From an uncultured Actinomycetota bacterium (GTDB lineage Bacteria > Actinomycetota > Humimicrobiia > Humimicrobiales > Humimicrobiaceae): a stretch of 43,424 nucleotides of DNA. Of the stretch, positions 1-43,424 are shown piece after piece. Numbering within the stretch: position 1 is the stretch's first letter; the number at the start of each line of letters is the position of its first letter. The stretch is from positions 1 to 43,424 of the forward strand of contig CAZODG010000002.1 of NCBI GenBank assembly GCA_964578525.1, written 5' to 3'. Position numbers and translations under genes: made by a program. The notes under the pieces were generated by a model. It was given only the letters and a program-made list of their open reading frames with translations. It was not told where the DNA came from and searched no databases.

Positions 1-239
1 CACGGACAAAAAAAGAATTAGCCGCCAGAAGAGTTATTAAAAAAATTATGGGCAAAAAACATTTTGATATCAAAGCTTTTCTTGATGATAAATCGCCTCT
101 ACATCAAAAAATGATTAAGACTATTCAGAAAGAATTGGGTGTGACCTCACTTAAATATCAAACGATCGGTGACATGGTAAAAGCCATTGGCTTACCCAAA
201 GAAAAACTTTGTCTTTATTGTTGGGACGGTAAAGAATAA
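1..239 (+). CDS. purF: Amidophosphoribosyltransferase, C-terminal fragment (5' part lies outside the window)
   Basis: Frame 3 is open from the window edge (RTKKELAARRVIKKIMGKKHF...LPKEKLCLYCWDGKE*). The tail (isolated Ser/Thr-Leu-x-Tyr, then AIG...LC.xC..G) resembles the PurF C-terminus. The listed ATG at 48 is internal. Confidence 0.55.
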   Translation, partial: RTKKELAARRVIKKIMGKKHFDIKAFLDDKSPLHQKMIKTIQKELGVTSLKYQTIGDMVKAIGLPKEKLCLYCWDGKE

Positions 240-472
240 AAAATTAATAAGACAGATGCAACCGGACTTGCAGAAATAACTGCCTTAAAAACTTTGGCTA
301 GTTTCTCTTGTTTTTAAATATCTTTAAGTCCTCAAATGTAATATAAAAAGCAAATATTTATCCTGTCGCCTAACATAAAAATTAGGTTATTACTGAACAT
401 AAAGTACCTAAAAACAGGCTAACAGGAAGAGTGCGTCATTAATCGTGAAGTGCTTTAGAAATTGTGTCGGTT

Positions 473-539
473 GCCGAGTTATAGACTAAAAATACTTAAA
501 AGATGTGTTTAAGATTGTAATAGAATAATAATTATTAAT
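473..539. repeat. Intergenic repeat element, copy A (lacks the left hairpin arm)
   Basis: gccgagttatagactaaaaatacttaaaagatgtgtttaagattgtaata matches 9764-9813 with 2 mismatches over 50 nt. Weaker similarity (ataattattaa) continues for about 15 more nt. Confidence 0.8.
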
Positions 540-590
540 TACTATATTTACTTATTAAAAAACCTATATAACTGAATACATATTCTTTAA

Positions 591-1802
591 TTATTTTACT
601 TTTGTAATAGTATGGGTTTCACCTTCAGATGCTATAGTCATAGAATCATTAGTAATACTAACAATAGTAAATTCCTTACTATATCCTCCACTTTCACCAG
701 ATGGTGCAGAAACATTTATATAAAGCTTTTTACCACTTAATGTATAAGTGCCTTCTGCTACATTCATATTTGTTGAACCACCTTCACCATACATTAAAAT
801 AACACCGCCTTCTTGAAATTCCCAATATACAGAACCACCGGTGTCATCTTTTAAAATAAACCATTTACCAACTAAAAGACTTTCTGTAGAAGTATCAGCG
901 GGTATTTGAACAGGCGTTTCTGTAGTTTCAGCTTGTGTAGTATCTGCAGTTAATTCTTCTTTTACTATCGGATAAAACTTACATCTACCTGCAGCAGGAA
1001 AATACATACCCTCAAACATGGGATCGCCAAATACATTATCTGCCGGTATATAAAATGTGTAACCATTTCTTGGACAAACAGTCTTTCTACTTTTATTATT
1101 GCCGTCATATATAATTAACTCAGTAGCTGTTGCCTCACATGACCCTCTAAATTCAAAGTATTTTGGATCATTTTCATCAAAGATATTATATGGCATCCAG
1201 ACTTTATAATAACCATATGGGTTACCTTCCATATCAAATTCAGGTTTCATTTCAAATGAAACATCTTTTGTAGCTCTTGTCCATGTGCCTTGAAAAACAC
1301 CTGAGCCATCTGCTCTGTTTTCAATATCCGGTGGCCCACCACCAAACATTATTCCTAATTTGCGAAGGTCAAACTTGGTTTTCAGTTTAGATCTATCAGT
1401 TTTAAAACTTTTGTTATATGAAGTATAACCTGAAACAGTTTCTACTTTACCATTAATTATTTTTGCTCCACCAATTGCTATCCAGTCTGCAGTACTTTGG
1501 CTGTCTTCAGGTACATTATATAATTTTACATCACTTCCCTTTACAGTATAAATACATTCCCAGGCAACAGTAAGGACACCTGTGTCTTTATCAAATATAC
1601 CTGATTGATACATGCCATTTTCCTGCAGGCAGTAAGCAGAATTATCCTTTTGAGATATAAATAAACCGTTTAGACCACCTAATTTTTCTTCATATGAAGA
1701 ATTTTCAATCTGATTACCTAAAATATTGCAACCTGCAAGAAAAGATAGAAATAATATGGGTATAAATAAACAAACTATAATTAAAATAATTTTATGTCTC
1801 AT
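591..1802 (-). CDS. Hypothetical lipoprotein with a lipocalin-like C-terminal domain
   Basis: Signal peptide plus lipobox (LSFLAGC). The C-terminus LLVGKWFILKDD...GTYTLSGKKLYI...MTI fits a lipocalin-like GxW pattern. No other family recognised. Confidence 0.6.
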   Translation of the reverse strand: MRHKIILIIVCLFIPILFLSFLAGCNILGNQIENSSYEEKLGGLNGLFISQKDNSAYCLQENGMYQSGIFDKDTGVLTVAWECIYTVKGSDVKLYNVPEDSQSTADWIAIGGAKIINGKVETVSGYTSYNKSFKTDRSKLKTKFDLRKLGIMFGGGPPDIENRADGSGVFQGTWTRATKDVSFEMKPEFDMEGNPYGYYKVWMPYNIFDENDPKYFEFRGSCEATATELIIYDGNNKSRKTVCPRNGYTFYIPADNVFGDPMFEGMYFPAAGRCKFYPIVKEELTADTTQAETTETPVQIPADTSTESLLVGKWFILKDDTGGSVYWEFQEGGVILMYGEGGSTNMNVAEGTYTLSGKKLYINVSAPSGESGGYSKEFTIVSITNDSMTIASEGETHTITKVK

Positions 1803-1847
1803 ATTTTAAAACCTCTCCTTCCTGTAAAGCTCCAATTATAGATAATT

Positions 1848-2993
1848 TTATTTTGGACCTATTATGTATTCACCTTTTTCATTGATATATCCCCATAGAC
1901 CATCCTGTTTCTGAACCAGAGCTATCCCACTTTCAAAAAAATTCCATGCTTGTTTAAATTGCGGTTCAAGAACATAATCACCTGTTTGATTTATATAGCC
2001 AGTCAGACCTTTTTCATCTTCCATTACCGGAGCAAGACCGTTTTTTGCAAACTTACTGTACCAGTAATACTTTGGCTCAATTACATATTCACCGCTTTTA
2101 TCAATCCAGCCATAAAGACCCCTTTGATCCTGAACACAGGCAAGCCCGTTTTCCTCAAAAGATGGCGTAAACCCTTGTGTAGATATAAACTGCGGCTCAA
2201 TTACATATTCTCCTGTCTCATTTATAAAGCCCCAGAACTCTTTTGGATCCTGAACTGCTGCAAGTCCATTTTTATCAAAAGCAGATGCACTTTTAAATTG
2301 CGGCTGGATTATATATTCTTCTTTTTCATTTATATAACCGCATAAGTCATCGCCCTTTTGCGCAGCAGCAAGTCCATTGTCTGAAAAATCTGAACCCCAT
2401 GAATATTCGGGCTCTATTGCATACTTACCACTTTCGTCAATCCATCCATAACCCAAACCATCAATAACGCATGCAAGTCCATTTTTTGCAAAAATACCAG
2501 CAGACACAAATTGAGCTTCAATAACAAATTCTTTACTCTCATTTACATAGCCCCACAATCCCGAATCATCCAAACAGGCTGCAAGCCCGGTTTCTGCAAA
2601 CTCCAGTACATTTTTATATTTTACCTCATTGCCCTGGGTATCAATACTTATTAAATTGTCATCAGTTAATACTTGAGCCTGGTTGTTTTCATTAAATTCA
2701 AGTGCTAATTTAAATTTTGGTTCAATTACAAAATCCCCTTGCTGATTTATATAACCCCAAAGGCCTGTTTTTGAATCCGGAAATGGAAGAAGGTCTGCAA
2801 TTTCTGTTTTATTTTGTGTTTCTTCTGCTTGCATTGACTCATCAGTAGAAAGTGGAAAATCTGATATGTCATCGGTAATGACTGGAAACATTGCACCTTG
2901 GTATGAGGGTTCATCTTTTTTTACAAATAAATTACAGGAAGAAATACTAATTGCAATAATGATTAACAGTAGAATTATTATAGTTTTTTTCAT
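1848..2993 (-). CDS. WG-repeat (KWG-type) lipoprotein
   Basis: Lipoprotein signal (ISISSC) followed by about 8 tandem repeats of G(L/F)WGYIN..G.(Y/F)VIEP(Q/K)F...A..F..NGLA. Confidence 0.8.
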   Translation of the reverse strand: MKKTIIILLLIIIAISISSCNLFVKKDEPSYQGAMFPVITDDISDFPLSTDESMQAEETQNKTEIADLLPFPDSKTGLWGYINQQGDFVIEPKFKLALEFNENNQAQVLTDDNLISIDTQGNEVKYKNVLEFAETGLAACLDDSGLWGYVNESKEFVIEAQFVSAGIFAKNGLACVIDGLGYGWIDESGKYAIEPEYSWGSDFSDNGLAAAQKGDDLCGYINEKEEYIIQPQFKSASAFDKNGLAAVQDPKEFWGFINETGEYVIEPQFISTQGFTPSFEENGLACVQDQRGLYGWIDKSGEYVIEPKYYWYSKFAKNGLAPVMEDEKGLTGYINQTGDYVLEPQFKQAWNFFESGIALVQKQDGLWGYINEKGEYIIGPK

Positions 2994-3079
2994 TACAATT
3001 CTACTTTCCTCTTAAAATTAATAACACTTTCTTGTGATATCGTATAATAAATTATCTGTGACTTCGCTAAGATAATTTT

Positions 3080-3493
3080 ATATTCTTTCTATATGAACTG
3101 CAACACATAATAAATACTGTGCGTGACTCATTCCAACATACGCCATTTTTAAAGATTCTTTGGTTCTTGACTTTGCTTTACCCGTGGCTATATTTCCTTT
3201 AAAAAACTCTTTCAACCTTTGAGATTCATAAGAAATACTTTCTCTTTTTTTATACTATCATTATGGTAATACGTTTCCAGATAAAGGGTCGCTAAATGTG
3301 TTTACCCTTTAATTGAATGAATTGTTGCAACTTCGACTTCCAATCCATCAGACTCAAAGATATTTATTGTTTTTTTATTAGTTGTTTGTTCATTTTCTGA
3401 AATAATACATAAATTATTGTAGTTAACATTTAAAAACTCCTTATTTTTTTGTGAAATTTCTGTTACCTCAAAAACACTATGTAGCATTAGCAA
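3080..3493 (-). pseudogene. Remnant of a UvrD/PcrA-like helicase C-terminal domain
   Basis: The ORF ends ...EVEVATIHSIKG*. It continues past the stop as THLATLYLETYYH, and in another frame as KMAYVGMSHAQYLLCVAVH. These resemble SF1 helicase motif V/VI regions (TIHxxKG ... YVGxTRA..xL). There is no N-terminal ATPase part, and there are several stops and frame changes. Confidence 0.45.
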
Positions 3494-3553
3494 GAGTTTT
3501 TTCTTTGATATTCCTAACGTAGTCTGCTAAATTTACAAGGATGCTTTAATGAC

Positions 3554-3760
3554 TTAGTCTTCAAGAATGAAAGTGACTCTCATTAAAATTCTGTATTCAG
3601 CAATTTTACCCTCATTGTCTACTATAACTTCAAAATCTTTTAGCCACGCGGACTTGACATTTTTAAGGGTTTTGTTCGCGCGGACTATGCCTTCCTTTAT
3701 TGCATCATCGAAGCTTGTGGGAGAAGATACTTTAACTTCAGTTACTTTTGCAATTGACAT
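3554..3760 (-). CDS. Dodecin-family flavin-binding protein
   Basis: 68 aa. KVTEVKVSSPTSFDDAIKEGIVRANKTLKNV...F.V...G.I.EY...M.V.F matches the dodecin pattern (V.GSS..S..DA...A...A.KTLRN). Confidence 0.8.
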   Translation of the reverse strand: MSIAKVTEVKVSSPTSFDDAIKEGIVRANKTLKNVKSAWLKDFEVIVDNEGKIAEYRILMRVTFILED

Positions 3761-3852
3761 TTGCAGTCTCCTTTCTTATTCTATAAAGTTTATTTTACTT
3801 TATAACAAATGATAAATACCTGCAATTTCTATTTTTGTTTTCCTCCTTTATT

Positions 3853-3880
3853 TTTACAAATTGCTTTTTAGTGTTAAAAT
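3853..3880 (+). promoter_or_regulatory. Sigma70-type promoter (TTTACA-N16-TGtTAAAAT), cassette copy 1
   Basis: -35 TTTACA at 3853-3858, a 16-nt spacer, and an extended -10 TGtTAAAAT ending at 3880, about 90 nt upstream of the HEAT gene start. 30 of 33 nt are identical to 9921-9953. Confidence 0.5.
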
Positions 3881-3970
3881 TTTCCGCATAGGGTAAATAA
3901 AAAAAACATAAAGAAAGAAACCAATCTTAAAATTAAAAAGAAAATAATTAACACAATAGGAGATATTAAA

Positions 3971-4195
3971 ATGGAAGTATCTGATGTGCTAAAAATGCAA
4001 ATACATAAAGATGTTAAAGGATTAATTAAGGCTTTAAAGGATAAAGATTGGCGTGTCCGAATTTGGATAGTAGGAGCTCTTGGGGAGACAAGAGATAAAA
4101 GGGCGATAGAATCTCTCACTCAGGCTTTAAAGGATGAAAATAGCATTGTCCGAAGTCTTGCAGAAGAGGCTCTTGAGAAGATAAAAGGAGGATAG
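3971..4195 (+). CDS. HEAT-repeat (PBS-lyase HEAT-like) protein, short
   Basis: Repeats of [28 protein letters not shown] aggag lies 8 nt before the ATG. Confidence 0.75.
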   Translation: MEVSDVLKMQIHKDVKGLIKALKDKDWRVRIWIVGALGETRDKRAIESLTQALKDENSIVRSLAEEALEKIKGG

Positions 4196-4252
4196 AATCA
4201 CTCGCTAAGGTTTAAAGGATGAAGATAGAGATGTCCGAAAGGAGGTGTGAAT

Positions 4253-4657
4253 ATGGGAATATCTGGCGGACCAAATATCGAGGAATTGAAAGTAAATAAA
4301 GATGTCGAAGGATTGATCAACGCTTTAAAGGATAAAGATCCAATGATCCGAGGGGATGCAACAGAGGTTCTTGGGAAGATAGGAGACAGCCGGGCGGTAG
4401 AACCTCTTATTGAGGCTTTAAAGGATATTGTCCGAGAAATTGCAATAGAGTCTCTTAGGAAGATAGGAGAGCCTGCTGTGGAGTCTCTAATTAAAGCTTT
4501 AAAGGATAAAGATACCCTTATCCGAAGTGGTGCTGCTAAGGCTCTTGGAAAGATAGGAGATAAAAGAGCTGTAGAATCTCTAACTGAGGCTTTAAAGTAT
4601 GGAGATATCTTTGTCCGAAGTGCGGCAGCAGAGGCTCTCGAGAAGATAAAAGGGTGA
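4253..4657 (+). CDS. HEAT-repeat (PBS-lyase HEAT-like) protein
   Basis: Four or more ALKDKD..(I/V)R..AA.ALGKIGD.RAVE.L repeats. The ATG at 4253 sits 7 nt after a perfect SD (aaGGAGG, 4241-4245). The ORF track starts two codons earlier at GTG 4247. Confidence 0.8.
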
Positions 4658-4719
4658 TAGAACCACTCGCTAAGGCTTTAAAGGATAAAGATAGCGATGT
4701 CCGAAGGGAGGTGTGTAAA

Positions 4720-4992
4720 ATGAAAAGTGGAGAGATAAAATGTTCTAAATGTGGGAAGATCATAGGTCAGTTACCCACTACAATTGCCGAAGATATCAGG
4801 CGCGGTGGAGGAATGGTGACCGGAGGGAATTCCCTTGATATACCGATGTATAAGTGCACCATCTGCCCCAGTTGTGGAAATGTATTCTGCGACAGTTGCC
4901 AAAGACCAAGCCCTGATCCATGCCCTAAATGTGGCAAAAGTAATTTAAGGCCAGGTTTTGCAGATTTAGTAATGCAATATTACAAGGGGTAA
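4720..4992 (+). CDS. Cys-rich zinc-ribbon protein (an alternative GTG start at 4654 adds one HEAT repeat)
   Basis: CSKCGK...CTICPSCGNVFCDSC...CPKCGK gives four CxxC pairs. The ATG at 4720 is preceded by GGGAGG at an 8-nt spacing. The in-frame extension from GTG 4654 encodes [19 protein letters not shown]. Confidence 0.6.
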   Translation: MKSGEIKCSKCGKIIGQLPTTIAEDIRRGGGMVTGGNSLDIPMYKCTICPSCGNVFCDSCQRPSPDPCPKCGKSNLRPGFADLVMQYYKG

Positions 4993-4999
4993 ATTAAAA

Positions 5000-5039
5000 A
5001 ATGATTTGTTGCTTAATTTAATATAAACAACAAATCATT
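5000..5039. terminator. Bidirectional intrinsic terminator between convergent genes
   Basis: Perfect 12-bp stem aatgatttgttg / caacaaatcatt with a 16-nt loop. It is flanked by an A-run on the left (a T-run for the minus-strand RRM gene) and T-rich sequence on the right. Confidence 0.6.
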
Positions 5040-5100
5040 ATTATGAAGAATTAAATCTACTACAAATCCTTTTAAAAAAGTCTTTGCATAGTTTTATTAT

Positions 5101-5358
5101 TTAATACCTTCTTTCGGTTCTTGGTCTTTGTGGAAGGGCTTCATCAACTTTTAAAGTACGACCTTCAAAGTCTGTGCCGTCTAAAGCTTCTTTGGCTTTT
5201 TCTGCTTCCGCATTATCTGACAGTTCAACAAAACCAAAACCTTTACTTCCAATTACATTAGCTGATTGAACCTTACCATGTGAGGAAAAAAGCTCTTCTA
5301 ATTGCTCATTAGTAACAGAATAGTTTAAATTCCCTACATATAGTTTGCTACCTTGCAT
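5101..5358 (-). CDS. RRM-type RNA-binding protein
   Basis: RNP-2 LYVGNL and RNP-1 KGFGFVE motifs. 85 aa with an R-rich tail. Strong SD aaaggagg upstream. Confidence 0.9.
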   Translation of the reverse strand: MQGSKLYVGNLNYSVTNEQLEELFSSHGKVQSANVIGSKGFGFVELSDNAEAEKAKEALDGTDFEGRTLKVDEALPQRPRTERRY

Positions 5359-5480
5359 ATTTACCTCCTTTCAAATGCTATCGTTTCTCTAAGCTTTACG
5401 ATATTTTATTTAGAGAGGTAACAGCGGGTAACAAATGGCTCTTAACTAAAATACTATCAAACAAAAGAGAGTTGCTAAAT

Positions 5481-5542
5481 AAAAAACCCCAAGTTATCTT
5501 TCACCATAACCTTACGACCTTAGGTTACTTAACACCTCGGGG
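5481..5542 (-). terminator. Long GC-clamped hairpin plus U6 (intrinsic terminator or 3' end of a small RNA)
   Basis: Minus strand reads CCCCGAGG...(inner hairpin TAACCT/AGGTTA)...CTTGGGG followed by TTTTTT. It lies about 260 nt downstream of the 5802..6203 gene and about 125 nt upstream of the RRM start codon. Confidence 0.5.
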
Positions 5543-5801
5543 CCTAATACTTTGGACTTCAATGACCTCATTTAGATTTTTTTCTCTTCCTGCATTCTTT
5601 CGTCTGCAAGCCTCAAATATTACCGAATACTGTCTCTATCCAAAGATTGGTCTAAATAATATCAGAAATTATAAGAATTGTCAAATAAATTATTTATAAA
5701 TGTTTTTATAATTATCTTTAAAATTTATTTTATTGTTTTATTAGGTTTATAACTTAAGCAAAAAGTATGCCTGGCATACGAATCTTCATCTTTGGTAAAA
5801 T

Positions 5802-6203
5802 TTATTTGCAATAGATTTTTTCTCCATTTCTGATTTCTTTTAATTCATTTATTTTTCCTATGTCTATAATATTACCAATAATTGTAACAGGACTGGCAGC
5901 CTGAGGTTTATCGCCCTGACTTGCAGGAGTTTTACCAAAAAAAATACATAATGCACTTCCGGGAGGCCAGAACGCTACTGTACCTATATCAACTTCTTCA
6001 ATACCATTTTCAATATCTGCCTTTAAAGGAATTGAAAAGTATATTTCGTCTCCCCATCTATTAACATTAGAGTCGATGGGCAGTATTTCAAGTAATTCTT
6101 TTGCCGTTTTTGTCTCATTTAATTGCACTTTGATATCAAGTTTGCCAATCAATAAATTTATAGTTTTTTTTATTTTATTATCATTTCCTGATTTTTTTTG
6201 CAT
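5802..6203 (-). CDS. Cyclophilin-like fold protein (TM1367-like family)
   Basis: RWGDEIYFSIP ... GTVAFWPPGSALCIFFGKTP...QAASPVTIIGNI closely follows the motif pattern of the TM1367-type cyclophilin-like family. Confidence 0.75.
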   Translation of the reverse strand: MQKKSGNDNKIKKTINLLIGKLDIKVQLNETKTAKELLEILPIDSNVNRWGDEIYFSIPLKADIENGIEEVDIGTVAFWPPGSALCIFFGKTPASQGDKPQAASPVTIIGNIIDIGKINELKEIRNGEKIYCK

Positions 6204-6322
6204 AATTACCTCTTTCTTCTAATAAAAATATTGTTATTTATATATAAAATGATAAGCCGCGTTATAAACTAAAAATGCCTAAAAAATGGTTTTAGATTAA
6301 AATGAATAAGCAAATGAGTTTG

Positions 6323-6730
6323 CTATTTTCTAAGTAGCGAAAAGTTCAGATCCGTTCCCGTGATTTCATTACCGTCGCCGTCGAGCATCAAGACTTCATC
6401 TTGAGAGACAACCTTGAGATATTGCTCGATGGAGCCATCGGATCTTAACAGCACTAATCTGCCTTCTTCGTCGATTTCCCAGCTGCCAGTCGAGATAAAA
6501 GGTTCTGAATCCGTACCCAGATAGGTAAATGAAAATGTATATGTCTTATCGGATTCTACAGATAGTTCCGCTTTAATCCCTTCACAGTCGGCGCATGGAA
6601 TCATACCTTCATAATTGCCAACAGCTTCATCTTTTTTGCAGCCTGATGCCAATATTCCAAGTAAAAATATAATCAGTAAAACAAAAGCAGTTAATTTTTT
6701 TATATTGCCGGACATAATGTTTCCTTTCAT
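6323..6730 (-). CDS. Lipoprotein with an NlpE N-terminal-like domain
   Basis: Lipobox LASGC. YEGMIPCADCEGIKAELSVESDKTY matches the NlpE-N CxxC motif (Y.G.LPCADC.GI...L.L). Confidence 0.65.
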   Translation of the reverse strand: MKGNIMSGNIKKLTAFVLLIIFLLGILASGCKKDEAVGNYEGMIPCADCEGIKAELSVESDKTYTFSFTYLGTDSEPFISTGSWEIDEEGRLVLLRSDGSIEQYLKVVSQDEVLMLDGDGNEITGTDLNFSLLRK

Positions 6731-6748
6731 TAAGCTACTTCCCCATAT

Positions 6749-7543
6749 TTATGATAATAGCGTGCTGTCTTCTGCAAATTCTTCACCGCTGACGTTGCCG
6801 AAACGCACCAGAAGATCCTCTACTGTAAGTTTTTGTTTTTCCTTCCCGCTTATCTCCAGAACAATCTGCCCTTCATACATCATTATCAGCCTGTCACCGT
6901 GCCTTATGGCATCGCGCATATTATGAGTCACCATCAGGGTGGTTAAATTATTTTCCTTAATGATCCTATCACTTAATCTTAGAACCTTTTGCGCGGTCTT
7001 GGGATCAAGCGCTGCCGCATGTTCATCCAAAAGCAAAAGCTTGGGTTTCTTTATTGTCGCCATCAGTAGCGTCAATGCCTGCCGCTGTCCACCCGAAAGC
7101 ATTCCTACTTTTATACTGAGACGGTTTTCAAGGCCCAGACCCAGCGTCCTGAGTAGTTCCCTGTACTCCTCACGCTCTTTATTGCTGATACCCCAGGAAA
7201 GGCCACGGCGCTTTCCACGCCGCAGGGCAAGGGCTAAATTCTCTTCGATACCCATATTTCCGGCCGTACCCATTATTGGATCCTGAAATACACGGCCCAG
7301 CACCTCGGCACGTTTATATTCGTTAAGATTCGTTACATCCTTACCATCAATTACTATCGAACCTTTATCCACAGGATATACACCCGCTACACAATTAAGC
7401 AGCGTAGATTTACCCGACCCGTTGCCGCCAATGAGTGTCACAAATTCACCTTTTTCAAGTTTAAGATTGACACTTTTCAGGGCTACCTTTTCATTTACAG
7501 TTCTGTGATTAAATATTTTGGTGACTTTTTTGACGTCAAGCAT
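6749..7543 (-). CDS. ABC transporter ATP-binding protein (PF04392-type uptake system)
   Basis: Walker A GGNGSGKST, signature LSGGQRQ, Walker B LLLLDEH. Directly abuts the permease gene. Confidence 0.9.
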   Translation of the reverse strand: MLDVKKVTKIFNHRTVNEKVALKSVNLKLEKGEFVTLIGGNGSGKSTLLNCVAGVYPVDKGSIVIDGKDVTNLNEYKRAEVLGRVFQDPIMGTAGNMGIEENLALALRRGKRRGLSWGISNKEREEYRELLRTLGLGLENRLSIKVGMLSGGQRQALTLLMATIKKPKLLLLDEHAAALDPKTAQKVLRLSDRIIKENNLTTLMVTHNMRDAIRHGDRLIMMYEGQIVLEISGKEKQKLTVEDLLVRFGNVSGEEFAEDSTLLS

Positions 7544-8437
7544 TTACTCTCCCCTTCTAAAAGACTTCTTTAATGGAACCAGATAAGAGCGGAATACCGG
7601 CAGGGAAAGAGCTACAGCTACGGTTATGGCTGTAAAAAGTTTTAAATCATTTGCGGGCATGCCCAGCCTGAGCACCACGGCAATGATGATACGGTAAGTG
7701 ATTGCACCAAGCGCCAGGGAGAGCAGCCGGACATAGAAGTTCTTTTTACCAAATAGAACTTCGCCTATAATAACAGATGCCAGGCCTATTACGATGGAAC
7801 CTATCCCCATCTGAATATCTGCAAAACTCTGGCTCTGCGCGATAAGCGCACCGCCGATAGCAACCAGGCCGTTACTGATCATGAGACCCAGTATAATCGT
7901 AGTGTTTGTATTGATACCCTGTGCACGGGCCATCTGAGGATTATCACCTGTTGCCCGTATTGCACAGCCTATTTCCGTTCCAAAAAACCAGTACAGGATA
8001 CCGGTAATGCTGCCGACAAAAATCAGCCCCAGTACAATTACAGAGCTCATGTGGTTCATTCCCATCTTTTCAAACACGGTATATGCGGTATCCACACGTA
8101 ATAGCGAAATGTTTGCCCTTCCCATTATCCGTAAATTGATTGAATACAGGGCAATCATTGTCAGGATTCCCGCAAGAAGCGAGGGAATTTTAAGTTTGGT
8201 GTGCAGCAGTCCGGTTATGAGACCAGCACTCAAGCCGCCAAGGAACGCCAGCAAAATTGCGAGATAAGCGTTAATGCCTTTGGTTATTGCAAATGCAGCA
8301 ATAGATGCACCCATAACGATACTGCCCTCGACTGTCAGGTCCGCAATAGTCAGGATGCGGTAAGTGATATAAACACCTATTGTTATAATCGCCCAGAGCA
8401 GACCAAGGGAAAGTGCTCCCATTAATATCTGCAGCAT
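7544..8437 (-). CDS. ABC transporter permease
   Basis: 297 aa, polytopic and hydrophobic. Contiguous with the ATPase gene (stop and start are adjacent). Confidence 0.85.
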   Translation of the reverse strand: MLQILMGALSLGLLWAIITIGVYITYRILTIADLTVEGSIVMGASIAAFAITKGINAYLAILLAFLGGLSAGLITGLLHTKLKIPSLLAGILTMIALYSINLRIMGRANISLLRVDTAYTVFEKMGMNHMSSVIVLGLIFVGSITGILYWFFGTEIGCAIRATGDNPQMARAQGINTNTTIILGLMISNGLVAIGGALIAQSQSFADIQMGIGSIVIGLASVIIGEVLFGKKNFYVRLLSLALGAITYRIIIAVVLRLGMPANDLKLFTAITVAVALSLPVFRSYLVPLKKSFRRGE

Positions 8438-8532
8438 ATCACTTGATCCATTCTTAAATTTTCGTCAGAGATCAATAGAAATAAAACTTCTATTAATCTC
8501 TGACGATATTATGTTAATCTTCGATAATTATA

Positions 8533-9513
8533 TTACTCTTCTTCGAGAATGTACTCGGTCAGATCAGCCGGAATCACAAGGCCAATCTCTTCGGCAACAA
8601 CACCATTGATTGCATAATCAAATTCGGTAGCCGATTCGATTGCCATTGTGGCAGGTTCTGCTTCGCCTTTTAAAATCTTAACAGCCATGAGGCCAGTCTG
8701 GTATCCAAGATCGTAATAATTAATTCCCAGTGTTGCCAGACCGCCAGCTATTACCATGCCGGACTCACCGCAGATTACCGGTGTTTTTGACTCTACTGTA
8801 ACTCCGTTTATCACGGGCATGGAAGATGCCAGTATATTATCGGTAGGAAGATAAAGCGCATCACAGTCTTGCACGATTGACTGAGCAGCCTGCTGCACAT
8901 CATTGGAATTAGTAATGGTAACTTCCGTATAGGTAAGGCCCATCTCCTCTATGACTGCTTTTGCGATTTCTGCCTGCACGATGGAATTATCCTCACTGGA
9001 AGTATAGATTACGCCTATAGTCTGGACATCCGGAACCAGTTTTACGAGTAATTCAATCTGTTCCCTGATTGGGTTCATGTCCGTGGTGCCACTGACATTA
9101 CCGCCGGGGGCTTCATTGGAATCCACAAGCTTAGCAGCTTCATAATCCGTAATAGCTGTTCCAAGTATGGGGATATCTTTTGTCTTGCCTGCAATGGACT
9201 GAGCCGCAGGTGTTGCGATAGCAAGTACCAGATCCACCTTGTTTGCAACAAAACGGTCACTGATGGTAGAAAGGTTGCTCTGGTCTGCCTGTGCATTCTG
9301 AAGATCAATTGTGATATTCTCGCCATCAACATAACCGTTGTCGGCAAGAGCATCGATAAATCCATCTCTGGCAGCATCCAGGGCGATATGTTCAACATAC
9401 TGGATAATACCTATCGTAGGATTTTTTGCTGCCTTGTCCTTACAACCTGATATTACCAGGGTAAAGGACATCACTAGCATGATAGCTAGTATGATAATTG
9501 CTGTTTTTTTCAA
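8533..9513 (-). CDS. ABC transporter substrate-binding lipoprotein (ABC_sub_bind / BMP-like family)
   Basis: Lipobox ISGC. IGIIQYVEH.ALD....GF...L...G fits the PF04392 family. TTG start with SD gaggagg 6 nt upstream. Confidence 0.85.
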   Translation of the reverse strand: MKKTAIIILAIMLVMSFTLVISGCKDKAAKNPTIGIIQYVEHIALDAARDGFIDALADNGYVDGENITIDLQNAQADQSNLSTISDRFVANKVDLVLAIATPAAQSIAGKTKDIPILGTAITDYEAAKLVDSNEAPGGNVSGTTDMNPIREQIELLVKLVPDVQTIGVIYTSSEDNSIVQAEIAKAVIEEMGLTYTEVTITNSNDVQQAAQSIVQDCDALYLPTDNILASSMPVINGVTVESKTPVICGESGMVIAGGLATLGINYYDLGYQTGLMAVKILKGEAEPATMAIESATEFDYAINGVVAEEIGLVIPADLTEYILEEE

Positions 9514-9560
9514 TTTAGCTCCTCCTCATTGTTTAATTCACAATTCTTAATAGTTATCTA

Positions 9561-9588
9561 ATTATAATGAAAAAAATTTTTATGTGAA
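9561..9588 (-). promoter_or_regulatory. Sigma70-type promoter of the ABC importer operon
   Basis: Minus strand reads TTCACA-N16-TATAAT, about 45 nt upstream of the TTG start. Confidence 0.55.
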
Positions 9589-9751
9589 TAGATATAAGAA
9601 TATTTGTATAAATGAGGTTTTTTGATGTTTTTGGTAGATTCTAAAAGATCAGGCTATTTCCGGGAAGTTTTTATTGCATTTATATCTGCCCTATTGATTA
9701 TTTTTTAATCTTCAAACAGAAGAAGATACTGCGGAATCAACAACTCATAGA

Positions 9752-9832
9752 TTTAGTCTATAAGCCGAGTTATAGACTAAAAATACTTAGAAGATGTGTT
9801 TAAGGTTGTAATAATAAAATAGATAATTATTA
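9752..9832. repeat. Intergenic repeat element, copy B, with a perfect 11-bp hairpin
   Basis: tttagtctata-agccgagt-tatagactaaa hairpin at 9752-9781. From the loop onward (9764-9813) it is near-identical to 473-522. Confidence 0.8.
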
Positions 9833-9922
9833 ACTTCAACATCAAGATTTCCGATAGATTTTATTTCTCTTACAATAATTCTTTTAATTGATCTTTCTTC
9901 TAATGAAATCACTTAAAGAGTT

Positions 9923-9950
9923 TTTATAAATTGCTCTTTAGTGCTAAAAT
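9923..9950 (+). promoter_or_regulatory. Sigma70-type promoter (TTTATA-N16-TGcTAAAAT), cassette copy 2
   Basis: Same architecture as 3853-3880 and 30/33 nt identity to it. It lies about 50 nt upstream of the TIR gene. Confidence 0.5.
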
Positions 9951-10000
9951 TTTTAAATATCCAAAAGAATCTTTAAATATTAGGGGTCAGACAGTATTTT

Positions 10001-11014
10001 ATGAAAAATGATACTTCCAAAATGTACACATATGACTTTGCAATTTCGTATGCAAGTGAGGAAGAAGAAATAGCCAGAAGAATTTCTCAGTCAATCAAAG
10101 AAAAAAATTGCGACTATGCAATCTTTTTTGCACCTAACGAGAGGGCTAAGCTGATTGGACAAGATGGAGAAAAGTTTTTTGAAAATTTATTTGCATATTC
10201 AAAACAAGTGATTGTTATATTATCTGAGAACTATAAGAGAAAAGAATGGCCAAGATATGAATGGGATATAATCAGAAAAAAAATTAAGGAGAATAGATTT
10301 TTTCCAATTAAAACTGATAATGTAGAAATCTTAGGTCTACCTTCAAGTTTTATTTACTATCGCTTCTCAAATAATTTTGAAGATATAGCTTCCTTATGTA
10401 TTGAAAAATTAATTTCCTTTGAACGCGAAATTGGAATTAAAAGAGAAACAGAGTTTCAAAAAATGGTAAAAGACTTACGCGAGTCAAGGGGCACAATTGA
10501 TAAATCTTTTCAATTAGTTGTTGATAAGAGACAGAGAACACCCCTTAAAGATATTAACTATCCAACAGATAATTATAATAAATCTTATAAAATCATTTCA
10601 GAAGAAAACCTGTCATTTTCAGTAATTTCCAGATTAAAAATAAAAATTGATTTACCTGATAACTTAAGTAAAGATGAGGTAGTTTTTAATATTAAACATT
10701 GTACTGCCTATATTTTTAATAACAAAAAACCTGATGCTTTAGCTATATTTATATATTCCTCAAAATCTAAAAATTTTCAAGATTTCGGAAAGTTTAATGT
10801 AGCAAGGGCTGAATTTGCACCTTTTGGTGATTGGGGAAAAGCTGAAGAAGGATTTGTATACAATTTACCTTCGGATAAATTTGAATGGAAGATAGAATTC
10901 GAGGAAAGCTATTTTGATAAAAGTAAAAAAATGAAAACAGCAGATGAATTAGCTAGAGATTTGATTCTTGAAATACTAAAAAACAAACATAAAGAGAATG
11001 ATACATCTAAATAA
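10001..11014 (+). CDS. TIR-domain protein with an uncharacterised C-terminal domain of about 200 aa
   Basis: N-terminus YDFAISYASEE..IA..I...L (TIR beta-A) and VIVILSENYKRKEWPRYEWDII (S.NY..S.W...E motif). The predicted catalytic Glu is E87, codon 10259-10261. Residues from about 140 to 337 match nothing I recognise. Confidence 0.8.
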   Translation: MKNDTSKMYTYDFAISYASEEEEIARRISQSIKEKNCDYAIFFAPNERAKLIGQDGEKFFENLFAYSKQVIVILSENYKRKEWPRYEWDIIRKKIKENRFFPIKTDNVEILGLPSSFIYYRFSNNFEDIASLCIEKLISFEREIGIKRETEFQKMVKDLRESRGTIDKSFQLVVDKRQRTPLKDINYPTDNYNKSYKIISEENLSFSVISRLKIKIDLPDNLSKDEVVFNIKHCTAYIFNNKKPDALAIFIYSSKSKNFQDFGKFNVARAEFAPFGDWGKAEEGFVYNLPSDKFEWKIEFEESYFDKSKKMKTADELARDLILEILKNKHKENDTSK

Positions 11015-11052
11015 AAGACTTTTTACCTTAATTATTCATTTTCATTATTATT

Positions 11053-11138
11053 AGGAGAGGGAGGGATTCGAACCCCCGGAGGACAAAGCCCTCAACAGTT
11101 TTTAAGACCGCCGCATTCGACCACTCTGCCACCTCTCC
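11053..11138 (-). tRNA. Type-II (long variable arm) tRNA, anticodon UAA, so tRNA-Leu(UAA)
   Basis: Minus strand reads GGAGAGG-TG-GCAG..TGC-G-GCGGT-CUUAAAA-ACUGU-(variable arm GAGGGC-UUU-GUCCUC)-GGGGG-TTCGAAT-CCCTC-CCTCTCC. The cloverleaf folds by hand. There is no encoded CCA. The discriminator is U. Confidence 0.85.
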
Positions 11139-11238
11139 AACACTCCATAGGAGTGTTTGCATTAAGTTATCACAATCTTAAATAAACATAAATATTTTAA
11201 TTTTTAATATTTATAATTTTTCAGAATACTACCTAAAA

Positions 11239-12456
11239 TTATTCGATAAAGGTTATATATTTTAATGTGTTTGGATTAAATTTAGTATTATCTTTTAGAT
11301 ATTTATTAATCGATTTTCTTAATATTTCCTCAAGGCTATTTAAGTCTTCAAAATTTGGGATTAAAATTTTTTCACCGTGTAATATATCACTTCTTAAGTT
11401 ATAACTTTTTAAAACTAAATCAAAGATTTTTTTTCTTTCTGAATTATTGTCTTTGAGCAAAAATGCAGTTCTAATAGCAAGTTTATATTGTAGCTCTTGA
11501 TTTATATCTTTCAGGAATAAAGCTTCTAATCCTATAATAAAATCTATTAGTTTATTAATTAAATTCTGATTGTTAATACCACTATCAAACCTCTGAACTG
11601 CGATATTAAAATTATTCTCTTTAATTATTTTTAAATTTTTATAAATATTTTGAAACTTCTTTAAATCTGCAGAAGAGAATTCAAAAACTTCATCAAATAA
11701 CAGATTTCGTTCTGTAGTTGAAATGCTATGAAAGTCTTTATAAAAGCTTACTACGAAAGAATATATATTGTTACCTAAAAAAACTCCCGATCTCCTCATA
11801 ATTCTTAAACTTTTTATTACATTTTTAAATGTTTCTCTTGATATATTATTCTCATCATATAGTTCTTTGTTTCTTTCTAAGTTAACACTTTTTATAGCAT
11901 TATCGTTTTCAACAATTATTTTTTTTAACCTATATTTCCTTTCTAGAACTGTGGAAAAATATATTTCATATAGAGGAAAAGGATATAAAACATCCATATT
12001 ATAGTCATCTATAATATGGATATCTTTTAAAAAATCAGGATCATTCCTAATATAAAAACTATCATCTATATGAATACATTCTTGCTCTAATTTGAAATTA
12101 AATAATCTAGCCTTATCAATCATTTCAAAGTATTCTGAATAAAATAAATCTTCAAATAGGATATAAAAATTTTTGAAATTTGCTTTATTAAGTTTTTTAT
12201 TAATTATTTCATTAATAAAATCAAATATTATATCTGTATAATCAAAAACCTGTTTTTCCATAGGGTAAATTATTTTATTAATGAAAGTTGATATTTTTTG
12301 ATCTTTTTTTAATTCTTCTAAAAATTCTTTATATTCATTCAATTGTATTATTGTTGAATTAAAAAATTTAAAATCTGAAACTTCAGACTTAAATATAGAC
12401 TTAGTTTTTTGATATAATTTGTAAGCTTTTTCAAATAATCTATTGTTTCTTACCAT
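11239..12456 (-). CDS. Protein with a C-terminal HEPN-like domain (Rx4H) and an unknown N-terminal region of about 290 aa
   Basis: The C-terminal region of about 110 aa reads IDFIIGLEALF...ELQYKLAIRTAFLL...IFDLVLKSYNLRSDILHGE. R355-x4-H360 (11377-11394) fits the HEPN RNase motif as seen in Apea-like and MAE_28990-like HEPN families. No Walker motif. Confidence 0.6.
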   Translation of the reverse strand: MVRNNRLFEKAYKLYQKTKSIFKSEVSDFKFFNSTIIQLNEYKEFLEELKKDQKISTFINKIIYPMEKQVFDYTDIIFDFINEIINKKLNKANFKNFYILFEDLFYSEYFEMIDKARLFNFKLEQECIHIDDSFYIRNDPDFLKDIHIIDDYNMDVLYPFPLYEIYFSTVLERKYRLKKIIVENDNAIKSVNLERNKELYDENNISRETFKNVIKSLRIMRRSGVFLGNNIYSFVVSFYKDFHSISTTERNLLFDEVFEFSSADLKKFQNIYKNLKIIKENNFNIAVQRFDSGINNQNLINKLIDFIIGLEALFLKDINQELQYKLAIRTAFLLKDNNSERKKIFDLVLKSYNLRSDILHGEKILIPNFEDLNSLEEILRKSINKYLKDNTKFNPNTLKYITFIE

Positions 12457-12477
12457 CTTAAATTCTCAGAATAAGTT

Positions 12478-13572
12478 TTAATACATTGTTATTACTCTTA
12501 ATATTTTTTGCTCTGGTATATATTCTAGTGAAACTAAAAACTTTATTATCTCCCCTGTATCACCAGCTATGACTTCAATTTGTATATTAAATTTTGTTGT
12601 ACTATGTTCCACATCATATTCCATATTATAGATATAATTATCCTTAATCTTGCTTCTAATTAATCCTTGAAGTTCTTTAATATTTATGTCCAACATGCAA
12701 CCTTTTTTAAATTTGCCACTTTTTTCCCCAAGTAAATATTTTAATTTACCTTCTTCTATTAGTATTTCAAAATCATCAATATTAAAAATAGTTCTTGAAA
12801 TGGTATTTAGGGAAAACAATGTATCTTCTTCAAAACCCTTATATACTTTACGTTCAATCTTATAAGATAGAAATAGATCAAAATACATCCCAGGCAAACT
12901 AATACAAGTATAGCCATTTTCTTCGAATGGGTAACCACGCATGTTAAAGTTTTTAGATTCTTCAACATCATCTTCGTGTCCCATTATTATATTACTTTTA
13001 TTTTTTATAAAATCATTGATTACTGTCATTGACGCATAAGTTTTCATATAGCTAGAGTTTGTCACATCAATAAAACCGACATATGGTTTAAAACTCTTAA
13101 GACCTTCATTCATCTTATTAAACATATTAATTGTCATGTTATTTATATATACAAAAAATAGTAAACTACTATGTATGTAAGTAAAATCTTTAACTAATAT
13201 TATTGATTCAGCAAACTTTTCATATAAAAAATCTTGACTCTTATTATGATTAATAAAATCTCCAGCCAGTACACTATGAGAACTTCGCTTATCAAGTAAG
13301 GGTATTATCTTTTCAAATACTGGGTATCCATAAAAAGATGAGTCTATTTCTTTGCTATTAAAAACAAAAATAATTTCTAAACGATCCAAACTTGGAGTTA
13401 AACAGCTTTTTAAATTCTGATATTCTATTCCTTTTATTCGCAAAATCTCAACTGTTTTTTGAAATGCATTATTTATTTCAAAATACATCTGTTCATGGTT
13501 AAGATTAAAATAACTAGCTATAACCTCAAGCATTACATTATCTCTTCCATTTATTGTAAATATAGTACTCAT
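12478..13572 (-). CDS. Hypothetical protein, no recognisable domain (upstream partner of the HEPN gene)
   Basis: 364-aa ORF ending 21 nt before the HEPN gene start on the same strand. No P-loop, TM or nuclease motif identified. Confidence 0.65.
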   Translation of the reverse strand: MSTIFTINGRDNVMLEVIASYFNLNHEQMYFEINNAFQKTVEILRIKGIEYQNLKSCLTPSLDRLEIIFVFNSKEIDSSFYGYPVFEKIIPLLDKRSSHSVLAGDFINHNKSQDFLYEKFAESIILVKDFTYIHSSLLFFVYINNMTINMFNKMNEGLKSFKPYVGFIDVTNSSYMKTYASMTVINDFIKNKSNIIMGHEDDVEESKNFNMRGYPFEENGYTCISLPGMYFDLFLSYKIERKVYKGFEEDTLFSLNTISRTIFNIDDFEILIEEGKLKYLLGEKSGKFKKGCMLDINIKELQGLIRSKIKDNYIYNMEYDVEHSTTKFNIQIEVIAGDTGEIIKFLVSLEYIPEQKILRVITMY

Positions 13573-13657
13573 TTTCTTTAAAAATATTAATAAAGCCCTT
13601 GATTCTACTACATTATACTACTACCCTCCCCATAATTAATAATTCAAAACTATTTTT

Positions 13658-14533
13658 ATGAACCAATACATTGATTATTTCTTAAATTACTTACAAACAG
13701 AAAAAGACGCTGCAAAATCCACAATTCATAAATACAGAGCTGATTTAGAAAGATTATTTGAATATTTACAAGTAACTGATATTAATGAAATTAATCAAAA
13801 TCATTTAAGAGATTATTTAAATCATATCAGACAAACTTATAGCTACACTTCAAGTTCAATTGCAAATAAGATTAATATATTACATCACTTTTTCAGGTTT
13901 CTTGATAATTCCGGTTACATAAAAATCAACCCTGCTATTTTAATTAGACCACCAAGAAAAAAAGTTAAAATTCCAAAAGTATTTAATGATATTGAACTTG
14001 AAAAATTCTTAAGTGCAACTGAACACAATACCTATACCAAATATAAAAAATATGCTTTACGAGATAAATTAATCTTTACAATGTTTGCTTATACTGGACT
14101 GAGGCGAACTGAACTTATTAACCTAAACTGGAATGATATTAATTTAGGAAATAGGTATTTAATTGTAAGAAAATCTAAAAATAAAAATCAAAGAATAATA
14201 CCGCTTCATGATAAGATTCTTGAGTTATTGGATAAATATTTATCTGAAAGACTGCCTTTAAAAAATAATGCCTTATTTATCGGCAGAACAGTACAGTGTA
14301 TTCATCATAACAGTTTAAAAAATCTATTTGACCGGTATATTAAAATTGCAGGGCTTTCTGGTAAAGGCTTTACAATTCATACTTTAAGACATACTTTTGC
14401 AACAAGATTACTCAATAAAGATGTAAGCCTTGTTAATATTAAGAATTTGATTGGTCATAGAAGTTTAGAATCGACACAGATTTACTTACATGTAACTGGA
14501 AAAGAGTTGGAAGAATCAATAAAGATGCTCTAA
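13658..14533 (+). CDS. Tyrosine site-specific recombinase (XerC/XerD-like integrase)
   Basis: N-terminal SAM-like core-binding domain (YLQTEKDAAKSTIHKYRADL). Catalytic residues in GLRRTEL, HTLRHTFAT and GHRSLESTQIYLHV (R-H-R-Y). Confidence 0.9.
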   Translation: MNQYIDYFLNYLQTEKDAAKSTIHKYRADLERLFEYLQVTDINEINQNHLRDYLNHIRQTYSYTSSSIANKINILHHFFRFLDNSGYIKINPAILIRPPRKKVKIPKVFNDIELEKFLSATEHNTYTKYKKYALRDKLIFTMFAYTGLRRTELINLNWNDINLGNRYLIVRKSKNKNQRIIPLHDKILELLDKYLSERLPLKNNALFIGRTVQCIHHNSLKNLFDRYIKIAGLSGKGFTIHTLRHTFATRLLNKDVSLVNIKNLIGHRSLESTQIYLHVTGKELEESIKML

Positions 14534-14538
14534 TTATT

Positions 14539-15135
14539 TTATTTTTTGGTATTTGTCTTGGTTTCTCCCTTAAAGGTCATTACCCCATCTACTTTTATGG
14601 TGAATATATTTTTAAATTCTTTTTCAATCATATTTAAATAATCATCGATCTCTCTTTTTATACTAATCTCATTGAAAAGAAAGTTTAAATTATCTTTTAT
14701 GTCTATTAGTAATCCTGGATTGAACTTCTTTAAATTATCAATTAAGATTCTAATGCTATTTTTGTAATATAGGTATGTACTAAAATAAACATCAATCTCA
14801 TTTATTGAAATTTTATTTAATTTTAATAATCTTCCTAGTTTTGATAAAAATAATATCAATCTATAGCTTCTTTTATTTATATCTTCGTTGTATTTGTCAC
14901 CCTTAAATTCTTCCTTTGCAAAATCTTCAAAAAATTTTAAATGATCATTTACAAACTCATCTCTTAGAATAAAACCTAAGTTATTTTGATCCTCAATTTC
15001 TTTATTTTTCCTATCTAATGCCCTATCAGTTAAATAATCTCTAAATTTATAAAAAGCAATTACCGCTGTTGCTGTAACAATAGCAGCCATAAAAATTGTA
15101 CCAAATCCTGTTAAAATATTCGGCCAGTTCAACAT
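14539..15135 (-). CDS. Membrane-anchored hypothetical protein (last gene of the R-M-vsr operon)
   Basis: Single N-terminal TM helix (ILTGFGTIFMAAIVTATAVIAFY) followed by about 165 aa of charged helical-looking sequence. It starts 14 nt after the vsr stop. Confidence 0.6.
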   Translation of the reverse strand: MLNWPNILTGFGTIFMAAIVTATAVIAFYKFRDYLTDRALDRKNKEIEDQNNLGFILRDEFVNDHLKFFEDFAKEEFKGDKYNEDINKRSYRLILFLSKLGRLLKLNKISINEIDVYFSTYLYYKNSIRILIDNLKKFNPGLLIDIKDNLNFLFNEISIKREIDDYLNMIEKEFKNIFTIKVDGVMTFKGETKTNTKK

Positions 15136-15149
15136 TTACTGCCCTCTTT

Positions 15150-15638
15150 TTAGTTTCTTTTAGTATATAAATCTATAACTCTACTCAGAGTTTCAATAAA
15201 GTTTTTATTAATTTCACATTCCCATATTACTAGAACAGCCCAACCTATGTTTTCAAGTCTTTTTATTTTTAATCTATCTCGTTCTTTGTTTCTTTTAAAT
15301 TTTTTTACCCAGAATTCTCTGTTTTCTTTTGGTAGTCTCAGATTACATTTTGGACACCTATGCCAAAAACAACCATTGATAAATATGGCTATCTTTAATC
15401 TAGGAAAACAGATATCAGGTCTACCAGGGACTTCCTTCCAACTTGTTCTATAGCCTCTAATACCTTCGGCGAATAAGGCTCGACGTAAACTAAGCTCAGG
15501 TTTTGTATTCTTAGAGACATTGCCTTTCATCGACTTTGAGACATTTTTTGAAGAAGCTTTTGGTGAAGGGCCTAAGAAAACTGACATCTTCTCTCGAAAA
15601 ATAAGATTGCCTTTTGCCCTTATATCAGACATATGCAA
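15150..15638 (-). CDS. vsr: Very-short-patch repair endonuclease
   Basis: SKNTKPELSLRRAL...G.RGYR and GRPDICFPRLKIAIFINGCFWHRC are hallmark Vsr motifs. Confidence 0.9.
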   Translation of the reverse strand: MHMSDIRAKGNLIFREKMSVFLGPSPKASSKNVSKSMKGNVSKNTKPELSLRRALFAEGIRGYRTSWKEVPGRPDICFPRLKIAIFINGCFWHRCPKCNLRLPKENREFWVKKFKRNKERDRLKIKRLENIGWAVLVIWECEINKNFIETLSRVIDLYTKRN

Positions 15639-15639
15639 A

Positions 15640-16902
15640 TTATACTCTCTGTATTACTTTTGAATCAGAATATTTATAATTTACCCCATTCTCTAATAAT
15701 TCTGATAATTTTTGTCCAATTCTTTCTATTAATCCTACTACTAATGCATTCCCCATACAGAAATAACGCCATTTTAAAGGCATGCCTGTATCAGTCCAGC
15801 TATCTGGAAAACCATTTAGCCTTTCAGCTTCTAATGGGGTTATTATTCTTAACCGACCATTCTCGGGATCTCTAAGAACATGAGTAAACCTATTGGGTTT
15901 TTTATTCCCTTCATTTGTAATAAGAGTACGTGATGGTCTGTCTAATCTATCTGGAAAAGTTATTGCACCTTCTTTATAATTATAACTATAGCCGCTTTTT
16001 GAAGTCCTGATTTCATTTTTTGCACCTTTGTGATATTTCCAAGAATCAATTTCTTCCTCAGGTAGGTAATAGTATTCATCAACTTCATTTTCTAATATCT
16101 CACCTAAACAATGTTGGTTTTCTAATATTGGATTTACTGTTTTAGTATATATGTTCCCTCTCAACATTAGCCCTGCATTATGAAAATCATATTTAAACTC
16201 TTCCGTGATTTTTACTAAATCACCAGTTAAGGTTACATTTTCATCTAAGCTATTCAAAGTCAAACTTTTATATTTCGTTTCTTGCACTGGAAATGCCCTT
16301 CCAAAAAAACCATTCTTTTCAATTATGTCATACTTATCTATACCATTTTCATAAAGGTTTTTTAGAGGACTCTCAAATAATGATGCTAGAATAAAAACCC
16401 TAAACCTTCTTTGTGGAAAGCCATAGTCTGAAGAGTTGATTACTCTCCATTCTACATTATAGTCTAGATTGTTTAAGCAACTTAAAATAACACCAAAATC
16501 TCTACCCCTTTTATTAGAAGGTGAGCGCAAAAGACGATCTACATTCTCAAGCAATACTAATGGTGGACGTAAGCTCTCAAGTATATGATATATCTCCCAC
16601 CAAAGAACTCCCTTTTTACCTTTTATTCCTTTAGCATTAGTCGCGGCAACTGAGTAATCTTGGCAAGGGAACCCACCTACTAAAAGATCGTGTGGGGGAA
16701 TATTATATTTTTCTTTAGCTATATCAATATTTGTGTGACCTTCTTTACCAAAGTGCGATATATAACACTCAGAAGCATATTGGTCTTTCCTTTTAGGTTC
16801 CCATTGATTCGAATATATTGTTCTCCAACCACTTTTTCCTAATCCTAACCTAAAACCACCGACACCTGCAAAAAGCTCACAGATTGTTTTTAAACTCTTC
16901 AA
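15640..16902 (-). CDS. dcm: DNA (cytosine-5)-methyltransferase
   Basis: Motif I ELFAGVGGF, motif IV GGFPCQDYS (catalytic C80), motif VI ENV, motif VIII QRRFRVFI, motif X GNALVVGL. Confidence 0.95.
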   Translation of the reverse strand: MKSLKTICELFAGVGGFRLGLGKSGWRTIYSNQWEPKRKDQYASECYISHFGKEGHTNIDIAKEKYNIPPHDLLVGGFPCQDYSVAATNAKGIKGKKGVLWWEIYHILESLRPPLVLLENVDRLLRSPSNKRGRDFGVILSCLNNLDYNVEWRVINSSDYGFPQRRFRVFILASLFESPLKNLYENGIDKYDIIEKNGFFGRAFPVQETKYKSLTLNSLDENVTLTGDLVKITEEFKYDFHNAGLMLRGNIYTKTVNPILENQHCLGEILENEVDEYYYLPEEEIDSWKYHKGAKNEIRTSKSGYSYNYKEGAITFPDRLDRPSRTLITNEGNKKPNRFTHVLRDPENGRLRIITPLEAERLNGFPDSWTDTGMPLKWRYFCMGNALVVGLIERIGQKLSELLENGVNYKYSDSKVIQRV

Positions 16903-17783
16903 AATAACTCTCCAGATGAAAAATAATCTTTAAAGTACTCTTTTAAATCCTTATTGCTTATAGGTGATACTCCCTGCCTTGATAAATTAGAGCAAACTTT
17001 TGAAAACGTTATAAAACCTAATAAAAACCCAATGATACTAATATGTGTCAATGCATTATTGACTCTACCTACTTTTCCGTTCCAACTTTTCTTTTTTTTA
17101 ATAATATCGCGGTAATAGTATTTACAATCTTCATTCCACATTAAAAGCTCATTATAATATAGAAAACCTTCAAGGCTTAATCCTCCCCATATCGTATGAC
17201 ATTTATTTTCTAAGTAATTCAATATTCTCTCATCTGGATTATATTTATAGAAAGACTTTTGATTTACCGAACCCTTATTAATTATTTCTTTCTCTATATC
17301 CTTATCAATATACAAATCCACATATTTAGTATTAAAGTTATCTAATTTTAAATAATCTATCATAAAAGCCATTCTATATAATAATATAACAATTATTTCG
17401 AATACTTCTATTTTATTGGAATCTATAATCTTTTTAAAATTTTCATTCATAATATCCCATATATCCCTAAAACTCATATCACTTAACCATGATAAACTCT
17501 TTTCAACATAAGCTCTTGGTCTAAAATCCCAAGGTCTTTCCGCGTCACCTTTTCTTGAAGATTCTTTTCCAGGGTATTGGATAAAAAATTTTTCGCTGGA
17601 ACTGGTTTCGTGAATCAATAATTGTCTCTCTCTATTTCCATACTCAAGATGACTTCTATCTAAATTTTCTATCCATTCGATATTAGCTACTCTACGCTTG
17701 TATGAGTCACCCTTTTTACTACAATTTTGCAACGGTGAAACTAATAGACTCTTTATGTAATCCTCGTTTATGTTATCTTTCAT
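16899..17783 (-). CDS. Putative type II restriction endonuclease (assigned by context only)
   Basis: 294-aa orphan ORF whose stop overlaps the methyltransferase start by 4 nt. I could not locate a clear PD-(D/E)xK, HNH or GIY-YIG motif. Confidence 0.45.
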   Translation of the reverse strand: MKDNINEDYIKSLLVSPLQNCSKKGDSYKRRVANIEWIENLDRSHLEYGNRERQLLIHETSSSEKFFIQYPGKESSRKGDAERPWDFRPRAYVEKSLSWLSDMSFRDIWDIMNENFKKIIDSNKIEVFEIIVILLYRMAFMIDYLKLDNFNTKYVDLYIDKDIEKEIINKGSVNQKSFYKYNPDERILNYLENKCHTIWGGLSLEGFLYYNELLMWNEDCKYYYRDIIKKKKSWNGKVGRVNNALTHISIIGFLLGFITFSKVCSNLSRQGVSPISNKDLKEYFKDYFSSGELF

Positions 17784-17849
17784 AAATATTTTTTTCTTAA
17801 AACTTATCTTTTATAAAGAAAAAGTATCAATTGGCCCCATCAAATTAAT

Positions 17850-18056
17850 TTATTTAAATATTTTAAAACAACTATTTAAATCCATCTTTAATCTTTCTAA
17901 GTCCTTACTATAAAATATTACTTCTTGCCTGACAAGGCCTGAAGGAAGTTTTGTTCTCTTGCTAGCAATTAGAATCACTTCTTTATCAAGTCCAAGAGCT
18001 AACCCAAGTTCAAAGCCCGTGTTGAAAGTAGAATTGGTAAGATTAACTAAAAAATT
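17850..18056 (-). pseudogene. C-terminal fragment of a TIR-like / nucleoside 2-deoxyribosyltransferase-fold protein
   Basis: Start-less frame reading NLTNSTFNTGFELGLALGLDKEVILIASKRTKLPSGLVRQEVIFY...*. The N(V/T)xFELG...LGK..V.L....(E/K)LPS(D/G)L pattern is typical of TIR-like (COG4271/Cap12-type) and NDT-fold proteins. An in-frame TAG lies upstream, and a separate short ATG ORF (from 18195) is in another frame. Confidence 0.3.
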
Positions 18057-18271
18057 CTATTACCTGTTAACCATATTGTATATTAAAATTAATCTTGTTG
18101 AAATAACAGATAAGGCTAAAAGCAAAAGCGTAAAATCCGTACTTCCAATGCCCCACTCCTTCTTGACAACTATACCCAAAGTGATTAAAATTCATGTTTA
18201 GCTTTAAATTAGCTGTATTACTATAAACAATTAAAAATCATAAAAAACTTTAATCGAATTTAGCAAAGGAG

Positions 18272-19207
18272 ATGCGCAAATTGGAAATCATAAAAAGAAA
18301 ACTTCCCGTATTTATTATCATTCTGACTCTTACGTTATCGATCATTCTGATGATCCCCTCTGTATTATTTGCACAGGATGAAGAGGCAACTGACGAAGAA
18401 GAGGTAATTGCACCGCCGCCGGTCCCGGCAACAATAGAATTTGAAACTACTCTTCCCAAAATACAGGGAAAGGATGGGGAAACATTCACTTTTAGCTTCA
18501 CTGCAATATATGATCCGGGAGATGTAGCGGTCGATTCAGAAGCAAACACAACCGATAAAACCTTTGATATCACAGTTGATTATCCAACCAGCTGGATTGC
18601 TGCAGTAGCAAGCGGTTCGACTGAGGCACTTTCTATTAATATAAGCCCTAACAGCAGAGAGTCCCTGAGCATGTTAGCTATGCCGCTGATAACACAGGAA
18701 CCCGGTGAATATAACTTCACGGTTAATCTTAAATCCGCTGGAGAAGGCGAATCAGTGGAAGGATCAATAGATTTTACAGCAGTGATAACAGCTACCTATG
18801 AAATAAAACTTACAACAAAAACAGGAAGACTGAGTACGGAACTGACTGCCGGAAAAGATAACGAATACAAACTTATTGTAACCAACAATAGTTCCATATC
18901 CGTTGAAAACATAACCATAAGTTCAACAGAGCCCGAAGGCTGGCAGGTTAATTTCGATAGCAAAACTATTGAATCTATAGAAGCCGGTAAAACTGCTGAA
19001 ATCAATGCAGTGATAAATCCGCCTGAAAAGACTATTGCCGGTGATTATATGCTGAGCTTCAAGGCATCCAGTGAAAACAGCAATTCCAGTATCGAGATCC
19101 GGGCAACAGTGGAAACACCTACCATCTGGGGAATCGTAGGAATAGGAATTATCGTGGTTGTTATAATCGGTGTTGCCATAATCTTTACAAAATTGGGAAG
19201 AAGATAA
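18272..19207 (+). CDS. Secreted, C-terminally anchored NEW3/COG1470-like protein associated with the ABC-2 transporter
   Basis: N-terminal signal and C-terminal TM (WGIVGIGIIVVVIIGVAIIF). The repeated pattern Y.L.V.N.S..S.ENITISS..P.GW.V.F....I.S..AG.......I.PP.....G.Y is typical of this family. Confidence 0.6.
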   Translation: MRKLEIIKRKLPVFIIILTLTLSIILMIPSVLFAQDEEATDEEEVIAPPPVPATIEFETTLPKIQGKDGETFTFSFTAIYDPGDVAVDSEANTTDKTFDITVDYPTSWIAAVASGSTEALSINISPNSRESLSMLAMPLITQEPGEYNFTVNLKSAGEGESVEGSIDFTAVITATYEIKLTTKTGRLSTELTAGKDNEYKLIVTNNSSISVENITISSTEPEGWQVNFDSKTIESIEAGKTAEINAVINPPEKTIAGDYMLSFKASSENSNSSIEIRATVETPTIWGIVGIGIIVVVIIGVAIIFTKLGRR

Positions 19208-19210
19208 ATT

Positions 19211-20152
19211 ATGAATGACAACAATAATTTAATAGTTTCCAAAAATCTATGCAAGAAATATAAAGAGCAACTGGTTGTCGATAATCTCAATCTAATCATC
19301 AAAAAAGGTGAAATATTCGGACTCCTTGGGCCCAATGGCGCCGGCAAGTCCACTTTTATCCTTATGACCCTGGGGCTTACTGAGCCCACTTCGGGAAGTA
19401 TCAGCGTGGCAGGATTCGATTCAACCAGGGAACCGTTAAAGGTTAAAAGAATAACAGGATATCTTCCTGAAAAAGTAGGATTTTATGACGATATGACCGC
19501 AAAGGGTAATCTTTCCTATACTGCGGAGCTAAATAATATTCCCTTCAGGGAAATTCCCAAAAAAATCGATGAGGCTCTGGAAATGGTGGCCCTGTCCAAA
19601 AATAAAAATCAAATTGTTAAAACATTTTCCAAAGGAATGAAGCAGAGATTGGGAATAGCGGATGTGCTCATAAAAAAACCGGAACTTATTATTTTTGATG
19701 AGCCCACCGAAGGTCTTGATGTCAAGGTGGCAAATCAAATGCTGCAAACCATACTGGATCTGAACAAGGAGAAAAATATTACGTTCCTCCTATCCTCCCA
19801 TCAGCTTAATCTTATGCAGAGAGTATGCCCCAGAGTGGGAATATTGTCCAAGGGGAAACTTATTACCGAAGGAACCATTGAAAGCCTCGGAAGAAACATG
19901 TTTGGCGGAGGAAAATACAGAATCGAGCTTGAGCTGGAGAAAGTATCCGAAGAAATTATAGAAAAGTTTAAGAAACTGGATAAAGTGGTAAATGTAATCC
20001 GGACCGACAACCAGATTCAGATCGTATGCGATAAAGATATAAGGCAGGAGATATCCAGGCTCATTTCGGCCGAGGGAATACTAATGACCAGGATGGACAT
20101 GAAACAGGACGCGCTGGAAGAGATTTATCTAAAATATTTTAAAGAGGAGTAA
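19211..20152 (+). CDS. ABC transporter ATP-binding protein (ABC-2 type)
   Basis: Walker A GPNGAGKST, signature FSKGMKQR, Walker B LIIFDEP. Confidence 0.9.
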   Translation: MNDNNNLIVSKNLCKKYKEQLVVDNLNLIIKKGEIFGLLGPNGAGKSTFILMTLGLTEPTSGSISVAGFDSTREPLKVKRITGYLPEKVGFYDDMTAKGNLSYTAELNNIPFREIPKKIDEALEMVALSKNKNQIVKTFSKGMKQRLGIADVLIKKPELIIFDEPTEGLDVKVANQMLQTILDLNKEKNITFLLSSHQLNLMQRVCPRVGILSKGKLITEGTIESLGRNMFGGGKYRIELELEKVSEEIIEKFKKLDKVVNVIRTDNQIQIVCDKDIRQEISRLISAEGILMTRMDMKQDALEEIYLKYFKEE

Positions 20153-20153
20153 A

Positions 20154-21107
20154 ATGAGAAGCATTTTAACCGTTTACAGAAAAGAGCTTTCTGATCATTT
20201 TTGCAGCAATAAATTTTTAATCCTTTTGGCACTTATATATATTGCAGGACTATCATCGACTTATGTTGCTCTTACCAATATCAGGGAAGCAGCAAGTTCG
20301 CTCAGTGGTGGCAATGTATTTTTATATCTGTTCACTACCGGCGGGGACGTTCTCCCGTCTTTTATTACCTTCATCAGTTTCTTCATCCCCATAATCGGTA
20401 TAATATTTGGTTTTGATGCCATCAATAGCGAGAAGAATAGTGGTAATCTCAGCAGACTTTTATCCCAGCCAATTTACAGGGACAGTGTCATAAACGGTAA
20501 ATTTCTGGCAGGTATTAGTACGCTTGCCATAATCATAACCAGTATTGTTGTTATCATTTCGGGAGTGGGACTTTTCGCTATCGGGGTACCGCCCACCTCG
20601 CAAGAAATCTTAAGGATATTCTTCTTTATATTTATATGCGTTTTCTATGGCGGATTCTGGATGGGGCTCGCAATATTATTTTCTGTAATTATGGATAAAA
20701 CTGCGGCATCGATACTTACTTCTATTGCCATATGGATATTCCTTATGTTCTTCCTTTCAATAATTGCCAATGCCATAGCAAATGCAATGGTCCCGCTTGC
20801 GGATAATGCGACGATAGCCGATCAGATAAAAAATTTCACGATAGAACAGGGAATCTCAAGAATCTCTCCAGCGACTCTATTTACCGAGGCTATAACTGTC
20901 GTGCTTCTACCCGTGGAAGGAGCCGTACTGGTCAATCCGGTGGCATATCAACAATATGCCGGCAGCCAGAATTTATTGAATCCATTATCAATCGGTCAGA
21001 GCCTTATACAGGTATGGCCGCAGCTGGTTGTTATCATTGCGCTGGCAATTATATGCTTTGCCGCATCTTACATAATATTCATGAGACAGGAAATAAGATC
21101 GACATAA
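20154..21107 (+). CDS. ABC-2 family transporter permease
   Basis: Polytopic membrane protein starting 1 nt after the ATPase stop. Confidence 0.8.
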   Translation: MRSILTVYRKELSDHFCSNKFLILLALIYIAGLSSTYVALTNIREAASSLSGGNVFLYLFTTGGDVLPSFITFISFFIPIIGIIFGFDAINSEKNSGNLSRLLSQPIYRDSVINGKFLAGISTLAIIITSIVVIISGVGLFAIGVPPTSQEILRIFFFIFICVFYGGFWMGLAILFSVIMDKTAASILTSIAIWIFLMFFLSIIANAIANAMVPLADNATIADQIKNFTIEQGISRISPATLFTEAITVVLLPVEGAVLVNPVAYQQYAGSQNLLNPLSIGQSLIQVWPQLVVIIALAIICFAASYIIFMRQEIRST

Positions 21108-21177
21108 GGATAAAGATATCTACTTAAAAGATATCGACTTAAAGATATTGAGCTAAATGAGATCGACTTAGTAAAAT

Positions 21178-21202
21178 TAAGCCCGGCTTAAACCGGGCTT
21201 AA
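21178..21202. terminator. Bidirectional intrinsic terminator
   Basis: Hairpin aagcccgg-cttaaa-ccgggctt between convergent genes, flanked by A/T runs. Confidence 0.6.
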
Positions 21203-21238
21203 TGATTTTAAGACATAAACCCACTGGATGGCTGCGGA

Positions 21239-21526
21239 TTAATCCTGGTGAGTGGCTGCTTCTTCAATCATGCTTGTTCCTACCGATACCTTGTCCAGGC
21301 TGTGGATAGACGCGCCGCTCTGCTTTATAATCTCTTCCACCTGATCATATTTTATTGAATCACCTTCGCAGGTGATCTTTATATTTTCCACCTTCTGATC
21401 CATCTCGATAAGTGAAATGTCCACTCCATTCACTCCCGGAAGATCCGCAAGCTGAGATGAGAGCTCCAATATGCTGGGCTTATGGGGTTTTAGAACATCC
21501 AGTACCAGTCTTCTTATATTTGCCAA
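21239..21526 (-). CDS. DUF211 family protein
   Basis: IRRLVLDVLKPHKPSILELS..L....GV.GV.IS..E.D...E..KIT.EG..I....V...I...G.SIHS.D.V..G matches the DUF211 pattern. Confidence 0.75.
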   Translation of the reverse strand: MANIRRLVLDVLKPHKPSILELSSQLADLPGVNGVDISLIEMDQKVENIKITCEGDSIKYDQVEEIIKQSGASIHSLDKVSVGTSMIEEAATHQD

Positions 21527-21631
21527 TTTATTTTCTCCTTAAAACTCTTAAAATTATTAATTAACCTAAAACTGATGAAAAGCAAATACCTGATTTCAGC
21601 AGGTTAAAATTAATGCCCCAATTTATTCATT

Positions 21632-22615
21632 TTAACTCTCCCCCTTATTTACTTTTATATCCTGTTTGTTAGCTCTTAAAATCTTCAAGCATTTGAGCAG
21701 ATCAGCAGGCAGCTTATCTTCCAGCGCCAGCTTTTCTCCTGTTACAGGATGTGTAAACTCCAATCTTTTCGCATGTAAAAATTGCCTTCCCAGTCCCAGC
21801 TCTTGCGACATTTTGTTTGACTGGCTGGTGCCGTATGTTTCGTCTCCCATTACAGGATGGCCGATGTAACTTAAGTGTACTCTTATTTGATGGGTTCTTC
21901 CAGTTTCCGGATGAACATCCAGGAGTGTCGTATTTTCGAATTTCTCTGTCACTTCGAACCTGGTTACCGCTTCCCTGCCCCTGTCGATCGATATGCTCAT
22001 TTTCTTTCTGTCCAGTCTCGAACGGCCGATCGGAAGGATTATCTCTCCGTTTTTTTCCATAAAATTGCCCCACACGAGCGCGGCATAGGTTTTTTTGATT
22101 TCTCTTTCCTTGAATTTATCGGACAGCAGCCGGTGCGTATTGTCATCCTTTGCTATGATAAGAAGTCCCGATGTATCCTTATCCAGCCTGTGCACAATGC
22201 CGGCCCTGTCTTTTCCCGGGAGGTTCGAAAGCTTATCATAATGATACAGCAGGGCATTTACAATCGTATCTTTTTTAAATCCCGGTACCGGATGGGTCAG
22301 CATTCCCGGTTTCTTGGATATTGCCAGAAGATACTTATCCTCATAAATTATTTTAAGATTGATCTTTTGTGGTTCAATTTCAGTATGGGAATCATCTTCT
22401 CCGGCGCCTTCGATTGATATATGGTCGTTTTCTACAAGTCTGTAGTGTTTGTTTACGGCTCTGCCGTTTACTTTAACCTTTTCTTTTCCGATTATATTCT
22501 GAATGTGGCTTCTTGAAATATTTTTTGCTTTTGCGGTCAGAAACTTATCGATCCTCTGCCCGGTGCTTTCGGCATCGACTGTAAAGTTTAAGATTTCTTC
22601 TTCTTTCTTACTCAA
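21632..22615 (-). CDS. rluD: RluA-family 23S rRNA pseudouridine synthase (RluD-like)
   Basis: N-terminal S4 domain, catalytic motif HRLDKDTSGLL, and C-terminal GRTHQIRVH. Confidence 0.9.
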   Translation of the reverse strand: MSKKEEEILNFTVDAESTGQRIDKFLTAKAKNISRSHIQNIIGKEKVKVNGRAVNKHYRLVENDHISIEGAGEDDSHTEIEPQKINLKIIYEDKYLLAISKKPGMLTHPVPGFKKDTIVNALLYHYDKLSNLPGKDRAGIVHRLDKDTSGLLIIAKDDNTHRLLSDKFKEREIKKTYAALVWGNFMEKNGEIILPIGRSRLDRKKMSISIDRGREAVTRFEVTEKFENTTLLDVHPETGRTHQIRVHLSYIGHPVMGDETYGTSQSNKMSQELGLGRQFLHAKRLEFTHPVTGEKLALEDKLPADLLKCLKILRANKQDIKVNKGES

Positions 22616-23109
22616 CTCCCTCTTGATTTTTCCTTCTTAAAATATTCCCTTATTATTATAATTACTAAAAGGCAAAAACCAGTTATAAGAGAAAAATCAG
22701 CTATATTGAATACAGGAATGAAACTAAGATTGATAAAATCGGTGACTTCTCCCATAAAATACCTGTCGATAAGATTTCCGATTGCCCCGCCGAGGATGAA
22801 GCCAAGAGATACGTTATAAAAGGCAAAATTAAGTTTAAGTATTACTTTAAGGATGATAATAAGGGCTATCGCTACCATGGATATTATTGCAAGAATATTT
22901 GTATAACCCTGAAACATCCCAAAAGCCGCACCGCTGTTCTTTACATGGGTTATATAAAGAAGACCTCTTATTATTTCTATGGAAGGACTGTTTTCGGGAA
23001 CCCTCTCTATTATGAGACTCTTCGTTACCTGATCGGCAACCAGGACGAGGATTGCTGTAACCAGGAAATACACATTCATGAGAATATTTCTTTTTGCTCT
23101 GCTTAACAT
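22612..23109 (-). CDS. lspA: Lipoprotein signal peptidase II
   Basis: Four TM segments with NSGAAFG and GGA.GNL.DR...G.V.DF motifs. Conserved ileS-lspA-rluD order. Confidence 0.9.
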   Translation of the reverse strand: MLSRAKRNILMNVYFLVTAILVLVADQVTKSLIIERVPENSPSIEIIRGLLYITHVKNSGAAFGMFQGYTNILAIISMVAIALIIILKVILKLNFAFYNVSLGFILGGAIGNLIDRYFMGEVTDFINLSFIPVFNIADFSLITGFCLLVIIIIREYFKKEKSRGS

Positions 23110-26100
23110 TTAGACTATGCTCCCCACTACTTTGATGCCTATCTTTATTTTCACATCATTTACTTTTACTTCTTTTACAAACATGCCATCTTTAAAATCA
23201 GGATCCAGGGATTTGCTCAGGGTCTCTTTCATTATATAATTTTTAAATTTTTTTATGACATCCTCTTTTATCCCCGGTTCCATTGCCGTATCTATGGTAT
23301 TTTCTATCTGGAATCCTGCTTCTTTTCTCAGGTTCTGTATCTGATGGACAAGTTCCCTGCAGAATCCTTCTTCAACAAGGTCCGCTGATATGGAGGTGGA
23401 AAGTCCCACAGTAAATTCTCCGTCGGTCTCGACTCCGAACCCCTCTTTATTTTTTATATCCACAAGCACTTCCTGCGGCAGCAGTTCCATTTTTTTACCG
23501 TCTACGGTAAGATTTATGTTTTTTTCATTTTTAACCTTTAGCGCTGTGCGGACCGGATTTTCCAAAAGCAGCGCGTCCTTTATTTTGGGAACAAGGGAAC
23601 CATATTTTTTACCGACAAATGCAAGGTTTGGTTTTATGTCATAAGAAACAAGCTCCTCGAGCCCTCCGGCAAATTCTATTTCTCTGACATTGAGTTCACT
23701 TGCTATCACATCCTTGAAATGATTTATGGCTTCTTTTTTCTTTGCATCGCTGTCAAAATATACAAGCACCTTTTCAATAGGCTGCCTTATCTTTATATTG
23801 ACCTTGCTCCTAACCGCTCTTCCAAGGCCCACTATTTTCCGGGCGGTGTCCATTTTAAAGTTCAGATCTTTGTCTATCAGGCTTTCATCGGCTGCCGGAT
23901 AACTTTCTAGGTGCACGCTTTCTTCGCCTTTGCCGAAACTTCCGGTAAGGTTTTTATAAATCTCATCGCTAAGGAAGGGTGTAAAAGGCGCAACCAGCCT
24001 GGAGATTGTTACCAGGCATTCATAGAGTGTTTTGTAGGCGCTTATTTTATCTTTGTCTTCTTCGCTCTTCCAGAATCTTCTCCTGCTTCTTCTCACGTAC
24101 CAGTTCGATAGGACATCGGTAAAATCCTGAATTGCCCTCCCGCTTTCGGTGACATTGAAATCATCCATGAGCTCAGTTACTTTTTTAATCGTCAGGTGAA
24201 GCTCTGATATGATCCACCTGTCGATTTCGAATCTACCGCCTACCTCAAAGTCATGCCCGTAAGGATCGAAATTGTCTATATTGGCATATATCACAAAGAA
24301 TGAATAAGTGTTCCATAAAGTCAGTATGAATTTTCTCACCCCTTCATCGATTGCTTTGCTTGAAAAATTCTTAGACAGCCACGGCGATACGCCGGTAAAG
24401 AAATACCACCTGAGCGCATCGGCCCCCTGCTTGTTTAGGACCTCCCATGGATCTATGACATTACCTTTGGATTTGGACATTTTCTGTCCGTCCTCATCAT
24501 TTATAAGTTCAAGGCAAAGTACGTTTTTATAGCAAGATTTTTTAAACAGCAGTGTGGATATGGCAAGCAGCGTATAGAACCATCCCCTCGTCTGATCTAT
24601 GGCCTCGGCTATGAAATCTGCCGGGAAATTATCTTTAAATATTTCTTTGTTTTCAAAAGGATAATGAAACTGCGCATAAGGCATCGAACCGGAATCGAAC
24701 CACACATCTATTACCTCTGACACCCTCTTCATGTCTTTGCCGCACTGCGGGCATTTTATTATGATATCATCAACATAGGGCCTGTGCAGGTCCAGATTTT
24801 CGGGGATCGTCCCTGCGGCCTCCTTTAGTTCGGCAATACTGCCTATGCAGATCTTATGACCGTTATCATCGGTCCACACCGGAAGAGGCGTTCCCCAGTA
24901 TCTTTCCCTCGTAAGGGCCCAGTCGACATTGTTTTCGAGCCATTTACCGAATCTTCCGTGTTTTATATATTCCGGATACCAGTTTACTTCTTCATTGGAT
25001 TTTAAAAGATCATCCTTTATCTGCGAGGTCCTTATGTACCAGCTCTTCTTTGCATAATACATCAGCCTGCTGCTGCATCTCCAGCAGAATGGGTAGGAGT
25101 GCTGTATCTTTTTAACGCTGAAAAGAAGGCTCCTTGCTTTAAGGTCCTCTATGATTTTAGGATTCGCTTCTTCTATGCCCATGCCTGCAAAACTTTCAAC
25201 CTTCTCTTTAAATTTTCCTTCTTCATTTACCATCTGCACGACCGGAAGATTGTTTTCCTTTCCGGCATTCATATCATCTTCGCCAAAAGCCGGCGCTATG
25301 TGCACGATACCGGAACCTTCCCCGTCGGATACGAAGTCTCCTCCAATTATTTTGAATGCGTTGCTGTTGCCGTCCGCATAATCATAAAGAGGAGTGTATC
25401 TGGAGGATATCAGGCTGCTTCCTTTAAAATCTCCGACAATCTTGTAACCGGTCCCGTCTCCAAGGACCTCTGTAAGTAATTTTTTTGCAAGTATCAGATT
25501 TTCACCCTTATGTTCCACTTCAACATAATCGGATTTTTTATTTACCGCACCTGCAACATTGGAAATCAGCGTCCAGGGAGTTGTTGTCCATACCAGGAAA
25601 AAAGTGTTTTTCTTTTCGGCATGAGGGAATTTTACTATAACCGAAAAGTCTTCTACGTCGCTGTAACCCAGCGCAGTCTCATGAGATGAAAGTGGCGTTC
25701 CGCAGCGCGGGCAGTAAGGGACGATCTTGTAATCCTCGTATAATAAATTTTTATCCCATATGGTTTTCAGGATCCACCATACGGTTTCGATATAATTATT
25801 TTTAAATGTGAAATAGGCATTATCCATGTCCAGCCAGAACCCGATACGCTCCGTAAGTTTCTTCCAGTCTTCCTCATATTTCATAACGCTCTGCCTGCAG
25901 AGACTGTTGAATTTTTCGATGCCGATTTCTTCTATTTCCTTTTTTGAATTTATTTTGAGTTGTTTTTCTACCTCAATCTCCACAGGGAGTCCGTGCGTGT
26001 CCCAGCCTGCTTTTCTCTGCACATAATAACCTTTCATTGTCTTGTATCTTGGGAAAATATCCTTAAAGACGCGCGACAGGACATGATGTACCCCTGGCAC

Positions 26101-26256
26101 ACCGTTTGCAGACGGGGGTCCCTCATAGAAGACAAACCTCTTCTTTCCTTCGGTTTTTTTCAGGCTTTTTTCAAAAATCTTGCTGCTTTTCCAGAAATCC
26201 AGGATCTTTTCTTCCAGCTTTACCAGGTTTACCTGACTGTCAACTTTTTTGAACAT
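23110..26256 (-). CDS. ileS: Isoleucyl-tRNA synthetase (long, type 2 form)
   Basis: 1048 aa. HIGH-type motif PSANGVPGVHH, KMSKS motif, and CP1 editing-domain features (WTTTPWTL). Confidence 0.97.
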   Translation of the reverse strand: MFKKVDSQVNLVKLEEKILDFWKSSKIFEKSLKKTEGKKRFVFYEGPPSANGVPGVHHVLSRVFKDIFPRYKTMKGYYVQRKAGWDTHGLPVEIEVEKQLKINSKKEIEEIGIEKFNSLCRQSVMKYEEDWKKLTERIGFWLDMDNAYFTFKNNYIETVWWILKTIWDKNLLYEDYKIVPYCPRCGTPLSSHETALGYSDVEDFSVIVKFPHAEKKNTFFLVWTTTPWTLISNVAGAVNKKSDYVEVEHKGENLILAKKLLTEVLGDGTGYKIVGDFKGSSLISSRYTPLYDYADGNSNAFKIIGGDFVSDGEGSGIVHIAPAFGEDDMNAGKENNLPVVQMVNEEGKFKEKVESFAGMGIEEANPKIIEDLKARSLLFSVKKIQHSYPFCWRCSSRLMYYAKKSWYIRTSQIKDDLLKSNEEVNWYPEYIKHGRFGKWLENNVDWALTRERYWGTPLPVWTDDNGHKICIGSIAELKEAAGTIPENLDLHRPYVDDIIIKCPQCGKDMKRVSEVIDVWFDSGSMPYAQFHYPFENKEIFKDNFPADFIAEAIDQTRGWFYTLLAISTLLFKKSCYKNVLCLELINDEDGQKMSKSKGNVIDPWEVLNKQGADALRWYFFTGVSPWLSKNFSSKAIDEGVRKFILTLWNTYSFFVIYANIDNFDPYGHDFEVGGRFEIDRWIISELHLTIKKVTELMDDFNVTESGRAIQDFTDVLSNWYVRRSRRRFWKSEEDKDKISAYKTLYECLVTISRLVAPFTPFLSDEIYKNLTGSFGKGEESVHLESYPAADESLIDKDLNFKMDTARKIVGLGRAVRSKVNIKIRQPIEKVLVYFDSDAKKKEAINHFKDVIASELNVREIEFAGGLEELVSYDIKPNLAFVGKKYGSLVPKIKDALLLENPVRTALKVKNEKNINLTVDGKKMELLPQEVLVDIKNKEGFGVETDGEFTVGLSTSISADLVEEGFCRELVHQIQNLRKEAGFQIENTIDTAMEPGIKEDVIKKFKNYIMKETLSKSLDPDFKDGMFVKEVKVNDVKIKIGIKVVGSIV

Positions 26257-26355
26257 AAATGGTACCCTTTTACATGCTTTTTATTTATAAAAAATGGCCC
26301 GGAACTTAATAAAAACTCCGCCGGGAAACTGTTTAATAGATTTTATATAATAAGT

Positions 26356-27156
26356 CTAATTTTGTATAGGGGAAATGTCTTTATTTTCGATAAGTCCCTC
26401 GAGGATTTTAGCCGATCTTACAGCCTGGGCCTTGTAGTGATTGTTGAAATATATGTATGTTTTTTTAGTTTTAGCCGCCACTTCTTTGACCCTTGGCACC
26501 CACTCGCTCAGTTCTTCCTTATTGTAAGAATAATCGTATCTCTGATATGAATATTTTGGGTTCCACCAGTTAAGTCCGTTTCTTCCGTGAAATCTTATAT
26601 AACCGGCATCGCTTGTGCAGATGCCTGTGGGAGGGAGGAGCCCTTCCAGCCCCGGCTCATCCACGTTGCAGAATCCTATATTCAGATTCTTTAAATGATC
26701 TATCGTTTCGTCGTTGAGCCAGCTTGCATGTCTGAATTCCGCACAGAGATCAAGTTCCTTGAAATTTTCCCTGATGCGGGTGAGATAATCACAGTTTGCC
26801 GCGCTGTATTTAAATGCCCATGGAAACTGCAGGAGCACCGGTCCCAGCCTGTTTTCTTCGACAAGCGGCTGCAGCGAATAGATGAACTTTCTTGTATCTT
26901 CTTCCTTTGAATCCCTTGTATGGGTGACGCTGCTGTGAGCCTTCACGGAAAAAACGAAATCCCCTTTGACTCTTTTTACCATGTTTTTGAATGTAGCAGG
27001 GTATGGAAGACGGTAATAAGTAAAATTTAGTTCAACTGTGTTGAATACAGTACCATAGAAGCTCAGCTGGTCCTTTTTGTCCAGTTCCACAGGATAAAAT
27101 TCGATGTTCCAATCTGCATAGCTGTATCCTGAAGTACCAACAAGAACATTTTCCAT
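26356..27156 (-). CDS. DUF72 (YecE-like) family protein
   Basis: GTSGYSYADW...FYP, FN.VE.N.TYY and LLQFP..F are characteristic DUF72 motifs. Confidence 0.85.
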   Translation of the reverse strand: MENVLVGTSGYSYADWNIEFYPVELDKKDQLSFYGTVFNTVELNFTYYRLPYPATFKNMVKRVKGDFVFSVKAHSSVTHTRDSKEEDTRKFIYSLQPLVEENRLGPVLLQFPWAFKYSAANCDYLTRIRENFKELDLCAEFRHASWLNDETIDHLKNLNIGFCNVDEPGLEGLLPPTGICTSDAGYIRFHGRNGLNWWNPKYSYQRYDYSYNKEELSEWVPRVKEVAAKTKKTYIYFNNHYKAQAVRSAKILEGLIENKDISPIQN

Positions 27157-27160
27157 TAAC

Positions 27161-27487
27161 TTATAAAAAGCTTGATATCTCAGTTAATATTTTATCTTTG
27201 GACATGACACCGATTAACTTTTTGGCTACTTCGCCATTCTTGAACAGCAGCAGTGTCGGAATGCTGCTTATGCTGTATTTCAAGGCGGTTTCTCTGTTAT
27301 TGTCGACGTTAAGTTTTCCGATTTTTAACTGCTCGCTTTTTTCTGCTGCCAGTTCTTCAAGCTCGGGGGTAATCATCTTGCATGGACCACACCATTCGGC
27401 CCAGAAATCCACCAGGACAGGTTTTTCTGATTCAATCACTTCACTGCTGAAATTAGAATCCGTTATTTGGGTAATTGCTTCGGACAT
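27161..27487 (-). CDS. trxA: Thioredoxin
   Basis: 108 aa with active site WAEWCGPCK. Confidence 0.95.
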   Translation of the reverse strand: MSEAITQITDSNFSSEVIESEKPVLVDFWAEWCGPCKMITPELEELAAEKSEQLKIGKLNVDNNRETALKYSISSIPTLLLFKNGEVAKKLIGVMSKDKILTEISSFL

Positions 27488-27522
27488 TTTTTCCTTTCTT
27501 CGTTATTATTACAAATAAGAGA

Positions 27523-27783
27523 TCATAGATATTCTATCATCTCTATTTTCTCCACATTTATAAATACAATATCCCTTTTGGTATTGTTCCCTTCTTCCAT
27601 AACCTTTCCAATCTCACTAATATACTGCACTTCCGCATTACTTACCGGTATGAATTTATTTTTCTGGGAGGTTATGTAATCACTCAGCCTTCCAGCCGCC
27701 AGAGTGAAGATTGTACCTCTGACAATAGAAGACTCCGTCTTAATCTTTACTTTCACTTTTTGTTTTTCGATTTTCATTTGCAT
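27523..27783 (-). CDS. Hypothetical small protein
   Basis: 86-aa ORF immediately upstream of trxA on the same strand. No family recognised. Confidence 0.5.
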   Translation of the reverse strand: MQMKIEKQKVKVKIKTESSIVRGTIFTLAAGRLSDYITSQKNKFIPVSNAEVQYISEIGKVMEEGNNTKRDIVFINVEKIEMIEYL

Positions 27784-28038
27784 GACTTTAGGACCTCCGT
27801 TTATGATTCTTAAATGATATTATCAGAGCCGTTTTTTTTAGTCAATAAAATGGACATATTTTGCTTTACAAAGCGGCGTCGCAGCCATTTAAAAAAATAT
27901 TGCTGTTATTTTTATGATACAAGATCATCATACCCCGAACTAATTTTTATTATAGATTTATTAAATATGTATTGAATTTATATGGCAATATACTATAATA
28001 ACCTATAATAACCGAATATCAATCTTAAAGGAGGCAAA

Positions 28039-28314
28039 ATGTATAAATGTCTGGAGTGTGGGAATACCTATAAGTTCGTTGGAACCGTAAGAGAGGAAGG
28101 AAATGCTTTCATTTACCAGAATTCCCCGGATAAGGATGTGAATAAGTGCAAGGAAAAGGAAAAAAATAAGTATAACGATAACGGAACGGACACTGATAAA
28201 GTTATTATGGACTGTCTCACATGGGCCTTTTTAACTTCGGACGGCCAGTGGAAATGCTCACATAACGTAACCAGATGTTTTTACTGCAAATCAAAAAAAA
28301 TAGGACAATTCTGA
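28039..28314 (+). CDS. Hypothetical zinc-ribbon protein
   Basis: CLECG near the N-terminus and CFYCKS near the C-terminus. SD aaaggagg before the ATG. Confidence 0.55.
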   Translation: MYKCLECGNTYKFVGTVREEGNAFIYQNSPDKDVNKCKEKEKNKYNDNGTDTDKVIMDCLTWAFLTSDGQWKCSHNVTRCFYCKSKKIGQF

Positions 28315-28327
28315 CAGCTGTGAAATA

Positions 28328-29080
28328 TCAATCAGGAATTTGTTTTCCGGGTGATTTATTCTCTTTTAATGTTTCTCTCACCAGTCTGCTTGCCCTGAAT
28401 AGAGATTCAAAGGTACCTGCATCGGTCCACCATTCTTTAAGAACAGAATAGGTCATTGTACCTCTCCCGATGTACTCATTATTGACATCGGTTATTTCAA
28501 GTTCGCCTCTTCCTGAAGGTTTCAGGGTCTCCGTTATTTCGAATACATCACTATCATACATATAAAGACCTGCAACTGCGTAATTGCTTTTTGGTTTTTG
28601 GGGTTTCTCTTCGATATTTATTACTCTGTCCCCCTCGATTTCGGCAACTCCGAACCTTTCCGGATCACTGACTTCCTTTAAGAATATTTTTGCTCCCCTG
28701 TCCTGTCTCTCGAATTCATTTACTGCATTCGATATATCATCTCCGATTATATTATCACCGAGTATTACAACCATTTTATCTTTATCGATAAAATTCTCTG
28801 CTAATTTCAGGGCATCGGCTATACCGCCTTCTCCTTCCTGATATGTATAGCTTATATCCTTGAGCCCGAATCCCTTTCCATTACCCAAAAGTCTTAAAAA
28901 ATCTCCTGCATTATTACCGCCGGTGACTATCATTATGTCTTTAAGTCCCGCATTTACCAGGGTCCTTAAAGGGTAATAAATCATCGGCTTATCATATACC
29001 GGAAGCAAATGTTTGTTGGTGACTTTGGTACACGGCATAAGGCGTGTTCCAAGCCCCCCTGCCAGTATTACCCCTTTCAT
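28328..29080 (-). CDS. Sugar-phosphate nucleotidyltransferase (glucose-1-phosphate thymidylyltransferase-like, short form)
   Basis: MKGVILAGGLGTRLMP.TK...KHLLPVYDKPMIYYPL is the canonical NTP_transferase N-terminus. Confidence 0.85.
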   Translation of the reverse strand: MKGVILAGGLGTRLMPCTKVTNKHLLPVYDKPMIYYPLRTLVNAGLKDIMIVTGGNNAGDFLRLLGNGKGFGLKDISYTYQEGEGGIADALKLAENFIDKDKMVVILGDNIIGDDISNAVNEFERQDRGAKIFLKEVSDPERFGVAEIEGDRVINIEEKPQKPKSNYAVAGLYMYDSDVFEITETLKPSGRGELEITDVNNEYIGRGTMTYSVLKEWWTDAGTFESLFRASRLVRETLKENKSPGKQIPD

Positions 29081-29116
29081 AATTTATATATTCACTCTCC
29101 TTTGGATAGTTGGATA

Positions 29117-30106
29117 TTATATAAATCTCTTTATAATATAAAAAACAAAAGTTGCCGCTGAAAGTACCACGCAGTATACGGCAAATATGTTTAAATTCTT
29201 TCTTTTAGCAAGATAAACAAGGAATTTTATGGCAAGCATTCCTGCAAGATAAGCAAAGAAGAACCCCGCTAAAAGATTTAGTACAATATTCAGACCGCCC
29301 TTATAAATAACACCGTAGGAATGATAAATTTCGAATATAAATGTACCAAAAATAATCGGAACAGAGAGTAGAAAAGAAAACCTGACTGCTTCGCTTCTCT
29401 TTACCCCAAAAAATCGGGCAAAAGATATGGTGGATCCTGATCTTGAAATTCCCGGTAAAATGGCAATGGCCTGTCCTATCCCGGTCATAAATGCAATTAA
29501 AAAATTGAATCTTACTTTTTTTACACTGCCGTCTTCAACCTCAGTTTCCCTGATTAGCTCGCTCCCGGATCCGCTACCCATGGCTGCTTCGCTCCTGCCG
29601 TAAGGATACCCTCGATGACGGCTGCCCCATCTGTCCCGCCTATTTCGCATATCGCTCTTATCCTGATTGCTGGCAGGCCCCCCTTCGATTCGGCTGCCCC
29701 TCCGTTCACCCAGCCATAGAATAAGTGCAGTAACCAATAAAAATGCTGCGACTACCAGAGGGCTGCTGAACAAATTATCCACATATTCATTTAGAAAATA
29801 TCCTGCAGCAGCAGCGGGGATACTTGCCACAATCAAAAGAATTCCCAGCTTGAAACTGGTCGTGGCCCTCTCGCTCCTTTTAAAAATCCCCAGGATCACC
29901 GCTCTAATTATCCTGTAAATCTCCCTGTGGAAAATGGTGACCACCGCGGCAAGTGTGGCGAAATGAACCGTTACCGTAAAGTATAGAGGAGGATAATCCC
30001 AGTTAAAAAAATATGGGATGATTACAAGATGACCCGAACTGCTTATGGGGAAAAACTCAGCAACACCCTGAATTATGCCTAAAACAATTGACTGTATTAT
30101 ATTCAA
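29117..30106 (-). CDS. uppP: Undecaprenyl-diphosphate phosphatase, carrying an internal hydrophilic insertion
   Basis: VAEFFPISSSGHL and LPGISRSGSTI motifs. 329 aa, against roughly 270-280 aa for typical BacA/UppP. Confidence 0.9.
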   Translation of the reverse strand: MNIIQSIVLGIIQGVAEFFPISSSGHLVIIPYFFNWDYPPLYFTVTVHFATLAAVVTIFHREIYRIIRAVILGIFKRSERATTSFKLGILLIVASIPAAAAGYFLNEYVDNLFSSPLVVAAFLLVTALILWLGERRGSRIEGGPASNQDKSDMRNRRDRWGSRHRGYPYGRSEAAMGSGSGSELIRETEVEDGSVKKVRFNFLIAFMTGIGQAIAILPGISRSGSTISFARFFGVKRSEAVRFSFLLSVPIIFGTFIFEIYHSYGVIYKGGLNIVLNLLAGFFFAYLAGMLAIKFLVYLAKRKNLNIFAVYCVVLSAATFVFYIIKRFI

Positions 30107-30191
30107 CTTATATAATTGTAAAAATTTTGTTTAAATAATATATAATTGATTTTTAAATATAGCATAAAATAATTAAAAATAAAAAATCGTT

Positions 30192-30692
30192 ATGAACTCA
30201 TCAAATTTTTGGGAATTTTTAGCTCCACGGTTAGCAACATTTTTTACGGCTATGATACCCATCGGTGAACTCCGTGCATCCATCCCTATTGCGCTTTCAA
30301 CATATGGGATGAATATTTATGAGACCTTCATAATATCGGTGATAGGAAATATGATCCCGGTAATTGCCATACTGTGGATCCTCGACCCGGTATCGAAATT
30401 TCTTATGAAGAGATTTAATTGGGCCATAAGATTTTTTAACTGGCTCTTCAGTTATACCCGAAGGCACCACTCAAAAAGATTCGAAAGATATGAGGGTTTT
30501 GCGCTGGCAGGATTTGTAGCAATTCCCCTCCCTATTACGGGCGGCGTGACAGGGTCACTGATTGCATTCGTTTTCGGCATACCCCCAAAAAGAGCCTTGC
30601 TGCATATATTTATCGGAGTATTGATTGCCGGTGTGATTGTAACCACGATATACCAGACAGTTGGTTACGTAAGATTTATAATTGCAGGTTGA
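30192..30692 (+). CDS. Small multidrug-export-like membrane protein (COG2426 family)
   Basis: IPIGELRASIPIAL motif and four predicted TM segments. Confidence 0.7.
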   Translation: MNSSNFWEFLAPRLATFFTAMIPIGELRASIPIALSTYGMNIYETFIISVIGNMIPVIAILWILDPVSKFLMKRFNWAIRFFNWLFSYTRRHHSKRFERYEGFALAGFVAIPLPITGGVTGSLIAFVFGIPPKRALLHIFIGVLIAGVIVTTIYQTVGYVRFIIAG

Positions 30693-30698
30693 ATAGCA

Positions 30699-32114
30699 CT
30701 ATTTACCGCTTATCATTATATCGCTTACCAGAAGCGAGGGGCTCCCCATATATCCTGCAGCGGGAATAAATCTGAGGTCATTTCCTATCTTTTTAATGCT
30801 CCTGCAGAAACTTAAAATATCGGTTGCAATGGTTACTTCCTTAACCGGCTGCTTGAAGCTTCCGTTTTCTATCCAGATTCCTTTGGCTCCCATACTCATC
30901 TGTCCTGAAATGGGATTTACGCCGGAGTGCAGCCCTATTATATCTATGATATAAAATCCGCTGCCCACCTCACTCAGCAGCGTGTCAAAACAGGTATCCG
31001 AAGGTTCCATGTAAAAATTTGAAATACCCACCTCAGGCGTGGACCGGTAAGAAGCCCTTACGGCATTACCCGTTGAGTGGGTTTTGTCTTTTCTTGCGGT
31101 ATAGGTATTATATAGATAAGTTTTAAGATACCCATCTTCGAACACACTGGTTTTACCCTTTATGATCCCTTCCCCGTCAAAGGGCCTTGATGATAAGCCA
31201 TCGGGAAGGGTCCCGTCATCGAATACATTTACCCCTATAGAAAATATCTTCTGACCCACTTTTCCTTCAAAAAGTGATTTTCTTTTTTGTACAGAATCCG
31301 CAGTCAGGCACCCGGCAACGACACCCAGCAGCTGGGCCGAAACAACCGGATCCAGCAGGAGATCCGCTCTCTGTGATTTTATTTTCTCCCCTCCGAGGAC
31401 CGAGACGGAGCGGTTTGCCGCTTTCCCGGCAATTTCTTCCAGATCAAGACGGGAAGGTTCACGGGCGCAGCCAAAAAAATCACCGGTTGAAGTGTCTCCT
31501 TCCTGTTTGGAGATCGCACTTACATAAATCAAACATGCAGTTGTTTTATATTTATCGCAGAATCCGGCAGAATTCAAAATTGCCGTTTCGTAAATACTGT
31601 CATGATACCCGACGCTGTCGATATCGACGATTCTTGCATCCTTGCTTTTGGTCAGGACCTCAAGCTTTTTTGCTATCTCGATTTTACTTTCTATGCTGTA
31701 ATCGAGAAAATTCTCATGGAAAAGCGACCTGTCATCTATTAATTTCTTTTTGTAAACAGATTCTTCTTCCACGGGCAAATAATTATAATCATCGCTGCTC
31801 GTGATCCTTGCATTGGCTACCGCATTTCTGATACAGTCTTCTATGCTGCTTTCTTCAAGAACGGTCGTATATGCGTATCCGATCGACCTGTCCTTAAAAA
31901 TCCTTATACCCACTCCGATGGAATCCGAAAACGACAGTGTTTCCACTTTTCCCTTAAAGATCTCTATTTCATTTTCCACCGAACTTGCCGCAAAAATCTC
32001 AAACTCATCCACCTTATGCTTATTTATCTTCAGAGCGGCATCCTTGCAAATGTCGATTAATTCGCTGCCTCTGATTTTATATCTTTTGTTATCCTGCATA
32101 TTTTTATCCTGCAT
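30699..32114 (-). CDS. pmbA: TldD/PmbA-family metalloprotease subunit (PmbA-like, lacks HExxxH)
   Basis: Family-typical C-terminus (G.YI....G.H.G.N..SG..S..A.G..IENG). Adjacent to tldD with a 2-nt gap. Confidence 0.85.
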   Translation of the reverse strand: MQDKNMQDNKRYKIRGSELIDICKDAALKINKHKVDEFEIFAASSVENEIEIFKGKVETLSFSDSIGVGIRIFKDRSIGYAYTTVLEESSIEDCIRNAVANARITSSDDYNYLPVEEESVYKKKLIDDRSLFHENFLDYSIESKIEIAKKLEVLTKSKDARIVDIDSVGYHDSIYETAILNSAGFCDKYKTTACLIYVSAISKQEGDTSTGDFFGCAREPSRLDLEEIAGKAANRSVSVLGGEKIKSQRADLLLDPVVSAQLLGVVAGCLTADSVQKRKSLFEGKVGQKIFSIGVNVFDDGTLPDGLSSRPFDGEGIIKGKTSVFEDGYLKTYLYNTYTARKDKTHSTGNAVRASYRSTPEVGISNFYMEPSDTCFDTLLSEVGSGFYIIDIIGLHSGVNPISGQMSMGAKGIWIENGSFKQPVKEVTIATDILSFCRSIKKIGNDLRFIPAAGYMGSPSLLVSDIMISGK

Positions 32115-32116
32115 AT

Positions 32117-33502
32117 TTAGTCCTTTATGCCTCCCACGGTGATCTTCTCAACTTTTATTGTAGGCTGGCCAACTTCGTTTGAAACCAGCTGGTCATTCTT
32201 CCCGCAGAATCCGGGTGCAAAATCCAGATTGTTTCCTACCGCTTCGATCCTTTTTAAAACTTCCGGACCGTTCCCTATTATGGTGGTATCTTTTATAGGA
32301 AAACTTATTTTGCCATTCTCTATAAGGTAGCCTTCGCTTATCCCGAATACAAAATCTCCCGTTGCCGGATCGACCTGTCCGCCGGCAAATTCCTTTGCGT
32401 ATATGCCTCTACTAACGGATCTTATAATCGAATCCGGATCTTCATCGCCGCTGTCAATAAAAGTGTTGCTCATTCTCGGAAATGGGACATTCCTAAAGGA
32501 TTGCCTTCGTCCATTTCCGGTTTGCTTTGCGTTTAATTTTTTGGATGTCCGGAGGTCGTAAATATAATTTTGTAAAATTCCGTCTTTTATAAGTACGGTC
32601 CGGCTGGAAGGAAAACCTTCCCCGTCGAATTTATAAGAACCCCAGCGGTATTTCAGCGTAGAATCATCGATTGCGGTCACTATCTCGCTTGCAATCTTTT
32701 TCCCTACTTTATCCTTGAAAATAGAAGCATTCTTAAGCACTGCATCTGCTTCAAGCCCGTGACCGCATGCTTCGTGAAAAATAACACCGCCAAAGGCCGG
32801 CCCTATCACTACGGGGAGTTCACCTGCAGGGGCACCCACTGCATCAAGCATATTTACAGCAATCCTTGAAGCTTCGAGGGCAAGGTCCGCCGGATTCTTG
32901 AAATCAAATGCTTCATAACCGCTTGACCTTGCAAGCGATTTATAACCTGTCCTTATATCCTTCCCTCTTCTGGCTACCACATTTACTGCCAGAAAAATCT
33001 TTACTATTTTTTCGGATGAAAAGGAACCATAAGAATTTGCAATATACGACTCTTCCGCGGTATCGGAAAGAGTGGATGTGACCTGAATTACAGCAGTATT
33101 AAAATCTCTGGCACTCCGGTCGGCAAGCTCAAGAGTATCTTTCCTCGCATCTGATTGAATGCTGCCAGGAGGTTTTTTTATATCTATGGCATAAGAACTT
33201 TTAGTTTCGGTAAGATCCAGAACTTTAAGGGAACTGGTTCCGTTTATTGCAGAACTTAAGATTTTTGCCGCATTGATTAATTTGCTTTCTTCAAGCGAAT
33301 CCACATAGGCATAAAAAGTGCTGTCTCCAACCCATAATCTCAGTCCACAACCTAATTCATAACCGCTGCTGGAGTTTTCGATCTTGCTGTCTTCCAGCCG
33401 TAAATTATTAAAAGCCCTTTTTTGAATAAATATTTCCGAAAAATCGGCGCCATTTCCCAGTAATATATTTAAAATCTTTTTAGTGAGTCGATTCTCAATC
33501 AA
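32117..33502 (-). CDS. tldD: TldD metalloprotease subunit
   Basis: Contains HEACGHGLEAD (HExxxH) and a TldD-type C-terminus. Confidence 0.9.
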   Translation of the reverse strand: MIENRLTKKILNILLGNGADFSEIFIQKRAFNNLRLEDSKIENSSSGYELGCGLRLWVGDSTFYAYVDSLEESKLINAAKILSSAINGTSSLKVLDLTETKSSYAIDIKKPPGSIQSDARKDTLELADRSARDFNTAVIQVTSTLSDTAEESYIANSYGSFSSEKIVKIFLAVNVVARRGKDIRTGYKSLARSSGYEAFDFKNPADLALEASRIAVNMLDAVGAPAGELPVVIGPAFGGVIFHEACGHGLEADAVLKNASIFKDKVGKKIASEIVTAIDDSTLKYRWGSYKFDGEGFPSSRTVLIKDGILQNYIYDLRTSKKLNAKQTGNGRRQSFRNVPFPRMSNTFIDSGDEDPDSIIRSVSRGIYAKEFAGGQVDPATGDFVFGISEGYLIENGKISFPIKDTTIIGNGPEVLKRIEAVGNNLDFAPGFCGKNDQLVSNEVGQPTIKVEKITVGGIKD

Positions 33503-33520
33503 TATGATCCAATTCCCTGT

Positions 33521-33922
33521 CTATGAGAGGTCTTTCTTAACTTTCTTTGCGGTATCTTTTCCCTTTTCAATAACTTTACTTATCTTTTTTTTAGCTTCTT
33601 CGGCTCTGGAACCAACAACCTTTGAAATATCCACGATTTTTTCTTTGCTTTTTTCGACGAATTCTTCGCCCCTGCTTTTCATTTCTGCAAGTTTTACTTT
33701 GCCCATATCAACATATTCCTTTGTTCTTCCCATGACCGTGTCGAGGCTTTCTTTACTTTTTTCTATCAGCTCTTCGCTTTTTTCCATTAGCTGCTGTCTG
33801 GTTTCTTTCCCTGATTTGGGAGCAAGCAATATTCCTGCAATAAAACCCACAGATATTCCTACCACAAGTGCGGTGAATATTCCCAGCGCATTACTTTTAC
33901 CATTGTTTTTTTCCATATTCAT
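33521..33922 (-). CDS. YtxH-domain protein
   Basis: N-terminal anchor plus LLAPKSGKETRQQL motif, followed by charged coiled-coil sequence. Confidence 0.75.
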   Translation of the reverse strand: MNMEKNNGKSNALGIFTALVVGISVGFIAGILLAPKSGKETRQQLMEKSEELIEKSKESLDTVMGRTKEYVDMGKVKLAEMKSRGEEFVEKSKEKIVDISKVVGSRAEEAKKKISKVIEKGKDTAKKVKKDLS

Positions 33923-34302
33923 TCTTTTCCCTCCTTGTTTTTATCTTCAGCATTGGCTTTTGATTTCGAAAGACCGCTTATCAAACCAGCTGAAGCGCTT
34001 ATTATTTTAATTATCGGACTTGTTACCATTATCCTCGCAAGTCTTATAACCTTTTCCAGCTGCTCGACTATCGAACTGATGCTCTGCGTAAGATCCGCTA
34101 TCGAACTGATTTCGGTATTAAGACCCCCTACTGCATCATTTAGTTTCTCCGCAGCCGGGATGATGCTTTCATTTAATTTTTCCGCCATGAATTTAACTTT
34201 ATTTATCAACTTGAATAAAGGAACAGCAATAATTATCCCTACTATCGCAAAAGCAGAAATCAAGATTATTGAAATAATGCCAACTATTTCTAACGGTGTC
34301 AT
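33919..34302 (-). CDS. DUF948-like membrane-anchored protein
   Basis: N-terminal TM followed by helical L/N/E-rich sequence. The 4-nt overlap with the YtxH gene is a commonly seen pairing. Confidence 0.65.
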   Translation of the reverse strand: MTPLEIVGIISIILISAFAIVGIIIAVPLFKLINKVKFMAEKLNESIIPAAEKLNDAVGGLNTEISSIADLTQSISSIVEQLEKVIRLARIMVTSPIIKIISASAGLISGLSKSKANAEDKNKEGKE

Positions 34303-34445
34303 AATTACCCCTTGAACTTTTTATAAAAATATCAATTAACATTATATATATTTTGTTTATTTTATTCAAAAAATAAAAGATTTAATCTATAATAAACTAT
34401 CAATAAATCACCGGACAATACTTAATTAAAAGTGAGGGAAAAAAT

Positions 34446-35024
34446 ATGAAATTTAAAACACCGGCCATCAGTATGCTGATAACAGGCATAATATCGATAT
34501 TTATGATTTTCGCACTTTTTGCCTGCACTCCAATAGAGAGTAAAAAAATAGATGTCGATGACGATGTCAACAAAGACGAGGTCAGGGAGCTTGAAGAATC
34601 GGAAGAAGAAATTGCAATAGTTGATTATACTAATGCCCAATTTGGAGCGGAAATAAATGGTTACATTCCTTTTTTCTTATGTACGGATAATGATAATTAT
34701 ATAAAAATAGAAATTACTAATACTTCCGATTTTACCTGGCAAAGCGATGGAAAAAATCCGGTTAGAGTAGGCTATCATTACTTTGGTCAGGATGTTGATT
34801 ATTCGGAGTATGATAATAACTCAAGGACCGCTTTCCCCAATGATGTGGAACCCGGTGAAACTGTTACCGTAGAGGTACTTATAAACGATATAACCAATAA
34901 AGGCATATACGTGGTCCAGATCGACCTTGTCCTCGAAGGATATTCCTGGTTTTCCGGAAAAGATATCCCTGTTCTTCAAAGTAACGTATATTTTAGCACA
35001 TGCGGGGATGGGTTCGAATCTTAG
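34446..35024 (+). CDS. Hypothetical lipoprotein
   Basis: Signal peptide with lipobox LFAC, an acidic linker, then an unassigned domain of about 130 aa. Confidence 0.55.
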   Translation: MKFKTPAISMLITGIISIFMIFALFACTPIESKKIDVDDDVNKDEVRELEESEEEIAIVDYTNAQFGAEINGYIPFFLCTDNDNYIKIEITNTSDFTWQSDGKNPVRVGYHYFGQDVDYSEYDNNSRTAFPNDVEPGETVTVEVLINDITNKGIYVVQIDLVLEGYSWFSGKDIPVLQSNVYFSTCGDGFES

Positions 35025-35110
35025 TGAAAATGTCCAACATTTAACCTGCACTTTAAGATTTTAGATTATAGAGACAGCCGTTAACCTGTATTTATTGGCC
35101 GGTATGCAGA

Positions 35111-36004
35111 CTATATTTTAAATTTCTCTCCCACTATTTTTTCATAGGCAGAGATATACGTATCGGAAGTCTTTTTAACAACATCCGGAGGCAGAGGCGG
35201 AGGAATTGATTTTCTATCCCAGTCGGAGCTGAGCAAATAATCCCTGACATACTGCTTATCGAAACTCTTTTGCTCTCTTCCCGGCATATAATCATCCAGC
35301 GGCCAGAATCTGGATGAATCAGGAGTAAGAATCTCATCTGCCAGTATAATCTTATCATCATCTGTTGCGCCGAACTCGAACTTCGTATCCGCAATTATTA
35401 TACCCCGCTTCAAAGCATATTCTGAAGCTTTGAGGTATAGCTCTATACTTTTTTCCTTTATGGAATCTATTGTTCCGGCACCGAATATTTTTTTTGCCTT
35501 ATTAATGGTGAGGGTCATATCATGTCCGGATACTTCTTTTGTAGTAGGAGTAAATATTGCCTCCGGGAGCCGGTCGCATTTTGAAAGATTGGGAGGCAGT
35601 TCTAAATCTCCGATCATACCGGTCCTTTTATATTCTTCCCACCCGGAACCCGTTATATATCCGCGGACGACACATTCTATCGGATATATTTTTACTCTTT
35701 TTGCTATGACCGATCTGCCCGATAGGGTGCCTTTATATCTTTTTAAAAATTTTGGGAATTTTTCGATATCGACCTCTATTAAATGATTATCTATTATGCC
35801 TTTCAAATGATTGAACCAGAAAATCGAAATCTTATTTAAGATTATGCCCTTTAAAGGAATAAGGGTGGGTAATACAAAATCAAAAGCGGAAATCCTATCC
35901 GTGGTCACTATTAGGATCTTACTGTCGAATGCGAACATTTCTCTTACCTTGCCGCTTCTTAATTTCTCTAAATTTTTAATTTCTATATCCCCTACAAGTT
36001 TCAT
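35111..36004 (-). CDS. purC: Phosphoribosylaminoimidazole-succinocarboxamide synthase (long form)
   Basis: GKVREMF, TDRISAFD, ADTKFEFG and LTPDSSRFW motifs. Confidence 0.9.
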   Translation of the reverse strand: MKLVGDIEIKNLEKLRSGKVREMFAFDSKILIVTTDRISAFDFVLPTLIPLKGIILNKISIFWFNHLKGIIDNHLIEVDIEKFPKFLKRYKGTLSGRSVIAKRVKIYPIECVVRGYITGSGWEEYKRTGMIGDLELPPNLSKCDRLPEAIFTPTTKEVSGHDMTLTINKAKKIFGAGTIDSIKEKSIELYLKASEYALKRGIIIADTKFEFGATDDDKIILADEILTPDSSRFWPLDDYMPGREQKSFDKQYVRDYLLSSDWDRKSIPPPLPPDVVKKTSDTYISAYEKIVGEKFKI

Positions 36005-36081
36005 AAATCATACCTCATAATTATTATTTTATACGGCTATTATTAAATAATGAATATTCATCTCTTGCCGGTTATAAATTC

Positions 36082-36891
36082 CTAATCGATCCCGGCATCT
36101 TTCAATGCATGCGAACATACGCAATCTCTTTTGTCGGGAACCTTTGAAATTACTCTAAAAAGCAGGCTCCTTACTTTTTCATTGTTCTCTTTAAATACCT
36201 TCGCAACCTGGTCGAAGGTTACCGGTTTAATCTCCGGACGGCCCTCAAGCCCTACATCATAGTCGGTGACGAGAGAAATATTCACGTAACATATTTCCTG
36301 CTCCCTTGCCAGGCATACTTCCGGATACTGGGTCATTGTTACAACTTCCCAGCCCATCTTCGAATACCATCTGCTCTCGGATCTGGTACTGAACCTTGGA
36401 CCCTGAATGGTAACTGCTGTCCCCGTGGGATAGAAATCTATTTCAAGTTCACGGGCACTCTCGATTACGATTCCCCGCAAAACGGGACAATACGGCTCCG
36501 CCATTTCAACATGCACGGTTTTCGGTCCATCGTAAAAAGTGTCTATTCTCCCCTTTGTTCTATCCACAAACTGATCGCACACCACAAACTGTCCCGGCTT
36601 TATGTACGGCTGCAGACTTCCGGAACTGCAGGGACCGAAAATACGTTTTACGCCTATCTTTTTCATTGCATAAATATTCGCCCTATAGTTTATTTTGTGC
36701 GGTGGTAAATTATGTTTCTTCCCGTGTCTGGGTATAAATGCGACACTTTTCCCCTCCAACACACCAATTGTTACTTTGTCCGAAGGAGGACCATAGGGAG
36801 TATCAATCTCATATTCTTTAGCTTTTTCCAGAAATGAGTAAAATCCGGAACCTCCGAATACGCCGATTTCTGCTTTTGGTTCACCGCTCAT
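36082..36891 (-). CDS. mtnP: S-methyl-5'-thioadenosine phosphorylase
   Basis: IGVFGGSG, F(I/L)PRHG..H..PPH.INYRANI.A.K..GV and MT..PE..LARE motifs. Confidence 0.9.
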   Translation of the reverse strand: MSGEPKAEIGVFGGSGFYSFLEKAKEYEIDTPYGPPSDKVTIGVLEGKSVAFIPRHGKKHNLPPHKINYRANIYAMKKIGVKRIFGPCSSGSLQPYIKPGQFVVCDQFVDRTKGRIDTFYDGPKTVHVEMAEPYCPVLRGIVIESARELEIDFYPTGTAVTIQGPRFSTRSESRWYSKMGWEVVTMTQYPEVCLAREQEICYVNISLVTDYDVGLEGRPEIKPVTFDQVAKVFKENNEKVRSLLFRVISKVPDKRDCVCSHALKDAGID

Positions 36892-36944
36892 ATTTTTCCT
36901 TTCTTATTTTACTTAAATATATTTCACTTGATATAGAAACAGGA

Positions 36945-37955
36945 TCAGTAACCTCTGCTCTCTACCAAATCTATTAAAGGGACTTCCGGACGGGCTCCGA
37001 AATGACCCAGGATCTCTGCGGCAACTATGCTTCCTATTTTTCCGCAGTCTTCAAGGTCCCTGCCATTGATAAAGCCGTGAAGAAATCCTGCAGCAAAAAG
37101 ATCGCCGGCACCGGTAGAATCTAACACATTTATATCCTGTTCCGGCGGTATCTTTATTATCTTATCTTCAGATACAATAACCGATCCTTTTTCCGAACGG
37201 GTGATCACGCAAATATTTTTCATTTCCCTGCACCGGGAGATTGCCGTCTCCAGATCATCGGTCTTAAACAATGATTTGATCTCATCCTCATTTGCAAAAA
37301 GAATATCCACATGATTTTCAATAAGATCCAAAAATTCCCCGCGATGCCTTTCTACACAGAAAGAATCGGAAAGACTCAGGGCCACTTTTCCCCCTGTATC
37401 GCCGGCAATTTCTATCGCTTTTTTAAACGCCCTTTTGGCCCCGTCGCTATCCCAGAGATATCCTTCCAGATATATTATTTCCGACTGAGAAATAACTTCT
37501 TCATCTACATCTTCAGGTGTCAGGAATCCTGCTATACCCAGATAAGTATTCATGGTCCTGTGCGCATCGGGAGTAGTAAGGACCACGCAGCATGCTGTCG
37601 ATTTTCCGCTGGCCGCTTTAATTGTGAAGTAACTCACTCCGATTTCCTCAAGACCTTTTTCGAAGGCCCTGCCAAGCATATCGTCTCTTACTTTACCGAT
37701 AAAAGCTACCGGATGGCCGAGAGATGACAGTGCGGCAATCGTATTTGCAGCCGAACCTCCGGATACTTCCTTTATTATATCAACGCAGCTGCGAAGCCCC
37801 TCGATTTCGGATTCATCCACAATTTTCATCATCCCTTTTTTAAGATCATATTTAGGGAGAAAATCATCTTCTATATTGGCAAGCACATCGACAACAGCAT
37901 GGCCCAGACCCACGACCTTATATTTTTTTACCGGCATTATTTTCCTTTTATCCAT
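36945..37955 (-). CDS. PfkB-family kinase (adenosine kinase-like)
   Basis: GGSAANT near the N-terminus and DSTGAGDLFAAGFL near the C-terminus are the PfkB signatures. Adjacent to mtnP. Confidence 0.8.
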   Translation of the reverse strand: MDKRKIMPVKKYKVVGLGHAVVDVLANIEDDFLPKYDLKKGMMKIVDESEIEGLRSCVDIIKEVSGGSAANTIAALSSLGHPVAFIGKVRDDMLGRAFEKGLEEIGVSYFTIKAASGKSTACCVVLTTPDAHRTMNTYLGIAGFLTPEDVDEEVISQSEIIYLEGYLWDSDGAKRAFKKAIEIAGDTGGKVALSLSDSFCVERHRGEFLDLIENHVDILFANEDEIKSLFKTDDLETAISRCREMKNICVITRSEKGSVIVSEDKIIKIPPEQDINVLDSTGAGDLFAAGFLHGFINGRDLEDCGKIGSIVAAEILGHFGARPEVPLIDLVESRGY

Positions 37956-38196
37956 TATGATAATGAATATTAATCTGGCAGAGATTCTTCCATCCCGATA
38001 TCATTTAATAGAATTATTAAATATATGTCAATCAGTATTGATTTAAAAATAGCGGCCGGGCCGCTTTCTAAAAACCTATTTTTTAACTATAATTTTCTAT
38101 AAGCTACAGGATTATCAAGAAATGATAGATTGGAGAAAGAATACTGATTGGATAAGATAGGTTTATTGGAGAAAGATAGATTGGAAAGGAAAGATA

Positions 38197-38595
38197 ATGT
38201 TTGAGACTCTTGCAGTCAAAACCTCAAAACGGATAGAAATGATAGATATTACGGAAAGGATCGCCGCTTTTATTAAAAAAAATAATGTAGACCGCGGCCT
38301 TTGCTGCCTTTTTGTCCCTCATACGACAGCCGGAATCACTATAAATGAAAATGCCGATTATACGGTGCAGCTGGATATCAACTCCGGATTAAGCAAACTC
38401 ATACCTGCCGGAGAAAATTATTCCCACCTGGAAGGGAATTCCGATTCTCATATAAAGTCCACGCTGGTAGGATCATCCTTGAATGTGATCATCGAAGGCA
38501 GCAGATTGGCACTTGGAACCTGGCAGGGCATATACTTCTGTGAATATGATGGTCCAAGAAACAGAAGTCTCTACATAAAATTAATCGAAGGTTAA
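38197..38595 (+). CDS. yjbQ: YjbQ/UPF0047 family protein (secondary thiamine-phosphate synthase)
   Basis: VPHTTAGITINENAD..V, H...GN.DSH.K and LGTWQGIYFCE motifs. Confidence 0.85.
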   Translation: MFETLAVKTSKRIEMIDITERIAAFIKKNNVDRGLCCLFVPHTTAGITINENADYTVQLDINSGLSKLIPAGENYSHLEGNSDSHIKSTLVGSSLNVIIEGSRLALGTWQGIYFCEYDGPRNRSLYIKLIEG

Positions 38596-38622
38596 AACAT
38601 AATAAAAGACAAAAAACAAAAT

Positions 38623-39966
38623 ATGACTTTATTTGAAAAATCTAAAGCCATCCAGCGGTCCGATAAATCCGGCGTGCCCCTTGCCGATAGGATGAGACCC
38701 CATACTCTGGATGAATTTGTCGGACAGGAACATCTCGTTGGCCCGGGTAAGGTTCTAAGAGAGATCATCGAAAATGACAGGCTTTATTCAATAATATTCT
38801 GGGGTCCTCCGGGGTCCGGAAAAACAACCCTTGCAAAAATTATTGCCGAGAGAACCAAAAGCAGGTTCATATCCTTTTCAGCAGTGACTTCGGGAATAAA
38901 GCAGATAAAAGAGATAATGGAAGTCGCTAAATATAATAAGAAAGAAAGCAATATAAAAACCATATTATTTATAGACGAAATTCACCGTTTTAACAAAGCG
39001 CAGCAGGACGCCTTCCTTCCCTTTGTTGAGGATGGCACCATAATCTTAATAGGAGCCACAACCGAGAATCCTTCTTTTGAAGTAATTTCTGCGCTTCTTT
39101 CAAGGACCAAGACATTTTTGCTTTATAAGCTTTCCGATGAAAACATAAAAATACTTTTAAGGAGATCCCTTGGTGACAAAGAAAGAGGACTGGGAAAATA
39201 CAATATAAAAATAAGCGAGGATACAATTGACTTTATAGCCATATCATCCGACGGCGATTCAAGAATTGCCTACAATATACTTGAACTTGCGGCAAATACC
39301 TTTTCAACAGAAAAAAGTCAGAAGGTCATGGAGATAACAATGCCCTTGATTGAAAACGTAATACAGAAAAAGGCGCTGCTCTATGATAAAAACGGCGAGG
39401 AGCATTACAATCTTATATCGGCCCTTCATAAGAGCTTAAGGGACAGCGACCCCGATGGTGCGGTTTACTGGACGGTAAGGATGATCGAAGGCGGAGAAGA
39501 TCCGCTGTATATTATAAGGAGAATGGTCAGATTTGCCTCGGAGGATATAGGACTTGCGGATCCGGCCGCACTGCAGGTGACAATTTCAGCCAAACAAAGT
39601 TTTGAATTCATAGGACCCCCGGAGGGATATCTTGCTATAATTGAAGCGGTGATCTATCTTGCACTGGCTCCAAAAAGTAATTCCCTTTACAGGACTTACA
39701 GCAGGGTAAAATCGGATGTGAATGAATTTGGATCCCTTCCGGTTCCCTATCATATAAGAAATGCCCCTACCAATCTAATGAAGGATCTGGGATATGGCAA
39801 GGGTTATAAATACGCCCATAATTTCAGCGATGCGGTTGTCGATCAGACTCATCTTCCGGATAAACTTCTTGGAAAGAAATACTATAGCCCCACAGGCAGA
39901 GGATTCGAGAAAGAACTGACCGAAAGATTAAAAGCAATCGACATATTAAAGAAAAAGAACAAATAA
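38623..39966 (+). CDS. rarA: Replication-associated recombination protein A (AAA+ ATPase)
   Basis: [18 protein letters not shown], Walker [10 protein letters not shown], Walker [11 protein letters not shown], and C-terminal MgsA domain (HYN.ISA.HKS.R.SD.D.A.YW). Confidence 0.95.
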
Positions 39967-39979
39967 GATTCTGGTTTTT

Positions 39980-41203
39980 TTACTTGGACAGGCCAAAACC
40001 GCTGTGCAGTGCCTTTACTGCTTCCTTTATCTCTCCCCTTTTTACGACGCAGGAGATCCTTATGGGAGAGGTGCTGATCATTTCGATATTTATTTCTTTA
40101 TCTGCCAGGATCTTAAACATTTTTGCCGCCACACCAGGATGTGTCTGCATTCCGGCACCAATAATGGAAACCCTGGCAATATCGTTATCTATTTCGACCC
40201 GTATATTTTCTATCTTACTTAAGACTTTCTCTGTGAGAGATGCGTTTTCATTCCTTATAGTAAAGGAGATAGCCGCAAAGTTTTTCTCGCTGACATTTTG
40301 TACTATCAAATCAACATTTATATTTTCTTTTGCCAGTCTTCCAAAAAGATCGGCAGCAATACCCGGCTTGTCTTCAAGTCCAAAAATAGATACTTTTGCC
40401 TCCCCAACATCATAAGTCACACCGGTAATAACCGGCCTTTCCATTCTATCGTCTTTTTTATAATTATCCATAATCCATGTCCCTTCAACATCATTAAAAC
40501 TTGACCTGATATGTAATACTACATTGTTCTTTTTTGCAAATTCTATTGCTCTTAAGTGAAGGACCTTGGCTCCGCAGGAAGCAAGTTCCAGCATCTCATC
40601 GTACGAGATCGCATCAAGTTTGACTGCCTCGCAAACTACATTGGGATCAGTTGAAAAAACCCCTTCCACATCGGTATATATTTCGCAGTATTTTGCTTTC
40701 AGCGCCGAAGCCAGTGCGACTGCAGTTGTGTCCGAACCGCCCCTTCCCAGCGTCGTTATGTCACCGCGCATATTAATGCCCTGGAAGCCTGCTACAATGA
40801 CAATCCTGCCTTTTTTTAATTCCTTCAGTATCCTATCGGTCTTGATATACAAGATTTTGGCATTTGAATAACCTTCGTCTGTTACAATTCCTGCCTGGCC
40901 GCCTGTAAGAGATATGCAGTCATGACCTTTTTCCTGAATGGCCATTGCCAGAAGAGCACCTGACACCCGCTCTCCTGTTGACATCAGCATATCCATCTCC
41001 CGTCTTGACGGGCCGGAAGATATTTCTCCCGCAAGATCGACCAATTTGTCGGTAGTATCTCCCATTGCTGAAACGACAGCTACCACTTTGTTCGCTTCAA
41101 GACTGGCGCTTATGATTCTATCGGCAACCTTCTTTATTCTATCTGCGTCTCCGACAGAAGTTCCGCCAAACTTAAGTATTATTATGTTTCTTTTGCCTCT
41201 CAT
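39980..41203 (-). CDS. lysC: Aspartate kinase
   Basis: KFGGTSVGD, GRGGSDTTA and two C-terminal ACT domains. The start is moved to ATG 41203 (MRGKRNIIILKFGGTS). The longer ORF to 41317 would overlap the upstream oxidoreductase gene by 68 nt and would add a non-homologous lysine-rich tail. Confidence 0.9.
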   Translation of the reverse strand: MRGKRNIIILKFGGTSVGDADRIKKVADRIISASLEANKVVAVVSAMGDTTDKLVDLAGEISSGPSRREMDMLMSTGERVSGALLAMAIQEKGHDCISLTGGQAGIVTDEGYSNAKILYIKTDRILKELKKGRIVIVAGFQGINMRGDITTLGRGGSDTTAVALASALKAKYCEIYTDVEGVFSTDPNVVCEAVKLDAISYDEMLELASCGAKVLHLRAIEFAKKNNVVLHIRSSFNDVEGTWIMDNYKKDDRMERPVITGVTYDVGEAKVSIFGLEDKPGIAADLFGRLAKENINVDLIVQNVSEKNFAAISFTIRNENASLTEKVLSKIENIRVEIDNDIARVSIIGAGMQTHPGVAAKMFKILADKEINIEMISTSPIRISCVVKRGEIKEAVKALHSGFGLSK

Positions 41204-41249
41204 CTTTACCCATCGGTCCCTGTTTATATATTCCGGATCTAAACTTAAT

Positions 41250-43424
41250 TTACTTTCTTTCAGCCATAACCCTGTACTTTTCATATTTAGCTTTAGCTTG
41301 TTCTTCCGCTTTGCCAAAGAGGTCCTTTGCTATTTCCGGAAAAGTCTTGGTAAGCGATGCATACCTTATTTCTCCCATCAGGAATTCCCTGAATGATTCC
41401 GTGGGCTCCTTTGAATCCAGTATAAACGGATTTGCGCCTTCCTTTTCCAGTTCCGGATTATAGCGGTATAGATGCCAGTATCCTGCTTCCACTGCTTTCT
41501 TTTCCCGTTCAATCGAACAGCCCATTCCCGCATAGATTCCGTGATTTATGCATGGCGAATATGCTATTATGATTGACGGTCCGTTATATTTTTCGGCTTC
41601 AAGAAAGGCCGTAAGTGTCTGCTTGTAGCTTGCACCCATCGCAATCTGTGCCACATAAACATAGCCATAGGTCATTGCCATAAGGCCCAGATCCTTTTTC
41701 TTGATTTTTTTACCTGAAGCGGCAAATTTTGCAACCGCTCCGATCGGAGTTGCTTTCGAGGATTGGCCCCCCGTATTGGAATATACTTCGGTATCGAATA
41801 CAAGGACATTTATGTTTTCCCCTGATGCCAGCACATGATCAAGGCCGCCATATCCTATATCATATGCCCAGCCGTCACCGCCAAATGCCCATATCGATTT
41901 TTTGATAAGATAATCTTTAAGTTCCAGTATTTTATCCTTAAGTCCATTGGCATTTTTATCTCCAAGATCCTTTTCAAATAATTTTAGAATTTTTGCCGTG
42001 GACTGCCTGTTTAATTCCAGATCTTCTTTTCCGCTTACCCATTCAAGCGCCGCTTTCTTCACGGCAGGATCTACATTCATACCGGATAGCTGTTTCATAT
42101 ACTCTTCGATTCTATTTCTCATCTGCTTTACAGCAAGAACCATTCCGTACCCGTATTCGGCGTTATCTTCAAAAAGAGAATTTGCCCAAGCCGGGCCCTT
42201 ACCCTTTGCATTAACCGTATAAGGAATAGAAGGAGCCGAACCGCCCCAGATAGACGAGCAACCTGTGGCATTGGCAACAAGCATTCTATCTCCAAAAAGC
42301 TGTGTGACCAGCCTGGGATAAGGAGTTTCTCCGCATCCGCCGCATGCCCCGGAAAACTCGAATAATGGTTTTCTGAATTGACTTCCCTTGACCGTATCTG
42401 CAGGCACTACATCTTCTTTGACCGGAACCTTAGAAGCAAAGTCCCAGTTTTCAATCTGTTCCCTCTGCGAATAAAGTGGTTTCATTACCAGAGCTTTCTC
42501 CTTTGCAGGACAGATATTTGCGCAATTTCCGCATCCGGTACAATCAAGTACGCTTACCTGTATCCTGAACGCAAACGGGTCCAGACCTTTTCCTTTTGCT
42601 CCTATTGTCTCGAATTTTTCAGGAGCATTCTTCATTTCATCATCCGTAAGCAGGACAGGTCTTATGACCGCATGGGGGCAAATATAAGAGCACTGATTGC
42701 ATTGTATGCAATTTTCTTTTATCCACTGCGGAACATTTATCGCGACTCCCCTTTTCTCGTATGCTGCCGTTCCCAGAGGGAATGTCCCGTCCTCAACTCC
42801 TGTAAATGCACTTACCGGAATACTATCGCCTTCCTGCCTGTTCATTACTCTTAAAATATTTTCTATGAACTCCGGTTCCTGCGCTTTCTTTATATCCTTT
42901 ATTTCAGCGGCATCTTTCCATCCTTCCGGAATCTCTACTTTCTGCAGTGATTCTATGCCTCTGTCTACTGCCTGATAATTCATCTTGACAATCTTTTCTC
43001 CTTTTGCCCCATAAGTCTCCATTATGGCTTCTTTCATATACTTAATAGCATCATCTATGGGTATGACTTTAGCAAGCTTAAAGAAGGCGGCCTGCATGAT
43101 CATATTTATCCTGCCTCCCAGTCCTATCTCTGCTGCGATACTGGTTGCATTGATAACATAAAAATTTATATTACGCGCAGCTAAATATTTCTTAATGTCC
43201 GCCGGAAGTTTTTCTTCCAGTTCTTCGGCGTTCCACAGGCAGTTCAGAAGGAAGGTACCGCCATTCTTCAATCCTTTAAGCAAATCATATTGTCCCAGAT
43301 AAGCCTGATTATGACAGGCAACAAAGTCCGCATCTGTGATAAGATAGGATGATTTTATCTGATTCTTTCCGAATCTCAGGTGAGAAATAGTGAGACCTCC
43401 GGATTTTTTGGAATCATAAGCAAA
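41250..43424 (-). CDS. nifJ: Pyruvate:ferredoxin (flavodoxin) oxidoreductase, C-terminal 724 aa (5' end lies outside the window)
   Basis: The frame is open to the window edge (FAYDSKKSGGLTISHLRFG...). There are two 4Fe-4S motifs (CIQCNQCSYICPH, CTGCGNCANICP) and a TPP-binding region (GGDGWAYDIGYGGLDHV). Confidence 0.95.
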   Translation of the reverse strand, partial: FAYDSKKSGGLTISHLRFGKNQIKSSYLITDADFVACHNQAYLGQYDLLKGLKNGGTFLLNCLWNAEELEEKLPADIKKYLAARNINFYVINATSIAAEIGLGGRINMIMQAAFFKLAKVIPIDDAIKYMKEAIMETYGAKGEKIVKMNYQAVDRGIESLQKVEIPEGWKDAAEIKDIKKAQEPEFIENILRVMNRQEGDSIPVSAFTGVEDGTFPLGTAAYEKRGVAINVPQWIKENCIQCNQCSYICPHAVIRPVLLTDDEMKNAPEKFETIGAKGKGLDPFAFRIQVSVLDCTGCGNCANICPAKEKALVMKPLYSQREQIENWDFASKVPVKEDVVPADTVKGSQFRKPLFEFSGACGGCGETPYPRLVTQLFGDRMLVANATGCSSIWGGSAPSIPYTVNAKGKGPAWANSLFEDNAEYGYGMVLAVKQMRNRIEEYMKQLSGMNVDPAVKKAALEWVSGKEDLELNRQSTAKILKLFEKDLGDKNANGLKDKILELKDYLIKKSIWAFGGDGWAYDIGYGGLDHVLASGENINVLVFDTEVYSNTGGQSSKATPIGAVAKFAASGKKIKKKDLGLMAMTYGYVYVAQIAMGASYKQTLTAFLEAEKYNGPSIIIAYSPCINHGIYAGMGCSIEREKKAVEAGYWHLYRYNPELEKEGANPFILDSKEPTESFREFLMGEIRYASLTKTFPEIAKDLFGKAEEQAKAKYEKYRVMAERK

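Follow-up and report, generated by a model that had tools for sequence, protein, structure and literature searches.

A probable mosaic cargo array beside a conserved Xer-family recombinase gene in an uncultured low-GC Actinomycetota lineage

Genes and composition of the AT-rich interval

The window analysed here, a 43,424-nucleotide stretch of DNA from an uncultured Actinomycetota bacterium, contains at 9551-18260 a real AT-rich stretch of foreign-looking composition. A first cassette runs from 9741 to 13591 (a 364-aa gene, a 405-aa HEPN-motif gene, a tRNA-Leu(UAA), a TIR gene and a repeat), next to it lies a tyrosine recombinase gene, and a four-gene operon (a 294-aa ORF, Dcm, Vsr and a 198-aa ORF) lies immediately beyond the stop codon of the recombinase. 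The sharp fall in G+C that the earlier note described within this interval is borne out, at 27.5% against 0.439 for 6300-9550 and 0.409 for 18261-43424, and in 1-kb windows at 0.21-0.33 (9501-18000) against 0.44-0.47 (6501-9500) and 0.38-0.45 (18001 onward). Its hand counts were exact (13 G+C in 12001-12060, 27 in 8701-8760), and the intergenic borders that it put at about 490 bp measure 487 nt (9514-10000) and 488 nt (17784-18271). The sliding-window and codon-usage check was run, and the interval differs from its flanks in GC3 (0.16-0.25 in island genes versus 0.35-0.48 in 24 core-type genes), in the TTA share among Leu codons (40-68% versus 4-31% in the same comparison) and in the tetranucleotide CTAG, which is nearly missing from the core (1 observed versus 18.9 expected) and present in the island at 12 observed versus 17.2 expected. 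Low G+C, 0.29-0.37, is also found outside the interval in windows 1-4000 and 5001-6500.

The 337-aa TIR protein (10001-11014, plus strand) had been called from the sequence, and Pfam TIR_2 agrees (PF13676, 2.7e-11). An N-terminal TIR domain, in which Glu87 of a WPRYE motif is the likely catalytic residue judging from the sequence, is joined to an uncharacterised C-terminal half of ~200 aa; the PADLOC model PDC-S66 (5.6e-10) covers no more than the TIR part, bacterial TIR NADases in the PDB are matched weakly, and the protein is 86% identical in the related loci L085 and L099. The tRNA-Leu(UAA) (11053-11138, minus strand), likewise called before, is confirmed by ARAGORN and Rfam (55.3 bits). 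It lies downstream of the 405-aa and 364-aa genes and on their strand. L085 and L099 share 83 of its 86 positions, and a hairpin upstream of it is conserved. A role for this tRNA as an integration site was not detectable, no second copy of its 3' end being present elsewhere in the window.

The 405-aa protein (11239-12456, minus strand) carries C-terminal GLEAL (309-313) and R355-x4-H360-G361 motifs, and E311, R355, H360 and G361 are invariant among 39 relatives, from a family for which an exhaustive search returned 2835 relatives at E<=1e-3. Three of the 39 members match HEPN_RiboL-PSP weakly, single members match Csx1/Csm6 and Cas13-ApeA models weakly, and PHROG 28161 is matched at 3.7e-9. 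The earlier HEPN assignment thus holds as far as the invariant E...Rx4HG motif and weak profile matches carry it; there is no Pfam match above threshold. The 364-aa gene (12478-13572, minus strand) lies 21 nt from the 405-aa gene on the same strand, and the tRNA follows 100 nt downstream. It belongs to a widespread family lacking annotation, with more than 400 homologues at 43-57% identity in multiple phyla, and its members are solitary in the unrelated contexts examined (Vibrio and two metagenomic contigs), so the proposed orphan-HEPN pair is not a conserved one. Its AlphaFold2 model is confident (pLDDT 88.5, pTM 0.89) and has no fold match in the PDB (best E 0.02, TMq <=0.21); searches of PDB, Pfam, NCBIfam, PADLOC and PHROG gave no match for the protein.

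The 291-aa Xer-family tyrosine recombinase (13658-14533, plus strand), which anchors the locus, matches PF00589 (4.7e-37), as the earlier call would have it, and PF02899 (1.6e-15). Its catalytic residues appear complete (R149, a KSKNK hairpin, H241-x-x-R244, H267 and Y276). XerD, XerC and XerA models score 192-199 bits, each under its equivalog cut-off, the integron integrase model reaches 74 bits against a cut-off of 265, and the PDB matches are XerD (1.4e-29) and XerA (1.3e-24). Orthologues form more than 45 clusters at 81-92% amino acid identity in many samples, and the gene has island-type composition (GC 0.27, GC3 0.20). Immediately upstream lies segment P (13592-13657), defined by alignment of seven intact and four stranded copies that share one start point (..CTTGATTCTACTACATTATACTACTAC..), which cargo abuts directly. 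Read on the cargo strand, segment P has a TATAAT box between GTAGTAG direct repeats, a putative promoter in DNA so AT-rich that a consensus scan discriminates little.

The operon on the 3' side had been described as a restriction-modification-Vsr unit, of which two parts stand: the very-short-patch repair endonuclease Vsr (15150-15638, minus strand; TIGR00632 125.7 bits, cut-off 97.85; PF03852 3.8e-21; PADLOC Vsr 7.1e-23) and a Type II C5 cytosine methyltransferase (15640-16902, minus strand; PF00145 2.2e-62; PADLOC MTase_II 2.3e-150; M.HhaI 4e-35). The restriction enzyme does not stand on similarity. The 294-aa ORF (16899-17783, minus strand), which overlaps the methylase start by 4 nt, is a candidate endonuclease by position only; it has no significant match in any library or the PDB, no nuclease signature and no detectable similarity to restriction enzymes. 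An identical copy (100%) lies on the 1.9-kb Logan contig L081. The methyltransferase is 53-55% identical to plasmid dcm genes, one of which (H7) adjoins a Sau3AI-family restriction gene and another (H6) an unnamed restriction endonuclease gene. The last gene (14539-15135, minus strand) encodes a 198-aa protein with a hydrophobic N-terminus, without a match in Pfam, NCBIfam, PADLOC or PHROGs or among the related loci. PADLOC, run on the island proteins as had been suggested, recognised the methylase and Vsr, picked up the TIR domain alone and weakly, and returned nothing else. The right border (17784-18271) is non-coding, with short broken reading frames in six-frame translation and promoter-like boxes at 17935-17907 (minus, toward the 294-aa gene) and 18163-18191 (plus, toward the NEW3 operon). 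It is similar neither to any fetched locus nor to the island's TIR protein, and the one resemblance of what had been taken for a decayed TIR-like fragment, to Nuc_deoxyrib_tr, falls short of significance (E 0.09).

Array repeats and stranded recombinase ends

Cargo groups 5' of the recombinase are nearly all transcribed away from it, and each ends in a co-oriented, lineage-specific repeat of ~80 nt that sits between groups. In a search of 1.41 Mb, of which ~65 kb lay on the 5' side of recombinase genes and ~78 kb on the 3' side, 15 copies were found in distinct loci, with 18 more matches in duplicate records. All 15 are co-oriented with the recombinase and on its 5' side; there were none in the ~78 kb on the 3' side and none in other loci (~1.2 Mb of the total). 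The copy at 9741-9825 (plus strand; core GCCGAGTTATAGACTAAAAATACTTAAAAGATGTGTTTAAGGTTGTAATAA; nhmmer E 1.3e-18) marks where the TIR-tRNA-405-364 cassette ends distally, which is also where the reported left border falls; L085 and L099 likewise have the repeat on the far side of the TIR gene. A partial copy lies outside the reported interval at 6252-6295 (plus strand, E 1.4e-6), between the NlpE and cyclophilin-like genes, and the outermost copy within the window is at 450-537 (plus strand, E 3.9e-20). Within the repeat, 6-bp inverted halves separated by a 7-nt spacer form a core, CTTAAA-N7-TTTAAG. No recombination site was recognised in segment P, whose repeats are direct and not inverted, or in the array repeat, which folds weakly (-4.3 kcal/mol) and has no covariation in its fold.

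In front of some cargo groups stands a truncated copy of the recombinase gene's 5' coding end and the region upstream of it. In the window, a decayed copy at 9693-9752 (plus strand) matches nt 13-76 of the intact gene, with a 64-nt blastn alignment to 13670-13733 (78% identity, E 5e-7) and a tblastn match to Xer residues 8-26 (E 0.001), and a fainter trace of the upstream region begins at ~9637; this fragment and the repeat (9693-9825) make up the reported left border. Copies of the same kind and in the same position are found in L097 (7057-7184, nhmmer 9e-27; 4047-4153, 4e-20) and L099 (5006-5321, 4e-76). All share an upstream start point, and one of the L097 copies bears the upstream-region allele of another genome, L095. 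They vary in length, with about 62, 84 and 250 nt of coding sequence, and erosion or homologous recombination would account for these unequal lengths no less well than a precise site-specific event.

The next unit outward from the first cassette, NlpE with an ABC importer (ATPase, permease and PF04392 binding protein by Pfam; 6323-9513, minus strand), has host-like composition, yet an array repeat lies on either side of it and the stranded recombinase fragment adjoins its upstream end. The importer taken by the earlier note as a housekeeping flank is therefore inside the repeat-punctuated array, and a check of its adjacency to NEW3 placed NEW3 upstream of it in 0 of 80 related genome loci. L001, the closest relative (88.6% nucleotide identity), has a contig that ends at window position 9612, just short of the repeated sequence. 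Beyond the importer comes a cyclophilin-like cassette (5802-6203, minus strand) that is 94% identical in nucleotides to L082 11255-11762, where it occupies another array position, directly after the 405-aa gene and with two flanking repeats, whereas the anchor genes are only 83-85% identical. The repeat preceding it in L082 is homologous to the partial copy at 6252-6295. Because the importer operon is flanked by array repeats and a stranded recombinase 5' fragment, the accessory region reaches at least window position 450.

Variation among related loci

Comparison covered seven loci from about six genomes, all metagenome assemblies of uncultured Actinomycetota ("Ca. Humimicrobiaceae"). The recombinase gene is 82-86% identical in nucleotides across them, and the genes on either side differ. 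Presence/absence polymorphism, which the earlier note proposed looking for, was seen in several parts of the interval. In every related locus other genes take the place of the Dcm-Vsr operon downstream of the recombinase, the 364-aa gene is replaced in L082 and L098, and the TIR gene and tRNA are missing from the corresponding position in L082. L085 and L099 match the window over 9903-14523, not over 14540-17783, and the 4.6-kb TIR-tRNA-405-364 block is intact at 84-89% nucleotide identity in three genomes (the window, L085/L100 and L099). An exact swap slot, fixed at one end 65 nt before the recombinase ATG, reaches to ~25 nt before the 405-aa ATG and has three alleles: the 364-aa gene, a 423-aa gene with Abi_alpha, and a five-gene methyltransferase/GGDEF cluster. 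Sister arrays carry defence-type cargo such as Abi_alpha, Abi_2, HEPN_AbiV, SLFN_AlbA_2, DUF4365, NERD, DUF5677 and DpnII-type restriction-modification; a large share of array cargo has no defence link (ABC importer, cyclophilin-like, RRM, dodecin and Cupin).

Origin of the array and rival explanations

The interval probably belongs to a polar mosaic cargo array in this uncultured low-GC lineage, as the part nearest the recombinase. Of the earlier proposal of a single AT-rich defence island, the foreign composition and immunity-type genes survive and the 8.5-kb insert between housekeeping loci does not. One-step acquisition of a single ~8.5-kb island, placed by its own integrase in or next to tRNA-Leu between transporter loci, would suit a tRNA and tyrosine recombinase inside a sharply AT-rich block with clean ~490-nt intergenic borders, but it is very improbable and already contradicted: the tRNA 3' end has no direct repeat in the window, the recombinase is a short Xer-type enzyme without an arm-binding domain and is conserved despite differing flanks, the two halves of the interval vary independently (L085, L099), and the left border falls at a boundary between cassettes inside a longer array. 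A single insert was rejected because at least three modules vary independently around the lineage-conserved recombinase gene. Nor is the first cassette likely to be one multi-gene defence system, in which, for example, TIR senses or signals, the HEPN RNase executes and the tRNA serves as spare or decoy substrate. Cleavage of tRNA anticodon loops by HEPN nucleases is known, and the block's close spacing and its persistence in three genomes would agree with such a system; however, the 405-aa gene occurs without the TIR, tRNA or 364-aa genes in L082 and behind another set of genes in L098, the 364-aa family is solitary in Vibrio and the two metagenomic contigs examined, and no PADLOC system has this composition.

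The recombinase, at its level of conservation, could be a housekeeping Xer merely sited in a hotspot. An improbable version makes it a single-Xer dimer resolvase (XerS/XerA-like) with dif beside its gene, and the array an IMEX-like pile-up with terminus-region flux. XerS adjoins its own dif site, and the XerD and XerA structural relatives, the profile scores, the many orthologue clusters and the loosely dif-like inverted core of the repeat all favour this version. Against it, every Xer equivalog cut-off is missed, the gene has island-type and not core-type composition, genes lie mostly on one strand on both sides of the locus without a terminus-like switch, the duplicated segments extend beyond a ~30-nt site into recombinase coding sequence, and no canonical dif-like site was recognised.

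In the favoured mosaic array, new cargo would enter where the recombinase gene's upstream/5' segment is repeated, by recombination inside that segment; if a circle bearing it integrated in Campbell fashion, the older copy would end up stranded on the distal side. That the recombinase itself catalyses entry is a tentative proposal, to which we give somewhat less than even weight; homologous recombination would otherwise be responsible. The cargo genes would function independently of each other. The TIR protein may act in immunity as an effector that consumes NAD+ or produces a signal, the 405-aa protein may be an abortive-infection-type HEPN RNase, and Dcm with the 294-aa ORF may form a Type II restriction-modification pair, for which Vsr would repair the T:G mismatches that arise when 5-methylcytosine deaminates. 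The 364-aa gene would stand alone as an accessory gene, probably immunity-related, and the tRNA-Leu may supply decoding of UUA, a codon frequent in this AT-rich cargo. An integron-like reading of the array is possible; the layout is similar, with swappable cassettes around one conserved recombinase gene, yet the locus is not an integron. It is a variant form of defence/cargo island.

Modules around the recombinase

Judged from its sequence, the AT-rich interval at 9551-18260 is part of a polar, repeat-punctuated cassette array in an uncultured actinomycete lineage, anchored by a 291-aa Xer-family tyrosine recombinase gene (13658-14533, +). The compositional signal of the interval is far beyond chance. 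Sliding windows give a G+C of 0.21-0.33 at 9501-18000, whereas the importer genes on the left reach 0.44-0.47 and the right side 0.38-0.45, and the island, left flank and right flank taken as segments stand at 0.275, 0.439 and 0.409. These values bear out the sharp drop in G+C described in the earlier note, whose two hand counts (13 and 27 G+C) were exact and whose intergenic borders of about 490 bp measure 487 and 488 nt. Codon usage, which that note had proposed as a check, cleanly sets the island genes apart from 24 neighbouring genes by GC3 (0.16-0.25 versus 0.35-0.48) and by the TTA share of leucine codons (40-68% versus 4-31%). The tetranucleotide CTAG provides an independent mark of foreign origin and possibly also of a CTAG-directed process in the host: 1 site is present in the core (window 18261-43424) where 18.9 are expected (O/E 0.05), and the island at 9551-18260 has 12 against 17.2, near expectation. 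AT-richness extends beyond the interval, to 1-4000 and 5001-6500.

The flanks are those described previously: on the left stands an ABC importer whose binding protein belongs to PF04392, and on the right a NEW3/ABC/ABC-2 operon, followed by core genes encoding RluD-like, LspA and IleRS proteins. Within this core region, a low-GC pair at 33521-34302 (a YtxH-like protein of 133 aa and a 127-aa ORF) is similar to a pair of small cargo genes from the recombinase array of locus L095 (4334-4812; 66-79% nucleotide identity). The importer binding protein groups the window with uncultured 'Actinomycetota bacterium' MAGs, and the recombinase orthologues carry the label Candidatus Humimicrobiaceae. The closest relative, L001, is 88.6% identical over the importer, and its contig ends at window position 9612, the left border of the island. 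Among 80 importer loci none has the NEW3 operon beside the importer, and exact-protein look-ups of NEW3 and its ATPase gave no match. Six further loci were obtained via exact-protein look-ups on homologues of the recombinase and of a 405-aa island protein with a HEPN motif; the comparison set is small and every locus in it comes from a metagenome assembly. A metagenome scan with the 405-aa alignment recovered only an already collected locus. The read set SRR8437217 contains a piece with 100% identity.

In all six of these loci the recombinase gene and about 65 nt upstream are kept at 82-86% nucleotide identity and the DNA on both sides differs; at the protein level the recombinase is 81-92% identical across many metagenomes. 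After its stop codon the window has a 198-aa ORF, Vsr, Dcm and a 294-aa ORF, L082 has DUF498 and a DpnII-type restriction-modification system, L085 and L099 have a 1201-aa helicase, L095/L096 (the same place in two records) Abi_2, L097 a radical SAM gene with DUF4365, and L098 HEPN_AbiV. An integrase and D5-primase element then follows in L085, L095/L096, L097, L098 and L099, and is found neither in the window nor in L082. This element, consisting of an integrase of 327-328 aa and a D5_N/DUF5906 primase, is 70-80% identical in nucleotides between loci, reads towards the recombinase and sits 0.7-7 kb downstream of it in its five loci. On the 5′ side, three alternative contents fill the slot that runs from a fixed point (..CTTGATTCTACTAC..) to the 405-aa gene: a 364-aa gene in the window, L085 and L099, a 423-aa gene with Abi_alpha in L082, and a five-gene methyltransferase/GGDEF cluster in L098.

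The window block at 9903-14523 (TIR, tRNA, 405-aa, 364-aa and recombinase genes) is common to L085 and L099 at 84-89% identity, with nothing shared beyond it, and the interval is therefore made of at least three modules with separate histories. The reading of the interval as an accessory island dense in immunity-type genes thus holds in that it is ordinary as a defence island, and needs revision in that several modules are joined in it and it belongs to a larger array. A cyclophilin-like gene at 5802-6203 is 94% identical to a gene of L082 that lies there between two array repeats directly after the 405-aa gene, whereas the anchors of the two loci are only 83-85% identical. A second variable spot lies between NlpE and a conserved RRM-protein block (window 4995-5783 and 5788-6318); the window has a partial repeat and the cyclophilin-like gene here, and L001 has 2.7 kb of unrelated, partly AT-rich DNA (3303-5989). 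Further left, the AT-rich stretch at 1-4992 carries genes of lipocalin-like, WG-repeat, dodecin and HEAT-repeat/zinc-ribbon type, set between array repeats, a cargo unrelated to defence.

Repeats and stranded recombinase copies

The array repeat, of about 80 nt with the core GCCGAGTTATAGACTAAAAATACTTAAAAGATGTGTTTAAGGTTGTAATAA, first showed up in BLAST results and was then modelled with nhmmer. Across 1.41 Mb of fetched DNA it is confined to recombinase loci, with 15 copies in distinct loci, all of which (15/15) share the orientation of the recombinase and lie on its 5′ side; none occurs on the 3′ side or in the 80 importer loci. The repeat comes after each group of cargo genes, and the cargo is almost all transcribed away from the recombinase. 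Copies in the window lie at 450-537, at 6252-6295 (partial) and at 9741-9825, the reported left border. The repeat has a 6-bp inverted core with a 7-nt spacer and outer arms that do not match each other. An attC-like structure was rejected, since the fold predicted by RNAalifold on 11 copies is weak (-4.29 kcal/mol over 13 pairs), no compensatory changes or covariation occur among them, and it is the sequence that is conserved.

Several repeats are accompanied by truncated copies of the recombinase upstream region and 5′ coding end. In the window a decayed copy of nucleotides 13-76 of the gene lies at 9693-9752, in recombinase orientation and directly adjoining the left side of the border repeat (identity 78% over 64 nt, E 5e-7; tblastn E 0.001). 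L097 has two, each comprising the upstream segment and about 62 nt of coding sequence and each standing before a repeat (nhmmer 9e-27 and 4e-20), and in L099 a copy that retains about 250 nt of coding sequence lies on the distal side of the same TIR-tRNA-405-364 cassette (4e-76). All copies, intact and stranded, start at the same upstream nucleotide, and the fixed junction at CTTGAT is seen in 11 of these segments. The upstream segment (13592-13657 in the window) exists as two alleles, one with a deletion of about 24 nt and without the TATAAT box. The stranded copy at 4047-4153 of L097 carries the allele that is intact in L095 and not that of L097 itself, a sign of exchange between genomes. 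In L097 an inserted radical-SAM gene is followed by a 130-nt copy of the recombinase 3′ end. Although NlpE and the importer form a block of host-like composition, this block is enclosed by the partial repeat at 6252 and the stranded fragment at 9693.

Genes of the island

The earlier note's calls of a TIR protein (10001-11014), a tRNA (11053-11138) and a tyrosine recombinase (13658-14533) were all confirmed. The TIR protein matches the TIR_2 profile and has a conserved Glu in the W-x-x-x-E position; its C-terminal half matches nothing and it reaches no curated family threshold beyond TIR_2. Thoeris systems pair a ThsB-like TIR protein with a ThsA effector (SIR2, Macro or TM). The island protein shares the TIR domain and conserved Glu of Thoeris and other bacterial TIR immune proteins but is without a ThsA-type partner: no island protein has a SIR2 or Macro domain, and PADLOC reports no Thoeris. 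The tRNA is a tRNA-Leu(UAA), the only Rfam match, with a conserved hairpin ahead of it (ACACTCC-YAT-GGAGTGT, 11139-11160), and is identical at 83 of 86 positions across three genomes (window, L085 and L099). Its cognate codon, TTA, is far commoner in island genes than in core genes. A role of the tRNA as attachment site was rejected, because its 21-nt 3′ end matches only itself in the window at ≤3 mismatches; a repeat search of the window likewise found no family matching this end.

The 405-aa protein (11239-12456) matches no curated profile and is likely a HEPN protein, as suggested by the motif GLEAL...R355-SDIL-H360-G361. E311, R355, H360 and G361 are invariant in 39 aligned relatives at a mean column identity of 30%, these being drawn from an exhaustive search that gave 2835 relatives at E≤1e-3. 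HEPN_RiboL-PSP is weakly matched by 3 of the 39 (best E 2.3e-4) and leaves the protein itself unmatched, and the structure model is unusable (pLDDT 37). The Rx4H motif with an upstream conserved Glu is shared with HEPN abortive-infection RNases of the ApeA, AbiV and RiboL-PSP classes, whereas the N-terminal 260 aa match nothing and no curated family threshold is reached. The coding sequence includes a near-perfect palindrome with an 18-bp stem at 11987-12026, flagged on both strands by a terminator scan. Promoter and terminator consensus scans were uninformative in this AT-rich DNA (51 sites versus 54.9 expected).

Downstream of the recombinase, profile matches identify Vsr (15150-15638; TIGR00632 above cut-off) and a C5 methyltransferase (15640-16902; PF00145, 2.2e-62), whose genes share a strand and are separated by 1 nt. 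Pairing Vsr with a C5 methylase is the standard way of limiting C-to-T mutation where DNA is methylated. Plasmid dcm genes show 53-55% identity to this methylase; one of them, H7, adjoins an endonuclease gene of the Sau3AI family, and another, H6, an unnamed gene for a restriction endonuclease. Adjacent Dcm and Vsr in one operon are shared with Type II m5C systems that have a linked Vsr (Dcm-Vsr; Sau3AI/LlaKR2I-like methylases). The system here differs in a putative restriction gene unlike any known endonuclease and in a fourth attached gene, which encodes a 198-aa protein with a hydrophobic N-terminus. The 294-aa ORF, which has no match in Pfam, NCBIfam, PADLOC, PHROGs, PDB or plasmids, shares 4 nt with the start of the methylase; its position makes it a candidate restriction gene. 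The R-M-Vsr operon proposed earlier therefore stands for the methylase and Vsr, and its restriction gene is assigned from position only. The 198-aa ORF at the operon end matches nothing. The island shows a mild depletion of GATC (O/E 0.56), and the core hardly any (0.85). For the decayed TIR-like fragment also listed in the earlier note, the only resemblance found was a non-significant one to Nuc_deoxyrib_tr.

The most clearly undescribed item of the interval is the family of the 364-aa protein. Its homologues number more than 400, at 43-57% identity, and come from Vibrio (for example WP_241907341.1), Shewanella, Halomonas, Tenacibaculum, Armatimonadota, Planctomycetota and others; the gene is solitary, with no recurring neighbour in the contexts examined. 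Its AlphaFold2 model is confident (pLDDT 88.5, pTM 0.89). Comparison of the fold with the PDB gave nothing significant (best E 0.02, TM ≤0.21), and a local alignment of 110 columns with two 'minor capsid proteins' (E 3e-3) was the sole BFVD result. No consistent library annotation was found among 40 members. Conserved polar clusters (G-H199-E200-D-D202 and S-Y-K238-I-E240-R) would suggest an enzyme, and an immunity role is favoured by association only. A 32% homologue on the P. aeruginosa megaplasmid pBJ86 (L101, 8001-16016) directly adjoins, amid IS66 elements, a cluster of DUF3375, DUF4194, ATP-binding protein and DUF3322 genes; from its composition we take this four-gene cluster to be Wadjet-like. 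On a Burkholderia plasmid a homologue adjoins DUF5677. The idea that the Vibrio copy is an integron cassette is not supported, as no attC-like repeats flank the gene in locus L088. Being solitary, confidently modelled, of no known fold and unannotated, the family offers a cheap and concrete target for phage-challenge screening in culturable hosts.

A possible route of gene capture

The recombinase has the features of the tyrosine recombinase superfamily (PF00589, 4.7e-37; PF02899, 1.6e-15), and the catalytic residues R149, the KSKNK hairpin, H241, R244, H267 and Y276 can be read in it. It misses the integron integrase models (TIGR02249 integrase_gron, 74.4 bits versus a cut-off of 265; NF011946, 39.7 versus 435), and its match to IntI4 in the PDB covers 61 residues only (6.6e-7). 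The Xer equivalog thresholds are missed as well (XerD, 199.3 versus 329.6; XerC, 197 versus 335; XerA, 191.8 versus 220; XerS, 89 versus 267). The dif site consists of two inverted 11-nt arms around a 6-8-nt spacer and lies at the replication terminus; the 43-kb window has no GC-skew or gene-orientation switch. As the protein thus scores below the integron-integrase model and every Xer equivalog cut-off, we file the locus neither as an integron nor as a Xer/dif system. A viral origin was rejected, as neither repeat nor recombinase is present in IMG/VR and the 364-aa protein is not in phage records.

Sedentary chromosomal integrons, made up of IntI, attI, Pc and attC-bounded cassettes, have recently been shown to stockpile anti-phage genes, and the present array resembles them in layout. 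In both, a tyrosine recombinase gene stands at one end and cargo joins a fixed point just upstream; the array is polar, its cargo almost all read away from the recombinase and a conserved repeat following each cargo group; one cassette is found at different positions in different genomes, and defence cargo is mixed with miscellaneous genes. Integron integrases have a characteristic extra domain, and attC sites are imperfect palindromes conserved in structure rather than sequence. The present recombinase, in contrast, falls outside the integron integrases, the array repeat is conserved at the level of sequence and lacks the attC-type hairpin, and a cassette may comprise several genes, a tRNA and an oppositely oriented gene. 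Recombinase 5′ ends are stranded between cassettes, a feature integrons do not show, and the recombinase 3′ end is also a variable junction.

Tandem genomic islands at the ends of tRNA, tmRNA or protein genes restore their target at each insertion and strand a partial copy. Partial target copies, in this case of the recombinase upstream region and 5′ end, are likewise found at the distal end of inserted units, and the 3′-end copy in L097 follows inserted DNA in the same way. However, it is the recombinase gene, not a tRNA, that serves as target here, the small units (1-7 kb) lack their own integrase, and the tRNA-Leu has no att duplication. Defence islands and hotspots (Pseudomonas 'core defence hotspots', P2/P4) share the clustered immunity genes, AT-richness and a rapid turnover among close relatives around a fixed chromosomal anchor, but in the present case the anchor is itself surrounded by variable DNA that turns over to its left and right, there are internal repeats and a consistent polarity, and the window has no phage or satellite backbone.

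The array would grow at the recombinase-proximal end, leaving older copies of the recombination segment stranded. In the simplest mechanism, the resident upstream/5′ segment would recombine with the same segment on an incoming circle, and entry of the cassette would be catalysed either by the recombinase itself or by RecA-type homology. The fixed junction, the strict polarity and the retention of a recombinase that is, by its residues, catalytically complete inside otherwise fluid DNA speak for an involvement of the recombinase. A precise, site-specific event is disfavoured by the unequal lengths of the truncated copies (62, 84 and 250 nt) and by the lack of an evident core site with inverted repeats. 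We put forward only tentatively, and with more doubt than conviction, that this is an undescribed gene-capture platform in which a Xer-family recombinase inserts cassettes of upstream segment, cargo and 80-nt repeat at its own 5′ end, the arrays forming a shared defence and adaptive library parallel to integrons with an unrelated site type and a non-IntI recombinase, and the 364-aa protein being a new single-gene immunity family with a fold absent from the PDB. Our incomplete coverage of the literature yielded no description of a Xer-anchored cassette array or of the mobile elements of this lineage.

An AT-rich defence island by itself is routine, and what is unusual here is the organisation: a conserved short Xer-type gene with both flanks turning over, and on its 5′ side a polar array with stranded copies of its own start. 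To our knowledge, integrons are essentially unreported in this phylum. If the recombinase drives the array, this would be a second, independent invention of integron-like gene capture, and its cassettes would offer a ready source of candidate immunity genes that originate in an uncultured lineage.

Follow-up and report, generated by a model that had tools for sequence, protein, structure and literature searches.

Can a gene that joins a TIR domain to an unfamiliar C-terminal half work as a defense by itself, or does it depend on a partner encoded nearby or elsewhere? This question is raised by a locus of an uncultured Actinomycetota bacterium (family Humimicrobiaceae; assembly GCA_964578525.1), for which we analyzed a stretch of 43,424 nucleotides of contig CAZODG010000002.1, called the window below.

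Layout of the TIR gene

The original prediction read one gene here, coding for a standalone TIR-domain protein, and the list of open reading frames bears its frame out.

10001..11014, + strand: TIR / DUF4875-like gene (ATG start, 337 aa; ORF list)
11053..11138, - strand: tRNA-Leu(UAA) gene, convergent with the TIR gene (ARAGORN; Rfam tRNA, 55.3 bits)

Judged by this layout, the 337-aa gene is monocistronic. Its upstream neighbor is divergent and lies 487 bp away, while downstream the tRNA-Leu gene (anticodon TAA) stands between it and the next protein gene, as had been predicted. A promoter of its own, also predicted, is argued for by the layout and not by motifs: a scan for sigma-70-like promoters found 11 matches where 11.4 are expected in AT-rich DNA, which is chance level. 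A scan for terminators found none.

An N-terminal TIR domain with an invariant WxxxE motif

The N-terminal part had been predicted to be a TIR domain with a candidate catalytic glutamate at position 87, and this was confirmed.

10037..10384, + strand: TIR domain, residues 13-128 (Pfam TIR_2, Foldseek, family profile against PDB)
10247..10261, + strand: WxxxE motif (W83-P-R-Y-E87) with the candidate catalytic glutamate (invariant W83/E87, alignment to AbTir/BtpA)

Pfam TIR_2 (PF13676) matches residues 13-128 at E=2.7e-11 and is covered from position 1 to 116 of its 122 positions; the score of 44.5 bits exceeds the curated cutoff of 28. Both motifs that had suggested the domain could be located: YDFAISYA spans residues 10-17, and SENYKRKEWPRYEW spans residues 75-88. 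An AF2 model of the 337-aa protein (mean pLDDT 84, pTM 0.77) and Foldseek place this part in the flavodoxin-like TIR fold. Indeed, the model had 46 PDB matches at E<=1e-3, and almost every one was a TIR domain. AbTir 7uxu ranked first (target-normalized TM 0.75, rmsd 3.4), and the nearest structural matches after it were MyD88, TIR-STING, and BtpA. When the family profile was compared with PDB sequences, AbTir, BtpA, and TcpB were reached at E=4e-7 to 8e-5.

W83 and E87 (codon at nt 10259-10261) are invariant across 48 homologous sequences of the family. The family consensus KKeWtRYEwD aligns with KKDWTNYELD of AbTir and SKQWPARELD of BtpA, and we take the catalytic assignment of the aligned WxxxE positions to be the one given in the AbTir and BtpA literature. 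At the sequence level, the catalytic-type glutamate within WxxxE is intact and conserved. The TIR module of the family is also fused to an unrelated C-terminal region in one protein (P0117), as would be expected of an effector with swappable sensors. It should be noted that short matches to the full profile (P0156-P0166) were considered as new architectures and rejected, since they represent the same TIR family, truncated at the N-terminus.

A C-terminal half with a core that appears distantly DUF4875-like

The C-terminal half can be divided into three parts.

10376..10540, + strand: family-specific helical linker, residues ~126-180 (AF2 helices, conservation)
10541..10930, + strand: distant DUF4875-like alpha/beta domain, residues ~181-310, putative sensor or docking module (pLDDT, profile search, Foldseek)
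10940..11008, + strand: C-terminal amphipathic helix, residues ~314-336 (AF2 helix)

This half had been described as an unrecognizable domain of 200 aa. The description is right in that about 200 residues are conserved and that residues ~136-337 have no Pfam match, but the core at residues ~181-310, modeled by AF2 with pLDDT >90, belongs to a widespread domain family that appears to be distantly DUF4875-like. An exhaustive profile search with the C-terminal domain retrieved 423 representative clusters at E<=1e-3, and the alignment showed 24-37% identity to domains of lipoproteins and membrane-anchored proteins. The remote homologs match the A3 profile at E=1e-25 to 1e-9, and 11 of 33 of their segments match PF16175 (DUF4875; best E=5e-5). 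No direct PF16175 match was obtained in Pfam for the full protein, residues 136-337, or residues 181-310, even at E<=0.1-1.

A Foldseek search with a model of this half had been proposed as a check on the original prediction. Its best match for the C-terminal core was 4lg3 (DESPIG_00776; E=0.01, probability 1.0, TM 0.37-0.41, 123 aligned columns), and neither the PDB nor BFVD gave a confident functional match for the C-terminal model. DHHA-like and EEP-like folds were set aside, with TM <0.3. Searches of PDB sequences for the C-terminal half with the A3 and A6 profiles found nothing, so that 4lg3 was not reached by a sequence profile of the domain.

The Pfam families that co-occur with relatives of the domain include SH3, bPH, and zinc-ribbon, in envelope lipoproteins; the only one suggesting catalysis is a PPIase domain in one member. 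Across the wider family, only an R, a G, and a Y are invariant. A literature search on DUF4875-type proteins returned no papers.

The linker is confined to the TIR-fused family, and the remote homologs align only from about profile position 50 on. Its helices in the AF2 model span residues 126-144, 151-162, and 165-174, and its conserved residues are E141, R148, G164, Q171, D175, R177, and R179. At the other end, the alignment showed variable C-termini, with the amphipathic helix missing from many homologs; in methanogen variants, a winged-helix-like tail (weak wHTH matches) extends the C-terminus.

A strain-specific island around the gene

The word standalone needs qualification: no partner of the gene is apparent in the window, but the gene is not isolated, as the strain-specific island around it (8.5 kb) also carries an integrase and a restriction-modification (R-M) type module.

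9668..18145, no strand: strain-specific low-GC island, a defense or mobile hotspot (GC, sister-strain comparison)
13658..14533, + strand: tyrosine recombinase, XerC/D-like, 291 aa (Pfam Phage_integrase, E=5e-37)
15150..17783, - strand: R-M-type module, with Vsr at 15150-15638, a Dcm C5-methylase at 15640-16902, and a 294-aa ORF at 16899-17783

The island has a GC content of 23-33%, against ~40-47% in its flanks. These flanks, at 6318-9667 and 18146-30032 of the window, share 94-96% identity with a contig of a sister strain. At the same site, the sister strain carries a different cargo: AIPR, BglII, a SLFN-like helicase/nSTAND3, and MazG-like and Gp49/HTH genes. The island integrase recurs, with 85% DNA identity, beside different cargo in L036, L043/L044, and L045. 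Vsr and Dcm were assigned with Pfam and NCBIfam (E=1e-36 and E=6e-64, respectively). The 294-aa ORF, which shares 4 nt with the methylase gene, matches no family in Pfam or NCBIfam; it is possibly a restriction enzyme. As predicted, no SIR2/SLOG, cyclase, Argonaute, reverse transcriptase, or STAND gene was detected among the island genes.

The tRNA-Leu(UAA) gene is island cargo. It is kept with the TIR gene in L036 and is absent from L035 and from the site of the sister strain. The TTA share of leucine codons is 57% in the island against 12% in core genes. Of note, both this tRNA as cargo and the defense-island context (integrase, Vsr/Dcm, and an ORFan pair) had been missed by the original prediction.

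Two neighboring genes of 405 and 364 aa were considered as obligate partners and rejected, since tblastn found neither at 19 distant TIR loci. In two close relatives, the 405-aa gene does adjoin that of the TIR protein, which the original prediction had also missed, but L043 and L044 carry only the former of the two and L036 only the latter. Neither gene has a match in Pfam, PADLOC, NCBIfam, or the PDB. An Rx4H HEPN-like motif noticed by eye in these neighbors (NLRSDILHG) was supported by no tool. A 50-nt repeat was considered as a known RNA or a structured element, but no Rfam match reached the gathering threshold, and the folding z-scores were about -2 to 0.

Spread as one unit, with no conserved neighbor

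The two-domain architecture is found at full length in ~117 clusters from many bacterial phyla and from methanogenic archaea, at 40-64% identity, which points to horizontal spread as a single unit. Complete genomes with the gene include those of Methanospirillum lacunae Ki8-1 (NZ_CP176093.1) and Methanocorpusculum (OY781078.1), and a further homolog is that of Wenyingzhuangia (L002). The absence of a partner gene, claimed from the window, also held over the family. In the neighborhood analysis that had been proposed as a further check, covering 26 homolog loci, no neighbor was common to more than 3 loci, even at E<=0.01 and with ORFs of >=50 aa.

The gene resides in variable or defense-rich islands. 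One homolog sits within a BREX operon, where it separates PglX from PglZ, and others adjoin type IIG R-M, bSEFIR, PDC-M30A, SIR2 proteins, Nmad2, or transposases. Neighbors of the gene include an integrase in the window, L036, and L045, and transposases in L035 and L048. A Peptidase_M78/HTH and DUF4411 pair adjoins the gene in L035 and L036, an arrangement that presumably resembles modules of the toxin-antitoxin type. Several contexts (L047 and L046) contain no recognizable defense genes, and searches of phage, plasmid, and viral-contig collections did not recover the gene; both observations count against the function proposed below.

A SIR2_2 protein is encoded downstream in 2 of 19 loci, directly adjacent in L019 and 1.8 kb away in L013. 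Within the ThsA1 model, the L013 protein (470 aa) weakly matches the SIR2 core (E=2e-7). The best PADLOC match is Aga_SIR2 for the L019 protein and LmuA for the L013 protein, with ThsA1 second for the latter, and no SLOG/STALD region was matched in either. These neighbors were rejected as ThsA or as a conserved partner, being heterogeneous, limited to two loci, not co-clustering, and only weakly matched in the SIR2 core.

Proposed function and alternatives

With somewhat better than even confidence, we read the gene as a self-contained, single-protein defense of the abortive-infection type against invaders, in which a TIR NADase effector is combined with a C-terminal sensing half. The TIR assignment, the intact and invariant WxxxE motif, the shared two-domain build, the lack of a recurring neighbor, and the island setting are shown by the data above; we infer the NADase activity, the defense role, and the sensing by the C-terminal half. 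The effector would be the N-terminal TIR domain, a putative NAD+ glycohydrolase using E87 of WxxxE, and the helical linker together with the DUF4875-like domain would form the sensing or regulatory half. Without infection, the protein would be inactive. On infection, the C-terminal module would bind an invader-derived component, probably a multimeric one; binding would gather the TIR domains, their head-to-tail assembly would create composite active sites, and the resulting depletion of NAD+ would leave an infected cell that no longer supports replication. Activation by clustering is suggested by analogy with SpbK (PMC12847820). Since the relatives of the C-terminal domain are extracytoplasmic lipoproteins and membrane-anchored proteins, nothing independent points to the binding of a phage component.

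A more specific reading, which we put forward tentatively, is that the linker and the DUF4875-like module may form a previously unrecognized cytoplasmic pattern-recognition domain, derived from envelope-protein ancestors. With it, a single TIR protein would recognize some conserved trait of invaders in such unlike hosts as Actinomycetota, Bacteroidota, Planctomycetota, and methanogenic archaea. If so, the protein would be among the few one-protein TIR immune sensors common to bacteria and archaea, and the DUF4875-like superfamily would gain its first function.

The protein might instead be a ThsB-type sensor that makes a cADPR isomer or His-ADPR for an effector encoded elsewhere, such as a ThsA-like SIR2/SLOG, Macro-TM, or caspase-like protein. 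TIR domains near AbTir and BtpA, its closest relatives by sequence and structure, are not limited to depleting NAD+ but can make cADPR isomers, which makes a signaling role conceivable; AbTir and BtpA do produce such isomers (literature summarized in PMC12847820). The two downstream SIR2_2 genes, with the weak ThsA1 match in L013, also speak for this alternative. We nevertheless consider it unlikely. No ThsA-type effector (SIR2-SLOG, TM-Macro, or other signal-binding) is encoded in the window island, and none is conserved over the 26 loci; the two SIR2 proteins neither form one cluster nor carry a matched SLOG/STALD region. Insertion into a BREX operon and the wide horizontal transfer of a lone gene sit uneasily with the need for a partner encoded elsewhere. 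The same insertion, and the vicinity of other defense genes, argue for the favored single-protein defense over an addiction or stabilization toxin of the mobile island, that is, a self-inhibited TIR NADase whose C-terminal half serves as a cis-antitoxin or degradation tag and which does not respond to phages. Such a toxin would account for a gene that always lies in mobile or variable DNA, beside integrases or transposases, and for the Peptidase_M78/HTH and DUF4411 pair at two loci. However, the integrase does not accompany the gene over distant loci and a separate antitoxin gene is absent, and we give this explanation a small probability.

We regard as very improbable an inverted division of labor, in which the C-terminal half is the effector (for example, binding or cleaving nucleotides or nucleic acids) and the TIR domain an oligomerization or adaptor scaffold, as in animal TLR signaling. 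Conserved polar residues (R148, Q171, D175, R177, R179, R211, E226, N230, N240, and K243), a weak fold likeness to nucleotide-binding DHHA-type domains (E=0.03-0.3), and the winged-helix-like tail of the methanogen variants would agree with it. However, a pure TIR scaffold is not expected to keep an invariant catalytic-type glutamate within WxxxE, the DHHA-like matches fall below the TM value given above, and the wider domain family, with its few invariant residues and its SH3, bPH, and zinc-ribbon partners in envelope lipoproteins, hints at catalysis in a single member. Finally, the protein could have a non-immune role, as an enzyme of NAD or nucleotide metabolism or an interaction factor, with its island position being incidental. 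This would suit the contexts of L047 and L046, and anti-phage activity was seen for only 12 of the 32 bacterial TIR proteins assayed in E. coli (PMC11350192). It does not seem to be the case, however: the patchy spread over many phyla and two domains of life at high identity, the strain-specific presence or absence at a hotspot, and the embedding in BREX and R-M loci are typical of defense genes and atypical of housekeeping enzymes, leaving little probability for this role.

Comparison with known systems

The protein was compared with several TIR-containing systems. For CBASS and Pycsar, no cyclase was found among the neighbors and no SAVED or STING match for the C-terminal model. SPARTA chains match only the TIR part, with no APAZ match for the C-terminal model and no Argonaute among the neighbors. 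The NCBIfam model Retron_TIR_antiphage reaches 24.6 bits where 600 would be required, and does so only in the TIR segment; no reverse transcriptase is found in the island. The only PADLOC match of the protein is PDC-S66, likewise a candidate single-gene system with a TIR domain (E=5.6e-10). The match is partial, however, since residues 3-100 align with positions 141-237 of a profile of 282 positions; PDC-S66 carries its TIR domain at the C-terminus and its remainder is unrelated.

Thoeris ThsB is similar as a TIR protein that senses infection and would share the same catalytic glutamate chemistry. ThsB proteins are typically about 200 aa long, with little beyond the TIR domain. Thoeris differs in being defined by an adjacent ThsA effector, and the family has no conserved ThsA. 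Sensing of the capsid has been shown for a staphylococcal ThsB (PMC12578639).

AbTir and BtpA (TcpB) have the closest TIR domains, both by profile, at the E-values given above, and by fold (target-normalized TM 0.67-0.75), with a near-identical WxxxE segment. In AbTir and BtpA, coiled-coil or other N-terminal regions precede a C-terminal TIR domain, and these proteins are discussed as virulence factors or producers of cADPR isomers. To our knowledge, neither has a DUF4875-like domain. For the C-terminal core, the comparison is with DUF4875 proteins such as 4lg3, which may share its fold class. These are lipoproteins or envelope proteins, whereas the window copy is cytoplasmic and fused to a TIR domain.

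One-protein TIR defenses that require the conserved TIR active-site residue and no partner gene have been validated by experiment (PMC11350192). The idea of a single-gene TIR system is therefore not new, a point on which the original prediction was overstated, and the general picture is unchanged, since single-protein TIR NADase defenses activated by phage proteins are already established. Compared by description, the accessory part of the single-protein TIRs in that study is TPR, or there is nothing beyond a short TIR domain, and none was reported with a DUF4875-like domain (PMC11350192). The combination of a TIR and a DUF4875-like domain is previously undescribed. If our reading is true, it adds a new sensor module to TIR-based immune proteins and gives a first functional handle on the DUF4875-like superfamily, which has >400 representative clusters, mostly of envelope proteins. 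It would also represent a compact TIR defense gene (about 1 kb) working in bacteria and methanogenic archaea.

SpbK of the Bacillus subtilis element ICEBs1, a single-protein system of abortive infection, is likewise one gene on a mobile element; alongside its TIR NADase it has a non-TIR domain for recognizing the invader. The domain order is opposite, with the SpbK sensor at the N-terminus and its TIR domain at the C-terminus, while the window protein begins with TIR; moreover, the SpbK sensor is unrelated to the C-terminal domain studied here. No SpbK chains were among the PDB sequence and fold matches of the full protein or the C-terminal domain, in a PDB copy that may lack SpbK entries. In the model of SpbK activation, the TIR domains cluster on the multimeric phage portal YonE (PMC12847820). 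If the proposed function is true, the compact gene described here would help in asking how clustering-driven TIR activation evolved. SpbK is the best functional counterpart of the mechanism that we propose.

TIR domain and C-terminal half of the protein

The open reading frame predicted at 10001-11014 was confirmed exactly, and all the motifs quoted in the original prediction were found in its sequence. The tRNA expected to separate it from the next protein gene was also present:

10001-11014, + strand, TIR gene, ATG start, 337 aa
11053-11138, - strand, tRNA-Leu(UAA), anticodon TAA, convergent with the TIR gene

The gene had also been credited with its own promoter. With a divergently transcribed gene 487 bp upstream and a convergent tRNA downstream, the TIR gene is monocistronic by layout; a motif scan could not verify the promoter itself, because the DNA is AT-rich and its 11 sigma-70-like hexamer pairs are no more than chance would give (11.4 expected).

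Residues 13-128 matched Pfam TIR_2 (E=2.7e-11; 44.5 bits against a curated cutoff of 28). The TIR part alone gave a partial match to the PADLOC candidate model PDC-S66 and, far below threshold, matched retron-TIR in NCBIfam. A search of 5.8 billion proteins recovered 117 clusters of homologues, nearly all of 300-390 aa with 85-100% query coverage, and 11 residues were invariant in a 48-member alignment (E57, F60, F64, S75, Y78, W83, E87, D89, I91, G112, and S115). In the PDB, the family profile matched the bacterial NADases AbTir and BtpA/TcpB and one related TIR (E=4e-7 to 8e-5), with the family consensus KKeWtRYEwD aligned to KKDWTNYELD of AbTir and SKQWPARELD of BtpA; the WxxxE motif contains the catalytic glutamate of both enzymes. 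The AlphaFold2 model of the protein (mean pLDDT 84, pTM 0.77) matched TIR structures, the top one being AbTir 7uxu (target-normalised TM 0.75). Given the profile score, the invariant residues, the AbTir/BtpA alignment, and the structural match, both the TIR assignment and E87 as candidate catalytic residue have good support, and the domain is predicted from its sequence to be enzymatically active.

The C-terminal ~200 aa had been described as unrecognisable. Indeed, residues 136-337 had no Pfam family match in any of 32 members, the sole Pfam signal being weak winged-helix matches in an extra ~60-aa C-terminal tail of methanogen copies (P0056, P0060, P0067, and P0070, from Methanolacinia, Methanospirillum, and related organisms). 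Modelled alone (pLDDT 85, core >90), the C-terminal domain consists of three helices (~126-175), a beta-beta-alpha-beta-beta-alpha-beta sandwich (~197-300), and a terminal helix. Foldseek gave no confident functional match in the PDB: the best was 4lg3 (E=0.01, TM 0.37-0.41), an uncharacterised structural-genomics protein listed as 'DUF487...', followed by weak DHHA-like matches (E>=0.03, TM<0.3), and BFVD returned nothing useful for this domain.

The decisive result came from the C-terminal profile, searched exhaustively with HMMER against 1.84 billion representatives: it matched 423 clusters at E<=1e-3, of which 116 reached E<=1e-10, and the matches outside the TIR family aligned solely to profile positions ~50-180, corresponding to residues ~185-315 of the protein. 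This alignment is unambiguous (24-37% identity, shared motifs Y..R..VPxGLSK..N.KH..AY..FAPxGDW..YF). The non-TIR relatives are lipoproteins, or zinc-ribbon/bPH proteins that have transmembrane segments and expose the domain outwards; SH3_3, SHOCT, or TM2 modules are often present too. Pfam DUF4875 was matched by 11 of 33 domain-only segments (best E=5e-5), although not by the window protein itself; 4lg3 was out of reach by sequence for the C-terminal profile, and a literature search found no mention of DUF4875. We conclude that the supposed single domain is made of two parts, a helical linker specific to the TIR-fused family (conserved E141, R148, G164, Q171, D175, R177, and R179) and a putative, distant DUF4875-like domain.

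Short proteins matching the full C-terminal profile proved to belong to this TIR family as truncated copies, which rules them out as new architectures. Among individual homologues, P0110 has an additional ~270-aa C-terminal extension, and P0117 joins this family's TIR to an unrelated ~300-aa C-terminal region, which fits a model where the effector stays the same and the sensors are exchangeable.

The island that carries the TIR gene

From ~10 to 18 kb, the GC content of the window falls to 23-33%. Positions 6318-9667 and 18146-30032 share 94-96% identity with a sister-strain contig, whose cargo between these flanks is wholly different (aldo-keto reductase, Gp49/HTH, SLFN-like helicase/nSTAND3, MazG-like, AIPR, BglII, and methylase). 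Positions 9668-18145 therefore form an island specific to this strain, at a hotspot of the chromosome located between an ABC-transporter SBP gene and an NPCBM_assoc/ABC-2 operon (compare loci L037 and L042). The hotspot holds an 8.5-kb island in the window strain and a different one of about 15 kb, as estimated from locus coordinates, in the sister strain. The island opens with the TIR gene and tRNA-Leu(UAA), followed in order by:

11239-12456, - strand, 405-aa ORFan
12478-13572, - strand, 364-aa ORFan
13658-14533, + strand, XerC/D-like tyrosine recombinase, 291 aa
14539-15135, 198-aa unknown ORF
15150-17783, - strand, Vsr (162 aa), Dcm C5-methylase (420 aa), and an overlapping 294-aa unknown ORF

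The last three genes look, from their sequences, like a type II R-M operon with an unannotated restriction enzyme.

Close relatives (85-88% protein identity) swap modules around the TIR gene. Contig L036 keeps the TIR gene and tRNA, after which come a 1243-aa gene and the integrase seen in the window. L035 lacks the tRNA and has a homologue of the 405-aa gene directly adjacent to the TIR gene. Upstream, the two contigs share an additional pair, Peptidase_M78/HTH and DUF4411. TTA makes up 57% of leucine codons in the island genes (10001-17783) versus 12% in the flanking core genes (55 versus 11 per 1000 codons), which suggests that the island tRNA-Leu(UAA) supports translation of AT-rich cargo.

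The 291-aa recombinase also occurs at L036:7194-8069 (~85% DNA identity), L043:4761-5636, and L045:5923-6798. It is divergent to cargo that differs per contig (the 364-aa and 405-aa pair; the 1243-aa gene; or a 423-aa gene with Abi_alpha and the 405-aa gene), suggesting an integrase-associated slot for cargo swapping.

Neither ORFan had a match in Pfam, PADLOC, NCBIfam, or the PDB, and the two genes are a candidate novel defence pair. Among 5.8 billion clusters, the 405-aa protein had only two full-length relatives: one in L045, with the same layout as the window, and one in L043/L044, as part of another integrase island, which holds Abi_alpha and a DpnII-type R-M system but no TIR gene. This makes the 405-aa gene co-resident cargo; a role as obligate partner was rejected. 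In L043, it comes after the Abi_alpha gene, and next to its island lies a cyclophilin-like gene, a homologue in type of window 5802-6203. By eye, an Rx4H-like motif (NLRSDILHG) is seen near the C-terminus of the 405-aa protein, making a HEPN domain possible.

A conserved element of ~50 nt (GCCGAGTTATAGACTAAAAATACTTAAAAGATGTGTTTAAGGTTGTAATAA) lies at gene-cassette boundaries in the window and in close-relative contigs:

473-541 and 9764-9832, window
2989-3044, L035
213-271 and 3300-3357, L036

The L036 copies flank a module of DUF4411, M78/HTH, TIR, and tRNA-Leu, and both window copies fall in strain-variable regions. No Rfam family matched the element and its folding was not significant; it could serve the 291-aa integrase as a recombination site, or else be regulatory. 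Positions 1-6317, which contain the window copy at 473-541, have a GC content of 0.29-0.37, show no similarity to the sister-strain contig, and are probably a second variable region. Within them, direct-repeat families D1-D6 (3990-4710, + strand, ~90-nt period, GC locally high at 0.42) lie inside ORFs 4247-4657 and 4654-4992, suggestive of a repeat protein of ~30-aa units, possibly HEAT/PBS-like.

Distribution and genomic context of homologues

Scanning one genome per species yielded 19 loci with the full-length gene, from bacteria (Cloacimonadota, Bacteroidota, Aminicenantes, Dehalococcoidales, Pirellulales, Longimicrobiales, and Rhodothermales) and from Methanospirillum, Methanocorpusculum, Methanophagaceae, and Thermoplasmatales. 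The window's neighbour genes were found at none of these 19 distant loci, and clustering of all neighbouring ORFs left the TIR gene as the sole common element. In a sensitive repeat (E<=0.01, ORFs of at least 50 aa, within 3 kb), no neighbour recurred in more than 3 of 26 loci, in agreement with the predicted lack of a partner gene. No copies were found on the phage, plasmid, or viral contigs searched. At L006:9959-10951 (Methanocorpusculum chromosome OY781078.1), the homologue appears to be split into two ORFs of 81 and 217 aa, either because it is a pseudogene with a frameshift or, perhaps, through an error in sequencing.

The homologue neighbourhoods are rich in defence genes. At L009, the TIR gene sits inside a BREX operon (order BrxC, PglX, TIR, PglZ); type IIG/MmeI-like R-M genes lie nearby at L010 and L012, bSEFIR at L004, PDC-M30A at L003, Nmad2 at L011, and a DNA methylase at L001, with MADS and BrxL also among the matches. 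SIR2_2 proteins are near the TIR gene at only two examined loci (adjacent at L019, 1.8 kb away at L013); they are mutually dissimilar, and one alone weakly matches the ThsA1 SIR2 core. The remaining contexts are transposase-rich or ORFan-rich.

Proposed mechanism and alternatives

The TIR domain has an intact and invariant catalytic-type motif and is covalently linked to a conserved non-TIR module, and the gene is inherited and spreads horizontally on its own in variable, defence-rich DNA. On these grounds we lean, if only slightly, towards a single-protein abortive-infection NADase. The C-terminal module would bind an invader component, this binding would nucleate self-association of the TIR domains, and self-association would in turn activate NAD+ cleavage. 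SpbK is a precedent: there, the domain outside the TIR docks on the phage portal, a dodecamer, and so clusters the TIR domains (PMC12847820).

A Thoeris-like generator of a signal acting in trans is rather unlikely, yet keeps some weight because the closest TIRs make cADPR isomers and the view of the host genome spans only 43 kb. We give little credence to a toxin that stabilises the island and, equally, to a non-immune role. An arrangement in which the C-terminal half is the effector and the TIR a scaffold seems very improbable, the invariant Glu speaking against it.

Comparison with known systems

All three features tested place the protein in the TIR superfamily. The gene and its locus lack the partner or fused domain that defines Thoeris, CBASS/Pycsar effectors, SPARTA, retron-TIR, and PDC-S66. 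The finding is solid and testable, and should hold little surprise for a specialist. The single-gene TIR system that was proposed is an established concept; the specific combination of TIR, linker, and DUF4875-like domain appears to be undescribed, as do its spread, at 40-64% identity, over bacteria and methanogenic archaea and the way in which a domain typical of envelope proteins has been recruited into a cytoplasmic TIR protein.

Follow-up and report, generated by a model that had tools for sequence, protein, structure and literature searches.

The window analyzed here is a stretch of 43,424 nucleotides (nt) from an uncultured Actinomycetota bacterium. Two open reading frames, named A and B, lie in it on one strand and are separated by 21 nt. 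A gene for a tyrosine recombinase diverges from them, with 85 bp between its start and that of A (positions 13573-13657). This arrangement, given in a preliminary description of the locus, was confirmed, and the features are listed in Table 1. The locus is part of an island with a GC content of 23-33% vs. ~40% in the flanks. The island contains the recombinase, Dcm/Vsr, and a TIR protein; the TIR_2 gene is a separate defense-type gene of the island.

In one source record, A is called as a 351-aa protein starting at M14. Since T6 and R10, which are located upstream of M14, are conserved among A homologues, the start of the 364-aa form was taken as correct. Relative to the related locus L004, A has a dN/dS of 0.22 and B one of 0.21 (range for B, 0.21-0.27). 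Values of ~0.2 indicate that A and B are real genes under purifying selection. The spacer between them is too short to contain its own promoter, suggesting that A and B are probably cotranscribed at this locus.

Table 1. Features of the A-B locus (positions in the window)
Feature	Positions	Strand	Size	Description
TIR_2-domain protein	10001..11014	(+)	337 aa	Convergent; Pfam TIR_2 2.7e-11, PADLOC PDC-S66 5.6e-10
tRNA-Leu(UAA)	11053..11138	(-)		ARAGORN and Rfam, 55 bits; 100 nt downstream of the B stop codon
ORF B (gene B)	11239..12456	(-)	405 aa	Large uncurated family; N-terminal alpha/beta and C-terminal HEPN domain
B C-terminal helical HEPN domain	11242..11673	(-)	aa 262-405	AF2 helices, ApeA profile match, phrog_28161
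Catalytic-type motif R355-S-D-I-L-H360	11377..11394	(-)		Translation RSDILH
E321-x3-K325 (HEPN helix-2 acidic Ex3[KR])	11482..11496	(-)		Translation ELQYK
B N-terminal alpha/beta domain	11677..12456	(-)	aa 1-260	AF2 mixed helices and strands; predicted sensor/regulatory domain
A-B spacer	12457..12477	(-)	21 nt	Gap in L004 also 21 nt
ORF A (gene A)	12478..13572	(-)	364 aa	Widespread conserved unannotated family, usually alone
Swappable cassette segment	12493..13591	(-)		A ORF except its final 15 nt, with 19 nt of upstream sequence; no counterpart in L001
Divergent intergenic region	13573..13657	(.)	85 bp	Conserved -10-like TAGTATAATG; promoter region common to whichever cassette follows
Xer-like tyrosine recombinase	13658..14533	(+)	291 aa	Pfam Phage_integrase 4.7e-37 and SAM_1; conserved flank of variable slot

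The HEPN domain of protein B

The preliminary description proposed a HEPN-type Rx4H module at the C-terminus of B. The corresponding peptide (GLEALF...YKLAIRTAFLL...YNLRSDILHGE) was found in the translation, and the codons for R355-x4-H360 read as proposed. In the published definition of HEPN domains (PMC3710099), helix 3 ends with an Rx4H motif, whose arginine is followed by a polar residue, and helix 2 contributes another conserved acidic residue, typically within an Ex3[KR] motif. The AF2 model of B (pLDDT 89, pTM 0.86) predicts four consecutive helices in the C-terminal part (residues 299-314, 322-334, 338-359, and 369-388), with lengths right for HEPN. Helix 338-359 (helix 3) has R355 in its last turn and is followed by a loop that starts with H360. 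The polar residue after R355 is S356 (the family consensus is RS), and the E321-L-Q-Y-K325 stretch is located at the start of helix 322-334 (helix 2). Thus, B carries the HEPN hallmarks, namely the Rx4H position, the polar residue after R, and the helix-2 Ex3K.

B belongs to a large family: 2,835 relatives were found at E<=1e-3, counted as one representative protein per cluster of 50% identity, and they are ~30% identical across the full length. Close homologues are very few, and a word-indexed homologue search with the B alignment gave almost no matches. In 150 diverged relatives, R355 and H360 were invariant, showing that the Rx4H motif is no chance match. Near-invariant among the same relatives were E311, E321, R329, Y352, G361, E376, and R380. 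The N-terminal domain is conserved in the full-length relatives and had no match in Pfam, PADLOC, or PDB.

B was not matched by any Pfam or PADLOC model at E<=1, Abi-family models of PADLOC included, nor by any NCBIfam model at E<=0.1. Because neither A nor B matched Pfam, PADLOC, or NCBIfam at E<=0.1, the two proteins also lack model matches for Walker A, MNT, and HTH, in line with the preliminary description. When A and B were scanned with Pfam, PADLOC, NCBIfam, and PHROG, the sole match was that of phrog_28161 (function unknown) to residues 268-363 of B (3.7e-9). Among 153 relatives of B, HEPN_Apea (four relatives, weak matches, best 4.2e-4) and HEPN_RiboL-PSP (three relatives) were the only Pfam families matched more than once, and the HEPN matches in these seven relatives were all sub-threshold. 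PADLOC Cas13-ApeA was matched by one relative (0.009). A Foldseek search of the PDB with the full-length AF2 model retrieved no match at E<1e-3 and no HEPN structure.

A link to an established HEPN protein was detected with sequence profiles. The top PDB match of a B-family profile built from 97 relatives (A4) was Ec4ApeA (9hxm_A, E=4.8e-4). This match consists of two collinear blocks in the HEPN region, in which LRNTIVHN is aligned with LRSkIVHG. It was weaker with other B-family profiles (E=0.013 for A3 and 0.34 for A10), suggesting that the homology between ApeA and B is distant and the link borderline. HepS and DARNA were absent from the PDB matches of the B-family profiles. Together, the motif position, both accessory motifs, and the ApeA profile match, which provides detectable homology to an established HEPN protein, support the proposed HEPN module.

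Protein A and its genomic neighborhoods

A was initially regarded as an orphan, which proved wrong: 401 homologue clusters were found at E<=1e-3, typically with 42-57% identity over the full length. The family, whose members have ~365 aa, spans at least 12 phyla, with 40-55% identity among carriers such as Vibrio, Mycobacterium, Leptospira, and Paceibacterota. R10, Y51, Y142, N145, K177, S181, S236-Y237-K238, E240, and D250 are invariant in A. Its members were located at 76 species-representative genome loci across many phyla. The AF2 model of A is confident (pLDDT 90, pTM 0.90), and Foldseek found no match for it in PDB or BFVD at E<1e-3. The Foldseek output comprised partial ferredoxin-like or 'minor capsid'/polyvalent-protein fragments only. 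PDB sequence-profile searches gave nothing with the narrow profile or with a broadened 42-sequence profile, and A had no PADLOC, NCBIfam, or PHROG match. DUF6323 of Pfam, itself uncharacterized, gave a signal below threshold in 10 of 53 A-family members (best E 0.0016). In 50,697 phage records, tblastn detected neither A nor B.

We then considered the genes next to A homologues. Immediate neighbors include GajA (three times), OLD/AriA (four times), McrBC, N6_Mtase, and DUF5677 (twice), as well as TIR, HEPN_Cthe2314, a pPIWI-associated nuclease, Wadjet, and Gabija. Many other neighbors are housekeeping genes, and in L120, L010, and L008, A is found alone among such genes. Since these are raw neighbor counts and include many housekeeping genes, the defense association of A is only suggestive. 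Tight same-strand neighbors (gaps of -4 to 55 nt) were defense-type effectors or nucleases in five of ten tested cases: HEPN_Cthe2314, the pPIWI-associated nuclease, a CAP12-type TIR protein, DUF5677, and OLD/GajA. DUF5677 and A form a near-identical unit in three different plasmid contexts, and in L119, A is followed by Gabija.

The idea that the upstream neighbors of A represent one hidden divergent family, for example a HEPN-like one, was not supported, as phmmer all-vs-all clusters contained near-identical elements only. An hhalign comparison did not show a DUF5677-HEPN link (Prob 0.04). The Cthe_2314-like neighbor was in register at the Rx4H motif, but with E 0.074 this was not significant.

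Cassette replacement at the A-B locus

The recombinase scored 199 bits with the XerD model of NCBIfam (cut-off 330) and 74 bits with the integron integrase model (cut-off 265); its best matches were XerD, XerC, and XerA. Its nt identity to the recombinases of the related loci L001 and L004 is 82-86%. Conservation of the intergenic sequence among the window, L004, and L001 extends to ~19 nt from the start of the cassette. A sigma-70 promoter scan did not yield matches more often than it did with shuffled sequence, as AT-rich DNA would lead one to expect.

Comparison with L001 revealed a precise cassette replacement. This locus has the same recombinase and promoter and a B protein with 77% aa identity, and other genes take the place of A. 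Homology detected by blastn ends at window position 13592 and picks up again at 12492. The L001 equivalent of the A slot is a 2.26-kb segment with a 423-aa gene and an Abi_alpha gene. A is also absent from L114. The A-B arrangement is kept in the window, in L004, and in L111-113, despite dS values of 0.4-0.7. The surroundings of B vary as well: the tRNA-Leu(UAA) gene follows B in L004, L111, and L113, is truncated in L114, and is absent in L001, and the TIR_2 gene accompanies B in L004, L111, and L114, not in L001. Because the cassette is replaced so precisely, the tight spacing between A and B does not imply that they are a functional pair.

Inspection of the A-B junction did not reveal a canonical attC core (RYYYAAC/GTTRRRY), and a repeat scan of positions 9500-18500 detected neither att-like direct repeats nor long inverted ones. 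An integron was rejected on these grounds and on account of the recombinase, which is Xer-like, whereas integrons have an IntI-type integrase. A classical tRNA-integrated island with att direct repeats was rejected as well, as no tRNA 3'-end repeat is present in 9500-18500.

The preliminary description had suggested that A and B are a sensor-effector or toxin-antitoxin-like pair. By its own criterion, such a pair should co-occur in other genomes. A B-family ORF was found within 6 kb of an A homologue at none of the 76 species-representative genome loci. Conversely, A was near a B-family gene at none of 19 metagenome loci, which were obtained in a scan with a 15-sequence subset of the B alignment and of which many are short contigs. 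BLAST and phmmer clustering revealed no conserved neighbor for either family. As co-occurrence was absent at these loci, the reading of A and B as a pair is not supported.

Interpretation and comparison with known systems

The explanation that we favor, and consider fairly probable, is that two separate single-gene modules became adjacent in the low-GC defense island, where they occupy a variable slot beside the Xer-like recombinase gene, with B as a stand-alone HEPN ribonuclease of ApeA type. A and B would be candidate separate single-gene defense modules, made neighbors by cassette shuffling rather than belonging to a conserved two-gene system. In the model that we propose for B, the alpha/beta domain of ~260 aa at the N-terminus would keep the HEPN domain inactive until an infection cue is sensed. 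The HEPN domains would then dimerize or oligomerize, forming a composite active site with R355 and H360. Activated B is predicted to cleave RNA independently of metal, so that translation stops and the infection is aborted. Judging from ApeA, HepS, and DARNA, B would most likely cut tRNAs in their anticodon loops. A would belong to a family that is unrelated and widely distributed and usually acts independently of B, most likely as another autonomous defense or conflict protein. At this locus, it would be a cassette between the common promoter and B, cotranscribed with B without functional dependence.

Instead of two separate modules, A and B might form a recently assembled, lineage-specific two-gene system, in which A senses or regulates and B is the HEPN effector; this would be the model of the preliminary description confined to the present clade. 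The single strand, the 21-nt gap, the single upstream promoter region, the purifying selection on both genes, and the retention of the arrangement at dS 0.4-0.7 are consistent with this. Indeed, the spacing, common promoter, and retention would also be expected of an operon encoding interacting proteins. We nevertheless judge such a system unlikely: A is missing beside B in L001 and L114, the pairing recurs in none of the other A or B-family loci, and full-length relatives of B retain a conserved N-terminal domain of their own as a possible sensor. Even harder to accept is a toxin-antitoxin module in which B would be the HEPN toxin and A its protein antitoxin; we regard this as very improbable. 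HEPN toxins are common in toxin-antitoxin pairs, and the upstream position of A and the tight spacing fit. However, A is large for this role, is conserved across phyla without a B partner, and contains no NTase, MNT, or antitoxin-type domain detectable in Pfam, PADLOC, or NCBIfam, while the relatives of B stand alone. HEPN-MNT and other HEPN toxin-antitoxin types were rejected for these reasons.

The neighborhoods of A raise another explanation, in which A would be the modular partner, such as the adaptor, sensor, or immunity factor, of many toxic effectors (HEPN, DUF5677, TIR, and OLD nucleases), B being one of them. The five defense-type genes among ten tight neighbors, the DUF5677-A unit in its three plasmid contexts, and the Gabija genes after A speak for it. 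Yet the partners differ in family, side, and orientation, and many A loci lack an adjacent effector. In addition, Gabija, Wadjet, and the pPIWI-associated set are already known as complete systems and do not require a further subunit, and ordinary clustering in defense islands explains the pattern. We consider a modular partner quite improbable. Finally, rather than being an immune effector, B may process RNA, as a housekeeping HEPN protein or one of a mobile element, or may be a HEPN scaffold without activity. HEPN domains do act in RNA processing too (PMC3710099). The invariant catalytic R and H, the very few close homologues, the sporadic occurrence of the gene, and its location in an island of low GC content together with TIR, restriction-modification, and Abi genes argue against this, and we give it hardly any credence.

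If B is active, the single-protein HEPN effectors would gain a large branch that is uncurated and has no Pfam or PADLOC model. An ApeA-related HEPN core combined with a different sensor domain would then extend the cues that lead to tRNA-cleaving abortive infection, and the smaller protein would offer a scaffold for structural work. A may be the more interesting result: its wide conservation, its confident unmatched fold, and its recurrence beside Gabija, Wadjet, TIR, and HEPN genes make it a concrete candidate for defense-system screens. It is conceivable, if rather doubtful, that both proteins found new stand-alone immunity families, A a widespread one with an unmatched fold and B that of a compact ApeA-like anticodon nuclease with a new alpha/beta sensor. 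In a bolder variant, A would be a universal adaptor and combine with toxic effectors of different kinds (HEPN, DUF5677, TIR, and OLD).

The locus itself shows precise cassette replacement between the promoter at a Xer-like recombinase gene and a fixed downstream gene. It resembles recombinase-flanked cassette hot spots, which have a divergent tyrosine recombinase with a common promoter, exchangeable promoterless defense cassettes, and conserved flanks. With the HEPN clades of Anantharaman et al. 2013 (Apea, RiboL-PSP, Abi-type, and MNT-HEPN), B shares the Rx4H motif, the polar residue, and Ex3[KR]; it differs from them in that no Pfam HEPN family is matched at threshold and no MNT partner is present.

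ApeA, DARNA, and HepS are single-protein HEPN defense enzymes that act as phage-activated tRNA anticodon nucleases. HepS and DARNA (PD-T7-3) are constitutive, auto-inhibited HEPN oligomers, which are directly activated by a phage cue and cause abortive infection by tRNA cleavage. The logic proposed for B, that of an auto-inhibited single-protein HEPN enzyme activated by phage, is the same. In contrast to B, HepS consists of the HEPN domain only (the homologues analyzed in the HepS paper are <=250 aa), and DARNA has an N-terminal HEPN domain and a helical C-terminal ssDNA-binding domain.

ApeA is a single-gene, phage-triggered anti-phage HEPN RNase that cuts tRNA. It has N-terminal and Mid domains and a split HEPN domain with large insertions, together ~580-620 aa. 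Cleavage of tRNA anticodons, activation by a dinucleotide, and doughnut-shaped oligomers were described (bioRxiv 10.64898/2026.01.26.701840). The preliminary description had named a match of both proteins to an ApeA-type or Abi family as a finding that would refute its proposal; a weak match was obtained for the HEPN domain of B, and it did not extend to both proteins. The Pfam models HEPN_Apea (PF18739) and ApeA_NTD1 and the PADLOC ApeA models did not match B, and ApeA_NTD1 was found in none of the 153 relatives. With ~200 aa less than ApeA (405 aa vs. at least 583 aa in Ec2ApeA and 619 aa in the Ec4ApeA chain), B is also too short. The segment between the HEPN blocks comprises ~25-40 aa in B, whereas it is ~105 aa long in ApeA (386-493). 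Moreover, ApeA is predominantly helical, and the N-terminal region of B is alpha/beta. Based on the unmatched models, the different N-terminal domain, and the size, membership of B in the ApeA family was rejected. The two proteins share the collinear HEPN pattern A..R(L/F), E..Y..LE.L, Y.LR(S/N).IVH, and LE..LR..I. Like ApeA, B appears to be encoded by a single gene, with no conserved neighbor in the 19 B-family loci and the close-lineage loci. ApeA is the best working model for B.

Layout of the locus and the low-GC island

An ORF check showed that the preliminary description of genes A and B was accurate in gene layout, strands, the 21-nt gap, the 85-bp divergence and the Rx4H motif. The stretch containing A and B (approximately 10 to 18 kb) has a GC content of 23 to 33%, compared with approximately 40% in the flanks. 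It also encodes a 198-aa unknown protein and a Vsr/Dcm pair overlapped by a 294-aa ORF. The dN/dS values against relatives were 0.22 for A and 0.21 to 0.27 for B, indicating purifying selection on both genes. Neither was found in 50,697 phage records, and neither matched Pfam, PADLOC or NCBIfam models at E≤0.1.

Features of the window and of compared loci
Feature	Position	Strand	Remarks
ORF A	12478-13572	-	364 aa
ORF B	11239-12456	-	405 aa; 21 nt after A
Tyrosine recombinase	13658-14533	+	divergent from A across 85 bp
TIR_2 protein	10001-11014	+	337 aa; same low-GC stretch as A and B
tRNA-Leu(UAA)	11053-11138	-	100 nt downstream of B
198-aa unknown	14539-15135	-	after Vsr
Vsr	15150-15638	-	after Dcm
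Dcm C5-methyltransferase	15640-16902	-	
294-aa ORF	16899-17783	-	no family match; overlaps Dcm by 4 nt
GCCGAGTTATAGACTAAAAATACTTAAAAGATGTGTTTAAGnTTGTAATAA repeat, window	482-513, 9773-9804		
GCCGAGTTATAGACTAAAAATACTTAAAAGATGTGTTTAAGnTTGTAATAA repeat, loci with B relatives	L001 ~9228-9297, 9773-9846, 13020-13087; L004 ~10759-10822		
DUF5677-then-A unit	~6000-8100 in L091, L115, L116		Burkholderiaceae plasmids

The genes at 14539-17783 (minus strand) resemble a restriction-modification module, in which the 294-aa ORF may encode a novel restriction endonuclease. The TIR_2 gene is convergent with B and accompanies it in three of four observed arrangements. Its product has a C-terminal region of approximately 200 aa without assigned function; among PADLOC models, it matched candidate PDC-S66 (5.6e-10) and, weakly, a retron-TIR model.

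Just upstream of tRNA-Leu(UAA) are a promoter-like motif and a CACTCC-TAT-GGAGTG hairpin. This tRNA follows B in L004, L111 and L113, is reduced to a remnant of approximately 22 nt in L114 and is absent from L001 (all loci with close B relatives). It could be the integration target of the island or, speculatively, might be relevant to an anticodon nuclease. An intergenic repeat of approximately 50 nt (GCCGAGTTATAGACTAAAAATACTTAAAAGATGTGTTTAAGnTTGTAATAA), common to the window and related contigs, did not match Rfam. The low-GC island is bounded on its left by one copy, and tRNA-Leu(UAA) is preceded by a TTTAAG-TTGTGATAA motif of similar sequence. The repeat may be a promoter or a REP-like element.

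A cyclophilin-like gene (5802-6203, minus strand) shares 94% DNA identity with its L001 counterpart (9347-9748), above the 83 to 85% of the island genes. In L001 it directly follows B, whereas in the window an ABC-transporter operon, the TIR gene and the tRNA separate the two, indicating local rearrangement of the island edge.

Co-occurrence of A and B

The proposal that A and B form a sensor/effector or toxin-antitoxin-like pair, and with it a two-gene system, is not supported: at the loci compared, the pair was not found outside the window and its near relatives. At none of 76 genome loci did the B-family HMM match an ORF lying 6 kb or less from A; among A loci, matches to this model were confined to the window and loci closely related to it. 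Conversely, the A HMM matched none of 19 metagenome loci with B-family genes. All-versus-all BLAST and phmmer clustering of the neighbors of A and of B revealed no conserved partner.

Comparison with the close relatives of B was the most informative. L004 and L111-113 (B identity 82%) have the order of the window: recombinase, A, B, tRNA, TIR. L001-3 (77%) have the same recombinase and B, with a gene for a 423-aa unknown protein and an Abi_alpha gene in between. In L114, B is truncated at its N-terminus and occurs with TIR and an IS3 element; A is missing. The DNA of the window is homologous to that of L001 across the recombinase and 66 nt of the intergenic region, including a conserved TAGTATAATG element, and the homology resumes 36 nt upstream of the ATG of B. 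The window-specific segment (12493-13591; L001 counterpart, 5704-7964) therefore coincides almost entirely with the A ORF. A, carried by the window and L004, is a swappable cassette between conserved flanks, and its precise replacement between the recombinase promoter region and the 36 nt before B suggests a variable defense slot associated with the recombinase. The tight spacing of A and B probably reflects shared transcription rather than a conserved partnership.

An integron slot was considered and rejected. The recombinase scored 199 bits with XerD (cut-off, 330) and 74 with the integron integrase model (cut-off, 265), and is by sequence Xer-like. Inspection of the A-B junction revealed no canonical attC core, and a repeat scan of 9500-18500 found no att-like repeat. 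Thus, the slot is integron-like in layout only.

Protein A, a widespread family

Protein A is not an orphan, as first described, but has 401 homologue clusters, all labeled hypothetical; most are 362 to 370 aa long, with full-length identities of 42 to 57%. When one genome per species was scanned, 76 loci were detected in Gamma- and Alphaproteobacteria, Bacteroidota, Acidobacteriota, Planctomycetota, Nitrospirota, Chloroflexota, Bacillota, Actinomycetota, Spirochaetota, Gemmatimonadota and Paceibacterota. Such a sporadic yet broad spread is typical of accessory genes that move horizontally. One public record starts A at M14 (351 aa; region 13534-13572); since T6 and R10, which precede M14, are conserved among homologues, the correct start is the one at 13572 (364 aa).

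In a 42-sequence alignment (identity down to 28%), invariant residues include R10, Y51, Y142, N145, K177, S181, S236-Y237-K238, E240 and D250; given these invariant polar residues, A is possibly enzymatic. The confident AF2 model (pLDDT 90, pTM 0.90) had no match in PDB or BFVD at E<1e-3, and sequence profiles found no relative in PDB. Only DUF6323 gave a family signal, below threshold, in 10 of 53 members.

The neighbors of A are often defense genes: the 134 immediate ones include three GajA, four OLD/AriA-type proteins, McrBC, an N6 methylase, two DUF5677 proteins, resolvases and integrases. Gabija follows A on a mobilizable element (L119), and on a P. aeruginosa megaplasmid A directly adjoins Wadjet. 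Ten tightly spaced partners of A include a Cthe_2314-like HEPN protein, a pPIWI-associated nuclease, a CAP12-type TIR protein, DUF5677 and OLD/GajA. A can also stand alone among housekeeping genes, for example in L120, L010 and L008. A near-identical DUF5677+A unit occurs in three different Burkholderiaceae plasmid contexts, and in Brevundimonas (L056) a DUF5677 gene lies just downstream of A; a partnership specific to a sub-family is possible. The whole pattern fits a defense-island resident, with a low probability that A works together with a variety of effectors. An hhalign comparison did not show a link between DUF5677 and HEPN. Most likely, A is an autonomous conflict or defense protein. 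It remains a widespread, intriguing family outside known ones, for which we propose no mechanism beyond this role.

Protein B and its relation to ApeA

A word-indexed search revealed only two close homologues of B (82% and 77% identity). An exhaustive HMMER search across 1.84 billion cluster representatives detected 2,835 relatives at E≤1e-3 and 320 at E≤1e-10, many of them 400 to 460 aa long and approximately 30% identical over nearly the whole length. In 150 relatives, R355 and H360 (in RSDILH, codons 11377-11394) were invariant, and R289, D301, D305, E311, E321, R329, Y352, G361, E376 and R380 nearly so. The confident AF2 model (pLDDT 89, pTM 0.86) comprises an alpha/beta region (aa 1-260) followed by a helical C-terminal domain (helices 299-314, 322-334, 338-359 and 369-388). 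A 13-bp perfect inverted repeat in the coding sequence (11992-12021; ATCCATATTATAG-TCAT-CTATAATATGGAT), its arms mostly kept in relatives, encodes aa 151-164, the sole loop modeled with low confidence.

HEPN domains are characterized by Rx4H ending helix 3, a polar residue after the R and Ex3[KR] in helix 2 (Anantharaman et al., PMC3710099); B has all three (R355/H360, S356 and E321-LQY-K325). Among 153 relatives, Pfam detected HEPN_Apea in four (best, 4.2e-4) and HEPN_RiboL-PSP in three (best, 2.3e-4); no other family matched more than once. When a 97-relative profile was searched against all PDB sequences, the top match was Ec4ApeA (9hxm_A; E=4.8e-4), in two collinear blocks of its HEPN region (residues 326-386 and 493-539), with LRNTIVHN aligned to LRSkIVHG of the B family. 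Two other profiles had the same protein as top or second match (E=0.013 and 0.34). Foldseek with the full-length model yielded nothing significant. We concluded that B contains a genuine HEPN domain, nearest to the ApeA clade. Motifs and family profile thus support the preliminary HEPN assignment and sharpen it to a distant ApeA relative.

Membership in the ApeA family itself was rejected on models, length, segment spacing and N-terminal fold. HEPN_Apea, ApeA_NTD1 and PADLOC ApeA did not match B, which is approximately 200 aa shorter than ApeA and lacks the approximately 105-aa segment separating the two matched HEPN blocks. The N-terminal region of B is alpha/beta, in contrast to ApeA, which is mostly helical with N-terminal and Mid domains. 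These data support B as founder of a large uncurated family, a compact and distant relative of ApeA.

ApeA, DARNA and HepS are auto-inhibited oligomers that an infection cue activates directly: 5'-phosphorylated deoxydinucleotides (bioRxiv 10.64898/2026.01.26.701840), SSB-presented ssDNA and a tail-tip protein, respectively. They cleave tRNA anticodon loops, leading to abortive infection. B most likely acts in the manner of these single-protein HEPN defenses. We infer by analogy that its conserved N-terminal alpha/beta domain would act as the sensor and that two subunits would contribute R355/H360 to the active site.
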